This document shows, in pieces, positions 1 to 64,000 of a stretch of DNA of 64,000 nt. The stretch covers positions 660 to 64,659 of the forward strand of contig CAYHYM010000004.1 in NCBI GenBank assembly GCA_964360965.1, written 5' to 3'. Numbering within the stretch: the stretch's first letter is position 1; each line of letters begins with the position of its first letter. The position numbers and the translations under genes are program-made. Source of the stretch: an uncultured Gammaproteobacteria bacterium (lineage in GTDB: Bacteria; Patescibacteriota; Microgenomatia; Daviesbacterales; UBA10151). The notes beneath the pieces are model-generated. The model saw only the letters and a list, made by a program, of their open reading frames with translations, made no database searches and was not told the DNA's origin.

Positions 1-124
1 GGTTCTACTCATCAGGTCAACCTGACGGAAAATAATCAAGGCAAATATAACGTAAAATAGCAAAATTAGCAAAATACCAAGGCGAACATACGGCAGTAAA
101 AACACCAGGTCCAAAAAAGGGGGG

Positions 125-679
125 TTAAGGGGCATTGGGTCCTCCCAAGTTATGTGATAAATCTAAAATTATGTCTGCCACTCTGGTGGGGTTGGGCACC
201 TTATCAAAATCCATACTTACTTTTGATCCTGCTGTCTGGATAAAAACATCGCCAAAATTAAAAATCACCCCCATTAGACCACCCACAGACCCGGATGCTT
301 CCTGAATAGATTGCAAAGGGGCCAAATCCACATTTTTTAAAAGCAGGGAATGAAAATCTATATCAATCACTCTTTTGTTGGTAACTATATTGACATTAAA
401 ATACCAGCCCAAAAAACCTTCAAAAACAATCACTCCCACCAAAAGATAGTTAAGTATTAAAAAAGCGGCTGTAAAGTTAACAGGCAGGGCAGGCAGAGCT
501 TGGCCTAAAAGGGAGGCTATTTTGGGCAAAAAAAGAGGTAAAAATGCCAAAATAACAGCAGAAAATATCCAGGATAAATTGGTGATAAAGTGAGGCCTAA
601 GCAGCAGGATTATTTTTTCATCAGGATCCTGCCCCTCAAACTGACAGTTTTGAGGTTGTTCCAGATAGGATGGGAACAT
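125..679 (-). CDS. membrane-flanked bacterial PH (bPH_2/YdbS-like) domain protein
   Basis: Two N-terminal hydrophobic helices followed by a region resembling the bPH_2 fold (TNKRVIDIDF...FQTAGS); a paralogous ORF sits at 53368..53961. Confidence 0.5.
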   Translation of the reverse strand: MFPSYLEQPQNCQFEGQDPDEKIILLLRPHFITNLSWIFSAVILAFLPLFLPKIASLLGQALPALPVNFTAAFLILNYLLVGVIVFEGFLGWYFNVNIVTNKRVIDIDFHSLLLKNVDLAPLQSIQEASGSVGGLMGVIFNFGDVFIQTAGSKVSMDFDKVPNPTRVADIILDLSHNLGGPNAP

Positions 680-702
680 ATGGGTTTAGTATAGCACCAG
701 TG

Positions 703-2424
703 TCATTTTCTTTCCACATTAAACAATGGCCCCACAATTTGAATATTAGCCGGAGCCCTTAAATTAAATCTATTTTTAAAATCAGCTCCAGAAAAATTAC
801 TTGTGCCCCCATCACCTGATATATTAACCGAAGTGGTGGCTCCTGCCCCAAAATCCGCAGAGACTGACACAGATGAAATATTATTGTAAGCAGTCACTCC
901 TTTATTCCTTAACTCTTGTTTGACTTTTTCTTCATCCCAATTGTCAGTGCCTGCAGGATTAGCTTTATCTGTCTGATAAAGATGCTCTGTGGTGGAAGAA
1001 TCTGCCTTAACTAAAAGCAGGGTGTTGACAATGTCTGCCACTTCTGAAGCTTTAAGCCAGGCAGTTTTATTATACTGTGCCCTGGAACCCCAGTCACAGT
1101 AAAACCAGGGCGAATCTTTATCATAAGCTCCGGCTTTAAGATCATCAAACCCTGAAGCATTGCCGGAAACAGTATCAACTCCATGTTTGGTCCAGGAAGT
1201 TGAGGACCAACCTATTTCCCCCGATGAGAGAATATAACCTCCGTGGGTGGAAGAATACCAGGCTTTCACAGGGCTACCACCAGTTACCATCACCCAACCC
1301 CGGGTATCATTAACTGCACTTTCCCAAGCCCCGCCTTTTGGATCAGACTTAAAAACCTGACATTGTTCGCTGGTGCAAATAGAACCTGCACCATTATTGG
1401 TATAGGCCAACCCGTAAGAGCGGGCTGCCACAGCTTGAGCTTTTAGTGCCTCCGGATGAAAACTATTGGGCATCTCATAAATTCTTTTGACATAATCCTC
1501 AATGGAGCCGGACCAACCGGTGGTAGTGGAAATTTGGATGTTGGTATCATAATCTTTTTTAAGTTCAAAATTAGCATAATAGGCATTAAGAATTGTTTCG
1601 ACATTTTGGCCGCTTCTGGCTCTACCATCTGCCCCAAACTGATTCATGCCGGTCCTATTAGGCACTCCATAAGTAAAAAGGGCGAGCCTGGGGGAAAAAC
1701 CAGGATCTTTATCCCGATCATCCACACAAGCGCCTAAAGTGGCAGCTGACCTGGATATATTAAGAGAAGCCAGTCTTTGAGATAAGATTTGTTGCTGTCT
1801 GGCTGTTAGTTGGACAATTTTACTGGTCAGCTCTGCTTGATAAGCCTTAGCTTTACCAACCTCACCTCCCAAAAATTTAGCATTTTTATCAACCTGAGCT
1901 TGAAGAGAAGCCAGAGCAGATTTATCAATTTCTAACTTTTCTTTCTGCTTTAGCAGATCCAACACCTCCCCGGTGATGAGGGAGATAATCTGTCTGTCTT
2001 CTCTGGTGGCTTTTTGCCGCAAAGATAACTCTCTAAATAAATGGCTGGGGTTTTGAGATGATAAAATTACCAGCAAGGGTGAGGATAAATAGGTACGGAT
2101 ATAATATGAGCGGACTCTTTGCTCAAGCAGGGCTTGTTGAGTAATAAGTTTTTCTTCTCTTAATTTGAGCTCTATTTGTTTTTTGCGGATGTTGGTTGAG
2201 AGCAAATCCAAACTGGCCTGAATTTGGTTAAGCTGTCTTTTTAAACCCTCCAGCTGTCCTTCCAGGGGTTTGGTAGCAGAAATGGACAGCTCACGGGCTT
2301 TATTTAACTCATTAATTTGCTTTTGTAAATCCTCTATTTCATCAGCCTTGACAGGGGTAAGGGTATAGGGTATAGGGTATAGAAAAACAAATAATAGAAA
2401 TAAAAAAAGAATAATTTTTTTCAT
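703..2424 (-). CDS. secreted coiled-coil protein with C-terminal SpoIID/LytB-like domain (peptidoglycan-remodelling)
   Basis: Signal peptide, long heptad-repeat region, C-terminal motifs AARSYGL...CTSEQCQVF...STHGGY typical of the SpoIID/LytB domain. Confidence 0.65.
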   Translation of the reverse strand: MKKIILFLFLLFVFLYPIPYTLTPVKADEIEDLQKQINELNKARELSISATKPLEGQLEGLKRQLNQIQASLDLLSTNIRKKQIELKLREEKLITQQALLEQRVRSYYIRTYLSSPLLVILSSQNPSHLFRELSLRQKATREDRQIISLITGEVLDLLKQKEKLEIDKSALASLQAQVDKNAKFLGGEVGKAKAYQAELTSKIVQLTARQQQILSQRLASLNISRSAATLGACVDDRDKDPGFSPRLALFTYGVPNRTGMNQFGADGRARSGQNVETILNAYYANFELKKDYDTNIQISTTTGWSGSIEDYVKRIYEMPNSFHPEALKAQAVAARSYGLAYTNNGAGSICTSEQCQVFKSDPKGGAWESAVNDTRGWVMVTGGSPVKAWYSSTHGGYILSSGEIGWSSTSWTKHGVDTVSGNASGFDDLKAGAYDKDSPWFYCDWGSRAQYNKTAWLKASEVADIVNTLLLVKADSSTTEHLYQTDKANPAGTDNWDEEKVKQELRNKGVTAYNNISSVSVSADFGAGATTSVNISGDGGTSNFSGADFKNRFNLRAPANIQIVGPLFNVERK

Positions 2425-2617
2425 AAATTTTAAGGTTTTAAACTACTAATAAGCTTATTCAACATCTTTTGAACCTCTGTAAGTAAATCGCTAATTTCAT
2501 TAAATTCTTTCATAGTTAAAAAACCTAATTCTTTTGTAAGCGGTTAACTGTTGATAAGAAGTTAGCATAGGTTTATTTTACACTAAACCCTAGACCCTAG
2601 CTTATCTTTGTGCTAAG

Positions 2618-2641
2618 CCACAATTAGTTACATAATTGTGG
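2618..2641. promoter_or_regulatory. 9-bp perfect inverted repeat ccacaatta-N6-taattgtgg just upstream of the first T4SS-like gene
   Basis: Direct reading; lies 14 nt upstream of the ATG at 2655. Confidence 0.4.
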
Positions 2642-2654
2642 TAAGCTAGATTTA

Positions 2655-3893
2655 ATGTCCAAATCACTATTAAATATCTCCACATCTTTGTTAATTATCC
2701 TGGGGTTGTTTATTTATTACGCACCAAATATTGAGGCTGCTTCTGGCACGTGTATCAATAAAGATAGAAAGGGGGTAATTATTTCTACGGCCATTTGGCC
2801 AGATGATGTTCTTATTAATTTGTCAGTAAACGTCACTGTTCAATTTACCAATCAAACAGTTGCGGGTAAATACTTTGTTATCCTAAGCGACGGTAAACCA
2901 ATTGGCGCCCAAGACTACTCATCTCAAATAGTTGATCTTACCACAAGCCAGCTACGAAATGGAATAGAAGTGACTTTCCCTATTGGTCCTGTTACTGAGT
3001 ATAGAGATTCTTACTACGTCAAACTACAAAGAGAGGGGTTTGGAGATATTTGTGAGCCTAGTAATTTAGGCACTATTGCAGTAGCTAACATCAGCGATAA
3101 TAAGCTAAAAAAAACTCAATGTTCCATCTCTGTTCCCGGCAATATTCAAATAGGTGATAACTTAACCATTAAATATAGCGTTTCCAATCCTCCCTCTGAA
3201 AATTCCAGATTTATTCCCCTAATTTTTAAAACAAGTAATTTTGCCAAAATGCCTACAGGTGTTTATAGAGCAACCGGGGCTCCCTTGGGAGATTTTGCCA
3301 ATACCTTAATCACCCCAAAATACTTAAAACAAGACCAGGTAACAGATCTAACCTTTCCCACTGATACAGGCACATTTAATCAAATTGAAAATTTTACAGC
3401 AGCGATGGCAGTTCAGGATGACTCCTCGGTACCAGGAGATGAAGCTAGATTATATATTTGTAAATCCGCTAATTTTAGTACCAGTAATAACCCTACGACT
3501 CCTGCCGGAACTCCTGCTACATCTGCACCTGCTGGTTTTCCAAAAGCCGGTACTGGATCAGGGGGAGGAGAAAAATGTACTTCAGGGTTTTTAGATGAAA
3601 AAAATAATCCTGTGCCGGCAATAGATACTGCCATAGGCTGTGTGCCCACAGAACCGGTGGCTTTTATCAAGGCTTTTTTGCGATTTACCCTGGCCACTTT
3701 TGGAGGGATAGCCTTTTTAATCATGGTAATGGGAGTATTTCGGATGATCACCTCTGCCGGTAACCCTGATGCGCTGAAAGCAGGACAGGAAATGTTTACC
3801 AGTGCCATTATTGGCATTTTATTTATTATCTTTTCCGTACTGCTTTTACAAATAATAGGAGTTGGTATACTAAATATACCTGGATTCAGATGA
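2655..3893 (+). CDS. secreted protein with C-terminal T4SS pilin-like (VirB2/TrbC-like) hydrophobic module
   Basis: Signal peptide; the C-terminal 80 aa (FRMITSAGNPDALKAGQEMFTSAIIGILFIIF) are paralogous to the downstream small pilin-like ORFs. Confidence 0.45.
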   Translation: MSKSLLNISTSLLIILGLFIYYAPNIEAASGTCINKDRKGVIISTAIWPDDVLINLSVNVTVQFTNQTVAGKYFVILSDGKPIGAQDYSSQIVDLTTSQLRNGIEVTFPIGPVTEYRDSYYVKLQREGFGDICEPSNLGTIAVANISDNKLKKTQCSISVPGNIQIGDNLTIKYSVSNPPSENSRFIPLIFKTSNFAKMPTGVYRATGAPLGDFANTLITPKYLKQDQVTDLTFPTDTGTFNQIENFTAAMAVQDDSSVPGDEARLYICKSANFSTSNNPTTPAGTPATSAPAGFPKAGTGSGGGEKCTSGFLDEKNNPVPAIDTAIGCVPTEPVAFIKAFLRFTLATFGGIAFLIMVMGVFRMITSAGNPDALKAGQEMFTSAIIGILFIIFSVLLLQIIGVGILNIPGFR

Positions 3894-4561
3894 AACTAAT
3901 CGCCCAACAAATTCCCGGAATTCCATATTTATTAAACTGTAACCCGGTCAATCAAACAGGCTGTCCACCTGGCCAGAGCGTGCCCAGGACTGGTGCTTTA
4001 AATTTTACCAGCCTGGGGGATTTTATCTTCGGACTCTTAAACATTGTCTTTTCCATTGCCGTATTTTTGGCCTTTTTCTGGCTGGTGTGGGGAGCTTTTC
4101 AATATATTACCTCAGGAGGGAATAAGGAAAGATTGGCTGCTGCCAGGGCCAGAATCACCTGGGCCATTGTGGGATTACTGCTGGTGGCAGTTTCCTTTCT
4201 AGTAGCCCAATTTTTGGCTCAGGTTTTACCTCCCCAAAAAGGAACACCAATTTTGTCAGTACCGACCGCTTATGCTGCTGTTGATATTGGCAAGGAGTAT
4301 GGTTTTGGAGATATCCGGTCTTTAGGAGAAGGGGTCACTAAACTGGTTGCTCCCACCTTTTCCATTGCCACCACGGTGGTGATAATATATTTTTTAATGG
4401 GAGCTTTTAAATTTTTAACCTCAGGAGGGAATAAGGAGGCCACTGCTTCTGCCCGTGGTATGATTACCCATGCCATTGTGGGATTTATTATTTTAATGTT
4501 TGCTTTTTTGATTTTACAATTTATTCCACAAGCTTTTGGCTTAAATTTTTCGTTGTTTTAA
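3890..4561 (+). CDS. VirB2/TrbC-like pilin, tandem-duplicated module
   Basis: Two copies of the motif W.GAF.(Y/F)(I/L)TSGGNKE...AR..IT.AIVG, each followed by a hydrophobic helix; start overlaps the upstream stop (ATGA). Confidence 0.55.
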   Translation: MKLIAQQIPGIPYLLNCNPVNQTGCPPGQSVPRTGALNFTSLGDFIFGLLNIVFSIAVFLAFFWLVWGAFQYITSGGNKERLAAARARITWAIVGLLLVAVSFLVAQFLAQVLPPQKGTPILSVPTAYAAVDIGKEYGFGDIRSLGEGVTKLVAPTFSIATTVVIIYFLMGAFKFLTSGGNKEATASARGMITHAIVGFIILMFAFLILQFIPQAFGLNFSLF

Positions 4562-5055
4562 TGATAAAAAAAATAGTTATTGTAATTTTAATAAATGTCT
4601 TTTTGGGATTAGGGACATCTTCTGTCTATGCTCTTCATGTGCCACCCGGCGCTACTTGTAATCCAATAGACCCGGCAGATCATTGTAACATTGGCTATTC
4701 TTGTCTACCGGTAACAGGTACTCCGGGCCACCAATGCTTAAGACCCCAATCCACAGACACCATTGGTAAAATCAGTGCACCATTAGCCATACAAGCTTTG
4801 GGTATAGGTAATATAGGCATCAGCAAATTTTTAAATAATTTAGTCACCCTAATTTATATTTTAGCCACTGTTGTTTTAGTCTTTATGTTTTTATGGGGAT
4901 CTTTGGAGTGGTTAACATCAGGAGGGGATAAGGAAGCTGTAGGAAGAGCCAGAGGCAGGATTATTAATGCCCTGGTGGGAATTATTCTTTTCGGGGTGGC
5001 TTATGCCATACTGCGGCTGTTGGGAACATTTACCGGCTTTACATTTTTCCAATAA
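4561..5055 (+). CDS. VirB2/TrbC-like pilin paralog
   Basis: Signal peptide plus LWGSLEWLTSGGDKEAVGRARGRIINALVGIILFGVAYAIL motif. Confidence 0.55.
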   Translation: MIKKIVIVILINVFLGLGTSSVYALHVPPGATCNPIDPADHCNIGYSCLPVTGTPGHQCLRPQSTDTIGKISAPLAIQALGIGNIGISKFLNNLVTLIYILATVVLVFMFLWGSLEWLTSGGDKEAVGRARGRIINALVGIILFGVAYAILRLLGTFTGFTFFQ

Positions 5056-5056
5056 A

Positions 5057-5806
5057 TTAAGAACCTCCTCCATAACGAGGTCCTTGCCCTCCACCGCCGC
5101 CTCTTCTACCCTTTCCGAAGAATCTGATAACTCTGATAACCAGGTTCATCAAAAATACCGGTATTGCTATAACTGCTACCAAACTGCCTATTACAGCAAG
5201 AATGGCGCCTGCGGATATACCTACAGTCTTTCCTATCTCCACCACCATCTTGGGTACACCACCTGGTGAGTCAGGTGCTATTTTACGGCCTTCTATATCT
5301 TTGATAAATTCAGCCTCATACTCTTTAGCTTCTTGCTCTGTCTCCTGTCTTGCCCGCTCAAATGCCTTTTTATTTTCTTCCTGCTGTTTTGCATCAGCCT
5401 GAGCAGTTTTTTTTGATTGTTCCCAGATTACTCGCTGCTCAGGGGTCATTTTTTCCAGTAGCTCCATTTCATATGGAGTGAGTGTGGGAACCCTTTCAGG
5501 AGTGGTTACCCCTGGCCTTTCTGTTGCTCTGAGTGTGGAAGTTTTTGTTTCCACTATCTGAACACCAGCTGGTTGTTTTGGCGCCTCTCCCACTACTGGT
5601 GCGGGTTGGCTGGTAGTGTCAGCACTAAGATCCAGACAGGCAGCTGAGAAAAATACCAAACCCACCATGGGAGCTAATAAGGCTACTCTTGAAGCCGGGA
5701 GCGCTTTTCTGGTTCTTACCACAATATCATCTGCCGCTACTATGGCGCTGGATGGTTCTATCAACTCATTTAAAACTGCTGGTTCTGTTTCTTTCATATC
5801 ATCCAT
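5057..5806 (-). CDS. membrane-anchored hypothetical protein with Gly-rich C-terminal tail
   Basis: ORF with an N-terminal and a C-terminal TM helix, a charged coiled-coil middle, and a GGGGGQG tail; no recognisable catalytic motif. Confidence 0.35.
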   Translation of the reverse strand: MDDMKETEPAVLNELIEPSSAIVAADDIVVRTRKALPASRVALLAPMVGLVFFSAACLDLSADTTSQPAPVVGEAPKQPAGVQIVETKTSTLRATERPGVTTPERVPTLTPYEMELLEKMTPEQRVIWEQSKKTAQADAKQQEENKKAFERARQETEQEAKEYEAEFIKDIEGRKIAPDSPGGVPKMVVEIGKTVGISAGAILAVIGSLVAVIAIPVFLMNLVIRVIRFFGKGRRGGGGGQGPRYGGGS

Positions 5807-6107
5807 TCTTAGGTCCTTTTAAAGTTTCCAGATAATCTTTTTTAAAATTTTCCAATTCATGCAAAATTTTTGTCTGAAGAGATGGAATCAGACTGCCTAA
5901 CATATTAATTATCACCTTACCGTCTTTCTGCTTAGTAATTTTCCCCAGTTGTTCTGTGGTAAGATCAGCGGAAAGCCTTAATAACACATACTCGCCTATT
6001 TTACTGTTTAAATGCTGCCGCATCTTATCTGTCTCCTCTGTTGATTGAGAGACGGTATTAATATTCAAAAAAATAATTGGATCAAAATCTTTTAGACTAA
6101 TCAACAT
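5799..6107 (-). CDS. hypothetical protein
   Basis: 102-aa ORF whose 5' end overlaps the 3' end of the 5057..5806 gene; no recognisable motif. Confidence 0.3.
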   Translation of the reverse strand: MLISLKDFDPIIFLNINTVSQSTEETDKMRQHLNSKIGEYVLLRLSADLTTEQLGKITKQKDGKVIINMLGSLIPSLQTKILHELENFKKDYLETLKGPKNG

Positions 6108-6186
6108 ATTAATCCTATAGATATATTATACCACAAATTTAGCACTTGACAAATAGATAACTTACTGCATATGATAAAATTAAGAT

Positions 6187-6567
6187 ATGAAAAAAGTTGC
6201 CTCAATTTTCTCTGCCTTTGGTTATCTAATATCTGCAGGAGCAGCTTTTGCTCAAACCATTACCATTGAAAGACCTGAGATCAGCGGCAAAAAGGTGGGC
6301 TTTTTAGATGTCAACCAATTCATCAAAAATGGGGTGACCCTGGCTTTTATTATTGCCCTGGTGATTGTTTTTATTATGCTGGTGTGGGGGTCAATTCAGT
6401 GGATTTTTTCCGGAGGATCAAAGGAGAATCTGGAGGCTGCCAGAAATAGAATCATTCACGCTCTGGTAGGCTTGGCTATTTTGGCGGTGGCTTTTGCCAT
6501 TATTCAGCTTTTTGCCACCTTTGTGGGTGTTAATCTACTTGATCTAAAAGTACCATCTCCAATATAA
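6187..6567 (+). CDS. VirB2/TrbC-like pilin paralog
   Basis: Signal peptide plus MLVWGSIQWIFSGGSKENLEAARNRIIHALVGLAILAVAFAII motif. Confidence 0.55.
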   Translation: MKKVASIFSAFGYLISAGAAFAQTITIERPEISGKKVGFLDVNQFIKNGVTLAFIIALVIVFIMLVWGSIQWIFSGGSKENLEAARNRIIHALVGLAILAVAFAIIQLFATFVGVNLLDLKVPSPI

Positions 6568-6576
6568 TTTTAGAAT

Positions 6577-6861
6577 ATGGGGCCACCTGAAGCTGGTTTA
6601 ACTCAAATTGAAGACACTTTTAAAAATGCCATCTCTGTTTCAGTGGGACTGGCTTTTGTGGCTTTGGTGGTGGTGCTGATCTGGGCAGGCATTAAATTTT
6701 TAACCTCAGGAGGGGAGGCTAAAGCCCTACAGTCTGCCACACAGACCGTCACCTGGGCTCTTCTGGGAATTTTATTTCTGGCCATAGCCTGGCTGGTGTT
6801 GCTGCTGATTAAAATCTTTACCGGAATAGATGTGACAACTTTTAACATTCAGGTTTTATAG
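6577..6861 (+). CDS. VirB2/TrbC-like pilin paralog (divergent)
   Basis: LIWAGIKFLTSGGEAKALQSATQTVTWALLGILFLAIAWLV motif. Confidence 0.5.
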   Translation: MGPPEAGLTQIEDTFKNAISVSVGLAFVALVVVLIWAGIKFLTSGGEAKALQSATQTVTWALLGILFLAIAWLVLLLIKIFTGIDVTTFNIQVL

Positions 6862-6909
6862 TATCAACGTATGTTGCAAAATAACCATTAGTTGTTTTAA
6901 ACTTAAATT

Positions 6910-8505
6910 ATGTCTGTTAAGAAATTAATCTTCAGCTTAGCGGTATCTTTGGCATTTCTTTTGCTACCTGCTACCAACCACCAGCTATTAACTATCTCTG
7001 CTCAAACTACCACTTCCTCTGCCACTGCCTCTACAGCCATCAAACCATTGGGCATAGTCAGCTTTCAATCCCCACAATATATCAACCTGCAAATGATAAA
7101 CCTGATGCACTCTGCCAGTTGCTTGATAAGCGGCATCTCTCCCATAAACCAACCTTGCGTGGAATACATTGGGGGTATCCCCGTACTTTCCTCTGTTAAC
7201 CTATCAGGCGGTATGTTGGGTACTATCAGCACAGGATTGGCACTACTTTATACAAATCCTCCCATCAAAAGCATTGAATACCTGGGTAGTATAGGGGACA
7301 GTTTAAGTTTTTTTGAAGTTAAACAGGCCCAAGCTCAGGTGGGAGGCTCTGGCAGCAAGGTATTATCTCCGGTTTTGGACCTTTGGAAAGTTTCAAGGAA
7401 CATTGCCTATCTAACTATAATGATCATTTTTGTGGTGATTGGGGTGATGGTGATGTTTAGGAACAGAATCAATCCTCAAACAGTCATCACAGTCCAGGCA
7501 GCCCTGCCAGGCCTGGTGATTGGACTCATACTTATTACTTTCAGTTATTTTTTGGCAGCACTATTGGCAGATATTGCTTTTGTGGGCTCAAATATAGTCG
7601 GCCATTATTTTACCATTGCCCAAAGTCAAGCCATCTCTGTCAAAGGACCGGTGAACACTCTAGAAAACGAAAATGTCTTAAGTATCTTTAGCAGATTTTT
7701 TAACACCACCTCCAAAGAACAGTTTATTCCCCTATTTGACACCATCTTTAAAAACCTGCCCACACCAGCCGCTTTAGATATTTTGACTCCTGCCCGTATG
7801 TTTACTTATGTTATTGTGGGAATGACTAACCAAATATTAACCTTAACTGGTATATCCTCTATACCTGTAGCAGGCACTGCTACAGGTATATTTACAGGTA
7901 TTAAAGGACTAACAGATGCACAGGCTACAGGATCATTTTTAGTATGGCTGATCTTAATACTAGTACTGATGTATTCCATGTTTAGAGTACTTTATCGTTT
8001 GATAATCAGTTATTTAACCATCATCTTTTTAACCATCACCGCCCCTTTTCATTTTTTAATTGCCGCTTTCCCGGGAAGACAAGAGGTGGTGACTGTTTGG
8101 GCCAGAAACATGCTGGCCAATATCCTGGTTTTTCCCGGAGTGTTGGCCATATTTTATTTTGCCGGCTATCTGATGGGGCCCACATTATTAACAAGCGCCG
8201 GTGGAGCAGGAGGATTAACTCTTAGTGATCTACTCAATATTAACAATCAATTGGGTGTGGCAGGAGCAAAAACACTGCCGCTTTTGGGAGGATTGGATCA
8301 AACAGTGATCCAGTTAATTCTGGCTTATGGCGCGCTGATTGCCGCACCAGCCATTCCGGAAATTATCATCAATGCCATAGGTAAAGTTGGTCCTGCCGGA
8401 CAGACCATTGGTAGAGAGGTGACTGGAGCTATACAAAGCGGCAGAGGATACCTGCAACAAGGAGCCGGGGCAATTGGTGGAGCCTTGGGAGGCGGTAGAC
8501 GTTAA
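6910..8505 (+). CDS. VirB6/TrbL-like polytopic membrane protein
   Basis: Signal peptide, then at least six hydrophobic helices and a Gly-rich C-terminus; position next to the pilin genes in a T4SS-like locus. Confidence 0.45.
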   Translation: MSVKKLIFSLAVSLAFLLLPATNHQLLTISAQTTTSSATASTAIKPLGIVSFQSPQYINLQMINLMHSASCLISGISPINQPCVEYIGGIPVLSSVNLSGGMLGTISTGLALLYTNPPIKSIEYLGSIGDSLSFFEVKQAQAQVGGSGSKVLSPVLDLWKVSRNIAYLTIMIIFVVIGVMVMFRNRINPQTVITVQAALPGLVIGLILITFSYFLAALLADIAFVGSNIVGHYFTIAQSQAISVKGPVNTLENENVLSIFSRFFNTTSKEQFIPLFDTIFKNLPTPAALDILTPARMFTYVIVGMTNQILTLTGISSIPVAGTATGIFTGIKGLTDAQATGSFLVWLILILVLMYSMFRVLYRLIISYLTIIFLTITAPFHFLIAAFPGRQEVVTVWARNMLANILVFPGVLAIFYFAGYLMGPTLLTSAGGAGGLTLSDLLNINNQLGVAGAKTLPLLGGLDQTVIQLILAYGALIAAPAIPEIIINAIGKVGPAGQTIGREVTGAIQSGRGYLQQGAGAIGGALGGGRR

Positions 8506-10196
8506 AAGCTCTTAATCACTTTTTGCCAAATAAATTTCCCCATTCCCTTAAACAAGAATCCATCAACCAACCATACCCCGTTAACAAAAAAGTTTGTTCC
8601 TGCAGAAGCATTAAAATGTCTCATTAAATCCTCGGCTTGATCCTCACCAGTAGCTCCCTTTGTCTCATTAATTGCCCAGTAAAATTGTGGTCTACCCCAT
8701 CTATTATAAGATTTGGTGAATTCATTGCGAAGTTTTAGTACTCTTTGGCCCTCATCTGTATTAACATAGTTTAAAATCTGTCCCAGAACAAAGGCTCTGA
8801 CTTTTTGTGGTTCTGCAGCACCATAATAGCTCAGAGAATTAAAATTACCAGCAAGCTCATTAAATGATTTTACTATATCAGGCATATTCTTTTCAGGATC
8901 ATCCAAAGCTCTAGCAGGTGATATCAGGGGACTGTTAATAAATCCACCAAGAAGTTTATCTACTAAATCGTTTGTTCCATTAACAATTACAGACCAGCCG
9001 TAAAATGAGGTGTCCGGATTATCTTTAAGTTTATCGCGTAACTCAAGCAGATTTTTACACTTGAGAAAATAGCTTAAAGATCTGGCATGGGTATCAAAGG
9101 CCCCAATCAACTGTCTGGCTTGAACTGCAGAATGTTCTCTACTTGCCAAAAACTCCGGGGTAAATATCAATTTGGTCCAAAGATAGGGGGAATTGCCTGA
9201 TAACTGAGAATATTTACTCCTATCACTACCACTATATTCAAAGTGGTACGCTGGATTTGCCCATTGATTAACCCACTCTCTCCAGTACAGATTATTTGTC
9301 ATATCTATTTTTTGACCCTTAAATACATTATTTAAAATTTGCTGTTCAACTAATTCTCCATCTTTTGTCAGGGGACCAGTAAAACGGGTGATGTCTGCGG
9401 TGGCTATATATAACCTGTAAGTTAACACAGCAGCCAATTCAGCTTGTTTTTTATCTAAACTTTGATTTTTTTGCAGTTGTTCTGATATTTGGTTTATTAT
9501 CATCTCTTTTTCTTTATCACTTTTTTTATAACTTCTAAAAACCTGGCCATTACTTTTTTCCACCCACTCAACTCCCTCTCTGACTCCCTCTATATCCCAT
9601 GTCCAATTAAATGCCTCTCTAAATATAACAGCTGCCACCAATTCTGCAAATTTTGGTCCAGCTCCAAAATTAACAGTCCACTCTGCACCACTCAGACATG
9701 CTCTAACCATGAACATCTTTTGTGCTTTTTCTATTTCCTCTATTTCTTTTTCACCAGCACCTGATCCCATTTTAGCACTCACCAACGTATCAAATAATTC
9801 CTGATATTTATTTATCTCAGCCAGAGGTGACATGTCCTTCGCGCCTACAATATTAGGCATACGGTCTTCTAATCTAATGATTAAAGCATCAGCTATTTTC
9901 TTAATTTGCTCTGGTGTCTGATCTGGTCTAAATGGACCAAGACCTGCAAACATCTCTGCCCCACCTTCCATCCTGGGTATTCTGGCTACTTCTTGACCGG
10001 TTTGTGGATCAAAATAAACATGGTACTTCCCTTCTACTTTAGAAGGATAATCTACCTGGGGATTTAGTTCTGGAGAACGAGTCGCCCCCACAACACTTTT
10101 TCCTGCTTCAGGAACCACCTCTTTTACTATTGGAGTAGGATTAGGTGATTCATTTTCCGGACTATCTGATCCCTCTGCCATAATCTCTCTAGCCAT
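8502..10196 (-). CDS. hypothetical protein (564 aa), embedded in T4SS-like locus
   Basis: Long ORF with no recognisable Walker or other catalytic motifs; overlaps the VirB6-like gene end by 4 nt. Confidence 0.4.
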   Translation of the reverse strand: MAREIMAEGSDSPENESPNPTPIVKEVVPEAGKSVVGATRSPELNPQVDYPSKVEGKYHVYFDPQTGQEVARIPRMEGGAEMFAGLGPFRPDQTPEQIKKIADALIIRLEDRMPNIVGAKDMSPLAEINKYQELFDTLVSAKMGSGAGEKEIEEIEKAQKMFMVRACLSGAEWTVNFGAGPKFAELVAAVIFREAFNWTWDIEGVREGVEWVEKSNGQVFRSYKKSDKEKEMIINQISEQLQKNQSLDKKQAELAAVLTYRLYIATADITRFTGPLTKDGELVEQQILNNVFKGQKIDMTNNLYWREWVNQWANPAYHFEYSGSDRSKYSQLSGNSPYLWTKLIFTPEFLASREHSAVQARQLIGAFDTHARSLSYFLKCKNLLELRDKLKDNPDTSFYGWSVIVNGTNDLVDKLLGGFINSPLISPARALDDPEKNMPDIVKSFNELAGNFNSLSYYGAAEPQKVRAFVLGQILNYVNTDEGQRVLKLRNEFTKSYNRWGRPQFYWAINETKGATGEDQAEDLMRHFNASAGTNFFVNGVWLVDGFLFKGMGKFIWQKVIKSF

Positions 10197-10232
10197 CTTC
10201 CTTTCCTCCGTCTATAGTATATTATACCATAC

Positions 10233-11096
10233 TTATGGCTTCCAACCGCATTGGGGACAATTGGTTAACTGCCCTGCCTGAATTTTTTTCACTTCTTCAT
10301 CATTGGCCACCCAAGAACATATGTTACAACAAATCTCAGGACAGTTCTCTGAGGAGTTGGAGTGGGCCAAAAAGGCCTTAAAAGCAGTTAATCCATCCAT
10401 TCTAATGGGACAGCTGATAACCACACCCTGTCCAAACATATCTCTTACTTGTTCTGCATTAAAAAAGCTATCATAGATCCTCTCAGCTTGTTCCAAAGCT
10501 TTTTCTTGATCTTTTAAATCCTGACCTGTTTTTATCTTTTCCCAAATCTCCGGAGCTACAATTAACTCTTTGAGGGTGTCTATCCAATCCCCGGCGCTGA
10601 AAATTAAAGGAGTAGATCTGACTGAATTTAAGCTCAACAAAAGAGGCCTATTTTGACTTCGCTCAGCCAAAGCTTGAGCCCGCTCCAAACAATCCTCATA
10701 TCTTAAGTTTAATATGATGGCTCTGTTAAGCAACCTTTTTTGACTGTTTGGGTGTAAAATTTCACTAATAATTAGTTTAGATGTGGGATAATATACTGAG
10801 TCCTGAGGACTGATCCAAACCGCTGCACCTGCCTCACTATCCCTAAACCATCTATTAATAAAATCAAAAGCCTGACCTTCTAATTGACCCACCAAATTAT
10901 CTCTTTTAATAATACTGGCAACTTTACATTCCGCGGTTGGGGAATATAAATCACCATCTTTATCTTGCACAAAACAGTAAGCATCGGGAGATCTTCTTGA
11001 TTCCTGGAGGCAGGAGGTTATCTCCGGGATCGCTTGTGTTCTATTATCTTTCCAGGAAGGAGCGAAATCTTTAATTAATGTATCAGCTTCAAGCAT
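10233..11096 (-). CDS. hypothetical protein with C-terminal Cys-rich zinc-ribbon-like motif
   Basis: C-terminal CPEICCNICSW...CPQCGW; otherwise no recognisable domain. Confidence 0.4.
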   Translation of the reverse strand: MLEADTLIKDFAPSWKDNRTQAIPEITSCLQESRRSPDAYCFVQDKDGDLYSPTAECKVASIIKRDNLVGQLEGQAFDFINRWFRDSEAGAAVWISPQDSVYYPTSKLIISEILHPNSQKRLLNRAIILNLRYEDCLERAQALAERSQNRPLLLSLNSVRSTPLIFSAGDWIDTLKELIVAPEIWEKIKTGQDLKDQEKALEQAERIYDSFFNAEQVRDMFGQGVVISCPIRMDGLTAFKAFLAHSNSSENCPEICCNICSWVANDEEVKKIQAGQLTNCPQCGWKP

Positions 11097-11100
11097 GTTA

Positions 11101-11160
11101 GCGTCCTGCGACGCACCAGACAGTGCATCGTCATGAACCTTACATGGTTCGTCACCGCTT
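11101..11160. repeat. GC-rich element in the intergenic region between divergent T4SS-locus genes
   Basis: gcgtcctgcgacgcaccagacagtgcatcgtcatgaacc... shares the tcctgcgac and gtcat motifs of family 1. Confidence 0.5.
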
Positions 11161-11258
11161 AGTCAAGATATCAATCATAAGTTATTAGTTTAAAACTGAT
11201 TGTCATAGATTGCCCTATAATGATACTTTTTTAGGCTCTTGCACAGTACTTTTTCACA

Positions 11259-12266
11259 TTGTATGATCGTGTGAGTATGGAACCGCATCCCATTCCCCAA
11301 AATGTCACCTCGTTTGAGTTTCATCTGGTGGGTGACATGACCTTAAAACAATTTATGTTTTTATCATCAGGTTTGGGGGTATCTTATCTGTTATTTGTTT
11401 TTCTCTCTCCCCAAAACCCGTTTCTGGCCTATCCTTTAATTCTGCTGTTTTCCTTTTTAGGAGTGGCTTTTGCTTTTATGGGCATTGCTGACCGGTCTTT
11501 AGATCATTGGCTTTGGGTTTTCATCAAAGCAGTTTTCTCCCCCACCAAAAGAGTCTGGGGAAAGGCAGGTAAATCGTATGCTCAAAATAACCTGTTTTCC
11601 CAAAGGAGCGCTTTTTTTAACCAGGTAGTCCAAACATCATCCTCCCCTTTTGAGCCAATAACCTCTCCTGTTGCTCAAACAAATGTCCAGCCCCTGCCCA
11701 CAGAAGAGGAGCTGCAAAAAACAGTGACTTTGGCCAGAGAGGCCCAAAGTTTGCAGACTAGAATTATTGAATCAGAAAGACAGCTGGAAAGCATCAAGGT
11801 CACTCCCCAAAATATTTCACCCCAGCAAATTGAGGCAACCTTATCAACCTTACAAAAACTGGTCACTGAAACTTCCGGTATTAAAGAACAACTACTCAGA
11901 GCCACTCACCAAAAAGAGCAGCCAAAGCCTTCTGAAGTCAAAATCACTCCCGCCTCTTTTCAAAGACCAATACAGGCGGTGCTAACTTCCCTGCCCAATG
12001 TGATAAATGGTGTTGTCAAAGATGCTTTGGGCAATTTTTTGGAAGGGGTGGTGGTGGTAATTTATAACAAAGAAGGCCTGCCAGTCAGAGCCTTAAAAAC
12101 CAATAAACTGGGTCAGTTCTCAGGCTCCACCCCCTTGCCAAACAACAGTTACAGAATTGAACTGGAAAAGGATGATCTGTTATTTGATATTTTGCAAATA
12201 GATTTAACAGGCCTGGTTTTACCTGCCATGGAAATTTTATCTAAAAAAAGGGTTTTTCAGACATGA
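11259..12266 (+). CDS. PrgI/VirB3-like T4SS membrane protein with long C-terminal extension
   Basis: N-terminal FEFHLVGDMTLKQFMFLSSGLGVSYLLFVFL followed by a second TM helix, resembling the PrgI/VirB3 family; directly upstream of VirB4. Confidence 0.45.
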   Translation: MYDRVSMEPHPIPQNVTSFEFHLVGDMTLKQFMFLSSGLGVSYLLFVFLSPQNPFLAYPLILLFSFLGVAFAFMGIADRSLDHWLWVFIKAVFSPTKRVWGKAGKSYAQNNLFSQRSAFFNQVVQTSSSPFEPITSPVAQTNVQPLPTEEELQKTVTLAREAQSLQTRIIESERQLESIKVTPQNISPQQIEATLSTLQKLVTETSGIKEQLLRATHQKEQPKPSEVKITPASFQRPIQAVLTSLPNVINGVVKDALGNFLEGVVVVIYNKEGLPVRALKTNKLGQFSGSTPLPNNSYRIELEKDDLLFDILQIDLTGLVLPAMEILSKKRVFQT

Positions 12267-12982
12267 ATACCACCCAGCAACATCTTCAGATGGAGGATAT
12301 AAAAGATGATCTGATGATTTTGAAAAATGGCGGAGCGGCTTTGATTTTACAAAGCTCAGCTTTAAATTTCGGGCTGTTATCAGAGGTTGAACAACACTCA
12401 GTGGTGTTGTCTTTTGCCCAGATGCTCAATTCCCTGTCTTTTCCCATCCAGATTATGATTTATTCCCAAAGGCTCAATATTAACTCATATCTTCATTTGT
12501 TGGAGCGAGCCCGAACAATGCAGAGGAATCCCCTTCTTTCTCAAATGATTGACCGTTATAAAAACTTTGTGACTCAGGTTATTAAAGAAAATGATGTTTT
12601 GGATAAAAAATTTTATGTCATAGCCTATACCTCTTCTTTGGAGATGGGATTTGGTTTTAAAAATAAGGAGGCAAGATTAAAAAGAGCTCAAGCCATACTT
12701 TGGCCAAGAAGGGATCAGCTGATAAGGCAACTGGCCCGAGTGGGGCTAAAAGCAAACCAGCTGACCAGCCTGGAAATGCTGCAGCTTTTATATGATATTT
12801 ATAACGGGGCGCAGCAGGATGTTCTACAAATTCCTCCTGTCAAACTTTCTCCCCCTCCACCTCCCCCAAACCCACCCCGGCCAAATCCAGTTCAAACAGC
12901 AGCTGCGCCACCTTCGCAAACTATTATAAATCAACCTAAAAATCACCCTTTTGTGGTGGAGGAACTGGAGGATAATGTTTAA
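12263..12982 (+). CDS. VirB4-like ATPase, N-terminal domain (separate ORF or frameshifted fragment)
   Basis: Resembles the CagE/TrbE/VirB4 N-terminal domain; Pro-rich C-terminal tail; overlaps the next ORF (ATGTTTAA start/stop overlap). Confidence 0.4.
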   Translation: MNTTQQHLQMEDIKDDLMILKNGGAALILQSSALNFGLLSEVEQHSVVLSFAQMLNSLSFPIQIMIYSQRLNINSYLHLLERARTMQRNPLLSQMIDRYKNFVTQVIKENDVLDKKFYVIAYTSSLEMGFGFKNKEARLKRAQAILWPRRDQLIRQLARVGLKANQLTSLEMLQLLYDIYNGAQQDVLQIPPVKLSPPPPPPNPPRPNPVQTAAAPPSQTIINQPKNHPFVVEELEDNV

Positions 12983-14705
12983 GGGCACACCCCAATTAAC
13001 CCTGGAGGATATCATCGCCCCCCAAGAACTGGAGATTGATTTTAATCATCTTAAAATCAATGACAGATTTTACCGCACCTATTTTATCTCCAGCTACCCG
13101 CGATTTGTGGAGCCTAACTGGCTGGAACCTTTAATTTCTTTTGACCATTCGCTTTTTATCTCCATGTTTGTCTATCCCACCTCATCCAGGGGGGTGCTGG
13201 ATGATCTACGGCGCAAAATTGCCGAGATGGAAGCCACCATAGAAGGTGATGTTGAGCGTGGACGGGAAATTGATCCAACAGTCAGAGTGGCTTTGGAGGA
13301 TGCCCAGTCTTTACAGGAAGAACTGGTTAGGGGGGTGGAGAGATTTTTCCAGTTTGCCCTCTATATCAGCGTGCCTGCCCAAGATAAGGAGGATTTGCAA
13401 AATACCTGCCAGCTTTTTGAATCCACTGCCTCCTCTTTGTCTTTGAGCGCCCAGCCAGCCAGCCTGCAAATGGAAGATGGCTTTAAATCCAGTCTGCCTT
13501 TGGGATCTGACCTGTTGTATCTGACCCATAATATGGACACCCCAGCTCTCTCCACCACTTTTCCTTTTGCTTCGTCGGAGCTGACAGCCAATGAGGGAGT
13601 GATGTATGGCATCAATGCGCATAATGACTCCCTGATTCTTTTTGACAGGTTTTCTTTAGAGAATGCGAATTCAGTGGTGTTTGCCAAATCCGGCGCGGGA
13701 AAATCATATTTTGTTAAACTGGAAATTTTAAGGTCTTTAATGTTTGGCACGGAAATTTTGGTGATTGATCCTGAGAATGAATATTTAAACCTGTGCCAGG
13801 CAGTGGGAGGCGAATATATTAACTTTTCCGCCACCTCTGCTGTTAAGATCAATCCTTTTGATCTGTCTTTAAGCTTATCTCCTGAGGAAAATGAGCTGGG
13901 CAGAAAGATATTATCTTTGACCGCCTTTTTAAAACTGGTGTTGGGCCAGCTAAACCCCCAGGAGGCGGCCATTTTGGATCGGGCTTTAAAACAAACCTAC
14001 AGGTTAAAAGGCATCACTGATGACCCTAAAACCCAAATTCAGCCCCAGATAAGCACCCCTTTAATGGAGGACCTTTATAAAATACTCATCGGTATTGAAG
14101 AAAAACCGGCTCTGGATCTGGCAGCACGCTTAGAAAGATTTATCAAAGGCTCGCTGACCGGTATTTTCTCCTCTCACTCAAACATCAATCTGTCCTCCTC
14201 TTTCACTGTTTTTTCCATCCGGAATCTGGCAGACCAGCTGCGGCCTTTGGCCATATTTATGATCCTGGAATATATCTGGACTAAAATACGCTCACAGCTT
14301 AAAAAAAGAATCCTGGTGGTTGATGAAGCCTGGTATTTGATGAGAAATGAGGATTCGGCCAATTTTCTGGTGGATATTGCCAAAAGAGCCCGTAAGTATT
14401 TTTTGGGACTGACCACCATCACCCAGGATGTGGAGGATTTTTTAGGTACTGACCGGGGCAAAGAAATCATTGCCAATTCCTCCATTCAGGTACTTCTTAA
14501 ACAAGCCCCATCATCCATTGAAAAAGTGGGGGGGACATTTAATCTGTCAGAGGGAGAAAAAAGGCTGCTTTTATCAGAAGGGGTGGGAGAGGGACTCTTT
14601 TTTGCCGGCAATACTCATGTGGCCATGAGAGTGGTGGCCTCACCAGAAGAACACAAATTAATTACCACCAGTCCGCAGGAAATATTGGCAAGACAAAACA
14701 TTTAG
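12951..14705 (+). CDS. VirB4/TrbE/PrgJ-like T4SS ATPase (C-terminal two-thirds)
   Basis: Walker A AKSGAGKSYF, Walker B LVVDEAWYLM, and the surrounding VirB4-type conserved blocks. Confidence 0.75.
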   Translation: MWWRNWRIMFKGTPQLTLEDIIAPQELEIDFNHLKINDRFYRTYFISSYPRFVEPNWLEPLISFDHSLFISMFVYPTSSRGVLDDLRRKIAEMEATIEGDVERGREIDPTVRVALEDAQSLQEELVRGVERFFQFALYISVPAQDKEDLQNTCQLFESTASSLSLSAQPASLQMEDGFKSSLPLGSDLLYLTHNMDTPALSTTFPFASSELTANEGVMYGINAHNDSLILFDRFSLENANSVVFAKSGAGKSYFVKLEILRSLMFGTEILVIDPENEYLNLCQAVGGEYINFSATSAVKINPFDLSLSLSPEENELGRKILSLTAFLKLVLGQLNPQEAAILDRALKQTYRLKGITDDPKTQIQPQISTPLMEDLYKILIGIEEKPALDLAARLERFIKGSLTGIFSSHSNINLSSSFTVFSIRNLADQLRPLAIFMILEYIWTKIRSQLKKRILVVDEAWYLMRNEDSANFLVDIAKRARKYFLGLTTITQDVEDFLGTDRGKEIIANSSIQVLLKQAPSSIEKVGGTFNLSEGEKRLLLSEGVGEGLFFAGNTHVAMRVVASPEEHKLITTSPQEILARQNI

Positions 14706-14720
14706 TGGTAACCTAAGGTT

Positions 14721-16709
14721 ATGGCTGCCAGAGACACCCAACTTTTTAGACTGCTTTTTGAACCCAATGGAGTGATCGTTCAGTTTTACAAAAATCCCCA
14801 AACAGCTTATGTGGTGGCTGGTGGACGCTATTTTAGTAAAAGAGCTACTCTGAGACTGCTGCGTTTTCTACTACCTGGCTATAGAGTCTATCAAGAGGAT
14901 AATCAGCTGGTTGAACAATTATACAGAAATCAGGCTGTTGATTTTAACATCAAAAGTTTAACATTTTACACACCAGAACCCATCCTATCAGAATTTGCTC
15001 ACAATCAGTTAGAAAAAATAGACCAACTACCTATTGAAGTCAGAGAACAAACTCAAAACCTATGGGCAGAAAGGTGGCAACTACCACAAAACCAAAAAGA
15101 AGTTGATCTTCATTATTTACTGAGACTTCCCCACCGAATCCCCATAATAATAAAAAGATTAATTATCCATAACATCCCCCCATTAAAAGCGTTGAGGTAT
15201 TATCAGGTTAAAGCACAAATTTTTGCCAAAAGACTTCTCAGAAGAGTTATTACAACAAGACTGACTACAGGTTTAATTGGGGCGGGGATAGGGGGTGGTC
15301 TGGCAGGACTACCCGGAGCATTAATGGGGGCTGCTTCAGGGTGGTTTGCTCCCTCTTTTATTGCCGGCGGTGGTGGTAGTTTACTTTTCAGGATAGGTGG
15401 ACTTTTGACGGGTGGGGGCAGCAATATTTTATTGGGGCTGGGTAGATTGGCTCTTGTCTCTTTCCCTGTTACAGCTGTGGTGGTGGCTGTAGGACTGACT
15501 GTATTACTTATTATTGTTGTTATTATTTTACCCACCGCCCAACTAACTCCATCTCCTATTGTCGAAGCTGGATTGGTTGGCAATCTTAACAGTTGCCGGT
15601 TTACCAGGGATGCGGTGTTAAGACCGGTTAAAAGCGCCGGGCTTTTGAAAATTTTTCAAGAGGTAGCTGCTCAATCCGGGGTTCCCGCATCAGTGCTTGC
15701 TTCGGTAGCCATGCATGAAAATCCCATTTTTACATCTTCGGCCGAAGATAGTCACGATGTTTTTGGTAATGTTGGTTTTAGTGGCCTGGATTGTTTACCG
15801 CATTTTCCCACCTCAGATACCGGAGCTTTGGGACTGATGCAGGTACAGCCTCCCAAAAATATTCACGATCAAATCAAGTCAAAAGCAGTACCCTCTTTTG
15901 AAAAAGTAGCAGCTTATTCTGAAACCGGGGTAACAATTGGCGCACAGTTTGTGGGTAAAACTGCAGATTCTCTAACATTTCAGGATTTTTGCGATATTAG
16001 AACCAATATCTACCTGGGGGCTGGAGTTTTAATCAGTAAAAATGGCGGTAAACCACCTGCCACTCCAGATGAGGTGGAGGAAGCTGTCTGCCGTTACTTT
16101 GGAGGAAGCTGTTTTTACCCTCATCCTGTAAGTGGACCGTATCACTATGGTACAGAGGCCAGAAAAGATTTTGACAGCTGCCAGCAATTATTGATAGCTT
16201 CCACTGCTTGCCCGTCACAGGGGGGAAAGATCAAAACACCATCTTATCAAATCAATCCCTCTATTGGCCACTGCAGTCCATTTTATGGAGTATGCCCTAC
16301 CAACAGTCGCAGAGCCAAAGCCATTGATGTGGATACCAGAGGACAAGATATCATCTTTCCCACCATTTTAGGGCAAAAAGTAAGTTGGCAGTACCTAACA
16401 CAGTTCTTGCTTAATAAATCAGGTGATTGTGAACTGGGGCTTTCTTCTTGCGGGATTGGGGTGGTCTTCCAAACCAGTGTGGACACTGATACCTGGGTAC
16501 TACATTTACTTCATCTGGACAGTAACAACACCCTGTCCTTTAAGCCAGGATTATTGGCTGATTCTGGAACGGTTGTTGGTAAAACCATCCCCGGGGTTTT
16601 CCTGCATGTTAACATAGGCAAGAATATTAAAAACCCCGACAGTCCTTCCGGGGGTGATAAAGACTTAGATCCTGGCTGGATAGCGGCAGATTTTATGTGT
16701 AACCAATGA
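14721..16709 (+). CDS. VirB1/PrgK-like cell-wall hydrolase: Gly-rich TM region + lytic transglycosylase (SLT) domain + Cys-rich C-terminal putative peptidase domain
   Basis: SLT motifs AMHEN...GLMQV; Gly-rich membrane segment; C-terminal Cys-rich region with an HLLHLD segment. Confidence 0.55.
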   Translation: MAARDTQLFRLLFEPNGVIVQFYKNPQTAYVVAGGRYFSKRATLRLLRFLLPGYRVYQEDNQLVEQLYRNQAVDFNIKSLTFYTPEPILSEFAHNQLEKIDQLPIEVREQTQNLWAERWQLPQNQKEVDLHYLLRLPHRIPIIIKRLIIHNIPPLKALRYYQVKAQIFAKRLLRRVITTRLTTGLIGAGIGGGLAGLPGALMGAASGWFAPSFIAGGGGSLLFRIGGLLTGGGSNILLGLGRLALVSFPVTAVVVAVGLTVLLIIVVIILPTAQLTPSPIVEAGLVGNLNSCRFTRDAVLRPVKSAGLLKIFQEVAAQSGVPASVLASVAMHENPIFTSSAEDSHDVFGNVGFSGLDCLPHFPTSDTGALGLMQVQPPKNIHDQIKSKAVPSFEKVAAYSETGVTIGAQFVGKTADSLTFQDFCDIRTNIYLGAGVLISKNGGKPPATPDEVEEAVCRYFGGSCFYPHPVSGPYHYGTEARKDFDSCQQLLIASTACPSQGGKIKTPSYQINPSIGHCSPFYGVCPTNSRRAKAIDVDTRGQDIIFPTILGQKVSWQYLTQFLLNKSGDCELGLSSCGIGVVFQTSVDTDTWVLHLLHLDSNNTLSFKPGLLADSGTVVGKTIPGVFLHVNIGKNIKNPDSPSGGDKDLDPGWIAADFMCNQ

Positions 16710-16716
16710 AAAGCCA

Positions 16717-17163
16717 ATGAAAAAAGTAGTTATAGTTTTTATAATCATCTTTGCTATTATATCCATAACCAGAATTATATCCATAAACAGATCTGTTTTT
16801 CTAAAACCAGAACAGCTACCCACTGTTGCACCAGAACAATTAAAAATTATCTCCACCAACCCCCACCCCCTGGATGAGGCAACCATTCTACCCACCCAAA
16901 ATATTGAATTTACTTTTAATAAACCCCTGTTTAGAAGCCAGTTTAAACACAAGTTTGATCCGGACATTGAACATGAGGTAGAAGTTATTGACGGCCGGGA
17001 TAAAGAGTTTGGACAAACCTTCAAAATAGTTTTTAAAAAACCACTGGAACTGGGCCTGGGATATGCTTTATTTGTATTTACCAACACTAAAACAGAGGGG
17101 GGTCTATTTTTAGATAAAGAGTATGTTTTCCATTTTCAAACTATTAAATACAAAGGCTTTTAA
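16717..17163 (+). CDS. small membrane-anchored hypothetical protein
   Basis: N-terminal TM helix, no recognisable motifs. Confidence 0.3.
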   Translation: MKKVVIVFIIIFAIISITRIISINRSVFLKPEQLPTVAPEQLKIISTNPHPLDEATILPTQNIEFTFNKPLFRSQFKHKFDPDIEHEVEVIDGRDKEFGQTFKIVFKKPLELGLGYALFVFTNTKTEGGLFLDKEYVFHFQTIKYKGF

Positions 17164-18335
17164 GAAAGCTTTACCGGCATCAGGATATATTCCAAACCCT
17201 CAACTCCCACCGGCCGGATCAGGCAGGCTGACAAGGATCCGGAAAAATTAAGGGTTATTTTTGAAGAAGGCGCGTTTGATATAGCATCAATTAAAAATCT
17301 GGCATTAAAGGCAATGGTTAACCCGTCACCTGAAACATCAGCTTCAATTTCATTTTGCTGGCTGCCCAACTCTTTAGCAGAGGAGCTCAATACCATTTTA
17401 TCTTTTTCCAGTTTAAGCACAATAATATTGGCTTCGTTTTTGGCAAATACCGCCGCCAGTTTGACAGCCACCAGCATCTGCTCTTTGTTAATGATGGCAG
17501 TTGTTTGAATTTGGGTGGGGATAATCTTCTCCCAGGAGGGGAATTGTCCTTCTATCAACCTTGAGGAAATGATGGTTTCTCCGATATGAAAGATGATCTG
17601 ATTTTGGCTGGAGATGTCTTTAATAACCACCTCATCAACTCCCTCCTCTGAAATGATTTTTAAAACCTCTTCCAAAGTTTTTTTGGGTATCAGGCTTCTA
17701 AACCCTTTGACGGAGTTTATCCCGAGCGGCTTGTCCTGAGATTTGTCGAAGGACTTGTCCTGAGATTTGTCGAAGGAAGTCAAGGGACTCAGGGCAAGCT
17801 GTATTTGCCTGTGGGCCAGCCTAAAACCGTCAGTGGCCACAAAATCAAGCTTACCAGCGCTGCTTTGGGTTAACACTCCTGTTAAGGTAGGCCTTCCTTC
17901 ATCGGTGGCCGCAGCATATAAAATCTGGGCGCAGGAGTTGAGCATATTCTTGGGCAAACTTATGCCTTCACCCCCTCCCACAGGAATTACCGGAAATTCA
18001 GATGAGGATCCTGCTGAAATCGTGGCCTGGAATTTTCCCGCACTAACAATTAAGCTGTTTTGATTTGTGGAAATGTCGATTTTTGGCTCTTTTAAAGAGG
18101 TTACTACCTCGAGGATGGTTTTGGCAGGAACCACAATCTCACCAGGCTCTTGAATTTGCGCCGGGACAAATTTAATCACCCCAATTTCTAAATTGGTGGC
18201 AGATAACCTGACCTTAGACCCCTCTGTGGTAAAAAGGATATTTTCCAGTATAGGGAGTGTTGATCTGATACCTGTTGATCTGACAACTGTTTGTAAGGGT
18301 GGAAGTAAGTCTTGTTGTAATATAGTAAACTTCAT
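17160..18335 (-). CDS. dnaN: DNA polymerase III beta sliding clamp, carrying an in-frame repeat insertion
   Basis: N-terminal MKFTILQQDLL...ATNLE and C-terminal IAFNARFLIDAI motifs; length about 16 aa over typical because of a tandem 24-nt repeat. Confidence 0.85.
   Translation of the reverse strand: MKFTILQQDLLPPLQTVVRSTGIRSTLPILENILFTTEGSKVRLSATNLEIGVIKFVPAQIQEPGEIVVPAKTILEVVTSLKEPKIDISTNQNSLIVSAGKFQATISAGSSSEFPVIPVGGGEGISLPKNMLNSCAQILYAAATDEGRPTLTGVLTQSSAGKLDFVATDGFRLAHRQIQLALSPLTSFDKSQDKSFDKSQDKPLGINSVKGFRSLIPKKTLEEVLKIISEEGVDEVVIKDISSQNQIIFHIGETIISSRLIEGQFPSWEKIIPTQIQTTAIINKEQMLVAVKLAAVFAKNEANIIVLKLEKDKMVLSSSAKELGSQQNEIEADVSGDGLTIAFNARFLIDAISNAPSSKITLNFSGSLSACLIRPVGVEGLEYILMPVKLS
17730..17777. 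repeat. 2 x 24-nt perfect tandem repeat (cttgtcctgagatttgtcgaagga) inside dnaN, within a GC-rich patch about 17715..17800
   Basis: Direct reading; encodes SFDKSQDKSFDKSQDK in frame. Reverse complement carries the CCTTCGAC...CTCAGG core seen in other GC-rich elements. Confidence 0.85.
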
Positions 18336-18781
18336 GGTTTTTTAGCAGTTATAAACTTTTGTATTTCCTCTTCGGTAACTTTTATCAATCTAAAATTAAC
18401 CCTTCCCTCTGTTATCAGGTTTTTAATATGTTTTTCTTCTACTGTCAAGTCCCCTAATCCTGATTTAACTTCTATAAAATCTATTTTTTGATTATTTTTA
18501 ATGCCAATAAAATCAATTGGCCAGCCTAAAGGAATAATCCGGTCATAATCATAACGCAGCTCAGCGTATATTAACAGTTCAGCCATTTTTCCTTTTTGAG
18601 GGTTAATAGATCCTTGAATAGATTGCAGTATTTTACCTGGTAAATCCTGTATAATTTTGTAAATTTCTATAAAATCAGTAGTTGTTTGGGGAAGGGATTT
18701 TTGGTGTAATCTTCCTAAAAGATAAGCTACTACAATTGCTGATAAAATAATAATAGCTAAAACCAAGTTAAAGTTATCCAC
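18332..18781 (-). CDS. membrane-anchored PD-(D/E)xK-like putative nuclease between dnaA and dnaN
   Basis: N-terminal TM helix; D...(I)DFIEVKSG motif resembling a PD-(D/E)xK core; 4-nt overlap with the dnaN start. Confidence 0.3.
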   Translation of the reverse strand: MDNFNLVLAIIILSAIVVAYLLGRLHQKSLPQTTTDFIEIYKIIQDLPGKILQSIQGSINPQKGKMAELLIYAELRYDYDRIIPLGWPIDFIGIKNNQKIDFIEVKSGLGDLTVEEKHIKNLITEGRVNFRLIKVTEEEIQKFITAKKP

Positions 18782-18935
18782 TATTATGTTCGATTATACT
18801 ACAATTTAATAATAATAGTAGTAAATAATATAGTTGGTGGATATGTTGAAAAGCCTAAAAATGATGCTGGAGATTCGCATAAAATTTGTGTTGAAAGTAG
18901 GTTGATTTCTTGTTGATAAGTTGTGGAAAAGTGAC
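18782..18935. promoter_or_regulatory. candidate oriC / DNA-unwinding region between dnaA and the downstream gene
   Basis: Very AT-rich spacer followed by DnaA boxes TGTGGAAAA (18922..18930) and the dyad TTATCCGGTGGATAA (18936..18950) at the dnaA 3' end. Confidence 0.45.
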
Positions 18936-20267
18936 TTATCCGGTGGATAAATTATTTTTGACTTCCCCCAGTATCCGCTGGACATCTTTGTCAGTGTCTG
19001 CCAGTTTTTTTATTTTATCCCTCCCATGCATGACAGTGGTATGGTCCCTGTTGCCTAAAATTTGTCCTATTTTTTCAACTGTTAAATTTAGGTGCTCGCT
19101 TAAGATAAACATAGTTATATGTCTTGGTAGAACCAACTCTTTTTGTCTTCTTGATCCGATCAAATCTTTTTGGCTTAAATTAAAGTAATCGCAAATAGTT
19201 GTTAAAACAAGTTTTGGGTCTACTTTTAGATTATTTTTGGGAGTTGTTTGTAAATGCAGGCTGATATTTTCGGTGGTTGGGGGTAAGTTCTGGGTCTTTA
19301 AAATCTGCAAAATCTGAACAAGCCGCCCCTCCAGCTCTCTGATGTTTGTATTATATGATGAGGCCAAAAGCTGTAGCGCTTCCTCTGATAAAACCGCTCC
19401 CTGCTGCAAACATTTGGCGCGCAGTATGGCAACTCTGGTGTCAAAATCAGGCGGCTGGATATCAATCATCAGCCCTCCTGCAAAGCGTGATTTTAGCCTG
19501 TCCTCAAGTTTTGCTATCTCATTGGGAGAGCGATCTGATGTTAAAATAACCTGGGAATTTTTTGAAATTAGCTCATTAAATGTGTGGAAAAACTCTTCCT
19601 GTGTTCCCTCTCGTCCTGAAAAAAACTGGATATCATCTATCAGTAAAACATCCAGGGAGCGGTATTTGGCACGCAGAGCACCCATCTTGTGTGTTTGTAT
19701 TGCTTCAACATAATCGTTCATAAATTTTTCAGATGGAGAGTAGATAATTTTGATGTGTGGTTTTTTGTCAAGGATGGCGTTGCCAATGGCAAGCATCAGG
19801 TGGGTTTTGCCCACCCCTGTGCCGCCATAAATAAAAAGAGGATTGTAAGATAAGCCTGGATTTTGAGCCACAGCCAAAGCTGCCGCATATGCCACATTAT
19901 TGGATAACCCTACCACAAAATTTTCTAAGGTGTATTTGGGATTAAGCGAGTGGGAGGCAACAGGCTCAATAATCTGGAAAAAATCCTCCTCTTTTTGGTC
20001 AGAAAATTTCTCCAACATCCTCACAGTTAAATCAATCTTAACCTTTTGGCCTAAAAGCTTTTCAAAGGTGCGCTCAATTAACTCCAGGTGCCTTTGGCTT
20101 AAAGTTTCTTTGATAAAGGCGTTATGGGCAGACAGAGTGGCAATTCCGTTGTTAAGTGATTGTAGGGCGGTTTTTTGGAAAAAGGTTTTAAAGTTGGCAG
20201 CAGAGACCTGCGGCTTGATGCCCTCTAAAAATTTATGCCAGAGCTTTAAGTTGTCCATGTTGTCCAT
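18936..20267 (-). CDS. dnaA: chromosomal replication initiator DnaA
   Basis: AAA+ Walker A GGTGVGKTHL, DnaA box-binding C-terminal helix-turn-helix region; canonical context next to dnaN and rpmH. Confidence 0.9.
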   Translation of the reverse strand: MDNMDNLKLWHKFLEGIKPQVSAANFKTFFQKTALQSLNNGIATLSAHNAFIKETLSQRHLELIERTFEKLLGQKVKIDLTVRMLEKFSDQKEEDFFQIIEPVASHSLNPKYTLENFVVGLSNNVAYAAALAVAQNPGLSYNPLFIYGGTGVGKTHLMLAIGNAILDKKPHIKIIYSPSEKFMNDYVEAIQTHKMGALRAKYRSLDVLLIDDIQFFSGREGTQEEFFHTFNELISKNSQVILTSDRSPNEIAKLEDRLKSRFAGGLMIDIQPPDFDTRVAILRAKCLQQGAVLSEEALQLLASSYNTNIRELEGRLVQILQILKTQNLPPTTENISLHLQTTPKNNLKVDPKLVLTTICDYFNLSQKDLIGSRRQKELVLPRHITMFILSEHLNLTVEKIGQILGNRDHTTVMHGRDKIKKLADTDKDVQRILGEVKNNLSTG

Positions 20268-20276
20268 CAGGATAAG

Positions 20277-20312
20277 TTATCCACAATTTAATCCACAAGT
20301 GAGTTTTCCACA
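20277..20312. promoter_or_regulatory. cluster of three DnaA boxes upstream of dnaA (TTATCCACA, TAATCCACA, TTTTCCACA)
   Basis: Direct reading at 20277..20285, 20289..20297 and 20304..20312, with a further degenerate box near 20331. Confidence 0.7.
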
Positions 20313-20383
20313 ATATAGAGAAACTATTAAAAAGTGGATCAAAAATTTTGACAAATCCCAACAAATTCTGGTAAAATTAAAGC

Positions 20384-20521
20384 ATGCCAAAAAGAACCTA
20401 CCAGCCTAAAAAATTAAAAAGATTAAGAAAACACGGGTTTAGAAGCAGAATGGCAACCCATGATGGTGCTAGAGTTCTAAAAAGAAGAAGAGCCAGAGGT
20501 AGAAAAAGACTAACGGTATAA
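20384..20521 (+). CDS. rpmH: 50S ribosomal protein L34
   Basis: Translates to [45 protein letters not shown]; canonical position upstream of rnpA. Confidence 0.85.
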
Positions 20522-20528
20522 GGTTTTC

Positions 20529-20618
20529 GTCATTCCTGCGAATGCAGGAATCCATTTAACAAAAAACGTAAACCCATGCCGCTCAAGTTAATTGGATCCC
20601 GACATTCGTCGGGATGAC
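20529..20618. repeat. GC-rich MITE/RPE-like palindromic element (family 1), 90 nt, termini GTCATTCCTGCG...CGTCGGGATGAC
   Basis: Terminal hairpins attcctgcGAATgcaggaat and atcccgacATTCgtcgggat; reverse complement shares both termini plus the internal aattgga with the 108-nt element inside tsaD. Confidence 0.8.
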
Positions 20619-20624
20619 ACCGCT

Positions 20625-21032
20625 ATGTTACCTAAAACCAAAAGACTAAATCTCAAAACAGATTTTAAATGGGTGGCCTCTGGTAAAAAAATAGACACTA
20701 AGTTTGTCAGGCTTTTTGTTAAAATGGGAGATCCTTCGACCCATTCGATTAACACTCAGGGTCGTACTGAGTGGAATCGAAGTACGACTCGCTCCGCTCG
20801 CTCAGGACCTTTGGTTGGGATTGCTGTTTCAAGTAAGTCTTTTAAAAAAGCAACTCAGCGCAATAGAGCCAAAAGACTTACCTCTGTCGCACTTGAATCA
20901 CTTTATCCTCTTCTCCCTTCCCGCTTAAATATTGTGGCCCTTCCCAAAACTGCCATAATTGGTGTAAAATCACAAGATGTGTTGTTGGACTTGATGAAAT
21001 GTTATGAAAAAAATACTGATTGGTTTAATTAA
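20625..21032 (+). CDS. rnpA: RNase P protein component with an internal repeat-derived insertion
   Basis: LPKTKRL...FVRLFVK...RNRAKRLTS blocks typical of RnpA. The start was trimmed from 20592, since the first 11 codons lie in the family-1 repeat. About 27 aa inserted (GDPSTHSINTQGRTEWNRSTTRSARSGP). Confidence 0.7.
   Translation: MLPKTKRLNLKTDFKWVASGKKIDTKFVRLFVKMGDPSTHSINTQGRTEWNRSTTRSARSGPLVGIAVSSKSFKKATQRNRAKRLTSVALESLYPLLPSRLNIVALPKTAIIGVKSQDVLLDLMKCYEKNTDWFN
20742..20817. repeat. GC-rich element (family 2, TCCTTCGAC...CGCTCGCTCAGGA) inserted in-frame in rnpA
   Basis: Same ends as the 28-nt copy at 34106..34133; locally GC-rich compared with the flanks. Confidence 0.7.
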
Positions 21033-21204
21033 TTTTTATCAAAAATTTCTCTCCTTTGACAGAGGTATGCTGGCTATTTTTGCTCCAGGAGGTGCTTGCA
21101 GATTTAGTCCCAGTTGTTCAGAATACACAAAACAGATGATTAGGGGGTTTGGGGTGTTTAGGGGAAGTTGGCTTGGTATGCAAAGAATCTGGAGGTGCAG
21201 ATGA
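21004..21204 (+). CDS. yidD: membrane protein insertion efficiency factor YidD
   Basis: CRFSPSCSEY motif; canonical position between rnpA and yidC. Confidence 0.75.
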   Translation: MKKILIGLINFYQKFLSFDRGMLAIFAPGGACRFSPSCSEYTKQMIRGFGVFRGSWLGMQRIWRCR

Positions 21205-22043
21205 GTGGCATAGGCGATATTTTTAATTTAGTATTCTTTGGACCGGTTATAAATGCTTTGGTGCTGATTTACCAGGGATTTTCAGCTTTGCATATCACAG
21301 GAGCCTTAGGTTTTTCCATAATAATCCTGACTGTCATAATTAGGCTTTTGGTTTGGCCGTTTATGAGTAGTCAGATTAAGGCCACCAAAAAAATGGCAGA
21401 TTTAAAGCCACATCTGGATGAATTAAAGAACAAGCATAAAGATGATAAACAGGCTTTGGCACAAGCCCAAATGGCTTTATATAAAGAACATGGAGTCAAT
21501 CCCGCAGGAGGTTGTCTGCCCGCCTTAATTCAGATTCCGATTTTTATAGCTTTATACCAGGCCATTATCAACATCTTGCCCGGAGCTGGTGGGAATATTG
21601 ATCATATTAACTCTTTACTCTACCTCACTCAACTTAAACTGCCCTCATATCTTGATCCTAATTTTCTTGGCCTTAATCTAGGGCTTAAGCCATCGCAATT
21701 TGTAAGCCACGGAGTATTGTTGCTGCTGGTGCCTGTTCTGACAGCTGGTTTAACTTTTGTTCAATCAAAAATGACTATACCAAAACCGATAAAGCACCAT
21801 AAAGATGAGCTCCCCAAAGAGACAAAAGAAAAAGAGAGTTTGGAAGATAGCATGGGGGCAATACAATCTCAGATGGTTTTTTTAATGCCCATCATGGTTG
21901 GTTATTTTGCCTTTTCTTTTCCCATAGGACTGGCAATATATTGGAATACCTATACAATACTTGGGATTATCCAGCAGTATAAAATTACCGGCTGGGGAGG
22001 GGCTGCTGACTTCATCAGCAAATTTAAGGCAGGTTCTCGCTAA
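21168..22043 (+). CDS. yidC: membrane protein insertase YidC/Oxa1 family
   Basis: Multi-TM protein with GGCLPALIQIPIFIALY block; operon context. Confidence 0.8.
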   Translation: MAWYAKNLEVQMSGIGDIFNLVFFGPVINALVLIYQGFSALHITGALGFSIIILTVIIRLLVWPFMSSQIKATKKMADLKPHLDELKNKHKDDKQALAQAQMALYKEHGVNPAGGCLPALIQIPIFIALYQAIINILPGAGGNIDHINSLLYLTQLKLPSYLDPNFLGLNLGLKPSQFVSHGVLLLLVPVLTAGLTFVQSKMTIPKPIKHHKDELPKETKEKESLEDSMGAIQSQMVFLMPIMVGYFAFSFPIGLAIYWNTYTILGIIQQYKITGWGGAADFISKFKAGSR

Positions 22044-22062
22044 TCGCCCGAACAATAAAATT

Positions 22063-22530
22063 ATGGAAAATCAACTATCAGAAGTGCTTGATAATCTTTT
22101 AGGATTACTTCTTTCGGAAGGCGCTTATGAAATTGGTAAAGACGAGAATGGAATAAATGTGGTTATTACCACAGAAGATGCTGGCAGGTTGATTGGTACA
22201 GGAGGGGAATTTTTAGAAGCCCTGCAGCTGATTGTTTCCCAGATATTTACTAAAAAGATGGGTAAATTTGAAAGAATAATTATAGATGTTTCGGGCTGGA
22301 GGAAACAAAGAGAGGAAGATCTTAAAATAATGGTGCAGGATTGGGCTAAACAGGTGTTGGATTCAGGTCAAGGGTTTGATCTTGAACCAATGAATCCCTG
22401 GCAAAGAAGAGTTGTTCATCTGGCTGTGCAAGAGGTTGAGGGAGTTGAATCAGAAAGTGTGGGTGAGGGAAGAGACAGGCATATTGTCATAAAACCAGCT
22501 GGTAAGAAAACCAAACAGATTAAAAAATAA
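22063..22530 (+). CDS. jag: Jag/KhpB-like RNA-binding protein (KH + R3H)
   Basis: C-terminal R3H motif WQRRVVHLAV; follows yidC; start trimmed to the ATG at 22063 after the yidC stop. Confidence 0.65.
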   Translation: MENQLSEVLDNLLGLLLSEGAYEIGKDENGINVVITTEDAGRLIGTGGEFLEALQLIVSQIFTKKMGKFERIIIDVSGWRKQREEDLKIMVQDWAKQVLDSGQGFDLEPMNPWQRRVVHLAVQEVEGVESESVGEGRDRHIVIKPAGKKTKQIKK

Positions 22531-22563
22531 AATTATGCATTGCGGTTAGACTAGAATGGGATT

Positions 22564-23784
22564 GTGCAAAAGTTATTAAAAATTTCCCAGCAAACTCTAT
22601 GGCAGATTATAGGCAAAGTGGTCTTTTCCCTGGCCACTTTTATCATCCTGGCTTTGATTGCCAGAAATTATGGTGAGGAAGGAACAGGTGTTTTTACTTT
22701 AGCGCTTACCTATTTGGCCATCTTTTATCTTCTGTCGGACTTTGGATTTAATGCCCATGTTCTTAGAAAAGTCAAAAGGCAAAACTCAAAAGTCAAAAAA
22801 GAATGGCAAAAACTTTTAGGAACAAGAATTTTATGGTCTGGAGTTTTAATTGTATTGGCCATAGGACTACTTCCCTTTTGGCCATTTACAACTCCTGAAT
22901 TTGCTCAGGCTGTGGTCATGGGAGCTTTGGCAATTATGGTGACAGGCATATTTGTGACATGTAATTTAATTTTTCAAAGCAGTTTGCGATATGATCTGTC
23001 AGTTTTAGCCTCAAGTTTAGGGACAGTTGTTGGTTTGGCAGTGTTTGGCTATCTAGTCTTATCAAAATATCCGGTACCAATTTTACTACTGGCTCATTTT
23101 TCAGGTTGGTTGGTGATAACAGTTGTAGCAGTTATATTACTCAGGAAGATGGTTCGATCGCTATCCCCTATCTTCGATATTCCATATACCATAGACTTAT
23201 TTAAAAAGTCCTGGCCCATTGCCGCAACACTTACTATAAATGTGGTTTATTTTAGGGCTGACTCTTTTTTAATTGCCTATTTCAAATCTGTTTCGGAGGC
23301 AGGAGTTTATAATGTTGCCTACTCTGTTTTTCAATCAGCCCTGGTCCTACCCACTTTTATTATGAATGTTTACTACCCGATGATGCTTAAATCTTTTAAG
23401 GGCATAAAATTTGTGGCCTTAGGATTGTTGGGTTTGGCCTCATTTGGAACAGTCATCACCCTACTCCTCTCTCCCTTTGTGGTGAATATTTTAACAGGAG
23501 GCGGATTTTTTGGATCCGCCCAATCTTTACAAATATTATCTTTGGGATTCCCTGCCTATTTTTTATCCGCTCTTTTGATGTGGGTTTTAGTGACTAAAAG
23601 TAAATATAAAACTTTGCTGATTATCTACTTGATCGGACTTTTGGTGAACTTGAGCTTAAACTTTATTTTTATCCCACAATACTCATTCATGGCTGCATCC
23701 TGGATTACGGTAATTTCCGAGTACTTAATTTTGGTGATGCAAACAGTGGTATTATTGTTTGAACGAAGTGAGGACACTTCTTAA
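22564..23784 (+). CDS. polysaccharide/oligosaccharide flippase (MOP/Wzx-like) family membrane protein
   Basis: About 12 predicted TM helices, N-terminal block typical of polysaccharide biosynthesis flippases. Confidence 0.5.
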   Translation: MQKLLKISQQTLWQIIGKVVFSLATFIILALIARNYGEEGTGVFTLALTYLAIFYLLSDFGFNAHVLRKVKRQNSKVKKEWQKLLGTRILWSGVLIVLAIGLLPFWPFTTPEFAQAVVMGALAIMVTGIFVTCNLIFQSSLRYDLSVLASSLGTVVGLAVFGYLVLSKYPVPILLLAHFSGWLVITVVAVILLRKMVRSLSPIFDIPYTIDLFKKSWPIAATLTINVVYFRADSFLIAYFKSVSEAGVYNVAYSVFQSALVLPTFIMNVYYPMMLKSFKGIKFVALGLLGLASFGTVITLLLSPFVVNILTGGGFFGSAQSLQILSLGFPAYFLSALLMWVLVTKSKYKTLLIIYLIGLLVNLSLNFIFIPQYSFMAASWITVISEYLILVMQTVVLLFERSEDTS

Positions 23785-23794
23785 AAATATTAAT

Positions 23795-24211
23795 ATGAAA
23801 CTGATTATATATACAGATGGGGCATCAAGAGGTAATCCAGGCCATGCCTCATATGGTTTTACCATCTCTGATGAAAAGGGAGAGTTGATTTATCAGGAAG
23901 GGAAATATATTGGTATAGCCACCAATAATGTGGCTGAATATATGGCTGTTTTAAAAGCGCTAAAGTATGTGGAAAAAGAATTTTCGAGCAAAACCCCTGT
24001 TCAGATAGAACTTTTCGCAGACTCAATGCTGGTTGTAAAACAGCTTTCAGGTCAATTCAAACTTAAAAATGAAAAGCTTAAAGTTTTTTTTGATCAAATC
24101 AAAATACTGGAACTTTCTTATGAAAGGGTTTTTTACAACTACATTCCCCGCCAGAGGAACAAACTGGCGGATAAATTGGCCAATCTGGCATTGGATCTTA
24201 AGCTACATTAA
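23795..24211 (+). CDS. rnhA: ribonuclease HI
   Basis: IYTDGASRGNPG...AEYMAVLKAL...LFADSMLVVKQ catalytic blocks; start taken at the internal MKLIIY Met. Confidence 0.7.
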   Translation: MKLIIYTDGASRGNPGHASYGFTISDEKGELIYQEGKYIGIATNNVAEYMAVLKALKYVEKEFSSKTPVQIELFADSMLVVKQLSGQFKLKNEKLKVFFDQIKILELSYERVFYNYIPRQRNKLADKLANLALDLKLH

Positions 24212-24297
24212 ATTACTATCAAAATCCTTCGACTTGTATACAGTTTGTCACCTTTTATCTCTCTTGAATTATCCAAAGTTAATGATACTATTTACCC

Positions 24298-27126
24298 GTG
24301 AGCGATGATAACAATAATATCAGCCAGAAAAAGGGCATTTTGCTTGCACGAAATACCCCTATTGCTTTAGTCGTGGGCGCTGCTGGTTTTTTAGGATCGC
24401 ATCTTGGAGAGATTTTATTAAAAATGCGTTTGCAGGTGTTGGGGGTGGATGATTTTTCAACAGGAGTCAGAAGTAATTTGGATGAAGTAACCAGGAATAA
24501 AAATTTTCATCTTATATCAGCCGGCATTGAACAACTTTCCTTAAATATTCCCAGGTTGGATTATATTTTTATAGTGGCAGAGGGGGATTTTCAGATAGAA
24601 AAGATTTTAAAAATGGCTACTTATTATAAATCAAAAATTGTCCTTGCCTCATACATAGAGTTATATGATCGGGAAAAAGAAAAAGAAAAAGAATACAACT
24701 GGTTTAAGACTGCTGAAATAAAACTGGCCCGTCTGGCCAAAGAACATAAATTAAATGCCAGGGTACTCAGGATGGCAACTGTCTATGGCCCCAGAATGCG
24801 CTTTAGGGGGTCAGATCCTATGGTCCGTTTAATAAAAGCATATCTTTTAGGACAGTTGCGCAGTGAAACTGAATTTGAGTTTTCCACACGGGCGCTTTTT
24901 ATTGATGATGCGCTAGATCTTATGGTAAAGAGCATATTATCAGGCTCAACAGCTCTAAAAATTTATGACGGGGTGTTACCTGCTCCCATAAAACTCTCAG
25001 AAGTAAAGCAAATACTGCTTGAGCCAATCTGGTATGAAAATAGGGGATTTAAACCCACCCCCCTACCTTCCTGGCCAACTCCAAATTTAGCCAAAACCCA
25101 AACAGAGCTGCGCTGGCAGCCCAAGATAGATCTGGTGGAGGCTTTGAAAAAAACTGTCAATTTTTTTCAGGATTATCCGGAATATGTTCCTGAACAAAAA
25201 GAAGATGAAGATCAATGGGAAGCTCCAATAGAAGCTCCAATGGTTAAAATAGAACAAGATCAACCAAAAAAGGATAGAAAGGGCCTTAAAAAAGATTTTA
25301 AATGGCCGTTTGACAAACAGGCGGTGTTTGTGTCCGTAGGACTTATGATAATCTTCTATGCAATTTTTTTTCCGCTGATATCTTTGGCAGTGGGAGTTTT
25401 TACTTTTAAGTGGCATCTGTCCCAAGCTTACTTTGCTTTAAACAAAGGGAAGTATGAAGCCAGCCTTAATTTTGCCACCCAAAGCAAAAAAGGAGTTGAT
25501 GAAACAAGTATGTTTTTGGATCAACTCAGACTATTGGAAAAAATTGGATTATTTACCGTTCAGTTTAGGGTAGCTGATAAACTGGTTAATATTGCCACCC
25601 TTACATCTGAGGGTGCCATTCATGCTATTTTGGGTACCAAAGCGCTGGATGAAAGCTTAAGGTCTATCAGCGGAGAGAGGAGTGGTTCTCTAGAGGATTC
25701 ACTTGATCTCACAAATTTGGAAATGGCGGAGGCAGAGGAAAAATTTTCTCAAGCTTTGTCTCAAATCTCAACGATAGATCTATCAAAAAATCTGCCGACT
25801 ATTTTGACTAACAGGATAAATACTTTAAAAGACCGGCTGGTGATTTATACTGATATTGCCAGAAAAGGAGCAGTTGCCAGTTTGGTTTTGTCTAAAATGA
25901 TTAGTCTTGATGGTAAAAAAAGCTACCTGGTGCTTTTGCAAAATAATATGGAACTACGGCCGACAGGCGGTTTTATAGGGTCTTTAGCCCAGATTGATTT
26001 TGAAGGAGGTAAACTTAAGAAATTACAAGTTAATGATGTTTACTCAATTGACAACAATTTAAAAATACATGTTGAACCCCCAAAAGAGATTAAGGAGGAT
26101 TTGGGTCAAACAGACTGGTTTTTGCGCGATTCCAATTGGGAGAGCGATTTTCCCACTTCAGCCACCCGGGCAGAGTGGTTTTATGAGAGAGAAACAGGGG
26201 TCAGGGTGGATGGGGTAATAGCTTTTGATATTTCAGGGGTGGCAGCGCTGCTTAGGGTTTTGGGGCCTCTGGAGCTGACTGATTATCATGAGAAGATTAC
26301 TGCCGATAATTTATTGGAAAGGGTAGTAACTCAATCGGAAAAGAAGAATTTTTTGACAGCCCTATCTACTGCTTTGTTTAACAAACTATTTTTTGTGCCA
26401 AAAACCAACTGGCCGGAAGTTTTGGGAGTGTTGGGAAAATCACTGGAAGAGAAACACGCCTTAATCTTTCTTGATGACAGGAAACTTTTTTCCTACATGG
26501 TAGCTCAAAATTTAGCAGGAGTGTTGCCCAGGCCGGCAGCTGCTAAAGATAGTGAGATTGATGATTTTCTGGCAGTTGTTGAGGCAAACTTAGGCGCTAA
26601 TAAGGCCAACTATTATCTTGACAGAAGCTATTTTTTAGAAACAGTGATTGACAAAGAGGGGGAGATTAGTCACAGATTAAGGATCAGTTATACAAACCAC
26701 AGCCCTTCCAATACTTTTCCTGCAGGTAAATATAAAAATCGGTTGAGGATTTATCTGCCTTTTGGCTCAAAAATCAGCCGGGCGCTGTGGGGGGAAGTGG
26801 ATGTGACCAAAGACTTGTCTCCTTTTGCAGATTATGGCAGATCAGTTTATTCAATACTTTTGCTACTTGATGAAAAAACAACTAAAAATTTAGTGCTGGA
26901 TTATCAGCTGCCCCCAAACATCCATTTTAAAGATAATCAGGCTGTTTATAAACTGGATGTTATCAAGCAGGCAGGGACGCTGCATGATCCCTTAAATTGG
27001 AAGCTAACCTACCCGATCAATATGCAAGTTGTGTCTACCCAAACGGAAAAGATAGGCCCGCAGGAGTTAAATATTTCAACAGATCTGTCAAGGGACAGAA
27101 GTTTTGAGGTGGAATTTAAAAAGTGA
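24298..27126 (+). CDS. fusion protein: N-terminal NAD-dependent epimerase/dehydratase-like Rossmann domain + TM segment + C-terminal DUF4012-like domain
   Basis: VVGAAGFLGSHL dinucleotide motif; central TM helices; C-terminal MELRPTGGFIGS block characteristic of DUF4012. Confidence 0.55.
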   Translation: MSDDNNNISQKKGILLARNTPIALVVGAAGFLGSHLGEILLKMRLQVLGVDDFSTGVRSNLDEVTRNKNFHLISAGIEQLSLNIPRLDYIFIVAEGDFQIEKILKMATYYKSKIVLASYIELYDREKEKEKEYNWFKTAEIKLARLAKEHKLNARVLRMATVYGPRMRFRGSDPMVRLIKAYLLGQLRSETEFEFSTRALFIDDALDLMVKSILSGSTALKIYDGVLPAPIKLSEVKQILLEPIWYENRGFKPTPLPSWPTPNLAKTQTELRWQPKIDLVEALKKTVNFFQDYPEYVPEQKEDEDQWEAPIEAPMVKIEQDQPKKDRKGLKKDFKWPFDKQAVFVSVGLMIIFYAIFFPLISLAVGVFTFKWHLSQAYFALNKGKYEASLNFATQSKKGVDETSMFLDQLRLLEKIGLFTVQFRVADKLVNIATLTSEGAIHAILGTKALDESLRSISGERSGSLEDSLDLTNLEMAEAEEKFSQALSQISTIDLSKNLPTILTNRINTLKDRLVIYTDIARKGAVASLVLSKMISLDGKKSYLVLLQNNMELRPTGGFIGSLAQIDFEGGKLKKLQVNDVYSIDNNLKIHVEPPKEIKEDLGQTDWFLRDSNWESDFPTSATRAEWFYERETGVRVDGVIAFDISGVAALLRVLGPLELTDYHEKITADNLLERVVTQSEKKNFLTALSTALFNKLFFVPKTNWPEVLGVLGKSLEEKHALIFLDDRKLFSYMVAQNLAGVLPRPAAAKDSEIDDFLAVVEANLGANKANYYLDRSYFLETVIDKEGEISHRLRISYTNHSPSNTFPAGKYKNRLRIYLPFGSKISRALWGEVDVTKDLSPFADYGRSVYSILLLLDEKTTKNLVLDYQLPPNIHFKDNQAVYKLDVIKQAGTLHDPLNWKLTYPINMQVVSTQTEKIGPQELNISTDLSRDRSFEVEFKK

Positions 27127-27210
27127 GGCTTTGCCTCATCTCCTGCATGTGAGAAAACAAGAAAAGATAACACTGACGTTGCTTGTAAGATTAGTTTGTG
27201 GTAAATTACC

Positions 27211-27990
27211 TTGACCTATATGGACAGATTAAGTTTACATGCCGAGGAGAGAATAATTCTTGGTAAAAAAGTAAAAAGGTTGCGCAAAGATGGCCTTTTG
27301 CCTGGCCATGTCTTTGGCAAAGGACTGGAAGGTGAGACGGTGGCTGTTTCTTCTCGCGATTTTCTAAAGACCTTCCACCTTGCCGGAGAAACCGGATTGA
27401 TAGATTTAAAGATTGGCAAAGAAAAGGTCAGGCCGGTGCTGGTTAGGGAAGTGCAGTATGATCCTGTGTCAGGTCATCCAATCCATATAGATTTCTACCA
27501 GGTTAATTTATCAGAAAAAGTTAAAGTACCTGTTCCTTTGGTTTTGATAGGTGAGCAGCCGGAATCAGTTCATTTGGGTGAGACAATTGTCCTGCAAACT
27601 TTAAATGAGGTGGAAGTAGAAGCCCTGCCCACAGATTTGGTGGAAAAAATAGAAGTGGATATTAGTCCTCTTAAGCTGGTTGACGATGCCATTACTGTGG
27701 GACAGCTCAATTATGATCGAGACAAACTAACCATAGATGCCGGTCCAGAGGAGATTGTGGTTAAACTGGCCCCGGCTGTGACTGCCGAGATGGAAAAACT
27801 TTTGGAAGAGCAGGCTGCTGAAACAGCTGCGGCTGCTGTTGAAACTGAAGAAGAAGGTGCTCCGGCAGAAGGTGAAGCAGTGGAAGGTGCAGAAGCTGCG
27901 GAAGGTGCACCAGGAGCTGAAGTTCCAGCTGGAGAAGAAGTCAAAGCAGAAGCTGGAGAGCCAGCCCAGCCTGAAGAAAACCCCCAATAA
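27211..27990 (+). CDS. rplY: 50S ribosomal protein L25 / general stress protein Ctc with acidic Ala/Glu-rich C-terminal tail
   Basis: Ctc-type L25 fold blocks (LRKDGLLPGHVFGKG...IDLKIGKEKVRPVLVREVQYDPV); low-complexity GCA/GAA-rich tail. Confidence 0.7.
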   Translation: MTYMDRLSLHAEERIILGKKVKRLRKDGLLPGHVFGKGLEGETVAVSSRDFLKTFHLAGETGLIDLKIGKEKVRPVLVREVQYDPVSGHPIHIDFYQVNLSEKVKVPVPLVLIGEQPESVHLGETIVLQTLNEVEVEALPTDLVEKIEVDISPLKLVDDAITVGQLNYDRDKLTIDAGPEEIVVKLAPAVTAEMEKLLEEQAAETAAAAVETEEEGAPAEGEAVEGAEAAEGAPGAEVPAGEEVKAEAGEPAQPEENPQ

Positions 27991-28073
27991 GAACCCTCGC
28001 TTTGCTCGGAACCTTGCCCATTTGACTTCGTCAAAGGGTAAAGCGGGTAATTTGCGTTAATTTTGCGTTTAAT

Positions 28074-30284
28074 TTAGGCACGAGGCCAATCAGAGATCAT
28101 TATGGATTCCCCTTTATGAGGTAGTTTTTGCCATAATTCTTCTGTAATAAAGGGCATGAATGGATGAAGCAGTTCTAGGCTGGTTTTGAAAACATACTCT
28201 AAAACAGGTTGAGCTTCAGCTCTTCTTTCTTTGGTAGATTCAATATATTTATCTGCAAACTCATGCCAGATAAAATCATATAAGATATTGGCAGCATCAT
28301 GGAATCTGAAAGCTTCCAAGGCTTTAGTAACCTTTTCAGTAGTTTCTGCTAATTTTTTAATAATTTCTTTATCATCAGCATTGTCATTGCGAGGAGTCTG
28401 CGACGAAGCAATCTGGATTGGAGATTGCCACGGTCGCCCAGGCGACCTCGCAATGACGTCTTTATTTGGATTAAACTCAATGATGAAGCGGCCAATATTC
28501 CAAAGCTTATTGGTAAAATTTCTCATAGCCTGGAGTTTAGGATGAGACAGGGATTGATCATGGCCCAAAGCTGTGCCGTAAATTAGAGCCATCCTGGCTG
28601 CATCTGCCCCGTATTGATCTGTAACTTCTAAGGGATTGACTACGTTATTTTTAGATTTACTCATTTTTTTGCCTAAAGGATCTAAAACCATGCCATGTAA
28701 AACAATATCTTGAAAAGGGATTTTGTTGGTAGCGTATAAACCCAGCATGATCATTCTGGCCACCCAGAAAAATAAAATTTCTCTACCTGTTTCTATAATT
28801 TGAGTTGGATAGAATTTTTCAAAATCTCCGCCAGCTGGCGGATTGGTGGTCTGCAAAGTAGCGAAGGTCCACTGACCTGAAGAAAACCAGGTATCAAAAG
28901 TGTCTTGATCCTGTTCCAGGGTGGAGTCATTACAAGAGCTGCATGTATCCGGCTTTTCACCTTCAGTAACAGTCCATTTTTTGCAAGAATCACAATACCA
29001 GGCAGGAATCTGTATTCCCCAGATAATTTGCCTGGAGATATTCCAATCCCTGATATTTTTAAGCCAGTTAAAGTAAATTTTGGCAAAATTTTTGGGATAA
29101 ATTTTTATTTTCCCAGATTTTACTGCCTCAATTGCTTTTTTTGCCAAAGGTTCAACTTTTATAAACCACTGCTCCAAAGGCAGGGGTTCAATTACATTTT
29201 TACACTTATAACAAAGGCCAATTCTGTGTTTGTATTCATAATCAACTTTTTCTAAAAGTTCTTTTTGCTCTAATTCTTCTACAACTGCCTGTTTTGCCGC
29301 TTTCACACTCATTCCGGAAAACTTTCCCGCACTAGCATTTAACCTTCCATCAAAGCCAATCACCTGAACAATAGGTAGGTTATGGATTTGAGCTCTTGCA
29401 AAATCATCCATGTCATGGGCTGGGGTAAGTTTGATAATTCCTGTTCCAAAAGTAGGATCAACAGTGTCATCCGCTATAATTTTCATCTCTTTGTCTGTTA
29501 AAGGATTTTTTACTTTTCTACCTGTATACCGGGAATTTTTCTTATCTTTTGGGTTAATAGCCAGATAGTCATCAATCATGATTGGCTCTGGTCTGGTGGT
29601 AGCAATAACTAAATATTCTGGCTCGCCAGCTTTGCTGTTAATTAGTGGGTAGCGGACATAATATAGCGGATCTTTTCTTTCTTCATAAACTACTTCTAAA
29701 TCAGAAAAGGAGGTGCCATTTGTAGTGCAGTAATTAACCAATCTTTGGGTTCTGTAAACCAATCCATCATCAAACAGTTTTTTAAAGGTTTTGTAGACAA
29801 CTTTGACAATATCAGGATCAAGAGTAAATTTTTGTCTGGACCAATCAAGAGAAAACCCCAGTCTTTTGAGTTGCTGTTCCATATTTCCTCTATTCTCTGC
29901 CACAAAATCCCAAATCATCTGATAAAGGGTGGTTCTGTCGTAATCAAATCTGGATTTTCCTTGATTCTCAAGATGTTTTTCAAAAACAAATTGTGTTTCA
30001 AAACCGGCATGGTCTGCTCCGGGCAGCCACAAAGTAGCTTCACCTTTCATCCTATGATATCGGATGAGAATATCTTCAATGGTATACATGGCATGGCCAA
30101 AATGTAGGGGGGCATTGGCATTGGGTGGAGGTAAGATGATGGTAAAAGGTTTGCCATCAGGATTTATTTCAGGCTTAAAATAGCCTGCCTTTTCCCAAAA
30201 TTTGTACCATTTTTGTTCAACCTTAGTTTGATTATAAACTTTGTCCATCAGCATAAGTATAGGGTGCTTGTAGTAGTTGGTCAA
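28074..30284 (-). CDS. valS: valyl-tRNA synthetase (reduced form) with in-frame repeat insertion in the C-terminal domain
   Basis: HIGH region PPPNANAPLHFGHA, KMSKS motif, ValRS-like blocks; the 75-nt GC-rich element is read through in frame. Confidence 0.8.
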   Translation of the reverse strand: MTNYYKHPILMLMDKVYNQTKVEQKWYKFWEKAGYFKPEINPDGKPFTIILPPPNANAPLHFGHAMYTIEDILIRYHRMKGEATLWLPGADHAGFETQFVFEKHLENQGKSRFDYDRTTLYQMIWDFVAENRGNMEQQLKRLGFSLDWSRQKFTLDPDIVKVVYKTFKKLFDDGLVYRTQRLVNYCTTNGTSFSDLEVVYEERKDPLYYVRYPLINSKAGEPEYLVIATTRPEPIMIDDYLAINPKDKKNSRYTGRKVKNPLTDKEMKIIADDTVDPTFGTGIIKLTPAHDMDDFARAQIHNLPIVQVIGFDGRLNASAGKFSGMSVKAAKQAVVEELEQKELLEKVDYEYKHRIGLCYKCKNVIEPLPLEQWFIKVEPLAKKAIEAVKSGKIKIYPKNFAKIYFNWLKNIRDWNISRQIIWGIQIPAWYCDSCKKWTVTEGEKPDTCSSCNDSTLEQDQDTFDTWFSSGQWTFATLQTTNPPAGGDFEKFYPTQIIETGREILFFWVARMIMLGLYATNKIPFQDIVLHGMVLDPLGKKMSKSKNNVVNPLEVTDQYGADAARMALIYGTALGHDQSLSHPKLQAMRNFTNKLWNIGRFIIEFNPNKDVIARSPGRPWQSPIQIASSQTPRNDNADDKEIIKKLAETTEKVTKALEAFRFHDAANILYDFIWHEFADKYIESTKERRAEAQPVLEYVFKTSLELLHPFMPFITEELWQKLPHKGESIMISDWPRA
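28383..28457. repeat. 75-nt GC-rich element with perfect 12-bp terminal inverted repeats GTCATTGCGAGG/CCTCGCAATGAC inside valS
   Basis: Direct reading; internal hairpin gtcgccCAGgcgac; length is a multiple of 3 and it is translated in frame. Confidence 0.8.
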
Positions 30285-30670
30285 CGATGACTATGCCGGG
30301 GTACTGGTTTAAAAAAGATTTTATTTCTTTCTTTTTGAGAAAAGGGAGTTCTCCAGGTGGCAAACTGTAACTGTTCATCAACATCTTCAAAGGCAACAGT
30401 CATAGTGTTATGAGTACGGTTTAGAAAGACTGTTCTAAGTCGGTAAACAGCGCCTGGTTGATAGGGAGTAGCTGGTTTTTTATTGGCATAAATATACTCA
30501 TCTCTTCCAGGTATTTTAATAGTGACACTATTCAAGCCCACTATAATACTATTACCTTTATCTTCATAAATAGTATGCACTACCCTCACATTAGGCTCTT
30601 CTGATTCTGGTTTATCCCAAAGTTCAGGATTTATTTGTCTTGCTACTTCACTAATACCTTCAATATTCAT
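30281..30670 (-). CDS. hypothetical protein
   Basis: 129-aa ORF overlapping the valS start by 4 nt; no recognisable motif. Confidence 0.35.
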   Translation of the reverse strand: MNIEGISEVARQINPELWDKPESEEPNVRVVHTIYEDKGNSIIVGLNSVTIKIPGRDEYIYANKKPATPYQPGAVYRLRTVFLNRTHNTMTVAFEDVDEQLQFATWRTPFSQKERNKIFFKPVPRHSHR

Positions 30671-30736
30671 TTTTTATAAAAAATAACCCCAGAAGGGTTA
30701 ATTTAAGTATGATTATATGATTTAGGTTCATTATTG

Positions 30737-31879
30737 TCAAGCGAGGGATAAATTGGGATCTGCCTGAAGTTTTAAAGGATTTGGGATGGGTTTTTGGAAA
30801 AATCCAGCTGCTGCAATCATGGCTCCGTTATCTGTACACAAGTCTGGTGGAGGAATATATAATTTAATATTTGAATTCAAACTGTCCACTGTAACCTGTA
30901 ACCTGTCAACTAACTTTTTATTTGCAGCCACACCGCCGGCAATCATGATATTTTTCACAGGATGAACTTTTAATGCCTGGATTACTTTTTCTACTAAAGA
31001 TTCAACTATGGTATTTTCAATAGCAGCAGCCAGATCTTGCTTCACCTCCGAGGAGTCAAAGCCCACCTCGGAGGTGTGTACCAGGTTTGCTACTGCAGTT
31101 TTTAAGCCTGAATAAGAGAAATCAAAATCTTTTGATCCCTTCATAGGAATGGGAAGTTTAAATCTATTTGGATTACCTTTTTGAGCCAGTTTGGAAATTT
31201 CCGGTCCTCCTGGATAGGAAAGTCCTAATAATCTGGCACATTTATCAAAGCACTCACCTGCCGCATCATCCCTGGTGCCACCTAAATAATCATACTTGCC
31301 ATGACTGGTAAAAAGCACTAAATCCGTATGCCCACCTGAAACCAGTAAGCCTAAACAAGGAAATACTGGTACTTCACCTCCGGGATGTTCTGTTTGAATC
31401 CAGTTGGCATAAAAGTGGCCAAGTAAATGGTTAACTGGTATTAATGGTTTATTCCAAACTAAGGCTAGAGTTTTGGCTGTTTCTACTCCCACCAAAAGGG
31501 ATCCAATCAGTCCTGGACCGTATGTGACAGCTATGGCATCAATTTTCTTTATTCTGTCATCCCGACGAATGTCGGGATCCAATTCCGAACGTGACTTTGT
31601 TAATTGGATTCTCCTCGAGTCTGAGCGACCTCGGAGTCGAAGACCTGCATTCGCAGGAATGACATCGGGAAAGATTTGACTTAGTGCTTCCTCAATTACC
31701 GGAATAATGCTTTTGATCTGTTCCCTGGCAGCTTGTTCCGGAATAATTCCTCCATATTTGGCTTGTAAATTAGCTGATGATGCTACGACATTGGATAATA
31801 TTTTTACTCCATCTTTATCCTTTATCAATATAGCAACTGCTGTCTCATCGCAACTAGTTTCAATACCGAGTATTATCAT
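30737..31879 (-). CDS. tsaD: tRNA N6-adenosine threonylcarbamoyltransferase TsaD (Kae1/Gcp) with a 36-aa in-frame repeat insertion
   Basis: MIILGIETSCDET...HLLGH...GGVAANK blocks; length about 380 aa against a typical 340. Confidence 0.85.
   Translation of the reverse strand: MIILGIETSCDETAVAILIKDKDGVKILSNVVASSANLQAKYGGIIPEQAAREQIKSIIPVIEEALSQIFPDVIPANAGLRLRGRSDSRRIQLTKSRSELDPDIRRDDRIKKIDAIAVTYGPGLIGSLLVGVETAKTLALVWNKPLIPVNHLLGHFYANWIQTEHPGGEVPVFPCLGLLVSGGHTDLVLFTSHGKYDYLGGTRDDAAGECFDKCARLLGLSYPGGPEISKLAQKGNPNRFKLPIPMKGSKDFDFSYSGLKTAVANLVHTSEVGFDSSEVKQDLAAAIENTIVESLVEKVIQALKVHPVKNIMIAGGVAANKKLVDRLQVTVDSLNSNIKLYIPPPDLCTDNGAMIAAAGFFQKPIPNPLKLQADPNLSLA
31556..31663. repeat. 108-nt family-1 GC-rich MITE/RPE-like element inside tsaD (termini GTCATCCCGACG...CGCAGGAATGAC)
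   Basis: First 29 nt and last 23 nt are identical to the reverse complement of the rpmH-rnpA copy; multiple of 3; encodes ...LDPDIRRDD... in frame. Confidence 0.85.
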
Positions 31880-31947
31880 GCCGGTATTGTACTTTTTTAT
31901 CCCAGATTTGACAAATATCTTATAACCATGCTAGGATTTGGCACAAT

Positions 31948-32640
31948 ATGACAAATATAGAGCTTCCTAAATATTATCCAGAAATTTCTTTAGCAGATGA
32001 GCTGGACAGACAAAGGCAAGAATCCACTGAAAGAGTAGCTGTCCCTTTAGGGATAGATAGAGCTACATTCCAAGTTAAACTTCCCTCAAAATGGCCTGAG
32101 AGGGGTAAAAATTATGATGAATATGCTCTAAAAGTTCCTTTAATCTCTTTGGATTTAACCCCTTTCGGTTTTAGCTGGTTACAGGTTACAGAAGCTGCTT
32201 TGTATTATGATCCGGAAAATCCTAATGAGGTAATTAAACCCTTTATTTGGGATGAGTTAAGGAAAACTGATAATGGCAAAGATCGGTTAAGGGTTTGGAG
32301 AGATCCCAGAAAGGGAATTGAGCCTTTTCCTCAAGTTCCTCATGCTGTCTGGATTCAAGATGGGACCAGATATGCGCGGGGGCAATCACCCAGGGATGTC
32401 AGAAGAAATCTAAATGTTGTGGAAAGGGCAGGGGACCATTTTAAGGGTACTAGTTTGAACTTACTTCGCCCTGATATGTTTAAAAACATGTGGTGGTATT
32501 TTGTTGGTGGACAGCTTGGGTCCGGTGGCGTGCCCTATGGTTACTGGGATTCCGGGCCGGGGTTCGGTGCTAGCTGGGATGCCGATCCTTATGATGGCTT
32601 CCGCCCTCTTGTCTCTGGGAGTGAATATTCTGTAGCTTGA
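31948..32640 (+). CDS. hypothetical protein with GC-rich Gly/Trp/Asp-rich C-terminus
   Basis: ORF only; the C-terminal 45 aa are encoded by a locally GC-rich stretch. Confidence 0.35.
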   Translation: MTNIELPKYYPEISLADELDRQRQESTERVAVPLGIDRATFQVKLPSKWPERGKNYDEYALKVPLISLDLTPFGFSWLQVTEAALYYDPENPNEVIKPFIWDELRKTDNGKDRLRVWRDPRKGIEPFPQVPHAVWIQDGTRYARGQSPRDVRRNLNVVERAGDHFKGTSLNLLRPDMFKNMWWYFVGGQLGSGGVPYGYWDSGPGFGASWDADPYDGFRPLVSGSEYSVA

Positions 32641-32664
32641 TTCTTTTCGACGCAATTTTGTCGC

Positions 32665-33062
32665 TTAATCTATTTTAACAGAGTGCTCTTTTAGCCATTT
32701 GGAGATTTGTTCAACTGTTAAATTGCCATTGTCTACTCTAACTGCAAACTCTACTTCTTCTTTATGTTGATTTATTAATTTATACTCATTTTTTTAAGGA
32801 ATAAACCAGCTGAAGTTAAAGCGGCGCGTTTGTTGCCATCTACAAAGGGATGATTTTTTAAAAGTGACTGTAGTAGGGCTGCAGCTTTGTCAAAAATGGA
32901 AATATATAAATATTCGCCTCCAAATGTAGCTTGTGGTCTAGCTACCGCTGATTCTACCAAACCCATGTCCCTGGTTCCTAAAGAACCGCCAAATCTTTTT
33001 ACCATTTGATCGTGAATAAATAGAACCTGTTCTATTGTGAGAAAAATAATTTTTGTTTTCAC
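32665..33062 (-). pseudogene. doc: Doc (Fic-family) toxin, frameshifted at an A7 homopolymer
   Basis: Fic motif HPFVDGNKR in the 95-aa ORF 32775..33062; the -1 frame after the A-run (32789..32795) continues KNEYKLINQHKEEVEFAVRVDNGNLTVEQISKWLKEHSVKID, a typical Doc C-terminus. Confidence 0.6.
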
Positions 33063-33295
33063 CTATGGGAGAGTTCTTGTAAGACGTCTTTGTGATCTTC
33101 AATAAACTGATCCACCATTTTGGCGAATCTTACATCTACACCAGGTATCTTGATTTTCTTTTGTGGAATTAAGGTAAGACCCTGATTTGTTTCTTTCCAC
33201 TCAACCTTTGACCCATCCCGTATAGAAAGCTGGTGGGCATAGGCTTTAGGTACAGTAACTGCTAAAGAGTTACCATTTTTAAATACTTTTCTCAT
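33059..33295 (-). CDS. AbrB/MazE-fold antitoxin (Phd-like partner of Doc)
   Basis: N-terminal KVFKNGNSLAVTVPK swapped-hairpin motif; 4-nt overlap with doc. Confidence 0.6.
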   Translation of the reverse strand: MRKVFKNGNSLAVTVPKAYAHQLSIRDGSKVEWKETNQGLTLIPQKKIKIPGVDVRFAKMVDQFIEDHKDVLQELSHR

Positions 33296-33362
33296 GCCTT
33301 AATGATACCATAAATGTACTGACAAGGTACTGACAAATTAATGTGGGGTATAATATTTCCCA

Positions 33363-34238
33363 GTGATTACTAAATCAAAACAGGAATATATTAAAAATGC
33401 TATTTATCTTTCCTATACTTCTTTAAATGATTTTTTGAAGTGTCCCGGGAGCTATTATTTAAAAAACATCTACAGAGATCCCAAAACCGGCTTTAGGATG
33501 CAGATTGCCTCACCTTATCTTTCTTTAGGTTCAACAGTCCATGATGCTATAAAGTGGCATATAGAAATGGCAGGCCCGCTTCGACTCGCGTCGAGCGAGG
33601 CGAGACAGGTAACATATGAACAATTGGAGGGAAAATTTAGAAATCTATGGCTAAAATATACCGGTAAAAGAGGGGGTTTCTCCACCAAAGAAGATGAAGC
33701 AAGTTTTGGTAAGCGCGGCCTGTTAATGTTGGAGAATTTTTTTAGAAATGCCAAAAACTTGGAAGATAAACATCACAGTATAGAATTTCCTAAATACCCA
33801 TTATTGGATAATGTAATTTTAATGGGGAATTTTGACTTTATTGGGGAAAAAGAGGATCAGACCTTACATGTTGTGGATTTTAAAACCGGAGCAAATGATG
33901 AAAAAGATCCAATTCAGCTTTATATTTATGCCATTTTGGCAGAGGCTAATTTGGAAAAATCAGTTTCTTCAGCTTCATTTTGGTATTTGGACAGGGAAGA
34001 TAAACCGCGTGATATAGTTTTAGATCCGCTGGAACCAAAACTGGAATGGTTAAAAGAAAAAGCCACAGAGTTAAAAAAGGCAATTGGGGAGGGAATGTGG
34101 GTTTGTCCTTCGACTCGCTCCGCTCGCTCAGGATTATGTAGAGATTGTAGAGACTATCATGCCATTTTGGATGGAAAAGGTGAATTTCAATTTACTGATT
34201 ATAGATACAAGAAAGATGTTTATTACCTTCCCAAATAG
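33363..34238 (+). CDS. Cas4/RecB-like PD-(D/E)xK nuclease with 4-Cys cluster (orphan, no CRISPR nearby)
   Basis: N-terminal Cys (CPGSYY), DF...VDFKTG...QLYIY nuclease motifs, C-terminal C...C..C; two short GC-rich in-frame insertions. Confidence 0.55.
   Translation: MITKSKQEYIKNAIYLSYTSLNDFLKCPGSYYLKNIYRDPKTGFRMQIASPYLSLGSTVHDAIKWHIEMAGPLRLASSEARQVTYEQLEGKFRNLWLKYTGKRGGFSTKEDEASFGKRGLLMLENFFRNAKNLEDKHHSIEFPKYPLLDNVILMGNFDFIGEKEDQTLHVVDFKTGANDEKDPIQLYIYAILAEANLEKSVSSASFWYLDREDKPRDIVLDPLEPKLEWLKEKATELKKAIGEGMWVCPSTRSARSGLCRDCRDYHAILDGKGEFQFTDYRYKKDVYYLPK
33570..33612. repeat. short GC-rich element inside the Cas4-like gene
   Basis: ggcaggcccgcttcgactcgcgtcgagcgaggcgagacagg, about 70% GC in an AT-rich gene. 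Confidence 0.55.
34106..34133. repeat. 28-nt family-2 GC-rich element (TCCTTCGACTCGCTCCGCTCGCTCAGGA) inside the Cas4-like gene
   Basis: Identical ends to the rnpA insertion. Confidence 0.7.
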
Positions 34239-34259
34239 TGGCTAGACTTCATGAGTAGT

Positions 34260-34691
34260 TTAACCTGTTTTTTTAGAATCTGGGATTATGACTGAAATAA
34301 CAGGTTTTTGATCTAACAATTCTACCACAAAAAGCCCATGCAAAAGAGTGGCTGTTTTAAGCACTTGCTCAAGAGGGACTCCTGTTTCTTTGGCAATTTG
34401 TTCAGCAGGTGCGCTCCAATGATGATCTTTTAAAGAGCGGGTAAAAGCTCCCAAGGGCTGGTTTTTGTAAGCTGCCATTCTGGTAAGAAAAGCCAGAGGT
34501 TCTGCCAGTTCACTAAATGGCTTGGGGGCACAAGGTGTATCAGGTATGGGTACTTTAGTTAGATCAACAGGAACTGTTAATTGCTCAACAAGCATCATTT
34601 CTACTGTAGATCTATTTTCCAAGCTTGTCAAAAAAGCTGTTTGGTTAAGGTGAACTAGCCTCAAAAAACGTGAATTAATACCGCAAAACAC
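34260..34691 (-). CDS. hypothetical protein
   Basis: ORF only. Confidence 0.3.
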   Translation of the reverse strand: MFCGINSRFLRLVHLNQTAFLTSLENRSTVEMMLVEQLTVPVDLTKVPIPDTPCAPKPFSELAEPLAFLTRMAAYKNQPLGAFTRSLKDHHWSAPAEQIAKETGVPLEQVLKTATLLHGLFVVELLDQKPVISVIIPDSKKTG

Positions 34692-34728
34692 CTTAAATTC
34701 ACGCTAAATTGACAAAAGTAAGTGAATT

Positions 34729-35562
34729 TCAGCTAAGTTGATGGACCATGTCTTCTACCATTTCTCTAACTCTTGCTTGCTGAGGATAAGTTGAATCTTT
34801 ATCTGAGACTGCTTTATCGCTTGTTAAAGCTACAAAGCTGTGTTCAATATATCTACGGTCTATAGATTGCAGATAACCTGCTTGATGGCAATAACTAAAT
34901 CCATCTTGGGTAATATTACCATCTTTATGCCTAACAGTAACCTCTTGACCACTTGCTGTAGCAGTTTTTCTAGTAGGGATCCATCTTAAAAACTTTTGGC
35001 CCAGATAATTATCTCTAACTAAAAAGCCTTTCCTAAACTCATATAAAAATTGGCCTACATTTTGAGCTGTTGTTTCATTTAGTGTGCCTGATTCAAGATT
35101 TAAGATAGTAGTATCATGAAGATGCCAATTGGATAAAACATCCTGTATTCTATTTCTACCTGCTACATCCGCTACCTTGGCAATTGCTACGTTATCAGAA
35201 AATTGAATAGAGTATCTTAGGAGATCTTCTAAAGTCTTTGTTGGCAGCATGTCCCTTCTAACAGCTTTGGACATAGCCCAGAGAGGAAGAAATTCTACTT
35301 TAAGTCTTCCAGTACCATGCATATTTTCCTGATACTCGTAAGGGGTAATATGATATCTTTGTTGTAAATCAAGCACCTCATCTTCTACTATTTTTAGAGC
35401 TACAGCCACTATAAAAAGTTTACCCAAAGAAGCAGCAGGTTGTTTCTCATGAGAATTGTATTCAGTAACTACTTGGTCAGTTTTTAAATTCTGTTGGAAG
35501 AAAGCAGTATGTAACTGACCATAAGTTTGTATACCACTTGCTTCTTTAATTGAGCCTGTCAT
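34729..35562 (-). CDS. class A beta-lactamase-like serine hydrolase
   Basis: SxxK (ASLGK) and SDN (FSDNVA) motifs in the correct order and spacing. Confidence 0.45.
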   Translation of the reverse strand: MTGSIKEASGIQTYGQLHTAFFQQNLKTDQVVTEYNSHEKQPAASLGKLFIVAVALKIVEDEVLDLQQRYHITPYEYQENMHGTGRLKVEFLPLWAMSKAVRRDMLPTKTLEDLLRYSIQFSDNVAIAKVADVAGRNRIQDVLSNWHLHDTTILNLESGTLNETTAQNVGQFLYEFRKGFLVRDNYLGQKFLRWIPTRKTATASGQEVTVRHKDGNITQDGFSYCHQAGYLQSIDRRYIEHSFVALTSDKAVSDKDSTYPQQARVREMVEDMVHQLS

Positions 35563-35627
35563 GGTTGGATTGTATCATAAAAGTTTAACTTCTGCTAAAT
35601 TGTTATATTTGTGGAAGCCTACCTGTA

Positions 35628-36068
35628 TTATTCTCCGGCTAATTTAAAGCCCGGCTTAGGGTACCAATCATCAAAAGAAAATATCAAATTTGTTTCAAAC
35701 TTATTGGCAGTTGCAGCCACAATTGCGTCAAAAATAGTATTTTGCTTAGATTGAGACCTTGTTTCAAAAATAATCGCTGCCTTAGTTTGAATTTCTAAGT
35801 TTACGTACTCCACAGTAAAAGCTCCTGCCAGATATTGTTTATTTATTAATTTTGCTTTATCAGGTAGGTTTTTAGCACGAGATAAGGCTGTAATTGTTTC
35901 CAGAATAGCAGTATTAGGATAAATTACTTGAAATCTTTTTAAGTTGAGCCACTGACTGATTCTCTTTGCTTTTTGGTGATTAGCATCTTGCTTATCTGCT
36001 AAAGCTATTAAGGAATCCGCATCTCCTATAATAATATTGTTCACTTTTGTCTTTTCTCTCCACCCCAA
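35628..36068 (-). CDS. PIN-domain (VapC-like) toxin
   Basis: IIGDADSLIAL and DAIVAATA acidic PIN motifs. Confidence 0.55.
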   Translation of the reverse strand: MGWREKTKVNNIIIGDADSLIALADKQDANHQKAKRISQWLNLKRFQVIYPNTAILETITALSRAKNLPDKAKLINKQYLAGAFTVEYVNLEIQTKAAIIFETRSQSKQNTIFDAIVAATANKFETNLIFSFDDWYPKPGFKLAGE

Positions 36069-36325
36069 GCGTAGTAGTCGTGATTTATAGATACATCCGT
36101 AGGAGAACCTTGTTGGCTGGGCATTTGTTCTGCCATCTTAGCCAGATCAAGTAAAGCCTGGGCATTGGATTTAGGGTGATTAATCTCCAAGCCCTTACTC
36201 AGGGCCTCTCTTATAATTTCAGCTTCAGCCTTATTCTTATCTTGAGCTATTAAGCTAATTCTTCTTCTGGTATCATCCGGGATGTGAACACTGATTCTTT
36301 GCATATGTATTACATCATACATCAT
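36041..36325 (-). CDS. ribbon-helix-helix (CopG/VapB-like) antitoxin
   Basis: ISVHIPDDTRRRISLIAQDKNKAEAEIIREAL RHH pattern; overlaps the PIN gene. Confidence 0.5.
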   Translation of the reverse strand: MMYDVIHMQRISVHIPDDTRRRISLIAQDKNKAEAEIIREALSKGLEINHPKSNAQALLDLAKMAEQMPSQQGSPTDVSINHDYYAWGGEKRQK

Positions 36326-36344
36326 ACAAACAGGTTTGTCAAGT

Positions 36345-36540
36345 GCCCAACTTAACTTCAGCTAAAGTGTTGTGTTTATGAAATCCATTAGAGGGGATCG
36401 ACTCAAATAGCTTAATCGACGATATCCGTATTGGATTAAAAGGCATGGCCATAAGTTTTTCCATTTCCACTTCTAATTTTTGATCTACTTTTAAATGGTT
36501 GTTGAGCTTGGAAATATTGAAATCTTCACTTTTGATAAAG
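36345..36540. repeat. partial duplicate of the thpR 3' end (about 196 nt, same orientation as thpR)
   Basis: Near-identical to 41945..42125, including a 75-nt perfect stretch aaaaggcatggccataagtttttccatttccacttctaatttttgatctacttttaaatggttgttgagcttgg. Confidence 0.85.
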
Positions 36541-36570
36541 ACTTAAAAAAGTTAAGGTAAAAATTACCAG

Positions 36571-36648
36571 GCTATTTTAGAGGGGAAAGGTGAGTTTCAG
36601 TTTACAGACCACCGCTACAAAAAAGATATTTATTTCTTGAAACGTTAA
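36571..36648. repeat. remnant copy of the 3' end of the Cas4-like nuclease gene
   Basis: Translates to AILEGKGEFQFTDHRYKKDIYFLKR*, against AILDGKGEFQFTDYRYKKDVYYLPK* at 34171..34238. Confidence 0.7.
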
Positions 36649-38186
36649 TAAATAGGCTCGAGGTCTTTTTCTACAACTTTTTCTATTAAAGTTTGTCCAG
36701 GGAAGATATAAATAAGTCTGATTTTGCCTGAACCGACCTTGTTCAGTTCGTCAATAATAGTTGTAACTTTACTTGACTTAATATCAGTAAAAGGTTTGGC
36801 GACGGAATGGTATCTGCTGATAAAACCTTCTAGTTCGGAAGCTGCCAGAATCACCACTACATTTTTATCCAGAAGTGTGGTCATTTCGCCTTTAAGCTTA
36901 CCTTGTTCTCGTAATAGGTTTTCAATTACTTGATAAAATTGGTTAAAATCTTGGGTGTTTGATTTACAGTTAATAATAAACTGTTGGACCTTTTCTTGTG
37001 TCTCAGAATTTACTGCGATAGACCCCTCTAGGATGTGACCTTCAAAGGCTGAAGTACTACTGTTGTAGACAGAAGGTAACCCAAGGAGAATAGTATGTGC
37101 TACCTCAATTTGGTGTTCCGCAAGCTCTGCTAACACGCTTCTTACTGCTTGTTTTGGGTCAATATAGTCAATTCCAGGTTCTTGTTCTAGTAATTTGCCA
37201 ACGCCTCCGTGCATAGCGGTGGAGCTAAAAGTGATTATTGGGGGTATTCTTCTCTCCCTAGGTAGTGCTTTCGCGCGAGCCATTAATTCAGGCATATGAG
37301 CTTTTAAACTTTGGCCATATAAATTAGTGTCAATTGAGCCTGATAGTTTTGGATCAGAGATCGGATAAATCTCAGGAAACGAGCGATCGCCAAAATAGTT
37401 CTTCCCCAAGGCTGTAATTAGAGAGTTCATCAGGGCTTCGGTGAAATGGGCAGTATCACGACCGCTATCTCCACCAACAACAATAATTGGTCTTCTAGCA
37501 ATCACTCTTGTTTCTTCTGGTTTACTAATATCCGGAGTAATGGTTTGTATTGGTAGTCTTTGAATACCCTTCAGGTAGCGTCTAATATCAAATCCAACGT
37601 AAAATCTAGGGTCTCCTGAAGAAGAAAATACTGTATCCTCATAAGGATAATCTGCTCCAGTAATTAGGTCACGATCAAAAAAATGCCTTATGGGAATATC
37701 AGTTTGGGTAAATGGGTTAACGGTGCCATACTCAAGACCTAGCTTGGTCACATCAGCACGCTTTAGATCAGACTCACTAACATCTAAGTGCTGGGCCAAT
37801 TTGGTAAAGTCTAGCTCTCGATCAGCTCTGGTATGAGTTATAACTAGGGGATAACCAGGAGCTGTTAGGGCATTAGATCTCATAATTCGCCATAGTTCTA
37901 CTCCTTGCTCTCCCTCGAAAATCGCAGCCGCAGCATTTTCTCTTACAGATCTGGGACGGCCTTGATTTTTACCAAAAAAATAATGAACTCCGTATTCAAA
38001 ACGCAAAAGTGGCGGGACTGGAGTTTCTGTATATATCTCATCTCTAATCTCTGCCGGGACATCAAAAATGGTCAGGCAAAGTGAATCAAAATGGCTGGCG
38101 ATTTGAGCCAGTCTTTCCACCACAGGATCGCTTTCTTCAAGGCCAAGTTGCTTTGGGTTAAATCCAACCTGTAATAATTGTTCCAT
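36645..38186 (-). CDS. hypothetical protein with C-terminal Asp/Glu/hydantoin-racemase-superfamily-like domain
   Basis: Blocks IIVVGGDSGRD, FSSTAMHGG and VVILAASELEG resemble the two half-sites of Asp/Glu racemase-type folds (Ser/Thr in place of Cys); weak. Confidence 0.3.
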   Translation of the reverse strand: MEQLLQVGFNPKQLGLEESDPVVERLAQIASHFDSLCLTIFDVPAEIRDEIYTETPVPPLLRFEYGVHYFFGKNQGRPRSVRENAAAAIFEGEQGVELWRIMRSNALTAPGYPLVITHTRADRELDFTKLAQHLDVSESDLKRADVTKLGLEYGTVNPFTQTDIPIRHFFDRDLITGADYPYEDTVFSSSGDPRFYVGFDIRRYLKGIQRLPIQTITPDISKPEETRVIARRPIIVVGGDSGRDTAHFTEALMNSLITALGKNYFGDRSFPEIYPISDPKLSGSIDTNLYGQSLKAHMPELMARAKALPRERRIPPIITFSSTAMHGGVGKLLEQEPGIDYIDPKQAVRSVLAELAEHQIEVAHTILLGLPSVYNSSTSAFEGHILEGSIAVNSETQEKVQQFIINCKSNTQDFNQFYQVIENLLREQGKLKGEMTTLLDKNVVVILAASELEGFISRYHSVAKPFTDIKSSKVTTIIDELNKVGSGKIRLIYIFPGQTLIEKVVEKDLEPIY

Positions 38187-38321
38187 ATATCTATTATCTA
38201 TGTGATAGAGCAGGTATTATACACTATAAGGCTTATTATGTCAAAATGATTAAACTAAGGATTTTTGTGTTTTTAAAACACTTGTTGACATATTGTCATA
38301 CAGATGTGTTATACTTAAGTT

Positions 38322-40052
38322 ATGGCATTAAAAAGAACTACCCTAAGGATAGATGAAGACTTAAAAAAAGATACTCAACAGCGAGCCTTAGAGGAGAATA
38401 CCACTCAACAAGAAATTCTCAATAGAGCTTTAAAGAAATATTTAAGAACTGAGGTTCAGAAAGAGCTTGCTAGGGAAACAGTGGCCGAGCCACAGGAAGT
38501 AACTACAAAAAAGGCTAGTTCGAGTAAACCAGCAGATGTAATTGATTTGATATTTAGCTCACTGGATATCGAAGCCAGGGGTTTTATTAAAAAGGGAGAT
38601 TTGATAGATGCCCTTAATTTTAGAGGAATTCTAGAGGATGACATTAGGATTAAAAATGTCATGGAGGCTTTGAGTAAAACTAATAAAGACGATGATATCC
38701 CCCCCCAAACCTTCCGCAGGATTGTTGGGCCGTACATTACATTAATTGAAAAAGCCCTGACTGGTAGTCTGGTTATCCCCGATTTTAAGAATTTCTGTAG
38801 TTTTATTACTAATCTTTATAATCGCACAATTCAAAACAAAGATGGCGAGGTTTCAGATTACATACCTGAGCTAAAAGGAGTTGACCCAAATAACTATGCT
38901 ATTTCCATTTGTACTATAGACGGACAGAGATTTAATTTGGGAGATTACAATACTCCCTATCTAGCCCAATCTACTGCCAAACCCATAAATTATTGTCTGG
39001 CCTTAGAAGAGCACGGCGAAGAAGTAGTTCATAAAAAGATTGGCAGAGAACCTTTAGGCAAAGGTTTAAATCAGTTGACTCTAAACAGTCAAGGATTGCC
39101 GCATAATCCTTTAAATGGTACAGGAGCAATTATGTCGGCCTCCTTGATTGGCCAAGAACTTTCCCTGGAAGACCGTTTTGAACAGGCTTTAAAGAAATGG
39201 AAGTCGCTTTCCGGAGGAATTAATCCTGGATTTTCAAAATCAGCTTACGATTCAGCTAAACATGTTGCGGATAAAGATCTGGCGCTAGCTTATTTTATGA
39301 GATTGAATCAGTTGTTTTCCAAAGGATCAAATTTAGAAGAATATTTGGACTTTCTGTTTAAATGCTTATCTATTGAAACTACCACTGAAGCTCAAGCAAT
39401 TATTGCTGCCACTTTGGCAAACGCCGGAGTTTGTCCGACCAATGGGGAAGCCGTGTTAAAAATGGAGACTACAAAGAATTGTTTATCTTTGATGTATTCC
39501 TGCGGTATGGAAGATTACTCGTCTGAGTTTGCTTTTGCAATAGGACTTCCTGCTAAAAGCGGTATTTCAGGATCGATTATGATAGTTGTGCCTAATGTGA
39601 TGGGAATTGCGATTTATTCTCCTAGGGTTGATAGTAATGGCAATAGTGTTAAAGGATTAGATTTATGTAATAAATTAATCCAGAGATTTAATTTTCATAA
39701 TTACGATAGCTTAACTAAAAAACTGGATAAAATTGATCCCAGGCTTTTGAAAAATGAAAATAAAATGAGGGGCGTGATGGCTGTTTGTACTGCTGCTTCT
39801 CAGGGAGATCTATATGAGATCCAAAGGTTAGAGGCCTCGGGGGTTGCTTTGGATGAAGGTGATTATGATGCCAGAACCGGCATACATCTGGCAGCCTCGG
39901 AAGGTCACGAAGAGGTAGTTCGCTATTTTATTGAAAGAAGAGTGGATATTAACCCTAAAGACCGTTGGGGTGGGACACCTTTAGCTGATGCCATGAGAGG
40001 TAACCACACTGCGGTAATTGAACTGTTGGAGAAAAATGGAGCCAGGCTATGA
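38322..40052 (+). CDS. glsA: glutaminase with N-terminal RHH-like segment and C-terminal ankyrin repeats
   Basis: YIPELKGVDP...GDYNTPYLAQSTAKPINYCLALE...GREPLG serine-dependent glutaminase blocks; C-terminal ANK repeats (GIHLAASEGHEEVVRYFI...GGTPLADAMRGNH). Confidence 0.75.
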   Translation: MALKRTTLRIDEDLKKDTQQRALEENTTQQEILNRALKKYLRTEVQKELARETVAEPQEVTTKKASSSKPADVIDLIFSSLDIEARGFIKKGDLIDALNFRGILEDDIRIKNVMEALSKTNKDDDIPPQTFRRIVGPYITLIEKALTGSLVIPDFKNFCSFITNLYNRTIQNKDGEVSDYIPELKGVDPNNYAISICTIDGQRFNLGDYNTPYLAQSTAKPINYCLALEEHGEEVVHKKIGREPLGKGLNQLTLNSQGLPHNPLNGTGAIMSASLIGQELSLEDRFEQALKKWKSLSGGINPGFSKSAYDSAKHVADKDLALAYFMRLNQLFSKGSNLEEYLDFLFKCLSIETTTEAQAIIAATLANAGVCPTNGEAVLKMETTKNCLSLMYSCGMEDYSSEFAFAIGLPAKSGISGSIMIVVPNVMGIAIYSPRVDSNGNSVKGLDLCNKLIQRFNFHNYDSLTKKLDKIDPRLLKNENKMRGVMAVCTAASQGDLYEIQRLEASGVALDEGDYDARTGIHLAASEGHEEVVRYFIERRVDINPKDRWGGTPLADAMRGNHTAVIELLEKNGARL

Positions 40053-40354
40053 AAAGTGATATTAAGACAACCGGAGTAATGGCGCTTGACTGGGCAGCGG
40101 CTCAGGGAGATTTGCACGAGATTCAAAGGTTAGTCGCATCCGGCGCAGATTTGAACGAAGGTGATTATGATGGGAGAACCGCAATACATCTGGCAGCCTC
40201 GGAAGGACAGGAAGAAATTGTCAGGTATTTAATTGCGAAAGGTGTAAATATTAATCCTAGGGATCGTTGGGGTGGGACACCTTTAGCTGATGCCATGAGA
40301 GGTAACCACACCAAAGTTATAGAGCTTTTGAAAAAACATAATGCACAGAAATAA
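40049..40354 (+). CDS. stand-alone ankyrin-repeat protein, tandem duplicate of the glutaminase ANK module
   Basis: About 70% identical to the last 95 aa of the upstream ORF; ATGA start/stop overlap. Confidence 0.65.
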   Translation: MKSDIKTTGVMALDWAAAQGDLHEIQRLVASGADLNEGDYDGRTAIHLAASEGQEEIVRYLIAKGVNINPRDRWGGTPLADAMRGNHTKVIELLKKHNAQK

Positions 40355-40365
40355 TCTAATTTCCT

Positions 40366-41466
40366 ATGAATGATAAACAAATTTCTCCTCCCAATAAAAT
40401 AAAAGTTTATGTATTAAACACAGGTGGAACTCTGGGAATGGTGGGTAAACCGCTTCGTCCCGCTAAATCAGCTGCAGAGCTTTTAGAGGGAATTAATACT
40501 CCGCCTGAAGTGGAACTTATCATAGATGATTTTAAGTTTAGGCAGGATTCTACTAATATTTTGCATGCTGAAAGGCTAATGATGGCTAGGCAAATAGCCG
40601 AAAATTATAAAACCCATGATGCTTTTGTCATTATGCACGGGACTGATTCTATGGCAGAAACAGCTGCAGCTTTTTGTATGTTCTTTAAATTATCTTTACA
40701 AAAGCCTTTAATTTTAGTTGGTGCTCAGATGTCTAAAGATGAGCCTGGTTCAGATGTACAACTGCAGTTATCAAATACTTTTAGAGTTGCCAGCGCCTTT
40801 CATAGATATAATATTGTGGGTGTTTATAATGTTTGTATCGGTGATATTTGGGATGGGTCAAGGCTTAGGAAAAGAGCAGAGTCAAATTTCATGGCTTTTT
40901 ACACTCCAGGTCGTCATCCGGTGGCCAGAATTTGGCCTCATATTCACTTTGATGAAGGGTTAAGATATAAAGATCCTGTTTTGGCAGTTCAGGATTTAAA
41001 GATTGATGGTGTGCTAGAGCGTAAAGTAGCTACTTTTAAAGTATCAGCAGATACACCTCCATGGGTAGTAATGGATCAAGTTTTAAAAAATCGCCTCAAA
41101 GGGGTCATTTTAGAGTGTAAAGGTGCAGGAAATATTCCAAATCGTGAATGGGAAGATTATGAAAACGGGACAACTTATTCATGGATTGATGTAATTGCGG
41201 CAGCAACTAAAGCTGGAATCCATGTGGGGATTATTTCACCTTTTGAAGATGGCAGAGTTATCCTAGGTCGTTATGAGCTGGGAGCAGAAGCACTTGAGGC
41301 AGGGGCAATTAGCTTAGAAAGTCTGACTCCAGATATGGCAGATATTAAGTTTAGACAGGCTATTGCTATGTTTCCTACAGATAGAGAAAAAATTCAAGAA
41401 TTTATTTCAACTAATATTATTGGAGAATTACTTACCGGAGCAGAAGATTCTGAGGAATTCATTTAG
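40366..41466 (+). CDS. L-asparaginase
   Basis: N-terminal VLNTGGTLGM and HGTDSMAETAAAF motifs typical of the asparaginase/glutaminase family. Confidence 0.8.
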   Translation: MNDKQISPPNKIKVYVLNTGGTLGMVGKPLRPAKSAAELLEGINTPPEVELIIDDFKFRQDSTNILHAERLMMARQIAENYKTHDAFVIMHGTDSMAETAAAFCMFFKLSLQKPLILVGAQMSKDEPGSDVQLQLSNTFRVASAFHRYNIVGVYNVCIGDIWDGSRLRKRAESNFMAFYTPGRHPVARIWPHIHFDEGLRYKDPVLAVQDLKIDGVLERKVATFKVSADTPPWVVMDQVLKNRLKGVILECKGAGNIPNREWEDYENGTTYSWIDVIAAATKAGIHVGIISPFEDGRVILGRYELGAEALEAGAISLESLTPDMADIKFRQAIAMFPTDREKIQEFISTNIIGELLTGAEDSEEFI

Positions 41467-41479
41467 AGTAAGTTTTTTA

Positions 41480-41530
41480 CCCAAGTTTAACTTCAGCCAG
41501 AATGTTATGTTTATGGAAGCCATTTTTGTA
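41480..41530. repeat. second short copy of the thpR 3'-terminal sequence
   Basis: tttaacttcagccagaatgttatgtttatggaagcc against the thpR end tttacttcagctaaagtattatgtttgtggaaacc. Confidence 0.55.
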
Positions 41531-41534
41531 GAAA

Positions 41535-41654
41535 TCAAAGTAATTCTTTAAGTTCATCTATGGAAATTTCCACTGACTTTAAAATACTCATTAGAGTTTT
41601 TCTTTTGAGAGCTTTAATGACCTCCTTTGGCTTAACAACTGGAATTTTGGGCAT
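41535..41654 (-). pseudogene. hicA: HicA toxin remnant with internal deletion
   Basis: Translates to MPKIPVVKPKEVIKALKRKTLMSILKSVEISIDELKELL: the N- and C-terminal segments of the intact 74-aa HicA at 63179..63403 are fused and the central GSH region is missing. Confidence 0.55.
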
Positions 41655-41918
41655 TTAAGAAAGAGTTTGCTGGATGGGTATATCAATTGTTGTCATAAAG
41701 CTGGGACCTTTTTCTTCAGGAACTATTTCATTATGTTTTTTTAAACTGGCAATATATACGCTGATAGCATCTTTAACCATCTCCACAGCTTCTTCCAAAC
41801 TGTTACCTTCTGTGACACATCCTGGCAGAGCAGGTACAATCACCACATACCCACCTTCTTCAGCTGGTTCAAAAATAGCAGTATATTTTAAGATTTTTTG
41901 AGAGATTTTCTTAGCCAT
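41655..41918 (-). CDS. hicB: HicB-family antitoxin (orphaned)
   Basis: About 85% identical to the HicB at 63404..63664; UPF0150-like YxxxFEP...GGY..VP..PGC motif. Confidence 0.6.
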   Translation of the reverse strand: MAKKISQKILKYTAIFEPAEEGGYVVIVPALPGCVTEGNSLEEAVEMVKDAISVYIASLKKHNEIVPEEKGPSFMTTIDIPIQQTLS

Positions 41919-41936
41919 GGAGTTATTATAGCATTT

Positions 41937-42503
41937 TCAAACTAACTTTACTTCAGCTAAAGTATTATGTTTGTGGAAACCTTCTTGGGGAACTGATTCA
42001 AACAGTTTAATGGAGGAAATTTTAATGGGATTAAAAGGCATGGCCATAAGTTTTTCCATTTCCACTTCTAATTTTTGATCTACTTTTAAATGGTTGTTGA
42101 GCTTGGCAATGGTGATATGAGGAATGAAACGACGTTCATCTGCTGTGAGCCTTAAAGTGGCCAAGCTATCTTTGATGCGCTCACGAATAAGTAAAATTTT
42201 ATCTATATCCCCTTTGACTCCAATCCAAAGAACTTGAGGATGGTGGAGGTTTGGAAATCCATCAATATAGGCAGGGGTAACTTCAAATGCAGGAATATTC
42301 GCTACAGCATTTCTGATAATTTCAACTAATTTATCCTTTAATCCATCCGGTTGTTCTCCTAAAAAAGCTAAAGTCAGGTGAATTTTGTCTAAATCAGTAA
42401 TTCTTACTTGAGTAATTAATGTATGCAATTTAGCTTGTATAGCTTGAAACTGCAATCTATTCTCTTTCGGAATTTCAAGTGCTATGAAAAACCTTATACC
42501 CAT
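41937..42503 (-). CDS. thpR: RNA 2',3'-cyclic phosphodiesterase / 2'-5' RNA ligase family (ThpR/LigT)
   Basis: Two H-x-T/S-x motifs (HLTLAF and HITIAK) at the characteristic spacing of the 2H phosphoesterase fold. Confidence 0.7.
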   Translation of the reverse strand: MGIRFFIALEIPKENRLQFQAIQAKLHTLITQVRITDLDKIHLTLAFLGEQPDGLKDKLVEIIRNAVANIPAFEVTPAYIDGFPNLHHPQVLWIGVKGDIDKILLIRERIKDSLATLRLTADERRFIPHITIAKLNNHLKVDQKLEVEMEKLMAMPFNPIKISSIKLFESVPQEGFHKHNTLAEVKLV

Positions 42504-42870
42504 AAATCATACTATATTTGACAACGCTTTTAAAAAGTGCCTACACTTAAATAGTATGGCAATGGCGGTTGAAGCTCCCCCTCAGCCAAGAGCAAAAGCT
42601 GAAATAAGAGTTATTAAATCTGATCCTGAAGTTTTGGATGAGCAAGTACTCTATCAACAAGGAGCTTATAAAAGAGTCAGGCAATATCTACGAGGCTGGT
42701 ATCCTAAATTGGGAGTTTTACATATGGGCTGGCAAGGTCAAGAAACCATTGTAGAAAGAGATGTTATTACAGCCAGTGTAAGATTTAGAGTAAGCCAGGG
42801 TATTGATAGGTATACCTTCACTGACTTGACAAATAGACCGGGATTTCTTATTGTTAAAGCAACAACTTAA
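42484..42870 (+). CDS. hypothetical protein (start uncertain)
   Basis: ORF only; overlaps the thpR start on the opposite strand. Confidence 0.25.
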   Translation: MKNLIPINHTIFDNAFKKCLHLNSMAMAVEAPPQPRAKAEIRVIKSDPEVLDEQVLYQQGAYKRVRQYLRGWYPKLGVLHMGWQGQETIVERDVITASVRFRVSQGIDRYTFTDLTNRPGFLIVKATT

Positions 42871-42889
42871 TATTTAATCAAGAGTGATG

Positions 42890-43020
42890 GGGAGGGAATT
42901 GGCCCGTTGATCCATCCAGCAACTGATTCGAGTTTTCGAGAATCCTTAAGCGACTAGCGAAGGACCTCTAGAAACCGACCGCGGTGCTACACCCAAGCCC
43001 GCAAGGGAGGATTAGGTCTT
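42890..43020. repeat. GC-rich structured element (possible ncRNA or leader) upstream of a terminator
   Basis: About 60% GC block in AT-rich DNA; contains a tccttcgctagtcgcttaagga family-2-like palindrome on the reverse strand. Confidence 0.4.
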
Positions 43021-43036
43021 TTAAAGGCAAAAATTG

Positions 43037-43062
43037 AACCTCTCTTGATGAGAGGTTTTTTA
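43037..43062 (+). terminator. rho-independent terminator-like hairpin (aacctctcTTGATGagaggtt + T6)
   Basis: 8-bp stem, 6-nt loop, U-tract; lies only 19 nt upstream of the RBS/ATG of the next ORF. Confidence 0.5.
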
Positions 43063-43080
43063 ATGAGAAGGAGGTGAAAT

Positions 43081-43440
43081 ATGGAAAGAAAAGAATTAAT
43101 GCAGCAGTTAGTAGCTGAAGGAAGAACAAAACCTAGGGGTTTACTGACTATTATATTTGACGAAGAGAGTGAGTATGTCAGATTTGTGCGTGAGGCATAT
43201 AATAGGTTTGGTGGTGAAGGATTAGAATTTACTAACGTTCCGATTATCCTTAGTGCCCGTGTTAGACCCGGCCTATTGGAGCAAACCTGGGAAGAATTTA
43301 ACTATAGACCAGTTACTAAAGAGGATTTAGATAAAGTTAGGGAGGAATTAAAAAAATGGAAGCCATGGGATCCGGCAATACTAAAAGATGGACATGTTCC
43401 AGGTTTTGCAGAACCAAAGGAAATATATATTGATTGGTAA
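43081..43440 (+). CDS. hypothetical protein
   Basis: Strong RBS aggaggtg 5-12 nt upstream; no recognisable motifs. Confidence 0.4.
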   Translation: MERKELMQQLVAEGRTKPRGLLTIIFDEESEYVRFVREAYNRFGGEGLEFTNVPIILSARVRPGLLEQTWEEFNYRPVTKEDLDKVREELKKWKPWDPAILKDGHVPGFAEPKEIYIDW

Positions 43441-43601
43441 ATGCTTTTTAAGTTCCTTCATGCCAAGCAAGACTGAAAAGCCAATATAGGCTGCCTTAAG
43501 ACGCATTTTTGGCATATCTTATAGTATACCAGGTAGCTGTTTATAAATCAAATAATGTTTATTTAACAGAAGTTTTTGTGATACTATTATTTTAAGCATT
43601 T

Positions 43602-44747
43602 ATGGAAGGAAAAGAGTCTGCCCCTATCAAAGTTAGGGCTGCTAATACTGTTGCCAGTTTCCTACTTTTTGCTATGTCTGCAACAGGTTGTAACCTAAAC
43701 TTTCCAGGAAGCTCATCAGAAGATTCTCAGGAGTTACTAAATAGATCTACCCCTGTTGATCCGGAATTAGGCAAAAGATATAGGCAAATAATTGAGGAAT
43801 CTGTAGGACAAGACTGTGAATTACCAGAAGTAGGATTTAGGTCAATCAGAAGACCGACAGTATTTCTACCACGCTTTAGAACAGAAGGATATATGATTCC
43901 ACCTCTTTCTGATGGAGAAACAGCCAATATAATAATCCCCACCTTAAGTAAACGTGACCCGATAGTGGCTCAAAGTGCCAAAGAAGCAGGAGTCACCAGA
44001 GAAGAATATAAAAAAGCAATGGAAAATGTCACAATAATTCATGAAGGTATCCACCTTTGTTCACCTTTTGAAACATCAGATCAAAAACATCCAAATCCGG
44101 TAATAGTTGATTATACAAAGCCTGATGTGCAACGGGATCGTAGAGGAGTATATAAATTAAATTATCAAGTCCGCAGATTAGAAATTGCACCCTTTTCAGG
44201 TTTGGGTTTAATGATTGAGGAAAGTAAAATATACTCTGATGGGACAGTTGAAATTCATAAGCTATATCAGGAAGAGGGAGATACAGAGGAGCTTATTACC
44301 CACTCTATCACTCCTCAAAGAGTATTAAAAAAATATGGAGCTGATTCTTTAGAATATAAAGCCTCTCAAGAGTCAGGGTATCCAACAGGAAGGACGGTTC
44401 TGACAAATATTTTTGCAACAAAAGAGGTAGGATTTGATGATATTATCGGGGCAAAACAGAAAAATGATGCTAAAGCTATCTTTGAGATGGTAAAACAGGG
44501 GGTTGAGGAGATAGGCAAAAGAGCCGGGATTGAAAGAAAAGTTACTGATGAGAACCACTCTAATTTTGTGCTATATAACTTTTTCAGTCAGCTTTCTACT
44601 GAAAGAGCAGCTAAAAATGAAATTAACCCGAACCTGCTTATTGATTATTTAAGTAACTATTTCTTTGGTAAAAACTTTAATAAAACAACTGCTAAAGAGA
44701 GAGAACAGATGATATCTGTTTACAATCAAGTTTTCATCAAACGATAA
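43602..44747 (+). CDS. putative lipoprotein, function unknown
   Basis: Signal peptide with lipobox-like MSATGC. Confidence 0.4.
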   Translation: MEGKESAPIKVRAANTVASFLLFAMSATGCNLNFPGSSSEDSQELLNRSTPVDPELGKRYRQIIEESVGQDCELPEVGFRSIRRPTVFLPRFRTEGYMIPPLSDGETANIIIPTLSKRDPIVAQSAKEAGVTREEYKKAMENVTIIHEGIHLCSPFETSDQKHPNPVIVDYTKPDVQRDRRGVYKLNYQVRRLEIAPFSGLGLMIEESKIYSDGTVEIHKLYQEEGDTEELITHSITPQRVLKKYGADSLEYKASQESGYPTGRTVLTNIFATKEVGFDDIIGAKQKNDAKAIFEMVKQGVEEIGKRAGIERKVTDENHSNFVLYNFFSQLSTERAAKNEINPNLLIDYLSNYFFGKNFNKTTAKEREQMISVYNQVFIKR

Positions 44748-44761
44748 GTTAACAGAAGTGA

Positions 44762-46459
44762 TTACTGTGTTCCCACCAGATACACAGCTTGCCAGGGTTT
44801 GTAGTTAGATTTCCAGGTTTCTTTGATCATCACCTCCCCTCCTTTGGTGACAGTTCTGGTAAATGACACATCAGCCCCCCAGGCTGCAAAATCTATCTGT
44901 TTGACCTCACCTTTGGGCAGCTCGGGGTCATCCTGTCGCAACTCCGGTGGAGGCGGAGTCTGGTTGGTAATAATTGGTTTTGTTAAAGTGGCCACCCTGT
45001 TATCAGAGGTGCCATATAAATCAACATATAAACTGTTACCCACTGTATATGCTTGGATTAAAATATGGGATGGGGTGTCATTTTTAAACTTAAAATCAAC
45101 AGAGGGAGAAAAAACTGTGGCATCCAGTCCGGCAGGGAAACCCTGCTCATAATAACCCACTCTGTAGGCATGAGCTACTCTTTGGACCACTGGTAGTCCC
45201 GCATTTAAGACTGCTCTAAATAAAGTAGTTGAATCCTGACAAACTCCTCCTCCATCATCTAAAACAGTCCTGCCGGATTTAATCACATAGGCCTGTTTAT
45301 AACCTGACTGCGCCGAAATATCCCCAACTTTGTCGTTAAAAGAGAATGTTTCTCCTGGGGGGACTAAAATACCGTTGATGCGTGAGGCAGCCAGTCCAAT
45401 ATTATAGATTCTGTTGGGGATTGAACCTGTAAAATGAGAAATACCGCGACCAATTAGCTCTTTGATCCCCAAATCATTGACCTGTTGGGTTTGGATTTTA
45501 GGCTGGGTAATGGTAACTGGCAAGGTGATGGTTTTTGGTCTTTGGTTGTCCAAAGCCAGTATGATAAGTTGAGTTGTTTTTTCCATATCAACTCTTTTAC
45601 CTGCCTGGGCAGGTTTGAAAGCTGTTACCCGTGCTATTAATGGATCAAAATTAAACAGCGCCTCAATCACCGGTTGGTCAATTTTGGAAGCTACTGCAGT
45701 TGTTAAATATTTGGATAGCTTATTTTTATCTATTAACTGATTATTTTGTGTAAAATTCAAAAGAGGGATTAAAATTTTAGCATCAATCAACCAGCTATTG
45801 CCATCAAAGGTAAGTTTGATTGGTTCTTTGATAGCATCCTCCAGATATTTTTTGGCCAGTTCTGCCTCTTTATTGGTAATGTCTGGTTCAATTTGCCTGG
45901 TGGGAAGTGTGGCAGGCGAGTTCCCAAATAAAAGGTAATCCTCAAGGTAAATTAACAGTTGGTCTTTATCCAAAGCAAGACCTGTTCTGCCTGCTGTTAT
46001 TTTAATTAGGGCAGATGGGGTTGACTGCTCTATTGTAAGAGTGGCATCTTGGGGAGGTTGATATATGGTTTGAGCTAAGGCGTTAACTTGTTCGTTAAGA
46101 TCAATATCAATTTTGGGTTTAATGGTTCTTGGGGAAACTGTCAGTTTTATTTGATCGAATATTTTTTCTGCCCAGGTACCTGTATGGCCGATTAAAAAAG
46201 CCTCGTCTATGGCCTGAGAACTATTAATTTTGGCAGAGGCGGTTGACAGGTCAATGGTAAGGATCCTTTGCCGCAGTCTTTGGTGGAATTTTGCCTCAAT
46301 CAGTCTTTGAGATTGAGTTTTGGTCAGGAAAAAAAGATGACTATCCCCGACAAAAATTCCGGGAAAAAATTTATCGTAAAAAATAAACTGACAGCTGGTG
46401 AGAATAAGTATGATCAGGATAAAAAATAACACCAGCGGTCTTTTTGCCATTGAGCGCAT
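44762..46459 (-). CDS. VanW-family protein
   Basis: N-terminal TM helix; C-terminal DDGGGVCQDSTTLFRAVLNAGLPVVQR...HAYRV block characteristic of VanW. Confidence 0.7.
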   Translation of the reverse strand: MRSMAKRPLVLFFILIILILTSCQFIFYDKFFPGIFVGDSHLFFLTKTQSQRLIEAKFHQRLRQRILTIDLSTASAKINSSQAIDEAFLIGHTGTWAEKIFDQIKLTVSPRTIKPKIDIDLNEQVNALAQTIYQPPQDATLTIEQSTPSALIKITAGRTGLALDKDQLLIYLEDYLLFGNSPATLPTRQIEPDITNKEAELAKKYLEDAIKEPIKLTFDGNSWLIDAKILIPLLNFTQNNQLIDKNKLSKYLTTAVASKIDQPVIEALFNFDPLIARVTAFKPAQAGKRVDMEKTTQLIILALDNQRPKTITLPVTITQPKIQTQQVNDLGIKELIGRGISHFTGSIPNRIYNIGLAASRINGILVPPGETFSFNDKVGDISAQSGYKQAYVIKSGRTVLDDGGGVCQDSTTLFRAVLNAGLPVVQRVAHAYRVGYYEQGFPAGLDATVFSPSVDFKFKNDTPSHILIQAYTVGNSLYVDLYGTSDNRVATLTKPIITNQTPPPPELRQDDPELPKGEVKQIDFAAWGADVSFTRTVTKGGEVMIKETWKSNYKPWQAVYLVGTQ

Positions 46460-46520
46460 TTTACGTTAGTTCCAAGCTTTGGGCAAGTTATGAGATATAA
46501 TTGAAAGGTAGACCTGTGAA

Positions 46521-46615
46521 GAGCCCTTCGACAAGGCTTCGACGGTGAGTCTTTCGACCCTGAGCTCAAGACCGAAGGGCTCAGCCGAACCGCTCAGGGT
46601 AAACTCTGTCGAACC
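46521..46615. repeat. 95-nt GC-rich palindromic element (family 2 core) immediately upstream of the transporter gene start
   Basis: 10-bp terminal-ish inverted repeat gagcccttcg...cgaagggctc enclosing ccttcgac/ctcagg cores; ends at the ATG of the next gene. Confidence 0.75.
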
Positions 46616-47914
46616 ATGAAAAAAATTATTATTTTGGTTTTAGTTTTGGCCATTATTTTGGGAGTTTTAATATGGCGTTTTGGGCTGAGTAACAATTTAA
46701 AAAAAGTAGAGCCTGTTAATTTGACTTATTGGGGACTGTGGGAAGAAGAAAATTTGTTAAAACCTTTGATTTTAGAGTATCAAAAACAAAATCCCAATGT
46801 GACAATAAGTTATGTTCGGCAATCATCAATCAATTATAGAACCAGGGTTCAGGCTCAAATCAAAGAGGGGGTGGGGCCTGATATTTTTAGAATTCACAAC
46901 TCCTGGCTGGGCATGTTTTTAAAAGAGGACAGTTTGGCTCCTGCTTCTGATGTGTTTACTCTAGCTGATTATAAAAATACCTTTTATCCTGTGGCAGCTG
47001 ATTCTTTTATAACAGCTGATGCCATTTATGCAGCGCCCATGGAAGTTGATGGACTGGCCCTATTTTATAATGAAGACATGTTAAACGGGATCAACGGAAA
47101 ACCACCTGAGAATTGGCAAGAATTTATAGAGATAGCCTTCAAAATGACTGTCCGGGATGCATCAGGAATAAAGACAGCAGGCGCCAGTTTAGGAACAGCC
47201 TCAAATGTTGATCACTTCTCGGATATAATAGGGTTGCTACTTTTACAACAACCTGGTGTGGATTTAACAAATGTGGCAACCCTTCAAGTTGCGGAGGTTT
47301 TAAGATTTTATACAGGCTTTGTGACAGATCCAGGGAAAAAAACTTGGGATGTCAATTTGCCTTCCTCAACTCAGATGTTTATAGAAGGACGCTTAGGTTT
47401 TTATTTTGCACCTTCTTGGAGAGCACATGAGATAAGAGTGGCCAACCCCAATTTGAAATTTAAGGTGGCACCAGTTCCACAGCTGGCAGGCAGGACAGTT
47501 GCTTGGGCTTCTCTTTGGGGTGAGGCTGTATCCAAAACCAGTAAGAATAGGGAGGAAGCCTGGAAATTTGTCAAATATTTAACATCTGCTGAAGCTCAAA
47601 AACTTTTCTATACCGAGGTCTCAAAAGTAAGGTTTTTTGGGGAGCCTTATTCAAGGGTGGATTTGGCAGGGGAGATCTCGGAGGATCCTGTTGCAGGGGC
47701 TTTTGTGTCCCAGGGCCCGTATTATAAATTCTGGTATTTATCATCCAACACCTATGACAACGGAATAAATGATGAGATGATTAAATACTGGGAGGATGGC
47801 ATAAATGCCACCCTGGCTGGAACAGATCCACAGGTGGCCTTACAAACTGTGGAGAAAGGTGTAAAACAGGTGCTGGATAAATATACCAAAGCTGCTACTC
47901 CAAACACAAAATAA
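46616..47914 (+). CDS. ABC transporter extracellular solute-binding protein (family 1, sugar-type)
   Basis: N-terminal TM/signal anchor, size and overall pattern of SBP_bac_1 proteins. Confidence 0.6.
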   Translation: MKKIIILVLVLAIILGVLIWRFGLSNNLKKVEPVNLTYWGLWEEENLLKPLILEYQKQNPNVTISYVRQSSINYRTRVQAQIKEGVGPDIFRIHNSWLGMFLKEDSLAPASDVFTLADYKNTFYPVAADSFITADAIYAAPMEVDGLALFYNEDMLNGINGKPPENWQEFIEIAFKMTVRDASGIKTAGASLGTASNVDHFSDIIGLLLLQQPGVDLTNVATLQVAEVLRFYTGFVTDPGKKTWDVNLPSSTQMFIEGRLGFYFAPSWRAHEIRVANPNLKFKVAPVPQLAGRTVAWASLWGEAVSKTSKNREEAWKFVKYLTSAEAQKLFYTEVSKVRFFGEPYSRVDLAGEISEDPVAGAFVSQGPYYKFWYLSSNTYDNGINDEMIKYWEDGINATLAGTDPQVALQTVEKGVKQVLDKYTKAATPNTK

Positions 47915-47938
47915 TTTTTGTGTTAAAATACGCTTACT

Positions 47939-48247
47939 ATGCAAAAGAAGATTTTAAATTATAAGCAAAGCTTGAAATTCTCGCAGAGCTTAAATTATAG
48001 AATCATCATTGAACCGGAAAAAATGGGCAAAAAAATTGTCTATAATGCAGCTTGTCCTACACTGGGGGTATATGATTATGGTAACTCCATTGATGAGGTT
48101 TTAGAAAGCATTAAAGATGGTATTGAACTGGCAATTGAAGTGTTAAGAGATGAGGGTCAAGAGGTACCAGTTGATGATACAGAAAAGGGTGTAGTGGTGG
48201 CTACTCAAGTAGAGGCTCCTGATAATGCTAAGATAATGACTGCATGA
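47939..48247 (+). CDS. hicB: HicB-family antitoxin
   Basis: YNAACPTLGVYDYGNSIDEVLESIKDGIELAIE resembles the HicB/UPF0150 fold; directly upstream of hicA. Confidence 0.55.
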   Translation: MQKKILNYKQSLKFSQSLNYRIIIEPEKMGKKIVYNAACPTLGVYDYGNSIDEVLESIKDGIELAIEVLRDEGQEVPVDDTEKGVVVATQVEAPDNAKIMTA

Positions 48248-48468
48248 GCAAATTACCTCGCAATGTTAAACCACAGATATTAATTAAATTTCTAGTTAAG
48301 CTTGATTTCAAAGAAGGTAAGGGTAGGGGTAGTCATATCAGATTGACTCACCCCGATGATAGGTGGACTCAAGTGGCAGTGCATCCAGGTCCAGTACCAC
48401 CGGGAACTTTAAGAAAAATAATCAAACAAGCAGAAATTACAGAGGATCAATTGAAAGATTTAAAATGA
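48244..48468 (+). CDS. hicA: HicA-family mRNA interferase toxin
   Basis: [13 protein letters not shown]...VAVHPG...[13 protein letters not shown] matches the HicA/YcfA pattern. Confidence 0.6.
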
Positions 48469-48845
48469 AAAATAATAAATTAACAGTGTTAATAAATAAA
48501 CCTGTTAGCGAAGTTTTCTCTTTTACCACAAATCCAAAAAATACTCCTAAATGGATAGATTCCATTGTCAGCGAAGAAACAAATGAATGGCCAGTTAAAG
48601 TAGGAAGTATTTATAAAAACCAAAATATAAATGATGATTGGTCAGAATATGTAGTCACAGAGTTTAAAGAAAATGAGATGTTCGTTTTTTCTAAAAAAGA
48701 TGGAAACTATCATGTTAGATATATTTTTAAACCAATTGCAGATGGGACAGAACTAGAATATTATGAATGGGTGGATAAGGGAGATTTGGAAGAACCATTT
48801 ACTCAAAATATTTTGCAAAAACTAAAAGAGGTAATAGAAAAATGA
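48465..48845 (+). CDS. SRPBCC (polyketide-cyclase/START-like) superfamily protein
   Basis: Start trimmed to the ATG overlapping the hicA stop (ATGA); beta-grip-like pattern. Confidence 0.4.
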
Positions 48846-49357
48846 AAGTAATTTTGTATATGGGGATTAGCCCAAATGGATATATTGCTAAAGAAGATGG
48901 GGATTCTGAGTGGACTTCAGAGGAAGATTTGCAAGGTTTTTATAAGCACAGTAAACAAGCAGGCAATATTATCATGGGTAGGCATACCTATGAAGCCGCT
49001 TCAAAGTATGGGTATTTTCCATTTCCGGATGCTGTCAATGTAGTGGTTACCCATCAACCCCTAGAAAATAAATGGGGGAATCAAGTAATGGTTACTGATA
49101 AATCTCCAAGAGAAGTTTTACAGATGTTGGAGGAGAAAGGTTTTAATGAAGCTTTTTTAGCTGGAGGAGGGAAATTAAATAGCTCTTTTATGAAGGAAGG
49201 CTTAATTGATGAAATATATTTTGATGTAGAACCAATTCTTTTTGGAAAAGGAATTCCAGTTTTTGCGCCAACAGATTTTGAATGTGATCTAGAGTTATTA
49301 GAGATAAATAAATTAAATAAAAATACAGTTCAGTTACATTACAAGGTTATAAAATGA
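48842..49357 (+). CDS. dihydrofolate reductase-like (RibD C-terminal domain family) protein
   Basis: [16 protein letters not shown]...[24 protein letters not shown] resembles the RibD_C/DHFR fold. Confidence 0.55.
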
Positions 49358-49926
49358 AAAGAGTGCTCATCATTCATGGATGGGGTGGCAGGCCTGATGG
49401 AAATGATTGGTTACCATGGGCTAAAAAAGAATTAGAAGCTAAGGGATATGAAGTAATTTTGCCATCAATGCCAGATCCTGTTTATCCGAAAATTGAAACT
49501 TGGATCCCATTTCTGGCAAATTTAGTAGGTGATGTGCAGGACACAGATATTTTTATTGGTCATAGTATAGGTTGCCAGACAATTTTAAGATACTTAGAAA
49601 CTTTAAATAATGAACAAAAAGTAGATAAAGTTATTATGATAGCTCCCTGGGGAGTAAGTTTATCTGAGAAAGCTTATGAGGATGAAGAGGATAAAGAAAC
49701 TGCTAAACCTTGGCTTCAAACTTCCATCAACTGGGACAAAATAAAAACAAAAGCTAGAGGGTTTATAGCAATCTTCTCTGATGATGATCCTCTTGTGCCA
49801 CTAGAAGAAAACAGCAAGCTTTTTAGAGAAAAACTAGAGGCAAAAATTATTGTGGAACACAATCAAGGTCATTTTAGCGGAGATGATGGGATACAGAGTT
49901 TGCCAGTTCTACTTAAGCTTTTCTAA
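49354..49926 (+). CDS. RBBP9/YdeN-family alpha/beta serine hydrolase
   Basis: VLIIHGWGG...GHSIGC nucleophile elbow and overall size of the YdeN family. Confidence 0.55.
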   Translation: MKRVLIIHGWGGRPDGNDWLPWAKKELEAKGYEVILPSMPDPVYPKIETWIPFLANLVGDVQDTDIFIGHSIGCQTILRYLETLNNEQKVDKVIMIAPWGVSLSEKAYEDEEDKETAKPWLQTSINWDKIKTKARGFIAIFSDDDPLVPLEENSKLFREKLEAKIIVEHNQGHFSGDDGIQSLPVLLKLF

Positions 49927-49960
49927 TAAAACTTGACTTTTTGTTGTATAATTCTTTCTT

Positions 49961-50524
49961 ATGTCTGAAAGGCCAGAGGTAGTTTTATCAACAAAAATTG
50001 AAGGTTTAAAATTTGCCTGCTGGAGGCAGTTACCGCTTGATGCTCAGACCAGATTTTATCCTGGGATCAAACTTTTTCCCAATCCCTCGGATGCTTTATA
50101 TAAAGTAGCCGGCGCTTTTGCAATTTTAAAAACACTTACTCCACCCCTGAGCGGAACAGTTGTGGCGCATGTTGGGTTTGATATTACAGAGGAATCATTT
50201 GTTATTACCAATTCTCCCCAGGGATGCTCAAGAAATTATTTAGAAGGTTATCCTGATGATTTAAAAACAGCAGTTTTAACAGAGTTAAGAAATGGTTTTA
50301 GAGAGGAATTGTTGGGAGCTGTTTTAAAAATAGCCTCTGTTTTTAAAAATACGGGTATCAGACAAGTTAAGGGTATATCTGCTCACAATGATGAAAGAGT
50401 TGATATAAATGGCGGAGTAATGCCTTATCATCAAGCCCTCAGGTCAATGGATGAGCTTTATCGAAAGTGTGGATTTGATCAAGATATTTATGGTGATTTT
50501 GTCTTGTCCTTAATCAGTCCTTGA
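49961..50524 (+). CDS. hypothetical protein
   Basis: ORF only. Confidence 0.3.
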   Translation: MSERPEVVLSTKIEGLKFACWRQLPLDAQTRFYPGIKLFPNPSDALYKVAGAFAILKTLTPPLSGTVVAHVGFDITEESFVITNSPQGCSRNYLEGYPDDLKTAVLTELRNGFREELLGAVLKIASVFKNTGIRQVKGISAHNDERVDINGGVMPYHQALRSMDELYRKCGFDQDIYGDFVLSLISP

Positions 50525-50576
50525 CAAGTAGTGCTAGTTTCTGGTATATATATGAACCAGTTTCCTGCCTTCTTGA

Positions 50577-50927
50577 TTGCATATGCCAAAAGTAAAAAAA
50601 GCAAAAACTGCAAAATTAAAAATTAACCCTTCGACTTCGCTCAGGGTGAAGCCCTTAATGGGTTATGTGTTAGTGCAACCTGGTGAGGCTGAAACTACTA
50701 CTTCCTCAGGTATTATCCTTCCAGAATCAGCTCAAGAAAAACCGGCTCAAGGAATGGTTGTAGCTTGTGGTGAGGATATGGTTTTGGAGGGTGGCAAAGT
50801 TATAAAGTGTCCGGTAAAAGTAGGAGATAAAGTAGTTTATAAAAAATGGGGCGGGGATGAGATAAAAATAGATGGGGTAGAATATAAATTAGTCAAATTC
50901 GATGATCTAATGGCAATATTGGAGTAA
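50577..50927 (+). CDS. groES: co-chaperonin GroES with N-terminal extension containing a repeat element
   Basis: RVKPLMGYVLVQP...TSSGIILPESAQEKPAQGMVVACGE GroES blocks; the 5' end contains cccttcgacttcgctcagggtgaagccc (50627..50654). Confidence 0.75.
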   Translation: MHMPKVKKAKTAKLKINPSTSLRVKPLMGYVLVQPGEAETTTSSGIILPESAQEKPAQGMVVACGEDMVLEGGKVIKCPVKVGDKVVYKKWGGDEIKIDGVEYKLVKFDDLMAILE

Positions 50928-50931
50928 AAAT

Positions 50932-51306
50932 ATGAGGGAAAAACTGATAGGAGATATAAATAGATTAGCTAATTTGGGATCAGTTATAACCAGAGGCTTA
51001 GATAGAGGAGTTAGTAGGCTCATAAAAGGTCTACCAATCAAGAGAGAAAATTCGACTGTAGAATCATTTGATAGTATTAGTGATTATAGTTTGAGTTTTT
51101 TAAGATGGGGAGGGCAAATGGCAAGAGATGACGTTTTCCTAAGAGCATTGGGTGGTGTTACGCTAATTGGAATTGGTATGGTAACTGATAGGATGATTAC
51201 AGGCGTTGGAATTTACATAACATTAAAAAATGCTAAAGCATTTCACGATTTAAGTAGAGACATAAAAAGAATAGGAAATGCAGAATCAGCAAGAGGAATC
51301 GTCTAA
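50932..51306 (+). CDS. hypothetical protein inserted between groES and groEL
   Basis: 124-aa ORF tightly packed (4-nt and 13-nt spacers) inside the otherwise conserved groES-groEL pair. Confidence 0.35.
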   Translation: MREKLIGDINRLANLGSVITRGLDRGVSRLIKGLPIKRENSTVESFDSISDYSLSFLRWGGQMARDDVFLRALGGVTLIGIGMVTDRMITGVGIYITLKNAKAFHDLSRDIKRIGNAESARGIV

Positions 51307-51319
51307 AAGGAATTAATAT

Positions 51320-52963
51320 ATGGCAAAGATGTTGAAATTTAACCAAGAAGCTCGTGAGAAATTATTAAAGGGTATTAATATCCTGACAGAGGCTGTGGCT
51401 ACCACTTTGGGGCCTAAGGGCAGAAATGTGGCTTTGGATAAGAAGTGGGGAGCACCAGCTGTTGTTCATGATGGAGTAACTGTGGCCAAAGAGATAGATT
51501 TGGAAGACCCGTTTGAAAACATGGGGGCACAACTTATTAAAGAAGCAGCCTCAAAGACCAATGATGTGGCAGGAGACGGAACAACAACAGCCACCATTTT
51601 GGCCCAAGCAATGGTTTCAGAGGGCTTAAAAAATATTCAGGCCGGAGCCAATCCCATGATTTTAAAACATGGCATGGAAAAGGCTGTGACAGCTTTGGTT
51701 GAAGAGCTCAAAAAGATGAGCAAAAAAGTAACTACTCAGGAAGAAATTGCTCAAGTGGCCACCATTGCCGCGGCAGATGTACAGATTGGCAATCTAATTG
51801 CCGAAGCCTTGCAAAAAGTGGGAAAAGACGGGGTGGTTACAGTTGAGGAAGGTAAAACTATGGAGATGGCTGTTGATTATAAAAAAGGGATGGAGTTTGA
51901 TAAAGGTTTTGTTTCACCTTATTTTATAACTGATACGGATAAAATGGAGGCAAGTAATGATGGGGAACCATATATTCTAATTACTGATAAGAAAATTTCT
52001 TCTGCCGCTGATCTTGTTCCATTTTTAGAAAAATTCGTACAGTACTCTAAAGATTTAGTAATAATTGCAGACGAAGTTGAAGGAGAAGCGCTGGCTTTAT
52101 TAGTAGTAAATAAACTTCGCGGTACCTTCAATATTTTTGCAGTTAAGGCTCCAGGCTTTGGTGATCGCAGGAAAGAGATGTTGGAAGATATAGCAATTTT
52201 GACAGGTGGTACTGTTATTTCTGAAGACACAGGGAAAAAATTTGAATCAGTTGAAAAAGAGGATTTAGGAAGAGCTGGAAGGGTAACATCAGATAAAGAC
52301 AACACTTTAATTGTTGATGGTAAGGGCGTCAAAGCCAGGATTGAAGGAAGAATTGCTCAAATAAGAAGGGAGCTGGAAACTTCAGATTCAGAATTTGACA
52401 AGGAAAAGCTACAAGAAAGATTGGCCAAATTAACAGGTGGAGTGGCTGTAGTTAATGTTGGAGCTGCCACAGAAATAGAACTGAAAGAGAAAAAAGAAAG
52501 GGTAATTGATGCAGTGGCAGCCACCAAAGCAGCAATTGAGGAAGGAATTGTTCCTGGTGGAGAGGTAGCTTTAATTAGAGCAGCTAAAGTTTTGGACAGT
52601 GTGATTGCTGATGGGGACTCTTCGACAGGTTCAGGGCAAGAGGAAAAAGTTGGTGTAGAGATTGTCAAAAAAGCCCTGGAACAACCATTTAGGCAGTTGG
52701 TTAAAAATGCGGGAATGGATGAGGGTGTTGCCTTAGCAAAAGTTTTGGATTCGCAAGGCAATATGGGTATTGATGCTTTAGATGGTAACCTGAAAGATTT
52801 AGTTAAGGCAGGAATTATTGACCCGGTCAAAGTGACCAGATCAGCTCTTCAGAATGCAGTATCCGTAGCTATTATGGTAATGACGACCCACGTTCTAATT
52901 TCTGACAAGCCTGAACCCCCAGCACCTCCCCCAATGCCCCCGGGCGGAAGGCCTGAGTACTAA
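51320..52963 (+). CDS. groL: chaperonin GroEL
   Basis: [12 protein letters not shown]..., [10 protein letters not shown], and a C-terminal GGM-like tail; unmistakable. Confidence 0.93.
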
Positions 52964-53013
52964 AGCGCCTTTACTTCTGAATTACGATATAAAATTAAGT
53001 TAAAATAAATCAT

Positions 53014-53313
53014 ATGAGTGTTTACTTTGATTTTCCTACTGGTTGGTGGGTAATTATTCTTTTTATTTACGGATTATATCTTTACCTTTTCTTGCAAAGA
53101 AAAAGTTATCAGAGAAAAGGAGAGATTAGAAATCAGCTAATATTTGCTACAATAATACTGATTATTTCTTTTACCATAGAGGTTATAGCTGTAAATCTTA
53201 ATGTCTGGACATACTTTCCAGGAAATTGGCCAATTATTTTATGGGTGGGATATTTTGGTTCAGGACTTTTGGGTTATCAGCTAGTTAAAAAGATTGAGGA
53301 ACTGTTATCATAA
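53014..53313 (+). CDS. small membrane protein
   Basis: Three hydrophobic helices. Confidence 0.3.
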   Translation: MSVYFDFPTGWWVIILFIYGLYLYLFLQRKSYQRKGEIRNQLIFATIILIISFTIEVIAVNLNVWTYFPGNWPIILWVGYFGSGLLGYQLVKKIEELLS

Positions 53314-53367
53314 AAATACGACGACCGTCGCAAAAATGTTTGAGTCAATATTTATGTTAAACTTTAT

Positions 53368-53961
53368 TTGATGGTTAAGTTTCACTACAGGGAATCACCT
53401 TCTCCCGGGCAAAGACAAGCTTTTGCCCCATATTTATCTGAGGATGAGGAGCTAATTTTGGCAACCGGTTTTTCCAGAGCATACATCCGTTCCAAGTTTA
53501 TCATATACCTGATGTTTCCGGGACTGTTATTTCTAGGGATGGGATTAGGAGTGGGTTGGCTTCTGGGACTGACTAAGGTCTGGGCTGCTATTTTGGCAGT
53601 AGGACTGATGATTTTATCAGCCATCTTAAAAACAATGCACATTTTTCATGCCAATAGGTATTTATTAACAACAAAACGGGCCATGATCAAACACGGACTT
53701 TTCTCAGTTAAACTGACAGCCGCCGTTTATGATAAGATTACCCACCTGGAAGTTGATCAGTCTTTTATAGACAGATTATTTTTCCATCATGGGCATATTA
53801 TTGTCAATACAGCAGGCTTAAATAAAGGCGACATTAAGCTGGAGTATGTGGACTATCCAATGGAGCTTAAAAACTTACTGGAAAGGCTGATTAACAGGGA
53901 AAGAGAACAATATGGGTTACGAGGTGGGGTAACTACCACTATAGAGGGAGAGATAATCTAG
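53368..53961 (+). CDS. membrane-flanked bacterial PH (bPH_2/YdbS-like) domain protein
   Basis: Two TM helices followed by TTKRAMIKHGLF...QSFIDRLFFHHGHIIVNTAG. Confidence 0.5.
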   Translation: MMVKFHYRESPSPGQRQAFAPYLSEDEELILATGFSRAYIRSKFIIYLMFPGLLFLGMGLGVGWLLGLTKVWAAILAVGLMILSAILKTMHIFHANRYLLTTKRAMIKHGLFSVKLTAAVYDKITHLEVDQSFIDRLFFHHGHIIVNTAGLNKGDIKLEYVDYPMELKNLLERLINREREQYGLRGGVTTTIEGEII

Positions 53962-54680
53962 TCAAAATCGGGGATTAAAGTCTTTTTTAAATCAGTCTTC
54001 TTGGGTTTGCTTCCACCCACTGGTTTAAAGTCCTCTTCTCTGGGGAAATTAGGAATTTGGGGTAAGATGGTCTGAGGATCAATATATTCTCCATTGAAAG
54101 TAACCTCCAGATGGGTATGAGGACCGGAAGTGGCGCCTGTTAATCCCACCTCGCCTATGATATTTGACGGACTAACCTGCTGTCCTCCTTTGACAAATAC
54201 TCTTCCCATATGGCCATAAGTTGATTTAAAACCAGATGAGTGGGAGATCACTACATGATTTCCCAATCCCCAAAAAGAAAAATTAACTTCCTCAACTACA
54301 CCTGAGGTGATGGGATAAATTGGCATGCCCAATCCTGCCGCAATGTCCACTGCCTTATGAAAGCTGGAAAATCGAGTAGATAGATATCCCGGGTGAGGAA
54401 GATTGATTGGTTGAGGCAGATTCTCAGCTGTAATTTGTTGCTGTTGTTCATCTGCTGAAACTATCACCTTCTTGACAGGAGGAAAGGTAAAAGCTGGCTG
54501 ATATCCCATCAGAGTTAGGATCAATGTTACTACCAGTGTTATTTTTTTAAGCCGCTGAAAATCCTTCTCCCGCAGTTGGCGTAAAAGGATAAGCCTTGGC
54601 TTGATGTTGGCAAAAACAAAGTTTAGGGCGTCCCGTTCTTGGCTTTTGTTAGGCAGCAGGCTTTTGTCTTTTCTTTTCAA
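53958..54680 (-). CDS. M23-family peptidoglycan endopeptidase
   Basis: HKAVDIA (HxxxD) and GPHTHLEV (HxH) zinc-binding motifs. Confidence 0.7.
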   Translation of the reverse strand: MKRKDKSLLPNKSQERDALNFVFANIKPRLILLRQLREKDFQRLKKITLVVTLILTLMGYQPAFTFPPVKKVIVSADEQQQQITAENLPQPINLPHPGYLSTRFSSFHKAVDIAAGLGMPIYPITSGVVEEVNFSFWGLGNHVVISHSSGFKSTYGHMGRVFVKGGQQVSPSNIIGEVGLTGATSGPHTHLEVTFNGEYIDPQTILPQIPNFPREEDFKPVGGSKPKKTDLKKTLIPDFD

Positions 54681-54783
54681 AGAAATCTAAGCCTATATGC
54701 TTAGAATAGCTTATTATTCTAGCACAAGGTATAATAAAAGTCAACCCTAAATGCATAAATAATCTTATGAAAAAATTGAAAAA

Positions 54784-55587
54784 ATGAAAAAAGCAATATT
54801 CATAAGCTTTATTTTTATAAGTCTGGCAATTATTTTTGTTCAGGTTGCCACAGTTACTCTTGGCTCAATTTTGGATTTTAAGCAAAAAGCAGGACTTAAA
54901 ATCTTATCACAGCCAAATTCCGCGCAAGTTTTTATTGATAATGTTGAGGAGGGAAAAACGCCTTTTGAGAACGGGAATCTTTCTCCCAAAGAATACCTGG
55001 TGAAAATTAAAGGAGAGGACTCTTTTTGGCAGGGCAGGGTTAAATTAACCGCAGGAACGCTAACTTATGTCAACCGCGAGCTATCAAAAGATAACATCCT
55101 ATCCTCCGGTGAGATATTAACTTTAACAAAGGGTGAGGGTGTGGTGGTAATTTCTACTCCTTCAGGGGCGGATGTTGAGATAGATGGGAAATTGACAGGC
55201 CAAACCCCGCTCTCTATTGATGTTTTAGATGGAGAACACATGTTTAATATCTCTCACCCGGGTTATTTAAGCAGGAGTTTTAAGGCATATCTTCCGCAAA
55301 ATTACAGCCTGACACTTAATGTAGATTTGGCTCTTTCAGAGACAGATTTAACCAGTATTGTTATTCCGTCAGTTAAAGAGACTGAAGAGGTGGTGGTTAA
55401 AAAAACCCCCACCGGTTTCCTGCGAGTGAGGGATCAACCTTCAATTTCGGGAAAAGAAATAGCCAGAGTCCTGCCGGGGGATACGCTGATACTTTTGGGA
55501 GAAGATAGTCAGTGGGATAGAATAAGGCTTAAAAGTGGAGAGGAAGGATATGTTTCCAAAATTTATGTGGAGAAAAAAGCTCAGTAA
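54784..55587 (+). CDS. PEGA-domain protein with C-terminal bacterial SH3 domain
   Basis: Two PEGA-like repeats (ILSQPNSAQVFIDNVEEGKTPF, VISTPSGADVEIDGKLTGQTPL) and a C-terminal SH3_3-like segment. Confidence 0.55.
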   Translation: MKKAIFISFIFISLAIIFVQVATVTLGSILDFKQKAGLKILSQPNSAQVFIDNVEEGKTPFENGNLSPKEYLVKIKGEDSFWQGRVKLTAGTLTYVNRELSKDNILSSGEILTLTKGEGVVVISTPSGADVEIDGKLTGQTPLSIDVLDGEHMFNISHPGYLSRSFKAYLPQNYSLTLNVDLALSETDLTSIVIPSVKETEEVVVKKTPTGFLRVRDQPSISGKEIARVLPGDTLILLGEDSQWDRIRLKSGEEGYVSKIYVEKKAQ

Positions 55588-55601
55588 TGTCATTCTGTTT
55601 G

Positions 55602-56534
55602 TTATACCCCCAAGTAATAGATAATTCCCACCACCATTGAAATCCATAAAATTACGGTAATAAGCAGAGGTTTGTCAGTGATCAAAACCCGCTCAGGAGA
55701 TTCCCCTTCTTTTTTCTCATAGATGATATATAGATATCTCATTACTCCATAAATCACCACCGGTACTGTAGCCATTAAATATTTGGCTTCGGTAATAGGA
55801 ATATTAAGTTCGTCAAAAAGACTGGTGATTGGTCCTTTTACCAAAATCGGCGGTTGCAGAAAAGCAAAAAATGCGTATGTTAGCCAGGTTGAATTGGCAA
55901 ACATAGAGGTTAATATGTCAAGCAGATTTTCCGGATAATAAAGAAGCGTTTCACGGTGTTTGGGGGCATGTTGTTGCATCAGGGTTCTTTCTGATCTTCT
56001 TTTCCCTATGGCCAAAAAAAGAGCGAAAGAAATAATTGACAGTAAAAACCAGACGTTAAGATGGGCATCAGTTACCCAAATTCCGGCAAATACCCTTAAA
56101 ACAAATCCTGCGGCAATTACCATCACATCAAGCAGGATAATCTGTTTAAGATACGCGGAATAAAAAAGCTGCAGGATCAGATAAAGTAGTGAGGCTATGA
56201 AAAAAAGGGGGGATAAATTATAAGATAAGGGTAAAAGGATAACTATTAATATCAGGGATATAAAAACCGCAACTTGAGGAGGGATTATGCCTTGTGCAAT
56301 TGGTCTTCTTTTTTTAAATGGATGGTTCCTATCTCTTTCAATATCAAAGACATCATTTAAAAGATAGCTGGCTGATGAAAGTCCGCAAAATATTAAAAAA
56401 GCAAAAATGGCCTTATTTTGATAAATAGGGTCAAATAAAGATCCTGAAAATATTAAACCTGCAAAAATAGCAAAGTTTTTTACCCATTGTCTGGGTCTTG
56501 TCGCTCGGATAAGTCCCCAAAAAAATTCAACCAC
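55602..56534 (-). CDS. UbiA-family prenyl/phosphoribosyl transferase (decaprenyl-phosphate phosphoribosyltransferase-like)
   Basis: NDVFDIERD (NDxxDxxxD) motif, polytopic. Confidence 0.6.
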   Translation of the reverse strand: MVEFFWGLIRATRPRQWVKNFAIFAGLIFSGSLFDPIYQNKAIFAFLIFCGLSSASYLLNDVFDIERDRNHPFKKRRPIAQGIIPPQVAVFISLILIVILLPLSYNLSPLFFIASLLYLILQLFYSAYLKQIILLDVMVIAAGFVLRVFAGIWVTDAHLNVWFLLSIISFALFLAIGKRRSERTLMQQHAPKHRETLLYYPENLLDILTSMFANSTWLTYAFFAFLQPPILVKGPITSLFDELNIPITEAKYLMATVPVVIYGVMRYLYIIYEKKEGESPERVLITDKPLLITVILWISMVVGIIYYLGV

Positions 56535-57523
56535 AAAATCCCTCCCAATATAATTGTTGCCACCAAAACAGCGGCAAATAATTTACCTTTGCTGTCTAAA
56601 GTTAAAGCAATTGCTCCCAGAATAGCACTTCCCAATATATAAAACAAGGTAATCTGCCTATGGGATAGCCCTAAATCAAGTAAACGATGATGCAAATGGT
56701 TTCGATCTCCCCAAACAGGAGATTTACCGGATAAAATTCTCCGGAAAAAAGTATAGACAAAATCAGTAGCAGGGACAAGCAGGGTTAGTAAGGCTGTTGC
56801 CAACTTTGCCCCGGATAAAATAGACAGAGTGGCAATTAAAAATCCAAAAATAGTGGAACCGGAAAAACCGGGGAAAATTTTGGCAGGGTACCAATTCATT
56901 ATTAAAAACCCCAAAGCGCTGCCTGCTGTTGCAAACGCCAATTTGGTGACTGTCAGTTGGTTGGGGTCACCATCAAGATATAGTTTGAAAGATAAAAGTC
57001 CTAAGACCAGCGCGGTAATTACTACAATCCCGGGCATTTGGCCATCTACCCCTTTTGACCAGTTAATCATATTCATCACCCACACAATCCAAAGAAGAGT
57101 TAGAAGATTTCCAACTGTCTGGTCAAGGGGAATGATGCCGCCTAAGGGATTGGTTATAAAGTTAATAGTGGTGCCGGTGCCAACAATGATGATGGCTGCT
57201 ATAAACTGGGTAAGCAGTCTGATATAGGGAGAAAAATTTTGATATTTATCATCCAAAAGTCCAGTTATGAGCAGTATCAAAATTCCCAGCACAAGCCCAA
57301 TAATTTGTTTTTCCAGAGGAATAAATAAAATAATGGTAATGACAATGCCAATAAAACAGGCCAGCCCCCCGGCGCGAGGCACTATTCTTTTCAAAACTCT
57401 TCCCGGATGAGGTCGTTTGCGGGGATCATCCAAAAGTGTAAACCGGCGGGCAATTTTAATGGTGGGGAAAATGGAAATTAAGGTAATGACAAAAGCAATT
57501 GTAAGAATTATTAAAAGGATCAT
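56480..57523 (-). CDS. MraY/WecA-family (GT4) polyprenyl-phosphate N-acetylhexosamine-1-phosphate transferase
   Basis: GLLDDK and NMINWSKGVDGQ (NxxNxxDGxDG) motifs. Confidence 0.6.
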   Translation of the reverse strand: MILLIILTIAFVITLISIFPTIKIARRFTLLDDPRKRPHPGRVLKRIVPRAGGLACFIGIVITIILFIPLEKQIIGLVLGILILLITGLLDDKYQNFSPYIRLLTQFIAAIIIVGTGTTINFITNPLGGIIPLDQTVGNLLTLLWIVWVMNMINWSKGVDGQMPGIVVITALVLGLLSFKLYLDGDPNQLTVTKLAFATAGSALGFLIMNWYPAKIFPGFSGSTIFGFLIATLSILSGAKLATALLTLLVPATDFVYTFFRRILSGKSPVWGDRNHLHHRLLDLGLSHRQITLFYILGSAILGAIALTLDSKGKLFAAVLVATIILGGILWLNFFGDLSERQDPDNG

Positions 57524-57524
57524 T

Positions 57525-57866
57525 TTAGATAAAGATGGTAATAATTTTTAAGCCGGTTATAAAAAGGACTATATCAACCACTGCTGTGGAGATGATAAGG
57601 ATGCGTTTGATAAGAAACTGAGACGGGTGAAGCTGAAGGTATAGCAGGATATTACATAAGCTAATAAGGGCAATATTGGCTGGTAAGATTAAAAATTGCA
57701 GTTTTTGAGTAAGTTGAGCCTCTCCCCATGAAAGAGAGTAAAAAAGAGGCAGTTTTGCCGGTAAAAACGCATAAAAAATCAGCAAGATTAAACAAAGAAG
57801 TAGCGAGCAAGCGATAGAAAATAGAATAGGCAATGTTAGGTATTTATCTTTACGAGCTAAATTCAT
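57525..57866 (-). CDS. small polytopic membrane protein
   Basis: Three to four hydrophobic helices. Confidence 0.3.
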   Translation of the reverse strand: MNLARKDKYLTLPILFSIACSLLLCLILLIFYAFLPAKLPLFYSLSWGEAQLTQKLQFLILPANIALISLCNILLYLQLHPSQFLIKRILIISTAVVDIVLFITGLKIITIFI

Positions 57867-59647
57867 TAGGTAGCCCTTACTCTTACTTTGGTGGTGACGC
57901 GAAATTTTAAATACTTCCCAAACATCATTGATGTTTGGGCATCAAGGGCTGGGAGGGTGGAGATGGTGACAATGATAATAGGTATCAAAACCCACTGAAT
58001 ATAGGACCATAGTTTTTGTAAGATAGACCAAGACTCCGGCCTTTTGGGAACCGTTTTTTCGTGGACATAGATGGTGGCAAATATTCCCAAAAAGGCGATA
58101 GTTAATATCCAGGAGGAGATAAACGGCAGGTTATAAGAAACTACAGATTGAGCATAGTCAGGATTAATCAATGGAATAAGCAGTCCGGCAAAAGTGACAA
58201 ATAAAGCCAAGATTCCCCAGCGCAAATAACCCCAAACGACAAAAAGCAGTTTATCTGTTTTATCCCAAAAATCCAAATCTTTATTTTTAAAATACTGTTT
58301 AACAATAAAAGGAATGTGTTCTACCCCATAAGCCCAGCGTTTTTGTTGTAAATATTGATTTTGTAGAGTCTTAAATAAAGTGACATCCAAAACCGCATCG
58401 GCGGAGATGGGTAAAAAGTGGGGGATCACTTTGTAGTCTCCTTTAAAATGAAAGTAAGCCTTCCAATAAAATCCGGAATCATCATTAACTTTATCGGGAA
58501 TCCACAGGCCCACATTCAGCAGAGATTTTAGATTAATAGACAAAGAGGCAAAATTCATATATTTATCAGAGCCCACCATCTCTGATAACTGCCAAAATGA
58601 AGTACCTGCTGCCATCAGTCTCATGGGGGTAGGTACCTGCCAATAGTTGTTATGATATAAAAACATTCCGGTGTAGCTTCTTTTATCACGAATGTTGGCC
58701 GGGGTGGACAGATACTTGTGCAGCGCTCCGGCTAAAAATTGAGGATGAATCACAAAATCAGCATCTAAAGTGGTAACAATTACCTGTTCCTCTTTGATGC
58801 CTAATTTTTTAAACTGCTCCACGGCATTATTAATCATGTAATTTCTATTAGTTCCCGGGCCTGGTATTTCTCCAGGTAAACCAAAGGGGTGGATGGTGGT
58901 AAAGACTCCACCGATCTTTTGGCTTAAGTTATTCAAGTAAGTTTGAGTTTTTTTAATTTTTTCCGGATCATTTTGATACTCTCTTTCCTCAAAACCTACT
59001 GCTAAAAATATTTTATCTTTGGGATAATTAGCAGAAACAACGGCATCAAAGACTGGCAGCACCACCTCTAAAGGTTCTTTATAAGTGGGTACGGCAATTA
59101 AATGATAGTAATTTTGCCAATTGTCAGAAAAATCTTTATCTAATTTTTGTAGCCAGTTTTGTTTTTTGGCTTCTTCCATCTTTCTATAACCGATGATGAT
59201 CAAAACTGCTATTTTTAAAGAGCTAATCAGCCAATAAATATCGGCCAAAAGTATCAGATATGCCACTGCAAAAGGTAGAGTAAATGATAACCAGATGGGA
59301 GAGGTGAGGGCAATCCAGGTTAGAGCTCCCGGGAATATCTCTAAAAACCTCTCTACTGTTGTTTCATGTTTTCTGACAAAGTCTTTTTCTAACTTTTCTG
59401 AAAAAACAAAACTTTCTCGCAGCAAATGATGAACGATCATCCCTATACCGGAACCGGTCATGAAGATAGATAACAGAGTGCGGCTGGGGTCACTGATGAT
59501 GATTTCTCCCAAAAAGAGGATTGTCAGTCCGGTTAGTACTAATATTAAACCTAGGACACTGCGGTGTAAGTGCCGTCCTCTTAAGATTACCTCTGATAGG
59601 TAAAAGGAAAGTACGCCACCAAGAATAAAAAAGAGAACGATTCTCAT
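57866..59647 (-). CDS. processive family-2 glycosyltransferase (cellulose/chitin-synthase-like)
   Basis: TM helices flanking a GT2 domain with DAD and QQKRW (QxxRW) motifs. Confidence 0.65.
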   Translation of the reverse strand: MRIVLFFILGGVLSFYLSEVILRGRHLHRSVLGLILVLTGLTILFLGEIIISDPSRTLLSIFMTGSGIGMIVHHLLRESFVFSEKLEKDFVRKHETTVERFLEIFPGALTWIALTSPIWLSFTLPFAVAYLILLADIYWLISSLKIAVLIIIGYRKMEEAKKQNWLQKLDKDFSDNWQNYYHLIAVPTYKEPLEVVLPVFDAVVSANYPKDKIFLAVGFEEREYQNDPEKIKKTQTYLNNLSQKIGGVFTTIHPFGLPGEIPGPGTNRNYMINNAVEQFKKLGIKEEQVIVTTLDADFVIHPQFLAGALHKYLSTPANIRDKRSYTGMFLYHNNYWQVPTPMRLMAAGTSFWQLSEMVGSDKYMNFASLSINLKSLLNVGLWIPDKVNDDSGFYWKAYFHFKGDYKVIPHFLPISADAVLDVTLFKTLQNQYLQQKRWAYGVEHIPFIVKQYFKNKDLDFWDKTDKLLFVVWGYLRWGILALFVTFAGLLIPLINPDYAQSVVSYNLPFISSWILTIAFLGIFATIYVHEKTVPKRPESWSILQKLWSYIQWVLIPIIIVTISTLPALDAQTSMMFGKYLKFRVTTKVRVRAT

Positions 59648-60549
59648 GCCTTAATTATGCCAATTTTGCTGACGTTTTGCCACATCTGATCCACAATTTG
59701 ATCAATTGGTTGATTTTTTATCCGGGCAATTTCTTTAACCACTTCTAAAACATAGGCAGGTTCGTTTCTCTGTCCCCGTTTTGATTGTGGCGGTAAAAAA
59801 GGAGAATCAGTTTCGATGGTAATTTTTTCCAAAGGTAGGATCCTGGCGGCTTCTTGTAGATATTCATTTTGGGGATAGGTGATATTGCCGGCAAAGGAAA
59901 CCAGGAAATTAGTTTGCAGTATGCGGTTGGTAGTTGGTAGTAAGCCACTATAACAGTGGTAAATACCAAAGTAGTCTTTTGTCATCTTCAAGACTTCATC
60001 CCAGGCCGAAGGAGACGAAGTCTCCGCAGGTGGTGAGCCACTCGGCACTGAGCTCACGGCCGAAGTGCCTGTCGAACCGCTACTTTTTGATCTGTCATCC
60101 CGGCAGTGAACAATTAAAGGAAGGTTAAGTTTTTTTGCTAAATCAATTTGAGCTTGGAAAAGCTGCCTTTGTAGGTTTTTAACAATAAACACCTCCGAGG
60201 TGGGCTTTGACTCCCCGGAGGTGGAGAAAGCATAATCCAGGCCGCACTCTCCAACAGCTACTACTTTATCTACATTATCTAAATATATTTTTTCTAAACT
60301 TTTTATATCTTTTTGGATAGATATGTCTAGGTTATCTTTATACTTAACTGCCTCATGAGGATGAATGCCAATCGAAGAATAAAATTTTAATTTGTTAGAA
60401 TTTAACTCTGCTGCGATTTTGGAAGTTTCAACATCTACACCAATATTAATGATAATGCCTACATCAGCATCTAAGGAATGTCTAATCACTTCGTCAAAGT
60501 CTTGTTTAAAACTATCCCAATATAAATGTGCATGAGTATCAATTAACAT
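59644..60549 (-). CDS. tatD: TatD-family metal-dependent DNase with an about 33-aa in-frame low-complexity insertion
   Basis: MLIDTHAHL, VGECGLDY and IVHCRD blocks; the insertion DRSKSSGSTGTSAVSSVPSGSPPAETSSPSAWD is encoded by a GC-rich element. Confidence 0.8.
   Translation of the reverse strand: MLIDTHAHLYWDSFKQDFDEVIRHSLDADVGIIINIGVDVETSKIAAELNSNKLKFYSSIGIHPHEAVKYKDNLDISIQKDIKSLEKIYLDNVDKVVAVGECGLDYAFSTSGESKPTSEVFIVKNLQRQLFQAQIDLAKKLNLPLIVHCRDDRSKSSGSTGTSAVSSVPSGSPPAETSSPSAWDEVLKMTKDYFGIYHCYSGLLPTTNRILQTNFLVSFAGNITYPQNEYLQEAARILPLEKITIETDSPFLPPQSKRGQRNEPAYVLEVVKEIARIKNQPIDQIVDQMWQNVSKIGIIKA
59995..60112. repeat. GC-rich hairpin-rich element inside tatD (family-1-like gtcatccc ends plus a gtcgaaccgct core)
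   Basis: Hairpins ggagacGAAgtctcc and ggtgagc...gctcac; about 62% GC. Confidence 0.7.
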
Positions 60550-61235
60550 TATTTTTTAAATACTACCCACCAATAGTAACGGTCATATATTTTATCTCCA
60601 AAACGAGTTGGTCTATGAACTAAATCAGAGTACTGAACTTTAAAAAAAGGAAACTCTGTAGTTATCTCTTCTAAATTAAAAGTTCTCTCTTGGTGACCCA
60701 TCTCAGGTATCACATAGGTATTTGGTTCGGGTCCAGGATGTTCTTGCAATAATTTTTGAGCCTCTTTATCATTGGTTCTGTCTAAAGTATAAATTACAAA
60801 TAACCCGTCTTTTTTTAAAACTCTAGCAAGTTGTTCTTTGTAAGATTCTAATTGTTCTCTTGTTAAGAGGTGTGAGGTGACGAAATCTAATACATAATCC
60901 ATTGACTCATCTGCAAAAGGCCATCGGTCGGCAATATCTAGAACTTGATAACGAGCAACTAAACCCAGACCTTCAGCTCTACTTTGGGCTTGTTGGATTG
61001 CCACTTTAGAAAAATCCACTCCTATTGCATCAAAACCTTTTTGGGATAACCAATTGCTGTTACGTCCCATACCGCATCCTACTTCCAGTAAATTGCCTCT
61101 TAAAGGGATCTGCCTTTCCTCTAAGTATCTAACAAAAGTGATTGCTGAAATTGATGGTTCTTCAGAAGATAAGGCTCTAAAATGTGGGCTGCCTTGTGTA
61201 TATTCAGTGTTCCAATACTCAGCGCTATTTTTCAT
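60549..61235 (-). CDS. class I SAM-dependent methyltransferase
   Basis: LLEVGCGMGRN glycine-rich SAM motif I and a downstream acidic motif II. Confidence 0.6.
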   Translation of the reverse strand: MKNSAEYWNTEYTQGSPHFRALSSEEPSISAITFVRYLEERQIPLRGNLLEVGCGMGRNSNWLSQKGFDAIGVDFSKVAIQQAQSRAEGLGLVARYQVLDIADRWPFADESMDYVLDFVTSHLLTREQLESYKEQLARVLKKDGLFVIYTLDRTNDKEAQKLLQEHPGPEPNTYVIPEMGHQERTFNLEEITTEFPFFKVQYSDLVHRPTRFGDKIYDRYYWWVVFKK

Positions 61236-62680
61236 ATCCTGGGAAAAAGTGGTGGAGCAGATTTAATACTACCTGAAAATTGCTTCAAAATCTTCTCACT
61301 AGTTTCTGGTAAAAATGGTTGGAGGTTGTAAGCAATATCTCTAACTCTCATCCATAAGTCATCTTCTAAATACTCTGTGCCATCATCTGTAAGCTGATTT
61401 GCAAATTCTTCTTTCCCTAGTTCCCATGGTTTTTTCTCATTGAGTAATTTATCAGTCTCTCTAATTTGATCCCACACTACAGCTAGTGCTTCATTAAATT
61501 TATACTCCCTTAGCTTATCTTCAATTCTGGAATCAAGAATGGAAGGATCGTCTTCACCCATGATTGTAAACTCTAAATTATTATTTTCAAATAATTTAGC
61601 TATCCTAGCCACCAAATTCCCTAAACCATTAGCTAAATCTGCATTATAGACTTCTTTAAATCTTTCAATGGTAAAGTCTCCATCTGCATCTATGGGGATT
61701 TGAGAAAGCATGTAGTATCTTAAAGGTTCCAGTCCATATTCTTTAACAACATCTTGAGGAGAAATAACATTACCGACTGATTTAGAAATTTTTTCTCCCT
61801 TTAGATTAACAAATCCATGAATCAAGATTTGTTTTGGAAGAGGCAACTTGGCAGATAAAAGCATAGCCGGCCAATAAACAGTGTGGAACCTATTTATATC
61901 TTTCCCAATAATATGTAAATCCGCTGGCCACCACTTTCTCCACATATCCTCATCCCACCCAAAACCTACACCAGTCATATAAATATTCAAGGCATCGTAC
62001 CAGACATAAATTTTTTGATCGGGATCATCTGGAACCGGTACACCGATACCTTTTGCTCGTTCATTTGACCTAGAGATACTGAAGTCCTCGAGTCCGGATT
62101 TGATAAACGACAGAGCCTCCTGTCTTTTATTTTCAGGGATAATTTTGAATTCATTTGTTTCAATGATTTGAATCAATTTATCTTGATATTTTGATAACCT
62201 AAAGAAATAATTTTCCTCTTTTATAAGATCTGGCTTTTGTTGATGAATAGAGCAAAAACCATCAGTTAGCTCTCCTTCAGTTTTGAAAGCCTCGCAACCC
62301 ACACAATAAAGACCCTTATATTCTTTTTTATAAATATCTCCATTTTCCAAACACAAGTTCCAAAATTTTTGTACCCCAGGCCAATGTTTTTTTTGGTCGG
62401 AGCCTCGCTGGAAAATATCTAAATGCACACCTAAAAATTCATAGGTGTCATGCCAAATTTTGGAATTTCGATCTAAAAATTGTTGAACCGGTAAACCTTC
62501 TGCTTCTGCTGCCTGAACATTTTTTAAAGCATTTTCATCTGCTCCTGAAAGAAGTAAAGTTTCGTAACCCTTGAGCTGATAATATCTGCGGATGGTATCT
62601 GCCTGAAAATATTCCAGTGAGTGGCCCACATGGGGTAGCCCATTAACATATGGTATTGCTGTAGTTATAAAATACTTCAC
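61232..62680 (-). CDS. metG: methionyl-tRNA synthetase (minimal form)
   Basis: HIGH region PYVNGLPHVGHS, zinc knuckle CVGCE...C, KMSKS-like KISKS. Confidence 0.75.
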   Translation of the reverse strand: MKYFITTAIPYVNGLPHVGHSLEYFQADTIRRYYQLKGYETLLLSGADENALKNVQAAEAEGLPVQQFLDRNSKIWHDTYEFLGVHLDIFQRGSDQKKHWPGVQKFWNLCLENGDIYKKEYKGLYCVGCEAFKTEGELTDGFCSIHQQKPDLIKEENYFFRLSKYQDKLIQIIETNEFKIIPENKRQEALSFIKSGLEDFSISRSNERAKGIGVPVPDDPDQKIYVWYDALNIYMTGVGFGWDEDMWRKWWPADLHIIGKDINRFHTVYWPAMLLSAKLPLPKQILIHGFVNLKGEKISKSVGNVISPQDVVKEYGLEPLRYYMLSQIPIDADGDFTIERFKEVYNADLANGLGNLVARIAKLFENNNLEFTIMGEDDPSILDSRIEDKLREYKFNEALAVVWDQIRETDKLLNEKKPWELGKEEFANQLTDDGTEYLEDDLWMRVRDIAYNLQPFLPETSEKILKQFSGSIKSAPPLFPRI

Positions 62681-62731
62681 GTTTTTTGAATCCTTTCAAA
62701 AAAGGCAAGGTTCTGCGAGCGAAGCAGGTCC

Positions 62732-63115
62732 TTATCTCTTTCTCTTGATGAGATGCTTTAGTTTAGGCACGTTTGAAGAAGAAGTCAAGCGAGATTTAGG
62801 TTTTTTAAAGTAGCTAATAAAAAGATAAACAGAGATAGCTGTTAATGTTACTGTGACAAAATTTAAAACATCTAGGGCTTTTAATAAAAGAATAATGATT
62901 ATCCCAAAAGAGATAAAGGCAGAAATTAATAAAAAATCAGCAGCTATATTAATAGTAAGGGTTAAAGCAAAAAAAAGTGGAGTCAAAAAAGCTAATAGTT
63001 GTAAGGGTGTAGCTTGAGTTAAAGTTTGAGGATAAGGAACTCCTTGAAAGATGACAAATAAAAAAATTCCCCAGCAGATTAAAGCCAGTAAAGCTTTGGA
63101 CAGCAGCTTGAGCAT
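62732..63115 (-). CDS. small polytopic membrane protein
   Basis: Four hydrophobic helices, basic C-terminus. Confidence 0.3.
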   Translation of the reverse strand: MLKLLSKALLALICWGIFLFVIFQGVPYPQTLTQATPLQLLAFLTPLFFALTLTINIAADFLLISAFISFGIIIILLLKALDVLNFVTVTLTAISVYLFISYFKKPKSRLTSSSNVPKLKHLIKRKR

Positions 63116-63178
63116 AGTTTAATTGTAGCTTAAACTCCTATTACTTCAAAGGTTGAGCCCACTGAATTTTTAGAAACC

Positions 63179-63403
63179 TCAAAGTAATTTTTTAAGTTCA
63201 TCAATAGAAATTTCAGCAGATTTTAAAATACTCATTAAAGTTTTTCTTTTGATAACTTTATTATGATAAGCAATAGTGGCTCTGAGAGTTTTATCAGAAT
63301 TGTACATGACATAATGGCTTCCACTAATATGATCTATTATAAAGTCCTTTCTTTGTAGAGCTTTGATAACCTCTTTTGGTTTAACAATCGGAATTTTTGG
63401 CAT
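63179..63403 (-). CDS. hicA: HicA-family toxin
   Basis: MPKIPIVKPKEVIKALQRKDF...GSH... matches the HicA pattern. Confidence 0.65.
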   Translation of the reverse strand: MPKIPIVKPKEVIKALQRKDFIIDHISGSHYVMYNSDKTLRATIAYHNKVIKRKTLMSILKSAEISIDELKKLL

Positions 63404-63664
63404 TTAAGAAGGGGAGGAGATGGGTATATCTATGGTGGTCATAAAGCTGGGCCCTTTTTCTTCAGGGACAGGTTCATGATGTTTTTTCAAACTAGCAATA
63501 TACCCAGTTATAGCATCTTTAACCATCTCTACAGCTTCTTCTAAACTGTCCCCCTCTGTGATACAACCTGGTAGGGCAGGAACATAGACTACATAGCCAC
63601 CTTCTTCAGCTGGTTCAAAAATAGCAGTATATTTTAGAATTTTTTGAGAGATCTTCTTAGTCAT
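63404..63664 (-). CDS. hicB: HicB-family antitoxin
   Basis: Paralog of 41655..41918; immediately upstream of hicA. Confidence 0.6.
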   Translation of the reverse strand: MTKKISQKILKYTAIFEPAEEGGYVVYVPALPGCITEGDSLEEAVEMVKDAITGYIASLKKHHEPVPEEKGPSFMTTIDIPISSPS

Positions 63665-63700
63665 AGTTTAATTTTACTACTTTTTACTTTCAAAAACTAG

Positions 63701-63973
63701 ATGCTTGACATCCAGAGAGAAAGAGAGTTAAATAAAGGTAATATGGAAGAAAAAAATGACGGTGAGCCTGGAAAAGTATGGGAGGGTTTTGATAGTTTAA
63801 GTGCTAGAGAAAAAGAAGGAGTAATTCAGGATCTAAAAAGCAGTTTTGAAGAAAAATTGGGTAATACAGATCCTAAAGTTAAAGAGATTCTTGTCGATAA
63901 CTGGGAAAGCATGGTAAGAGTAGCAGCTGGTGTAGCCAAACCTCAGAAGAGTTTAGGTAATCAAGAGGAATAA
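63701..63973 (+). CDS. hypothetical acidic protein
   Basis: ORF only. Confidence 0.3.
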   Translation: MLDIQRERELNKGNMEEKNDGEPGKVWEGFDSLSAREKEGVIQDLKSSFEEKLGNTDPKVKEILVDNWESMVRVAAGVAKPQKSLGNQEE

Positions 63974-64000
63974 TATTTTAAGTTCCTATTACTTCAAAGG

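What the first reader, a model, noticed from the sequence alone, without database searches (positions are those of the whole stretch)
20742..20817. Second GC-rich element family (CCTTCGAC…CTCAGG) inserted in rnpA
This element adds about 27 aa (GDPSTHSINTQGRTEWNRSTTRSARSGP) between conserved RnpA blocks. Its ends (TCCTTCGAC … TCGCTCCGCTCGCTCAGGA) are identical to a 28-nt version in the Cas4-like gene (34106..34133). The same CCTTCGAC/CTCAGG cores recur at 17730..17777 (dnaN), 46521..46615, 50627..50654 (groES 5' end) and 42890..43020.
Basis: seen in the sequence. Interest (0 to 1): 0.75.

Follow-up and report, generated by a model that had tools for sequence, protein, structure and literature searches.

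The report
Hairpin repeat inserted inside essential genes
A small GC-rich, hairpin-forming repeat has copied itself in-frame into at least six housekeeping genes (rnpA, dnaN, groES, tsaD and others) of an uncultured groundwater Daviesbacteria (CPR) bacterium. It resembles the palindromic elements of Rickettsia, but its short core is also found in many other bacterial phyla.

Summary
The rnpA element spans 20732-20808, not 20742-20817. The listed site 42890-43020 is a SAM-riboswitch-like leader, not a family member.

- **Enrichment.** CCTTCGAC occurs 7 times against 0.55 expected. CCTTCGAC-N(0-30)-CTCAGG occurs 5 times against 0.
- **The rnpA copy.** It is a full-length (~70 nt) member of a rod-like hairpin family, found with the same architecture in 22 other metagenome contigs. 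Some of those copies lie in-frame in ychF and a DNA ligase.
- **Short forms.** The 18-33 nt forms in groES, the PD-(D/E)XK nuclease, tsaD and dnaN keep both ends and lack the inner 48-nt hairpin.
- **Related genomes.** Orthologous sites are empty, carry a minimal core, or carry expanded versions. Elements are more conserved than the host coding sequence.
- **Nesting.** Units repeatedly sit inside the loops of older units.
- **Effect on RnpA.** The insert lies in the beta1-beta2 turn and is predicted disordered.
- **Spread.** The 19-nt core occurs in at least 120 species genomes across many phyla, with covarying stems.

Best reading: selfish REP/RPE-like hairpin DNA that targets hairpin loops and is filtered by selection to in-frame permissive loops. 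The enzyme that moves it is unknown. This is a new variant of a known kind.

The parts
20732..20808 (+). Full-length element in rnpA. It consists of the left end TCCTTCGAC, the inner 48-nt hairpin module, and the right end TCGCTCCGCTCGCTCAGGAC. The right end carries an 8-nt CGCTCCGC expansion relative to the family consensus TTCGCTCAGG.
   Evidence: The covariance model scores it at 90.6 bits, E=3e-26, over 20729-20811. The same sequence was assembled independently in two replicate samples.
20741..20788 (+). Inner 48-nt module CCATTCGATTAACACTCAGGGTCGTACTGAGTGGAATCGAAGTACGAC. It forms a 7+7 bp hairpin and is bounded by CGAC on both sides.
   Evidence: Fold: -15 kcal/mol, z=-2.0. Its 21-mer occurs in 22 metagenome contigs, always inside the same CCTTCGAC...CTCAGG frame.
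34106..34133 (+). Short form TCCTTCGACTCGCTCCGCTCGCTCAGGA, in-frame (PSTRSARSG) between two Cys residues of the C-terminal Cys cluster of a PD-(D/E)XK (Cas4/AddB-like) nuclease.
   Evidence: Relatives carry CCTTCGACAAGCTCAGGA (L200) or CCTTCGACTCGCTCTGCTCGCTCAGGA (L199) at the same site, and most have no element.
33576..33605 (+). Variant unit CCGCTTCGACTCGCGTCGAGCGAGGCGAGA (PLRLASSEAR) in the same nuclease gene.
   Evidence: A 10-aa insert absent from 118 of 120 homologues. Empty sites in L199 and L200. Hairpin -10.8 kcal/mol, z=-1.7.
17703..17794 (-). Composite in dnaN. The outer unit is in reverse orientation (CCCTGAG...GTCAAAGGG). Nested inside it are two tandem forward 24-mers (TCCTTCGACAAATCTCAGGACAAG, 17729-17776) and a CCGCTCGGGATAAACTCC tail.
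   Evidence: A 21-aa insert relative to L005 and L007 DnaN. Those relatives carry only the reverse 29-nt unit CCCTGAGCGAGCGCGAGCGAGTCGAAGGG. The Pfam central domain is split. The covariance model scores it at 14.4 bits.
31611..31643 (-). Unit TCTTCGACTCCGAGGTCGCTCAGACTCGAGGAG in tsaD. It is nested inside a copy of a different GC-rich family (GTCATTCCTGCGAATGCAGG^AATCC) and is part of a ~37-aa composite insert.
   Evidence: The covariance model scores it at 16.9 bits. The Pfam TsaD domain is split into two stretches. The linker is 66 aa against a modal 29 aa in 150 representatives.
46521..46615 (+). Intergenic composite array with three left ends, a diverged inner hairpin and the right end CGCTCAGGGTAAACTCTGTCGAACC. 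It ends at the ATG of a solute-binding-protein gene.
   Evidence: Fold -18.2 kcal/mol, z=-1.7. The covariance model scores 46547-46603 at 15.3 bits.
50625..50648 (+). Short form AACCCTTCGACTTCGCTCAGGGTG in groES (NPSTSLRV, after residue 14). It equals the full-length consensus with the inner module removed.
   Evidence: The covariance model scores it at 18.7 bits with 48 positions deleted. It is absent from most of 120 GroES homologues. The site is empty in L197, and L198 carries the identical 24 nt.
52617..52637 (+). Probable decayed core ACTCTTCGACAGGTTCAGGGC in groEL (DSSTGSG). Tentative.
   Evidence: It has 2 mismatches to CTTCGACAAGCTCAGG. No homologue comparison was run.
59994..60083 (-). 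Composite GC-rich insert of ~28 aa in tatD, containing GGTTCGACAGGCACTTCGGCCGTGAGCTCAGTGCC. Tentative member.
   Evidence: The Pfam TatD domain covers 293 residues for 250 profile positions.

Best explanation
This is selfish, non-autonomous hairpin DNA of the REP / Rickettsia-palindromic-element kind.

**The unit.** The basic unit is a short stem of variable, covarying sequence that closes a conserved loop (TTCGAC - few nt - CTCAGG).

**How it spreads (inferred).** New units, including a 48-nt hairpin module specific to CPR-like genomes, are copied into the loops of existing units and into other single-stranded or hairpin-prone DNA. This builds nested, modular, rod-like palindromes of up to ~70-90 nt. 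Loop centres also grow by slippage of GCTC and TTCGAC.

**Why copies survive in genes (inferred).** A copy persists in a coding region only if its length is a multiple of three, its frame has no stop codon, and it falls in a surface loop or at the N-terminus. It is then translated as a disordered, hydrophilic peptide that the host protein tolerates.

**What is shown:**
- repetition and enrichment;
- presence, absence and size polymorphism at orthologous sites;
- the same full-length element in unrelated genes of other genomes;
- nesting of units inside units;
- stem covariation;
- nucleotide conservation above that of the host gene;
- location of the RnpA insert in a loop.

**What is inferred:**
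- the copying mechanism (a trans-acting hairpin- or ssDNA-specific enzyme, or template switching);
- that the inserts are translated;
- that they are neutral for the host.
For: **Enrichment and family membership**
- Enrichment over shuffles.
- The six best covariance-model hits in the window are exactly the proposed members.

**Orthologous sites**
- rnpA shows five states at one site: empty GAT AAT CAG ATG CCC; CCTTCGACAAGCTCAGGA; two point variants; a 42-nt expansion; and the 77-nt window copy.
- groES has an empty site in one relative and the identical 24 nt in another.
- The nuclease carries AAG-centre and TCGCTCYGCTCG-centre variants at one site.

**Full-length copies elsewhere**
- 22 contigs from several groundwater and JGI samples, about 16 distinct loci, all with the same outer frame.
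- Copies lie in-frame in ychF and a DNA ligase, in reverse frame in a glycosyltransferase ORF, and at the gltX 5' end.

**Nesting**
- The inner module is always inside a core.
- L309 carries a full-length copy inside another core.
- dnaN has forward units inside a reverse unit.
- tsaD has this family's unit inside a unit of another family.

**Structure**
- The outer helix covaries: 0 of 500 shuffles reach the covariation score, and 91% of cells are paired against 18-44% when the partners are slid.
- RNAalifold predicts a rod-like structure.
- Around the cross-phylum 15-mer, the two flanking positions are 77% and 71% complementary, against 34% and 31% expected.

**Conservation above the host coding sequence**
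- groES: 24/24 against 78.7% (P=0.003).
- Nuclease: 26/27 against 75% (P=0.004).
- rnpA: 19/20 against 71% (P=0.01).

**Tolerance in RnpA**
- The AF2 model has pLDDT above 90 for the fold and below 50 for insert residues 42-57, which lie between strands 28-34 and 63-66.
- The site maps to the beta1-beta2 turn of T. maritima RnpA.

**Precedent:** intragenic REPs and RPEs, often in replication and repair genes, are described in PMC3733652.
Against: - No transposase or other candidate enzyme was found in the window or recurrently next to cores.
- There are no target-site duplications or long terminal inverted repeats.
- Short forms fold only weakly (z -0.1 to +1.0).
- No strain closer than about 60-80% protein identity was available, so no recent insertion event was caught.
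- Nucleotide conservation above the host gene could also mean a host function at the DNA or RNA level.
- An identical 19-mer in genomes of 32-71% GC across many phyla is not typical of REPs, which are usually lineage-specific.
- Many copies sit right at start codons or in 5' UTRs, which could point to a regulatory role.
Confidence: 0.6

Rival explanations
1. The hairpins are host cis-acting nucleic-acid signals, and their presence inside genes is secondary. Possible roles are mRNA-stabilising or translation-modulating stem-loops, or binding sites for a conserved DNA- or RNA-binding protein. Under this reading they are kept because the conserved loop is functional.
For: - The loop is conserved and the stems covary.
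- Nucleotide conservation exceeds that of the host coding sequence.
- Many copies lie immediately upstream of or overlapping start codons: 46521-46615, groES, and L311, L312, L313, L317, L320, L322.
- The core is conserved across phyla.
Against: - Copies occur in both orientations relative to host genes.
- They sit in the middle of unrelated genes and in intergenic DNA of every kind.
- They nest and expand irregularly.
- Presence is patchy among close orthologues, so no gene depends on them.
- No Rfam family matches.
Confidence: 0.17
2. There is no dedicated enzyme. Copies spread and homogenise by replication template switching or microhomology-mediated gene conversion between hairpin-stalled sites. 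Local slippage explains the size series.
For: - Centres differ by duplications of GCTC and TTCGAC.
- The 48-nt module is bounded by CGAC direct repeats.
- The groES insert starts with AACCCTT next to the flank AAGCCCTT.
- The rnpA and nuclease copies of one genome share the unusual TCGCTCCGCTCG centre.
- No transposase was found.
Against: Homology arms of 8-10 nt are very short for conversion between distant loci. The same 48-nt module, nearly identical, is found at about 16 unrelated loci in different genomes, which calls for an efficient copying process. Spread across phyla needs more than local slippage.
Confidence: 0.17
3. The inserts are adaptive at the protein level. They would be recruited as functional loops, for example for new interactions in RnpA, the beta clamp or GroES.
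For: Intragenic forward copies always use the hydrophilic frame PSTHSINTQGRTEWNRSTT (5 of 5).
Against: - The same DNA occurs in intergenic regions and in reverse frames.
- The peptides are predicted disordered.
- The inserts are absent from most orthologues.
- Conservation holds at synonymous positions as well.
Confidence: 0.04
4. The element is an assembly or chimera artefact, or a chance low-complexity match.
For: The source is a metagenome-assembled contig of low coverage (about 4-5x in the replicate assemblies).
Against: - The rnpA locus is identical in two independent replicate assemblies and in the MAG contig.
- Elements keep reading frames open in several essential genes.
- Related copies occur in many independent data sets.
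- Enrichment statistics rule out chance.
Confidence: 0.01

Closest known systems
Rickettsia palindromic elements (RPE-1 to RPE-8; Ogata et al. 2000, 2002, cited from my own knowledge; summarised in PMC3733652)
   Same: - Dispersed hairpin-forming repeats in a small, AT-rich, reduced genome.
- Many copies inserted in-frame in functional housekeeping genes, with no known transposase.
- Tolerated because they fall in surface loops.
- Several unrelated families coexist in one genome.
   Different: - No sequence relationship was tested or is apparent.
- The units here are much smaller (18-33 nt minimal, ~70 nt full length, against ~100-150 nt for RPE-1).
- They are modular and nest in each other's loops.
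- The core is shared with many other phyla rather than one genus.
- The host is a free-living or episymbiotic CPR bacterium, not an intracellular alphaproteobacterium.
REP / REPIN elements and intragenic REPs (GTAG- and CGTC-tagged families; Di Nocera et al. 2013, PMC3733652)
   Same: - 20-40 nt GC-rich stem-loops, as singles and inverted doublets. 24% of cross-phylum cores have an inverted partner 40-70 nt away.
- Occasional in-frame copies inside replication and repair genes.
- CGTC REPs also lack a dedicated transposase.
   Different: - There is no GTAG or CGTC terminal tag.
- The conserved part is an 11-13 nt loop with a short variable stem, whereas most REPs have a long conserved stem and a short loop.
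- No RAYT gene was seen nearby.
- The same core is found across phyla.
IS200/IS605-type single-strand transposition (Y1 HUH transposases)
   Same: - Hairpin substrates with no terminal inverted repeats and no target duplication.
- Insertion next to a fixed short sequence. The inner module always follows TTCGAC and itself ends in ACGAC.
- A preference for single-stranded or hairpin DNA would explain insertion into loops.
   Different: - No TnpA or RAYT gene was found.
- Orientation follows the host gene rather than the replichore in the two informative cases, tsaD and tatD. That is too few to count.
- This is a mechanistic analogy only.
Mobile GC clusters of yeast mitochondria and double-hairpin elements of chytrid mitochondria (own knowledge)
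   Same: GC-rich palindromic mini-elements in AT-rich genomes that also land in-frame in protein genes and in each other.
   Different: Organellar and eukaryotic, with unrelated sequences. Nothing was tested here.

Membership tests
RPE-like intragenic palindromic repeats | Dispersed multi-copy repeat in the genome | tested here: met
   8-10 copies in 64 kb with strong enrichment. 22 further contigs carry the full-length form.
RPE-like intragenic palindromic repeats | Palindromic, able to form a stable hairpin | tested here: met
   For the full-length form: z=-2.0, covarying outer helix and an RNAalifold rod. Short forms fold only weakly.
RPE-like intragenic palindromic repeats | Inserted in-frame, without stop codons, in otherwise intact conserved genes | tested here: met
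   rnpA, dnaN, groES, the PD-(D/E)XK nuclease (two sites), tsaD and tatD in the window. ychF and a DNA ligase elsewhere.
RPE-like intragenic palindromic repeats | Insertion at surface-exposed, structurally permissive positions | tested here: met
   RnpA: the beta1-beta2 turn, with insert pLDDT below 50 and fold pLDDT above 90. Structures of the other hosts were not modelled.
RPE-like intragenic palindromic repeats | Sequence homology to RPE-1 to RPE-8 consensus sequences | not tested
RPE-like intragenic palindromic repeats | Insert retained in mRNA and protein | not testable with these tools
   Needs transcriptome or proteome data. Open frames and lengths in multiples of three are only indirect support.
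REP / REPIN (RAYT-associated) | Conserved GTAG or CGTC tetranucleotide tag at one end of the stem-loop | tested here: not met
   The ends are (N)CCTTCGAC and CTCAGG(R). No GTAG or CGTC tag is conserved.
REP / REPIN (RAYT-associated) | Inverted doublets (REPINs) | tested here: inconclusive
   47 of 198 cross-phylum cores have an inverted partner within 250 nt. The window copies are singles, tandems or nested units.
REP / REPIN (RAYT-associated) | Cognate RAYT (Y1 transposase) gene flanked by the repeats | tested here: inconclusive
   Clustering of ORFs within 2.5 kb of cores in about 190 loci gave only GTA or prophage genes and SDRs. Whole genomes were not searched.
MITE | Terminal inverted repeats of ~15-30 bp and a target-site duplication | tested here: not met
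   Only 4-7 bp of complementary ends. No duplication at the groES, nuclease or rnpA junctions.
IS200/IS605-type ssDNA transposition substrate | Insertion 3' of a fixed short target, no TIR or TSD, strand bias relative to replication, TnpA present | tested here: inconclusive
   The fixed left context TTCGAC holds in 22 of 22 copies, with no TSD. No TnpA was found. There are too few copies to test orientation bias.
Known structured RNA (Rfam) | Match to any Rfam 15 covariance model | tested here: not met
   No hit on the elements at gathering score or at E<=0.5 in the window. On four cross-phylum loci there were only sub-threshold miRNA or sRNA look-alikes.

The most novel reading that the evidence does not exclude
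The conserved-loop hairpin (stem + TTCGAC-N-CTCAGG) may be the recognition and target site of an unidentified enzyme specific for hairpins or single-stranded DNA and distributed across phyla. The short cores seen from Sphingomonadales to Chloroflexota, the CPR full-length elements and the in-gene copies would then form one pan-bacterial mobile superfamily. That superfamily would grow by inserting into its own loops. In CPR genomes it would routinely remodel the loops of essential proteins.
Probability: 0.25. Interest if true: 0.8.

Novelty: new variant of a known kind. Interest (0 to 1): 0.62.

Why it matters
- **A second case in reduced genomes.** If confirmed, this is a second, independent and much denser example of selfish palindromic DNA living inside essential genes of a reduced genome. 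It sits in the Candidate Phyla Radiation, where such elements do not appear to have been described: none was found in the searched literature.
- **CPR protein inserts.** It offers an explanation for some of the unexplained short inserts and N- or C-terminal tails in CPR proteins, and a caution for annotation and phylogenomics of these lineages.
- **How palindromic repeats grow.** The nested series (empty, then 18 nt, then 28-42 nt, then 77 nt at one codon position) is an unusually clear record of growth from a minimal hairpin.
- **Search for the machinery.** A core with a conserved loop and covarying stem, shared by genomes of 32-71% GC in many phyla, gives a concrete handle for phylogenetic-profile searches for what moves REP-like DNA, which remains unresolved for many such families.

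Tried and rejected
1. **Rfam.** Searches at gathering score and at permissive E-values on the window and on four cross-phylum loci found no family for the element. The only relevant result was that 42872-43017 is SAM-riboswitch-like.
2. **PDB sequence search with RnpA.** It gave 'significant' hits to designed beta-propellers (Cake, Bagel). Each repeat scores only ~6.5 bits (i-Evalue ~80) and the total is a sum over 8 repeats, so I rejected these as an artefact. A profile search then found genuine RnpA structures.
3. **Search for an associated gene.** All-against-all clustering of ORFs within 2.5 kb of 19-mer cores in about 190 loci recovered only an alphaproteobacterial GTA or prophage capsid/portal cluster and generic SDRs. 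No transposase appeared.
4. **Literature string searches** for the DNA core and its typical translations (FDKLRA, PELVEG, LSLSKH) gave only chance hits.
5. **NJ tree of RnpA with the loop masked.** Core-bearing proteins are scattered (at least 6 changes for 8 taxa). The tree rests on 106 columns and is too weak to prove independent insertions.
6. **Hammerhead or other ribozyme and tRNA T-arm resemblance.** I considered these by eye and dropped them: the CUGANGA/GAAA core is absent and there is no Rfam hit.
7. **DNA-uptake-sequence idea.** I dropped it because density is low (about 1 per 7 kb) and the core is shared across phyla.
8. **The inner 21-mer in IMG/VR** gave 0 hits, so there is no evidence for phage carriage of the full-length form.
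Full report
**Source and setting.** The window is a ~39% GC stretch around the replication-origin gene cluster (dnaN, dnaA, rpmH, rnpA, yidD, yidC, jag) of a Candidatus Daviesbacteria-like (Microgenomates, CPR) bacterium. RnpA, GroES and nuclease homologues carry that name. The contig comes from Hainich groundwater (well H51, 0.1 um fraction). The rnpA locus, element included, was assembled identically in two replicate samples and in a 64,795-bp MAG contig. The element is therefore not an assembly accident.

**Observation check.**
- The element in rnpA is real, but it spans 20732-20808 rather than 20742-20817.
- CCTTCGAC occurs 7 times in the window against 0.55 expected. CCTTCGAC-N(0-30)-CTCAGG occurs 5 times against 0.00, and no shuffle reaches either count.
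- A looser two-ended pattern gives 29 overlapping matches against 5.6 in Markov simulations.
- The rnpA copy equals the 28-nt copy at 34106-34133 plus a 48-nt internal hairpin bounded by CGAC on both sides.
- 42890-43020 is not a member. It matches the SAM-I riboswitch model at 42872-43017 (40.3 bits, E=1e-5).
- Further members are 33576-33605 (second site in the nuclease), 31611-31643 (tsaD), 59994-60083 (tatD, tentative) and 52617-52637 (groEL, tentative).

**It is an insertion.**
- **RnpA.** In 95 of 120 homologues the loop between ...LF.K.GD and PR[IV]GIAV is 3 residues long. Here it is 25 residues.
- **rnpA DNA in relatives**:
  - empty: GAT AAT CAG ATG CCC (L007);
  - minimal core: GAT CCTTCGACAAGCTCAGGA CCA (L004);
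  - point variants (L005, L009);
  - a 42-nt version with internal duplications of TTCGACA and AAGCTCA (L003).
- **groES.** A relative (L197) has the empty site ...AAC ATT|AAA CCT.... The window and L198 share an identical 24-nt insert.
- **PD-(D/E)XK nuclease.** One site carries CCTTCGACAAGCTCAGGA in L200, CCTTCGACTCGCTCTGCTCGCTCAGGA in L199 and the window version here, while most homologues have none. The second site is unique to the window (118 of 120 homologues lack it).
- **dnaN.** The window has 21 extra residues. The relatives' 'empty' site ...GCC CTGAGCGAGCGCGAGCGAGTCGAAGGG... is itself a reverse-orientation unit. The window keeps its two ends and has two tandem forward 24-mers plus a tail inside it.
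- **tsaD.** The unit lies inside a unit of a different GC-rich family (GTCATTCCTGCGAATGCAGG^AATCC). It is part of a 37-aa composite in a linker that is 29 aa in most of 150 representatives.

**The full-length family.**
- A metagenome scan with the central 21-mer of the inner hairpin found 22 contigs, about 16 distinct loci, with GC 34-45%. They come from several Hainich wells and several JGI samples.
- Every copy has the same architecture: CCTTCGAC-CCATTCGATTAA-CACTCAG-GGTCGTA-CTGAGTG-GAATCGAAG-TACGAC-T(T/A/G)CGCTCAGG.
- The rnpA insert is thus a complete copy with an 8-nt expansion on its right side.
- Removing the 48 nt between the CGAC repeats from the consensus gives CCTTCGACTTCGCTCAGG, which is exactly the groES form.
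- A covariance model built from 14 copies scores rnpA at 90.6 bits. It then ranks groES, tsaD, 46547-46603, dnaN and the nuclease copy as the next five hits in the window. Each of these aligns to both model ends with the inner 42-48 positions deleted.
- Elsewhere the full-length element lies in-frame in ychF (same frame: PSTHSVNTQGRTEWNRSTT) and in an ATP-dependent DNA ligase. It lies in the one open reverse frame of a glycosyltransferase ORF and at the 5' end of gltX.
- Several copies sit right before start codons, and the rest are intergenic.
- In L309 a full-length copy sits inside another short core (TCCTTCGAC|CCTTCGAC...CTCAGG|GCTCAGGA).

**Direction of change at rnpA.** The close relatives carry the AAG-centre core. 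That form cannot be derived by deleting the inner module from the window copy. The parsimonious order is therefore core first, then acquisition of the inner module (inference).

**Structure.**
- The full-length copy folds into a rod: -15 kcal/mol as DNA, z=-2.0.
- On 17 copies the closing helix shows compensatory changes (CG 8, UA 6, UG 2 at one pair; CG, GC and AU at the next). 0 of 500 shuffles reach the covariation score, and 91% of cells are paired against 18-44% when the partners are slid.
- RNAalifold returns the same rod.
- Tandem secondary units in L311, L312, L317, L320 and L322 change GTCGTAC/GTACGAC to GTCATAT/ATATGAC or GTCATAG/CTATGAC. This supports an alternative hairpin that is itself a reverse-orientation core-like unit (stem + TGAG-N-TCGAA loop).
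- Short forms alone fold weakly.

**The core beyond CPR.**
- The 19-mer CCTTCGACAAGCTCAGGAC, the rnpA core of L004, occurs in 67 IMG/VR contigs of 32-71% GC.
These include isolates of Sphingomonas, Altererythrobacter, Novosphingobium, Jiella and Thalassotalea. They also include MAGs of Chloroflexota, Bacteroidota, Acidobacteriota, Planctomycetota, Burkholderiales, Actinomycetota, Nitrospirales, Verrucomicrobiota and others.
- By my estimate, about 4 matches would be expected by chance in 596 Gb for a 19-mer.
- The TTCG-centre 18-mer occurs in 101 IMG/VR contigs.
- The flank consensus is gT[core]GAaCGG, and 24% of cores have an inverted partner 40-70 nt away.
- Around the 15-mer CTTCGACAAGCTCAG, the two flanking positions are complementary in 77% and 71% of 109 instances, against 34% and 31% expected, with CG, GC, AT and TA pairs all present.
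- The unit is therefore a short covarying stem closing a conserved 11-13 nt loop.
- No Rfam family matches, and no paper in the searched library contains the motif.
- The inner 48-nt module was not found in IMG/VR and appears confined to CPR-like contigs.

**Conservation.** The elements are better conserved than the genes that carry them:

| Comparison | Element | Rest of CDS | P |
|---|---|---|---|
| groES, window vs L198 | 24/24 | 78.7% | 0.003 |
| Nuclease, window vs L199 | 26/27 | 75.1% | 0.004 |
| rnpA, L004 vs L005 | 19/20 | 71.0% | 0.01 |

This argues against old, neutrally decaying insertions. It is consistent with recent or repeated insertion, with homogenisation among copies, or with selection on the nucleotide sequence. 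Within the window, the rnpA and nuclease copies share the unusual TCGCTCCGCTCG centre, which is consistent with within-genome copying.

**Consequences for the proteins.**
- A profile of the RnpA family aligns to T. maritima RnpA (1NZ0, 3Q1Q) and places the site in the turn between the first two strands (KNGMDYS|RLGIVV).
- An AlphaFold2 model has mean pLDDT 84. The canonical fold scores above 90, and residues 42-57 of the insert score below 50, between strands 28-34 and 63-66.
- The full-length consensus is open in two forward frames and one reverse frame. Intragenic forward copies use only the hydrophilic one (5 of 5), and reverse copies use the single open frame.
- This pattern is what a filter for tolerated, translated inserts would produce. 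Translation itself is not shown.

**Mechanism.** I commit to selfish hairpin DNA of the REP/RPE kind that is copied preferentially into hairpin loops or single-stranded DNA (confidence 0.6).
- The evidence for loop targeting is the nesting, which was seen five times: the inner module in the core (22 of 22), L309, dnaN, rnpA compared with its orthologues, and tsaD across families.
- There are no target duplications.
- The left context is fixed (TTCGAC^), and the module itself ends in ACGAC.
- An HUH/Y1-like single-strand transposase would fit these features, but none was found. Replication template switching at stalled hairpins is the main mechanistic alternative.
- A host cis-regulatory role remains possible. 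It is suggested by the conserved loop, the positions next to start codons and the conservation above the CDS. It is weakened by the use of both orientations, patchy presence among orthologues and irregular nesting.

**Comparison with known families.** The closest known kinds are Rickettsia palindromic elements and intragenic REPs, which are also reported in replication and repair genes (PMC3733652). This family differs from them in four ways:
- it lacks the GTAG or CGTC tag;
- it has a conserved loop and a short variable stem;
- it is built modularly by nesting;
- its core is shared across phyla.

It fails the MITE criteria, having no long terminal inverted repeats and no target duplication. 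I therefore file it as a new variant of a known kind.

**Caveats.**
- Only 64 kb of the genome was available.
- The relatives are 60-80% identical at the protein level, so no recent insertion was caught.
- The RnpA tree is too weak to count independent gains.
- IMG/VR 'viral' contigs include GTA-like or prophage host DNA.
- A literature search that finds nothing does not prove the family is undescribed.

Noticed in passing
window 42872-43017 (+): SAM-I riboswitch-like leader (RF00162, 40.3 bits against a gathering score of 44.4, E=1e-5). It lies upstream of ORFs 43081-43440 and 43602-44747, which have no Pfam match.
   Followed up: partly
window 20529-20553 (+) and 31644-31663/31606-31610 (-): A different GC-rich palindromic family, GTCATTCCTGCGAATGCAGGAATCC (translates as VIPANAGI). 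One copy lies between rpmH and rnpA. One copy lies in tsaD, where it is split by the CTTCGAC...CTCAG unit. RnpA homologues in other genomes end in tails such as VIPANAGI, VILSEAKNI and VIPSVSEESLN, which look like translations of such elements.
   Followed up: partly
window 20590-20619 (+) and 31555-31584 (-): A perfect 30-nt inverted repeat, AATTGGATCCCGACATTCGTCGGGATGACA. One copy lies just upstream of the rnpA ATG, inside the longer TTG-started ORF. The other lies in-frame in tsaD (ELDPDIRRDDR).
   Followed up: no
window 31036-31080 and 60186-60230: A 45-nt palindromic repeat (CACCTCCGAGG..CAAAGCCCACCTCGGAGGTG), 91% complementary between the two copies. Both lie in-frame inside tsaD and tatD, the same two genes that carry the CTTCGAC-family inserts. 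A similar string, gggagtgggctttgactctcccgg, follows the element in L327.
   Followed up: no
window 28415-28461: Another GC-rich palindrome, GGAGATTGCCACGGTCGCCCAGGCGACCTCGCAATGAC, inside the ORF 28074-30284 (-). It is of the widespread 'GTCATTGCGAGG...' type.
   Followed up: no
RnpA homologues P0021, P0035, P0066, P0067, P0068; nuclease homologue P0245: The same RnpA loop, and the same Cys-Cys loop of the nuclease, carry a different mini-insert in other genomes: N(H)PPAGG or SPPAGG. This looks like a palindromic CCNCCNGCNGGNGG unit. These loops therefore appear to be recurrent landing sites for several element families.
   Followed up: no
TsaD representatives P0361-P0510: The linker between IIPV...AL and IDAIAVT.GPG ranges from 22 to 94 residues (mode 29) across 150 cluster representatives. 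Some inserts resemble translations of repeat elements, for example P0396 LSLRGAKRREIPSS.
   Followed up: partly
window 39748-40339; 41483-42118, 36348-36523 and 63166-63683: A 290-nt tandem duplication (76% identity), and several 63-265 nt repeats at 83-86% identity shared between distant loci (families D1-D4, D7 and D11). These are probably paralogous genes or gene fragments.
   Followed up: no
window 1-64000: The cumulative GC skew reaches its minimum near 13.2 kb, about 6 kb to the left of dnaA (18936-20267). The origin may therefore not lie in the dnaA-rpmH spacer.
   Followed up: no
window 23759-24233: An RNase H / RVT_3-domain gene (23759-24211) is followed 15 nt later by an isolated CCTTCGAC with no right end (24226-24233). 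This is a chance match or a remnant.
   Followed up: no
L311, L312, L317, L320, L322, L328: Full-length elements are followed by AT-richer tandem units (CTCAGGGTCATATTGAGTGAAATCGAAATATGA). Their last stem contains the ATG of the downstream gene, so these arrays overlap translation starts.
   Followed up: partly

Follow-up and report, generated by a model that had tools for sequence, protein, structure and literature searches.

In a Candidatus Daviesbacteria genome with a GC content of 39%, the gene for valine–tRNA ligase (valS) contains a palindromic element of 75 nt at positions 28383–28457 of the window, the 64-kb stretch of DNA analysed here. The element (GTCATTGCGAGG...CCTCGCAATGAC) has a GC content of 58.7%, compared with 39.3% for the window, and is a pair of two different hairpin units rather than a classical transposon with terminal inverted repeats. 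We conclude that it is very probably a tail-to-tail pair of CGTC-tagged REP units, akin to the Ssn-related motifs, lying in frame within valS. The feature is considered real because the whole element folds into one long hairpin, most orthologues lack it, and at least 240 other loci carry related copies.

The terminal arms of the element are 12 nt long and 100% complementary, as the preliminary description had stated, and they are separated by 51 nt. Within the window the exact 12-mer occurs at the two arm positions only; no further copies were found, and matches with two mismatches are at the chance level. The arms had been described as terminal inverted repeats, but they are the heads of two inverted REP-type units and not transposon ends, and target-site duplications of at least 4 nt were found at 0 of 125 copies of the family, with flank identity at the level expected by chance. 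Read on the minus strand, the element is a tail-to-tail heterodimer whose 25 codons specify VIARSPGRPWQSPIQIASSQTPRND. Unit A (35 nt; 28423–28457, minus strand) reads GTCATTGCGAG-GTCGCCTGGGCGAC-CGTG-GCAATC, and the C that completes its CGTC tag is the complement of the G at 28458. Unit B (31 nt; 28383–28413, plus strand) reads GTCATTGCGAG-GAGTCTGCGAC-GAA-GCAATC and is preceded by the T at 28382, giving a TGTC tag. The tags point outward and the tails are joined through a 9-nt spacer (TGGATTGGA, 28414–28422), which forms the loop of the long hairpin. An internal hairpin had also been reported; it is present at 28433–28446 as GTCGCC-CA-GGCGAC (GTCGCCCAGGCGAC) in the predicted fold, but it is the distal stem of unit A and not a separate cargo. 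Other family copies have different self-complementary sequences at this position, and distal stems analogous to that of unit A occur in L011, L023, L041, L042, L077, and L114.

The perfect 12-nt inverted repeat by itself could have arisen by chance. When the window was simulated with a first-order Markov model, it contained on average 1.26 perfect 12-nt inverted pairs within 100 nt, and one or more pairs with arms of at least 50% GC were present in 14% of the simulations. None of 200 shuffled sequences folded as well as the native 75 nt, for which energies of −24.3 kcal/mol as DNA (z = −7.1) and −38.4 kcal/mol as RNA (z = −6.2) were calculated. Rfam searches of the element returned only chance snoRNA matches below threshold, and 15 loci with family copies gave no match at the gathering level.

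The host gene (28074–30254, minus strand) is intact and encodes an HFGH sequence of the HIGH type and KMSKS. The annotated product, P0001, has 726 amino acids; the mechanical open reading frame extends to 30284. The element is stop-free in the minus-strand valS frame and corresponds to residues 600–624, which agrees with the in-frame addition of 25 codons proposed earlier. It would be read through as 25 extra residues of a presumably active enzyme. The site is not in a generic C-terminal domain, as had been suggested, but in the loop that joins the first helices of the helical domain that binds the anticodon, between the Pfam domains tRNA-synt_1 and Anticodon_1. This loop is short in Thermus thermophilus ValRS (1GAX), and the ValRS of the window, whose last residue corresponds to residue 707 of the 862 in 1GAX, lacks the C-terminal coiled-coil. 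An AlphaFold2 model of the protein has a mean pLDDT of 91.8, and residues 603–625 are modelled as coil with a pLDDT of about 52; in the model, the insert is a floppy loop of low confidence in an otherwise confidently predicted enzyme.

Comparison with 120 Daviesbacteria ValRS proteins confirmed that the segment is an insertion relative to most orthologues. The inter-helix linker is 14–24 residues long in most of these proteins (range 14–55), and the same peptide was not found conserved at ordinary GC in ValRS of unrelated lineages, a pattern that would have contradicted the insertion. Two or more hallmarks of repeats are present in the linker of 18 of the 120 orthologues (at least 15%), and three repeat families at the linker were confirmed in the DNA of orthologues. 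The nearest relatives, P0002 and P0003, also have repeat-like peptides there. The repeat family in the linker changes between neighbouring lineages, and so, slightly, does the codon at which it sits. The orthologous valS site elsewhere contains single units and head-to-head pairs, the latter in L001 and L003. Unit B is identical at 31 of 31 positions between the window and L001, whereas the valS genes are 74.8% identical. This identity was rejected as proof of shared descent because the same unit B variant is the commonest in metagenomes.

The GTCATTGCGAG...GAAGCAATC sub-family to which the units belong was found in two scans. A search of species-representative genomes for GTCATTGCGA-N44-72-TCGCAATGAC gave at least 120 loci, and a search of metagenomes with a 22-mer from unit B gave at least 120 exact matches, so that at least 240 loci were obtained over both scans. 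The sub-family is found in many phyla. Hosts among the matches listed include Alpha-, Gamma-, and Deltaproteobacteria, Bacteroidota, Cyanobacteria, Chloroflexi, Planctomycetota, Nitrospirota, and Patescibacteria, with GC contents of 33–72%; the 64-kb window contains only the valS copy. Of the 482 units listed, 253 have a C and 204 a T directly before GTC (457 together). The search had demanded the termini only, yet 230 of the 252 arms listed contain an internal GCAAT, and in 228 of these 230 the next base is C. The three bases after that C are CAG in 105 of the 482 units listed (giving CCAG) and otherwise varied; the tails of the window units are CTCC and CTGG. Distal parts vary in sequence but tend to self-complementarity (mean best stem 3.6, compared with 2.5 in shuffled sequences), with stems of 6–10 bp in 30 of 156. 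The unit B variant accounts for 109 of the 482 units listed, a count that is biased because half of the loci were retrieved with the 22-mer from unit B itself. Tail-to-tail dimers are abundant among the copies listed.

Copies occur both between genes and, in frame, within them. In-frame copies were identified in GuaA, UvrA, and a transglycosylase, and 19 of 100 distinct low-GC metagenome matches lie in long open reading frames, many of which encode IASSQTPRND. None of the intragenic copies examined has a stop codon in the frame of its host (valS orthologues, tsaD, guaA, uvrA, and the 19 metagenome frames), and those that could be delimited are multiples of three in length except for a 70-nt copy in L110. 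The lengths of the mostly intergenic copies are distributed over the three residue classes (47/45/33). The stop-free, three-multiple intragenic copies are as predicted by selection on the translated sequence.

The element fits the superfamily of CGTC-tagged REPs (Di Nocera, De Gregorio and Rocco, 2013, BMC Genomics 14:522; PMC3733652) as a new example of a known phenomenon. The superfamily includes Neisseria dRS3 as well as Rickettsia RPE-4 and RPE-6, assigned as CGTC-4 and CGTC-1 units, and its in-frame members encode 20–30 residues in proteins such as GlyRS-β and IleRS of E. litoralis. Shared with these REPs are an unpaired CGTC or TGTC tag on a short stem-loop (CGTC in unit A, TGTC in unit B), for which the superfamily also admits CCTC, and a stem that begins with AT (ATTGC in the valS units). 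The tail of the REPs is short and starts with C, often as CCA; the valS units may share it, with C as the first base but CTCC and CTGG as the sequences. The described REPs and the sub-family are both multi-copy and dispersed, form head-to-head and tail-to-tail dimers that are often heterodimers, and have intragenic in-frame copies with aminoacyl-tRNA synthetases among the hosts. There are also differences. The four families described there have continuous 8–9-bp stems with 4–5-nt loops, whereas in the valS units pairing is continuous over only the 5 bp of the basal stem, beyond which lie an internal loop and a distal hairpin that varies. Tail-to-tail dimers, abundant in the sub-family, are rare in the 2013 account, whose list of intragenic repeats does not contain VIASEAKQS, ...LAMT, or ...PRND, and Patescibacteria/CPR are not among the five phyla it reports. 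The sub-family is set apart from the 2013 families by that paper's text and supplements and may overlap with a variant described there.

The NTS or Ssn-related motifs (Chenal et al., 2025, Nat Commun 16:2388; PMC11893778) likewise have a hairpin headed by HGTC, and the C directly after their palindrome is critical. Sub-family units flank ssn genes in L159, L262, and L263, but the window has no ssn gene. The published pattern, HGTCWYN(0-2)YYVSBRHN(0-5)WNVSBRGN(0-2)RNCYNB, has no match on either strand of the window and does not recognise the valS units, the family consensus, or the CGTC-1-like units described below; that paper is also silent on in-frame intragenic copies and on CPR bacteria. 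RPE-1 elements of Rickettsia, as described in PMC10969869, are palindromes that lie in frame within housekeeping genes and are translated; they have been proposed to occupy places where the protein fold tolerates them. They are about 100–150 bp long and restricted to one genus (Ogata et al., 2000, 2002, as cited there), whereas the valS element is 75 nt, consists of two REP-type units, and belongs to a family present in many phyla. GTAG REPs and REPINs with their RAYT resemble the sub-family in their inverted hairpin pairs, a single small repeat-flanked nuclease gene, and single-stranded DNA hairpin chemistry, but differ in the tag (GTAG instead of CGTC) and the enzyme (an HUH Y1 transposase instead of a GIY-YIG protein). 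MITEs have inverted termini, as the element does, but target-site duplications are absent and no IS with the same ends was found, so the element is not classed with them. Literature searches with the DNA strings and with typical translated peptides, and for MITEs in Patescibacteria, returned nothing relevant.

The association of such repeats with Ssn is already known. Ssn is a small, single-domain GIY-YIG nuclease that cuts single-stranded DNA with repeats of the CGTC-tagged kind as targets; its binding site comprises the hairpin together with the C next to it, cleavage takes place a few bases upstream of the tag, and a repeat-ssnA-repeat arrangement has been described (PMC11893778). Its demonstrated activities are cleavage of single-stranded DNA and modulation of transformation, the latter in Neisseria (PMC11893778), and transposition by Ssn is hypothetical. 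A strict regular expression identified a GIY-YIG gene at only 1 of the 120 loci listed. The link is supported by tblastn searches, N-terminal extensions, and plasmid loci. In L159, L262, and L263 an ssn open reading frame lies exactly between two sub-family units, and in L159 the unit upstream of the ssn gene is the same as unit B. The L159 protein is 46% identical to the Neisseria gonorrhoeae homologue, which itself lies among dRS3/NTS repeats. Translated units form the N-terminal extensions of some GIY-YIG homologues (P0181, P0198), and CGTC or TGTC units are present within about 100 nt at 12 of 13 plasmid or chromid GIY-YIG loci, in hosts that are repeat-rich. Neither the window nor approximately 150 kb of related Daviesbacteria loci yielded a GIY-YIG homologue. 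Because ssn lies exactly between such units on three contigs, the valS element resembles an ORF-less derivative.

The units share a common plan: the tag is followed by a basal stem of 5 bp (ATTGC/GCAAT), a small internal loop and a distal hairpin that varies, and the C after the palindrome is invariant. Units may spread by way of hairpins that form in single-stranded DNA and are recognised by a small Ssn-family GIY-YIG nuclease; with the tags facing outward, Ssn would be expected to cut just outside both ends on opposite strands. An ssn gene between two units would represent the gene-carrying form, and the 75-nt dimer a form without an open reading frame. Selection would spare a copy in an essential gene only where it is in frame, has no stop codon, and falls in a permissive surface loop; such a filter would explain why the insert persists and would also account for the presence of three repeat families in the same Daviesbacteria linker. 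A more specific proposal is that GTCATTGCGAG...GAAGCAATC units are the ends of a mobile ssn cassette and that the widespread 65–90-nt tail-to-tail dimers, the valS element among them, are ORF-less derivatives still inserted by an Ssn-dependent mechanism acting on single strands, which in small CPR genomes would time and again give essential proteins new surface loops, the ValRS linker being a recurrent site of landing or survival. We put this proposal forward tentatively and think it more apt to be wrong than right.

A conventional transposition mechanism, in which a DDE transposase recognises the 12-bp termini and inserts the element by cut-and-paste with target duplication, accords with perfect termini on a small element and with a multi-copy, dispersed family. 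The absence of duplications at all 125 copies and the chance-level identity of their flanks point the other way, and no longer autonomous element with the same termini, and none carrying a transposase, was found among the 120 genome loci listed; the sole gene found between such ends encodes a GIY-YIG nuclease. Single units and head-to-head pairs, even at the orthologous valS site, indicate unit-wise behaviour of the REP type, and we judge DDE transposition very unlikely. There is next to no chance that the segment is instead a native, ancestral ValRS linker that is palindromic by accident and was lost in other lineages. The variation of linker length in the clade and the repeat-like peptides of P0002 and P0003 could be read in that way, but most orthologues and the T. 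thermophilus enzyme have no insert, the GC content of the element exceeds that of valS by 20 points, and neighbouring lineages have other repeat families at slightly shifted codons. The same DNA is found at hundreds of unrelated loci and genes, and these copies, together with the differing families in orthologues, refute a native origin in practice.

CPR bacteria have intervening sequences in their rRNA genes, and the RNA hairpin of the element is very stable; both would suit a segment excised ahead of translation or during protein maturation, in the manner of an intron or intein, leaving ValRS unaltered. Such removal is nevertheless hardly credible, given that the intragenic copies are stop-free and the delimited ones multiples of three except in L110, that no Rfam intron or other family matched, and that 25 residues are too few for an intein. 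Another reading concerns function: the copy may have been co-opted in place. As DNA it could serve Ssn as a target and so restrict recombination of incoming DNA near valS; as an mRNA hairpin it could influence translation or stability; and as a basic loop it could contact tRNA. The identity of unit B in L001 despite the divergence of the genes, the repeat-derived linker segments in at least 15% of orthologues, the lack of the coiled-coil in this ValRS, and the modulation of transformation by repeats and Ssn in Neisseria (PMC11893778) are compatible with a function. We nonetheless regard co-option as unlikely: the inserts differ in sequence and family among close relatives and are missing from most orthologues, the model shows a disordered loop, and the identity of unit B may reflect recent or repeated acquisition of the commonest metagenome variant.

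Palindromic repeats that lie in frame within housekeeping genes have largely been regarded as a peculiarity of Rickettsia and a few proteobacteria; the valS case is the same process in a CPR bacterium and in an essential aminoacyl-tRNA synthetase. One linker with three repeat families in related lineages constitutes a natural series on how proteins tolerate or use inserts, and it also bears on targeted insertion versus a filter by selection. Surveys of Ssn-associated repeats are likely to be undercounting because the sub-family escapes both the 2013 definitions and the 2025 pattern. Many of the odd insertions and spurious small open reading frames met with in metagenomic proteins can be put down to translated units such as VIA...PRND, SLRG...LAMT, and HCE.... 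If units of this kind do form the ends of a mobile ssn cassette, this would be the first evidence that an Ssn element transposes, and Ssn would be the enzyme, missing for so long, that mobilises CGTC REPs and some Rickettsia palindromic elements.

The window contains a second repeat family, previously designated family 1, which had been said to share GTCAT/ATGAC ends with the valS element; both of its copies bear this out. The first, at 20528–20619, is an intergenic CGTC-1-like tail-to-tail heterodimer arranged as CGTC ATTCCTGC GAAT GCAGGAAT CCA ... TGG ATCCCGAC ATTC GTCGGGAT GACA. The second (31555–31663, minus strand) is a CGTC-1-like tail-to-tail dimer in frame in tsaD, with a 33-nt palindromic insert nested in one of its units. 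Both have the 8-bp stem and 4-nt loop of CGTC REPs, and the tsaD insert has a 75-nt orthologue at positions 8621–8695 of L001.

The element at window positions 28383-28457 (GTCATTGCGAGGAGTCTGCGACGAAGCAATCTGGATTGGAGATTGCCACGGTCGCCCAGGCGACCTCGCAATGAC) consists of two 12-nt arms of perfect complementarity with 51 nt between them, and lies within a minus-strand ORF (28074-30284) to which it adds the peptide VIARSPGRPWQSPIQIASSQTPRND. Its GC content is 58.7%, compared with 39.3% for the window, and it contains no stop codons on either strand when read from the first base or one base in; the third reading frame terminates in TGA. The perfect 12-nt terminal repeats and the in-frame position in valS that had been claimed in the preliminary description are thus borne out, and that reading was essentially right; when searched for across the 64-kb window, the 12-mer was found at the two arms only. 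In 64 kb, a perfect inverted repeat of 12 nt is not surprising on its own: Markov simulations gave a mean of 1.26 pairs of this kind, and 14% of them yielded one or more pairs with arms of at least 50% GC. The whole 75 nt folds into one long imperfect hairpin (DNA, -24.3 kcal/mol, z -7.1; RNA, -38.4 kcal/mol, z -6.2), matched by 0 of 200 shuffles. On comparative evidence, the 75 nt undoubtedly form a discrete element.

Comparison of copies resolves the element with its terminal repeats into two hairpin units. Unit B (28383-28413, plus strand) reads GTCATTGCGAG-GAGTCTGCGAC-GAA-GCAATC, and unit A (28457-28423, minus strand) reads GTCATTGCGAG-GTCGCCTGGGCGAC-CGTG-GCAATC, with a 9-nt spacer between them. 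Each unit has a head of pyrimidine plus GTC, a 5-bp ATTGC/GCAAT stem and a C following the palindrome; its middle part varies and in most cases forms a short hairpin by itself. The GTCGCC..GGCGAC hairpin noted earlier is present and corresponds to the middle part of unit A. Middle parts of other copies are likewise self-complementary (CACCC/GGGTG, GCCTGC/GCAGGC, GCCCC/GGGGC, GCTCGCC/GGCGAGC, CCGCC/GGCGG). Over 156 distinct middle parts the best stem averages 3.6 bp versus 2.5 bp in shuffles, and 30 of them carry stems of 6-10 bp.

These units resemble the CGTC-tagged REPs, for which Di Nocera et al. (2013; PMC3733652) describe, in five phyla, units that have a CGTC/TGTC tag, AT at the beginning of the stem and a short CCA tail and are mostly arranged as dimers, with Neisseria dRS3 and Rickettsia RPE-4 and RPE-6 as members. 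Many in-frame intragenic copies are catalogued there, GlyRS and IleRS being among the hosts, and no dedicated transposase is reported. Tag, AT start and tail C are all present in the valS units, but the continuous 8-9-bp stem is lacking, and the peptides typical of their sub-family are missing from that paper's list of intragenic copies. Binding of such hairpins by small single-domain GIY-YIG nucleases (Ssn) is restricted to single-stranded DNA (Chenal et al., 2025; PMC11893778). Binding depends critically on the C that follows the palindrome, and cutting on the three bases that precede it; the cleavage site lies upstream of the repeat at a distance of a few bases, and repeats typically flank ssn genes. 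The degenerate Ssn-related motif (SRM) pattern published in that study has no match to the window's units, and the valS sub-family was therefore probably missed by its survey. We conclude that the valS element is a CGTC REP, Ssn-related and RPE-like in-frame repeat, a dimer of such units carrying the family-wide signature, and that what is new is the structurally variant sub-family, the phylum and the host gene.

One genome of each species was scanned with the pattern GTCATTGCGA-N44-72-TCGCAATGAC, which demands only the 10-nt termini, and at least 120 loci were returned. Hosts among the matches listed include Bradyrhizobium, Sphingomonas, Pedobacter, Mucilaginibacter, Flavobacterium, Nostoc, Microcoleus, Chloroflexi, Planctomycetota, Nitrospirota, Deltaproteobacteria and Patescibacteria, with host GC of 33-72%. 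Of 252 arms in the matches listed, 230 have GCAAT internally, and in 228 of these the next base is C; in 95% of 482 units, a C or T stands directly ahead of GTC. Target-site duplications of at least 4 nt were found in 0 of 125 copies, direct flank matching being at chance level, and no longer element combining the same ends with a transposase was seen among the genome matches listed. No Rfam family matches the element or any of 15 loci with family copies. A unit-B-specific 22-mer retrieved at least 120 metagenome loci, mostly on contigs of 35-45% GC; 19 of 100 distinct low-GC matches are in-frame within long ORFs, many encoding IASSQTPRND as in ValRS, and the genome set has in-frame copies in GuaA, UvrA and a peptidoglycan transglycosylase. 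Element lengths overall span all residue classes modulo 3 (47/45/33), yet intragenic copies are stop-free in the host frame, which argues that they are translated and not excised.

The sub-family is associated with ssn genes. An ssn-type ORF lies exactly between two of its units in three comparison loci (L159, L262 and L263), the left unit of L159 being identical to unit B, and several GIY-YIG homologues have an N-terminal extension that is a translated unit. Of 13 GIY-YIG loci on plasmids or chromids of diverse hosts, 12 have CGTC/TGTC units within about 100 nt, 11 of them on both sides; the sequence of these units varies between hosts. This association was reached from the present data independently of PMC11893778. 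Neither the window nor the related Daviesbacteria loci examined contain an ssn gene. At another comparison locus (L136, 7600-8250), arrays of another repeat (GTTCTC...CTCGAACGGTA), which lacks the CGTC tag, lie on either side of a distant GIY-YIG gene.

The host ORF encodes valine--tRNA ligase (Pfam tRNA-synt_1 at residues 25-579, Anticodon_1 at 638-734) with undamaged HFGH and KMSKS motifs; its closest database matches are Candidatus Daviesbacteria ValRS, one of 726 aa (P0001, encoded on a 64.8-kb contig) being identical, and the insert occupies residues 600-624 of P0001. Alignment with T. thermophilus ValRS (1GAX) places the insert at a short, variable inter-helix loop around 1GAX residues 590-603. 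The AlphaFold2 model, for which 114 orthologues were used (mean pLDDT 91.8, pTM 0.89), has residues 603-625 as coil with pLDDT of about 52, falling below 50 at 609-616, between helices 571-593/598-602 and 626-647. The ValRS core is thus confidently modelled and the insert is predicted to be a floppy excursion. The window enzyme (valS 28074-30254) stops at the position aligned with residue 707 of T. thermophilus ValRS, which has 862 residues, and thus has no C-terminal coiled-coil domain.

The linker that joins the conserved GRFI helix to the DDKxI helix was compared in 120 Daviesbacteria ValRS sequences. Its length is 14-24 residues in most of them (maximum 55), and in most the insert is untraceable. 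In this linker, 18 of the 120 show at least two hallmarks of translated repeats, such as VIA/VIP..., ...RND/QND/QHD or SHPELVSGS. Repeats were verified in the DNA of L001, L003, L004, L246, L247 and L248, and no unit was present in that of L005. L004 and L248 carry the window's sub-family 8-10 codons further downstream; L246 has a CGTC-1-like dimer (TGTC ATCCCTGG ... CCGGAAT GAC) and L247 a third repeat family (GTC ATCCCGAA CTCG TTTCGGGAT ... GATGCTGAA TCAAG TTCAGCAT GAC). In L001 and L003, which are the closest relatives (nucleotide identity 75-76%), the units are head-to-head (...CTCGCAATGAC|GTCATTGCGA...), joined as ATGAC|GTCAT or through a 24-nt spacer, whereas the window has them tail-to-tail at the same site; this order suggests that units are added singly beside existing ones.

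The 31-nt unit at 28383-28413 is 100% identical to L001 11749-11779, in valS genes that are 74.8% identical overall. This identity was rejected as proof of common descent because the unit-B variant is the commonest in metagenomes, in a sample partly fetched with the unit-B 22-mer; it may reflect a recent independent acquisition, conversion or a constraint on the sequence. The linker is thus a site where units either land repeatedly or survive repeatedly. Within the window's sub-family this requires at least two independent events, in addition to those for the two further families.

The insert is probably translated into a tolerated loop of ValRS, with selection acting as a filter such that only tolerated in-frame copies would remain in essential genes. 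Spread may proceed through single-stranded hairpins processed by Ssn; with the tags outward, cuts are predicted just outside both ends, on opposite strands, and the 75-nt dimer could be an ORF-less derivative of a unit-ssn-unit cassette. Ssn is not known to move repeats, and the possible mobility of Ssn cassettes is of interest, as are the repeated occupation of a single ValRS linker by units of three families and the breadth of a sub-family outside published definitions.

Two further repeats in the window fit exactly the CGTC-1 description of PMC3733652 (8-bp stem, 4-nt loop): an intergenic tail-to-tail heterodimer between two genes (20528-20619; ATTCCTGC and ATCCCGAC stems) and a tail-to-tail dimer in-frame in tsaD (31555-31663, minus strand). 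One unit of the tsaD dimer is interrupted by a palindromic insert of 33 nt (TCTTCGACTCCGAGGTCGCTCAGACTCGAGGAG) nested within it; the orthologous 75-nt tsaD element of L001 (8621-8695) lacks this insert. ARAGORN found no tRNA or tmRNA genes in window 1-64000. A 14-nt perfect palindrome with a 3-nt loop (TATACCTGTAGCAG/CTGCTACAGGTATA) lies at 7860-7890, and paralogous blocks of 83-86% mutual identity (direct repeat families D2, D3, D7 and D10) occupy 35.5-36.5, 41.5-42.1 and 63.2-63.7 kb. The ribosomal protein L25/TL5 gene (27211-27990) ends in a GC-rich, low-complexity C-terminal tail rich in Glu and Ala.

What the first reader, a model, noticed from the sequence alone, without database searches (positions are those of the whole stretch)
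31556..31663. RPE/MITE-like GC-rich palindromic element inserted in-frame in essential tsaD
A 108-nt element (36 codons, about 60% GC in a genome of under 40%) sits inside the TsaD coding sequence and is translated in frame (…ANAGLRLRGRSDSRRIQLTKSRSELDPDIRRDDRIKK…). It has palindromic GTCATCCCGACGaatGTCGGGAT and CCTGCattcGCAGGAATGAC termini. Its first 29 nt and last 23 nt are identical to the reverse complement of the copy between rpmH and rnpA (20529..20618), so it is a mobile or mobilisable element family, not a lineage-specific protein segment. In-frame palindromic elements within essential genes are best known from Rickettsia RPEs; their presence here suggests an analogous, apparently undescribed family.
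Basis: seen in the sequence. Interest (0 to 1): 0.85.

Follow-up and report, generated by a model that had tools for sequence, protein, structure and literature searches.

The report
Mobile hairpin repeat translated inside TsaD
A 108-base repeat made of DNA hairpins sits in frame inside an essential tRNA-modification gene of an ultra-small groundwater bacterium. It is a gene-less miniature of a small nuclease-carrying unit (Ssn family) found in the same community, so these repeats colonise protein-coding genes much as the palindromic elements of Rickettsia do.

Summary
Window 31556-31663 is 108 nt and is read in frame as codons 73-108 of an otherwise intact tsaD.

It is composite. A 75-nt doublet of two inverted hairpins (YGTCAT, 8-bp stem, GAAT loop, ATCCAATTAA) surrounds a short central palindrome. 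A further 33-nt hairpin-forming insert sits inside one terminus.

The same 75-87-nt element occupies the same codon position in two orthologous TsaD genes. The closest orthologues lack it.

The termini belong to the NTS/SRM hairpin class described in 2025 as the targets of Ssn GIY-YIG single-strand DNA nucleases. In low-GC metagenome contigs (L251, L273, L276) the same two termini bracket a 93-aa ssn-like gene. A Daviesbacteria genome and a contig of the window's own sample carry ssn units that share one terminus. The tsaD insert is therefore an ssn-less, MITE/REPIN-like miniature.

Related hairpins lie in frame in pheT, murB, rsmI-, lepB-, femAB- and wzy-like genes and a thiolase gene. AlphaFold2 models the insert as a disordered loop.

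"Undescribed" is true only for the coding-sequence, CPR (Candidate Phyla Radiation) aspect. Mobility and translation are inferred.

The parts
30737..31879 (-). tsaD (380 aa), host gene of the element. It is otherwise intact, with the HxxxH and CTDNGAM motifs present.
31556..31663 (-). Composite 108-nt in-frame insert, codons 73-108: a 75-nt hairpin doublet plus a nested 33-nt insert.
31556..31584 (+). Terminus B: GTCATCCCGACGAATGTCGGGATCCAATT. This is an NTS/SRM-like hairpin with an 8-bp stem and GAAT loop. It is identical to the terminus of the rpmH-rnpA copy and to one end of the ssn units in L251, L273 and L276.
31585..31610 (.). Central part, CCGAACGTGACTTTGTT + AATTGGATT. Together with CCAATT of terminus B it forms the central hairpin CCAATT...AATTGG.
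31611..31643 (.). Nested 33-nt hairpin-forming insert (gene orientation TCTTCGACTCCGAGGTCGCTCAGACTCGAGGAG). It is absent from the orthologous copy in L003. It splits terminus A between GCAGG and AATCC. No other copy was found.
31644..31663 (-). Terminus A, truncated. It reads GTCATTCCTGCGAATGCAGG on the minus strand. Its 3' shoulder AATCC is displaced by the nested insert.
20529..20618 (+). Second, intergenic copy (90 nt) filling the rpmH-rnpA spacer. It has intact termini A and B, a different core, and stop codons in all six frames.
31043..31076 (.). A different palindromic element, also in frame in tsaD: CACCTCCGAGG-N12-CCTCGGAGGTG with an 11-bp perfect stem. It encodes HTSEVGFDSSEV and lies in another variable loop of TsaD.
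60189..60223 (.). Copy of that second palindrome, in frame in a TatD-family gene (59644-60549, minus strand). It is 97% identical over 35 nt.

Best explanation
The insert is a non-autonomous, MITE/REPIN-like miniature of a small IS-like unit. In that unit a 93-aa single-domain GIY-YIG nuclease gene (Ssn family) is bracketed by two inverted NTS/SRM-type hairpins. The miniature keeps only the two termini of about 31 nt (YGTCAT, 8-bp stem, 4-nt loop, ATCCAATTAA) and a short central palindrome. Its canonical length is 75 nt.

One copy entered, or was recombined into, the loop between helix alpha1 and the following beta-strand of TsaD. There it is read through as a disordered 25-aa loop. A secondary 33-nt hairpin-forming insertion later split terminus A and added 11 aa. 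By displacing the C that follows the palindrome, it probably made that terminus unrecognisable to the nuclease.

Shown:
- the anatomy of the element;
- the family relationship and the identity of its ends with ssn units;
- recurrence in frame in other genes;
- the loop position.

Inferred:
- that the cognate Ssn nuclease, acting on the hairpins in single-stranded DNA, drives dispersal or homogenisation;
- that the insert is translated, and that selection in an essential gene keeps only stop-free, frame-preserving copies.
For: 1. Ends identical to ssn units. In L251, L273 and L276 an ssn-like ORF (PF01541, 57.6 bits) lies between GTCATCCCGACGAATGTCGGGATCCAATTAA and ..GTTAATTGGATTCCTGCATTCGCAGGAATGAC. 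These are the same two termini as in the window copies. A Daviesbacteria MAG (L277) has an ssn unit with terminus A, a 71-nt doublet and a solo terminus B within 11 kb. A contig from the window's own sample (L279) has ssn flanked by terminus A, plus a 75-nt doublet whose hairpin is within 1 mismatch of the Neisseria NTS consensus.
2. All ten ssn-like ORFs found in 2.3 Mb of hairpin-selected loci have GTCAT hairpins within 400 nt. This matches PMC11893778, where 71% of ssn homologues have SRMs nearby.
3. The GTC upstream of the palindrome and the C after it, which matter for SsnA cleavage and binding, are conserved in termini A and B.
4. Stem positions co-vary: 16 different stems, and 423 of 577 GTCAT-N16-ATC sites are fully paired against 0.1% in the null.
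5. The orthologous tsaD of L003 has the 75-nt form at the same codon and L004 an 87-nt form. Element DNA is 83% identical (third codon positions 80%) against 66% (44%) for the rest of the gene. Pressure on the element is therefore at the DNA level, or it is younger than the gene divergence.
6. In-frame copies occur in pheT, murB, rsmI-like, signal-peptidase, thiolase, Wzy-like and FemAB-like genes.
7. The intragenic copies are stop-free in the frame used, whereas the intergenic window copy has stops in all six frames.
8. In the AlphaFold2 model residues 74-106 have pLDDT below 50 and are coil between helix 47-69 and strand 115-120. The rest of the model is confident (pTM 0.82). In the PDB alignment about 43 residues replace 6.
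Against: - No ssn gene lies in the 64-kb window. L279 cannot be assigned to the same genome, because tetranucleotide correlation does not discriminate.
- The window's hairpins fail the published SRM search pattern (0 hits) and differ from the NTS consensus at 4 of 28 positions. The paper reports that changing the stem while keeping the hairpin abolishes SsnA activity. A cognate, co-evolved nuclease therefore has to be assumed.
- Ssn is only known as a nuclease. No strand-transfer or insertion activity has been shown, and the paper itself only hypothesises an IS-like nature.
- No target-site duplication and no true empty site were found.
- The ssn unit sits in the same dnaK-dnaJ spacer in two genomes. 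That looks resident rather than hopping.
- Translation of the insert is not shown. Length in multiples of 3 is also common among intergenic doublets (14 of 22), so it is weak evidence of selection.
Confidence: 0.72

Rival explanations
1. REP/REPIN-RAYT system. The hairpin doublets are REPINs dispersed by a Y1 (HUH) RAYT transposase, and the ssn association is incidental.
For: - The architecture (two inverted hairpins plus a spacer, a conserved 5' motif and an orientation) is that of a REPIN.
- A RAYT-like ORF in L129 has GTCAT hairpins on both sides.
- A Y1_Tnp gene lies 1.8 kb from the ssn unit in L278.
Against: - The L129 RAYT is also flanked by classical GTAG REPs, which are the likelier partners.
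- The L278 Y1_Tnp has no GTCAT hairpin within 1 kb.
- Only one RAYT-like hit was found in 2 Mb of hairpin-selected loci, against ten ssn ORFs that are all hairpin-flanked.
- The 5' motif is GTCAT, not GTAG.
Confidence: 0.1
2. An ancient, now inert insertion. One insertion in an ancestor of a TsaD subgroup was inherited vertically. The similarity to other copies is a relic and the element no longer moves.
For: - The same codon position and the same flanks (AFP[DN] ... RIK[KN]IDAIAV) are seen in P0001, P0024, P0025 and P0004.
- Terminus A of the window copy is disrupted by the nested insert.
- No filled/empty polymorphism was seen.
Against: - The element is far better conserved than synonymous sites of the gene (80% against 44% at third positions).
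- Terminus B is identical between the two window copies but differs from the orthologous copy by compensatory changes (CCCGAC/GTCGGG against CCCCG/CGGGG). That implies within-genome homogenisation or re-insertion.
- The nearest orthologues, P0002 and P0007, lack it, and loop types are scattered over the TsaD tree.
Confidence: 0.12
3. The segment is removed before the protein functions, like an intron or intein, so it is not really part of TsaD.
For: It is a structured, GC-rich segment in an essential gene. CPR genomes are known for introns in rRNA and tRNA genes (titles listed).
Against: - No Rfam family, including group I and II introns, matches anywhere in the window.
- 36 aa is far too short for an intein.
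- Every intragenic copy examined is stop-free in the host frame, whereas the window's intergenic copy has stops in all six frames.
Confidence: 0.03
4. A recruited function. The hairpins are kept in tsaD and other genes because they serve the host. They could be Ssn-dependent marks that control recombination of incoming DNA at these loci, mRNA structures that slow translation, or an Arg-rich loop useful for tRNA binding.
For: - SsnA with NTS restricts transformation in Neisseria.
- TsaD loop types look exchanged like cassettes between close relatives.
- The element is conserved above the neutral level.
- The encoded peptide is strongly basic.
Against: - No direct evidence was obtained.
- The closest orthologues manage without it.
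- The modelled loop is disordered.
- Inserts of unrelated sequence occupy the same loop in other orthologues. That fits tolerance better than function.
Confidence: 0.08

Closest known systems
NTS / SRM hairpin repeats with Ssn GIY-YIG ssDNA nucleases (Neisseria dRS3/NTS; PMC11893778, Nat Commun 2025)
   Same: - Same hairpin plan: CGTCAT, palindrome ATTCC...GGAAT, C, with the orientation set by the flanks.
- Same gene association: a single-domain GIY-YIG gene of about 93 aa bracketed by the hairpins.
- A hairpin within 1 mismatch of the NTS consensus occurs in a contig of the same sample.
- The CPR protein is 60% identical to a hairpin-flanked homologue from a Syntrophaceae MAG (L186).
   Different: - The window's two stems (TTCCTGC/GCAGGAA and TCCCGAC/GTCGGGA) fall outside the published NTS and SRM search patterns.
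- The host is CPR/Patescibacteria, which the paper does not mention.
- The repeats are organised as 66-108-nt inverted doublets sharing both ends with the ssn unit.
- They lie in frame inside conserved genes, which the paper does not describe.
Rickettsia palindromic elements (RPE)
   Same: Both are short palindromic repeats that invade coding and non-coding regions; 85 of 728 RPEs lie in ORFs in R. felis (PMC1166351). Both are read in frame and are tolerated in essential genes. Both occur in small genomes of host-dependent bacteria.
   Different: The phylum differs, and no sequence comparison with RPE consensus sequences was possible here. These elements are shorter (75 nt against roughly 100-150 nt, the latter from memory). 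Here an associated gene with the same termini was identified. PMC11893778 lists Rickettsia among SRM-rich genomes, so a real relationship is possible but untested.
REPIN-RAYT systems (REP doublets and a domesticated Y1 transposase)
   Same: Both have a non-autonomous inverted doublet of protein-recognised hairpins, together with a small hairpin-flanked enzyme gene that stays at one locus (dnaK-dnaJ spacer in two genomes).
   Different: The enzyme is a GIY-YIG nuclease, not a HUH/Y1 transposase. The 5' motif is GTCAT, not GTAG. These elements are not restricted to extragenic sites.
Classical bacterial MITEs (for example Neisseria Correia elements)
   Same: Both have terminal inverted repeats of about 31 nt, a small size, many copies and a longer partner with the same ends.
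   Different: No target-site duplication was found. The partner encodes no DDE transposase. Each inverted repeat is itself a hairpin.

Membership tests
NTS/SRM repeats (Ssn-related motifs) | Matches the NTS consensus CGTCATTCCCGCGMAVGCGGGAATCYRG with at most 1 mismatch | tested here: not met
   Terminus A with its flanks (CGTCATTCCTGCGAATGCAGGAATCCAT) has 4 mismatches, two of them a compensatory C:G to T:A pair. Terminus B has more. A hairpin in the same-sample contig L279 (3485-3507) does meet it, with 1 mismatch.
NTS/SRM repeats (Ssn-related motifs) | Matches the degenerate SRM pattern HGTCWYN(0-2)YYVSBRHN(0-5)WNVSBRGN(0-2)RNCYNB | tested here: not met
   There are 0 hits in the window (0.14 expected by chance), and the failure is at stem positions only. 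The orthologous tsaD copy in L004 and a hairpin at L003 131-159 do match.
NTS/SRM repeats (Ssn-related motifs) | Oriented hairpin with conserved GTC upstream of the palindrome and C directly after it | tested here: met
   The sequences show GTC-ATTCCTGC GAAT GCAGGAAT-C and GTC-ATCCCGAC GAAT GTCGGGAT-C. Folding is and covariation.
NTS/SRM repeats (Ssn-related motifs) | The same hairpins flank a single-domain GIY-YIG (ssn) gene | tested here: met
   Termini A and B bracket ssn-like ORFs in L251, L273 and L276. Terminus A flanks ssn in L277 (Daviesbacteria) and in L279-L281 (same sample). No ssn lies within the window itself.
NTS/SRM repeats (Ssn-related motifs) | Cleaved as single-stranded DNA by the cognate Ssn | not testable with these tools
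   This needs biochemistry.
Ssn nuclease family (cd10448, GIY-YIG_unchar_3) | Partner protein assigned to CDD cd10448 or homologous to N. meningitidis SsnA | tested here: inconclusive
   The protein has a Pfam GIY-YIG domain (57.6 bits). It is 60% identical to a hairpin-flanked homologue from a Syntrophaceae MAG (L186) and has 7929 homologues. Neither CDD nor the SsnA sequence was available.
Rickettsia palindromic elements | In-frame insertion in protein-coding genes, in loops compatible with the fold | tested here: met
Rickettsia palindromic elements | Sequence similarity to the RPE family consensus sequences or HMMs | not tested
   No RPE sequences or models were at hand.
MITE (classical) | Terminal inverted repeats shared with a longer autonomous element | tested here: met
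   About 31 nt are shared at each end with the ssn units.
MITE (classical) | Target-site duplication | tested here: not met
   The flanks of eight copies show only T|GTCAT...ATGAC|A, with no direct repeat.
REP/REPIN-RAYT | A RAYT (Y1 transposase) gene flanked by the same hairpins, and a GTAG-type 5' motif | tested here: not met
   There is one ambiguous case (L129, with GTAG REPs also present). The Y1_Tnp of L278 is not flanked. The motif here is GTCAT.

The most novel reading that the evidence does not exclude
Hairpin-ssn-hairpin units are genuine mobile or recombinogenic elements. Their gene-less doublets and solo hairpins systematically colonise surface loops of conserved, essential proteins across CPR bacteria. 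They are homogenised within each genome and promote cassette-like exchange of loop segments between lineages. On this reading they would be a general source of protein-loop variation in these tiny genomes, and Rickettsia RPEs would be members of the same Ssn-linked superfamily.
Probability: 0.3. Interest if true: 0.8.

Novelty: new variant of a known kind. Interest (0 to 1): 0.62.

Why it matters
The Ssn/NTS system was described only in 2025, and its authors left open whether NTS-ssn-NTS is a mobile element. The case here supplies the comparative signature of one. Gene-less miniatures with the same two ends are dispersed between genes and inside them, in a phylum not considered before.

It also shows that in-frame palindromic colonisation of essential genes, long treated as a Rickettsia peculiarity, recurs in CPR bacteria. 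It names a candidate enzyme for this. That makes the old question of how such elements spread testable with one small protein and two oligonucleotides.

There is a practical side. These inserts inflate and diversify CPR proteins at predictable loops. They break assemblies and generate spurious hypothetical ORFs such as VIPA.AGI and LD..R..DD.

Tried and rejected
- RAYT hypothesis. A tblastn search with an E. coli RAYT sequence written from memory found one hit in 2 Mb (L129). Its flanks also carry classical GTAG REPs, so it is not informative.
- Published SRM pattern. It gave 0 hits in the window. I kept this as a failed membership test rather than explaining it away.
- Length as evidence of translation. 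I expected multiples of 3 to mark intragenic copies, but 14 of 22 intergenic doublets are also multiples of 3. The argument was dropped, and only the stop-codon contrast was kept.
- TsaD phylogeny, to decide between inheritance and re-insertion. The neighbour-joining tree of 120 orthologues is star-like. It shows scattered loop types but cannot settle the question.
- Same genome as the ssn contig. Tetranucleotide correlation is 0.92-0.98 for all CPR loci and does not discriminate.
- Other copies of the nested 33-nt piece. None were found in any sequence held, so its origin is open.
- Plasmid collection. A blastn search with the 75-nt element gave no match.
- Literature. Searches for the translated peptides (VIPAKAGIQ and similar), and for palindromic, MITE or in-frame elements in CPR, found nothing relevant.
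- Solved structures and NCBIfam. They gave no informative match for the ssn-like protein.
- Rfam. There was no match in the window.
Full report
**1. The observation**

Window 31556-31663 is 108 nt. It lies in a 380-aa ORF on the minus strand (30737-31879), starts in codon phase 0 and encodes VIPANAGLRLRGRSDSRRIQLTKSRSELDPDIRRDD, codons 73-108. The ORF is TsaD: Pfam PF00814 on all homologues and E 3e-77 to Salmonella TsaD 3ZET_B.

A second copy lies at 20529-20618 in the opposite orientation. It fills the spacer between rpmH (20384-20521) and rnpA (20625-21032).

Two figures in the finding are off:
- The element is 51.9% G+C, not about 60%. The window is 39.3%.
- The first 29 nt match the other copy, but only the last 20 nt do, not 23.

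The terminus pattern occurs 4 times in the window against 0.21 expected, and none of 100 shuffles reaches 4. Folded as single-stranded DNA, the copies form a hairpin at each end plus a central one, with z-scores of -3.0 to -4.9.

**2. Anatomy**

I fetched DNA for four orthologous tsaD genes and compared the site.
- The orthologue in L003 (protein P0024) has, at exactly the same codon position, a 75-nt element: GTCATTCCTGCGAATGCAGGAATCCAATTAACAAAGTCTGGTTCGGAATTGGATCCCCGTCTACGCGGGGATGAC.
- The window copy is this element plus 33 extra nucleotides (window 31611-31643) inserted between GCAGG and AATCC of one terminal hairpin.
- The orthologue in L004 (P0025) has an 87-nt version, with a 16-nt perfect palindrome inside the same hairpin.

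The canonical unit is therefore 75 nt. It has terminus A (GTCATTCCTGCGAATGCAGGAATCCAATTAAC), a short core, and terminus B in inverse orientation (GTCATCCCGACGAATGTCGGGATCCAATT...). The two termini are imperfect inverted repeats of about 31 nt that differ by compensatory changes in the stem. I found no other copy of the nested 33-nt piece.

**3. Position in the protein**

In the alignment to solved TsaD, about 43 query residues (69-111) replace six residues (66-71) of the Salmonella protein.

An AlphaFold2 model built on 50 homologues is confident overall (pLDDT 83, pTM 0.82). Residues 74-106 have pLDDT below 50 and are coil, between helix 47-69 and strand 115-120. So the insert is an extruded, probably disordered loop. 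All invariant TsaD residues are present.

From memory, that helix is part of the TsaB interface. I could not test whether the loop interferes with it.

**4. Not a private feature, and not simple inheritance**

Among 120 orthologues (323-417 aa) the extra length sits in three or four loops. Many of the inserts read like translated palindromes.
- The same site after ..AFP[DN] carries the GTCAT element in P0001, P0024 and P0025, a shortened one in P0004, a version with different stems in P0058, and unrelated short inserts in others.
- The closest orthologues, P0002 and P0007 (75% nucleotide identity), lack it.
- Between the window and L003 the element is 83% identical (third codon positions 80%). 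The rest of the gene is 66% identical (third positions 44%).
- Terminus B is identical in the two window copies, but differs from the orthologous copy by paired substitutions.
- A neighbour-joining tree is star-like. It shows identical loop types scattered across the tree, and sister sequences with different loops.

Together these results argue against neutral vertical inheritance. They favour DNA-level constraint, homogenisation within genomes, or repeated insertion or exchange at this loop. I cannot say which.

**5. What the hairpins are**

The hits span many phyla, including two Daviesbacteria (CPR) genomes, and are usually followed by RATCCAG.

This recalled the Neisseria dRS3 repeat. The literature search led to PMC11893778. 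That paper:
- defines the NTS (CGTCATTCCCGCGMAVGCGGGAATCYRG) and the broader Ssn-related motifs (SRM);
- shows they flank genes for small single-domain GIY-YIG proteins (Ssn) across bacteria;
- shows that SsnA binds and cuts the hairpin only as single-stranded DNA;
- reports that the three bases upstream of the palindrome matter for cleavage, and the C after it for binding;
- reports that the system restricts transformation;
- notes that NTS-ssnA-NTS looks like an insertion sequence.

It mentions neither CPR nor in-frame or intragenic copies.

The window's termini keep the GTC upstream and the C downstream. They fail both published search patterns because of their stems. Related copies (L004, L003 131-159, L279 3485-3507) do satisfy those patterns.

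**6. The partner**

A scan of metagenome contigs for the exact 25-nt terminus B gave 31 loci, with GC from 0.35 to 0.72.
- In three low-GC loci (L251, L273, L276), terminus B and terminus A bracket a 93-aa ORF in units of 376-450 nt. The unit ends are identical to the ends of the window's intergenic copy over 31 nt on one side and 25 nt on the other, with GTTAA[T/A]T before it.
- The ORF has a GIY-YIG catalytic domain (PF01541, 57.6 bits). It is 60% identical to a hairpin-flanked homologue from a Syntrophaceae MAG (L186).
- It has 7929 homologues at E below 1e-10. The closest named ones come from Candidatus Daviesbacteria, and most sit on contigs of about 1 kb.
- All ten ssn-like ORFs in the loci I held have GTCAT hairpins within 400 nt.
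- A Daviesbacteria MAG (L277) has, within 11 kb, an ssn unit with terminus A, a 71-nt doublet and a solo terminus B.
- A 10-kb contig from the window's own sample and assembly (L279) carries an ssn gene, 89% identical to the L273 protein, flanked by terminus A, plus a 75-nt doublet. Its GC is 0.396 and its coverage 3, against 4 for the window's contig in that assembly. The window has no dnaK, so L279 could belong to the same genome. Composition cannot prove it.

The tsaD insert is thus an ssn-less miniature of such a unit. This is the relationship of a MITE to its IS, or of a REPIN to its RAYT locus.

**7. Recurrence in coding sequences**

Doublets or solo hairpins of this family lie in frame, with long ORF on both sides, in the following genes:

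| Gene | Locus |
|---|---|
| pheT | L254 (same sample as the window) |
| Wzy-like membrane protein, full 75-nt doublet | L260 (same sample as the window) |
| rsmI-like methylase | L256 |
| thiolase | L264/L275 |
| signal peptidase | L265 |
| FemAB-like protein | L213 |
| murB | L003 94-158 |

The intragenic copies are open in the frame used, while the window's intergenic copy has stops in all six frames. Multiples of three are also common among intergenic doublets (14 of 22), so I do not use length as evidence.

**8. Mechanism and rivals**

My best reading (0.72) is an Ssn-linked, non-autonomous hairpin doublet tolerated as a disordered loop of TsaD. A second small insertion has crippled one of its termini.

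The role of Ssn in spreading or homogenising the copies is inferred, and translation is not demonstrated. No target-site duplication or empty site was seen. The ssn unit occupies the same dnaK-dnaJ spacer in two genomes, which resembles a resident, RAYT-like gene more than a hopping IS.

Rivals:
- A RAYT-driven REPIN system has weak support: one ambiguous RAYT, and no flanked Y1 gene in CPR loci.
- An inert ancient insertion is contradicted.
- Removal at the RNA or protein level has no support.
- A recruited host function is possible but untested.

**9. Comparison with known systems, and novelty**

- In how it behaves in a protein, the element is closest to Rickettsia RPEs (PMC1166351).
- In its hairpins and partner gene, it is closest to the NTS/SRM-Ssn system.
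- In population structure, it is closest to REPIN-RAYT.

It is not a strict member of NTS or SRM as published (patterns not met). It is not an RPE by lineage, and sequence was not tested. It is not a classical MITE, having no target duplication and no DDE partner.

I rate it a new variant of a known kind. The new points are the CPR host, the doublet that shares both ends with an ssn unit, and the recurrent in-frame colonisation of essential genes.

Noticed in passing
window 31036-31080 and 60186-60230; L271 704-741: There is a second, unrelated palindromic element of about 35 nt, CACCTCCGAGG-N12-CCTCGGAGGTG. One copy is in frame in tsaD (HTSEVGFDSSEV) and one is in frame in a TatD-family gene (STSGESKPTSEV). 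They are 97% identical, and a third copy (94%) lies in another low-GC contig. Its arms contain a perfect Shine-Dalgarno sequence (GGAGGTG) and its complement (CACCTCC).
   Followed up: partly
window 31361-31399 (tsaD codons 161-173): The loop IQTEHPGGEVPVF is encoded by ..CATCCCGGAGGTGAAG.., which looks like a single arm of the second palindrome. Orthologues have LRGE...HLGG or EHLGGEV at this loop, which is the same palindrome read in other frames or as a single arm.
   Followed up: partly
120 TsaD orthologues (P0001-P0120): Length varies from 323 to 417 aa, and almost all of the variation lies in three or four loops. A handful of discrete loop sequences (SLQVSGYSGQEI, AINDSRLTINDI, SLRLASLAQGSSIEL, QAFPN plus an insert) recur across a star-like tree. 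Close sisters carry different loops (P0012/P0015, P0021/P0055, P0051/P0085, P0068/P0078). This suggests cassette-like exchange.
   Followed up: partly
window 20625-21032 (rnpA), hairpin 20753-20773: RnpA is 135 aa against a Pfam profile of 109. It contains an odd segment, GDPSTHSINTQGRTEWNRSTTRSARSG, with a 7-bp perfect hairpin (CACTCAG-N7-CTGAGTG). This may be another in-frame insert.
   Followed up: no
window 59644-60549 (TatD family): Besides the palindrome, the protein has a Ser/Pro/Thr-rich segment, RSKSSGSTGTSAVSSVPSGSPPAETSSPSAW. It is 301 aa against a profile of 253.
   Followed up: no
window 20596-20627: The intergenic copy ends 6 nt before the rnpA start codon. Its terminal GGGATGAC may therefore supply the ribosome-binding region, and its hairpins may act as a terminator or attenuator between rpmH and rnpA.
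   Followed up: no
window 35581-36523, 41483-42118, 63166-63683; 39748-40339; 4090-6770: Several diverged direct repeats were reported by the repeat finder. They include segments of 175-290 nt at 76-86% identity and four copies of 39-41-nt segments at 4.1-6.8 kb. These probably reflect paralogous genes or tandem duplications.
   Followed up: no
L260 (same sample), 503-aa Wzy-like ORF: The same protein that carries the 75-nt doublet also contains VIARNEVTKQSVSLARSPRHVPERYMARDDV. This is the translation of yet another common hairpin repeat type (GTCATTGCGAGG...).
   Followed up: no
L278 10001-10282 and L279 7377-7658: The ssn gene sits in the dnaK-dnaJ spacer in two different CPR genomes. L278 also has a Y1_Tnp gene at 12132-12782 that is not flanked by GTCAT hairpins.
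   Followed up: partly
L129 3800-5100: A RAYT-like gene in a Poriferihabitaceae MAG is flanked on both sides by a mosaic of classical GTAG REPs and GTCAT (NTS-like) hairpins. Two hairpin repeat systems are interleaved at one locus.
   Followed up: partly
L246-L276: The exact 25-nt terminus B occurs in contigs from 35% to 72% G+C. The hairpin sequence is thus conserved to the base across very different genomic backgrounds. This points to strong protein-recognition constraint or to horizontal spread.
   Followed up: partly
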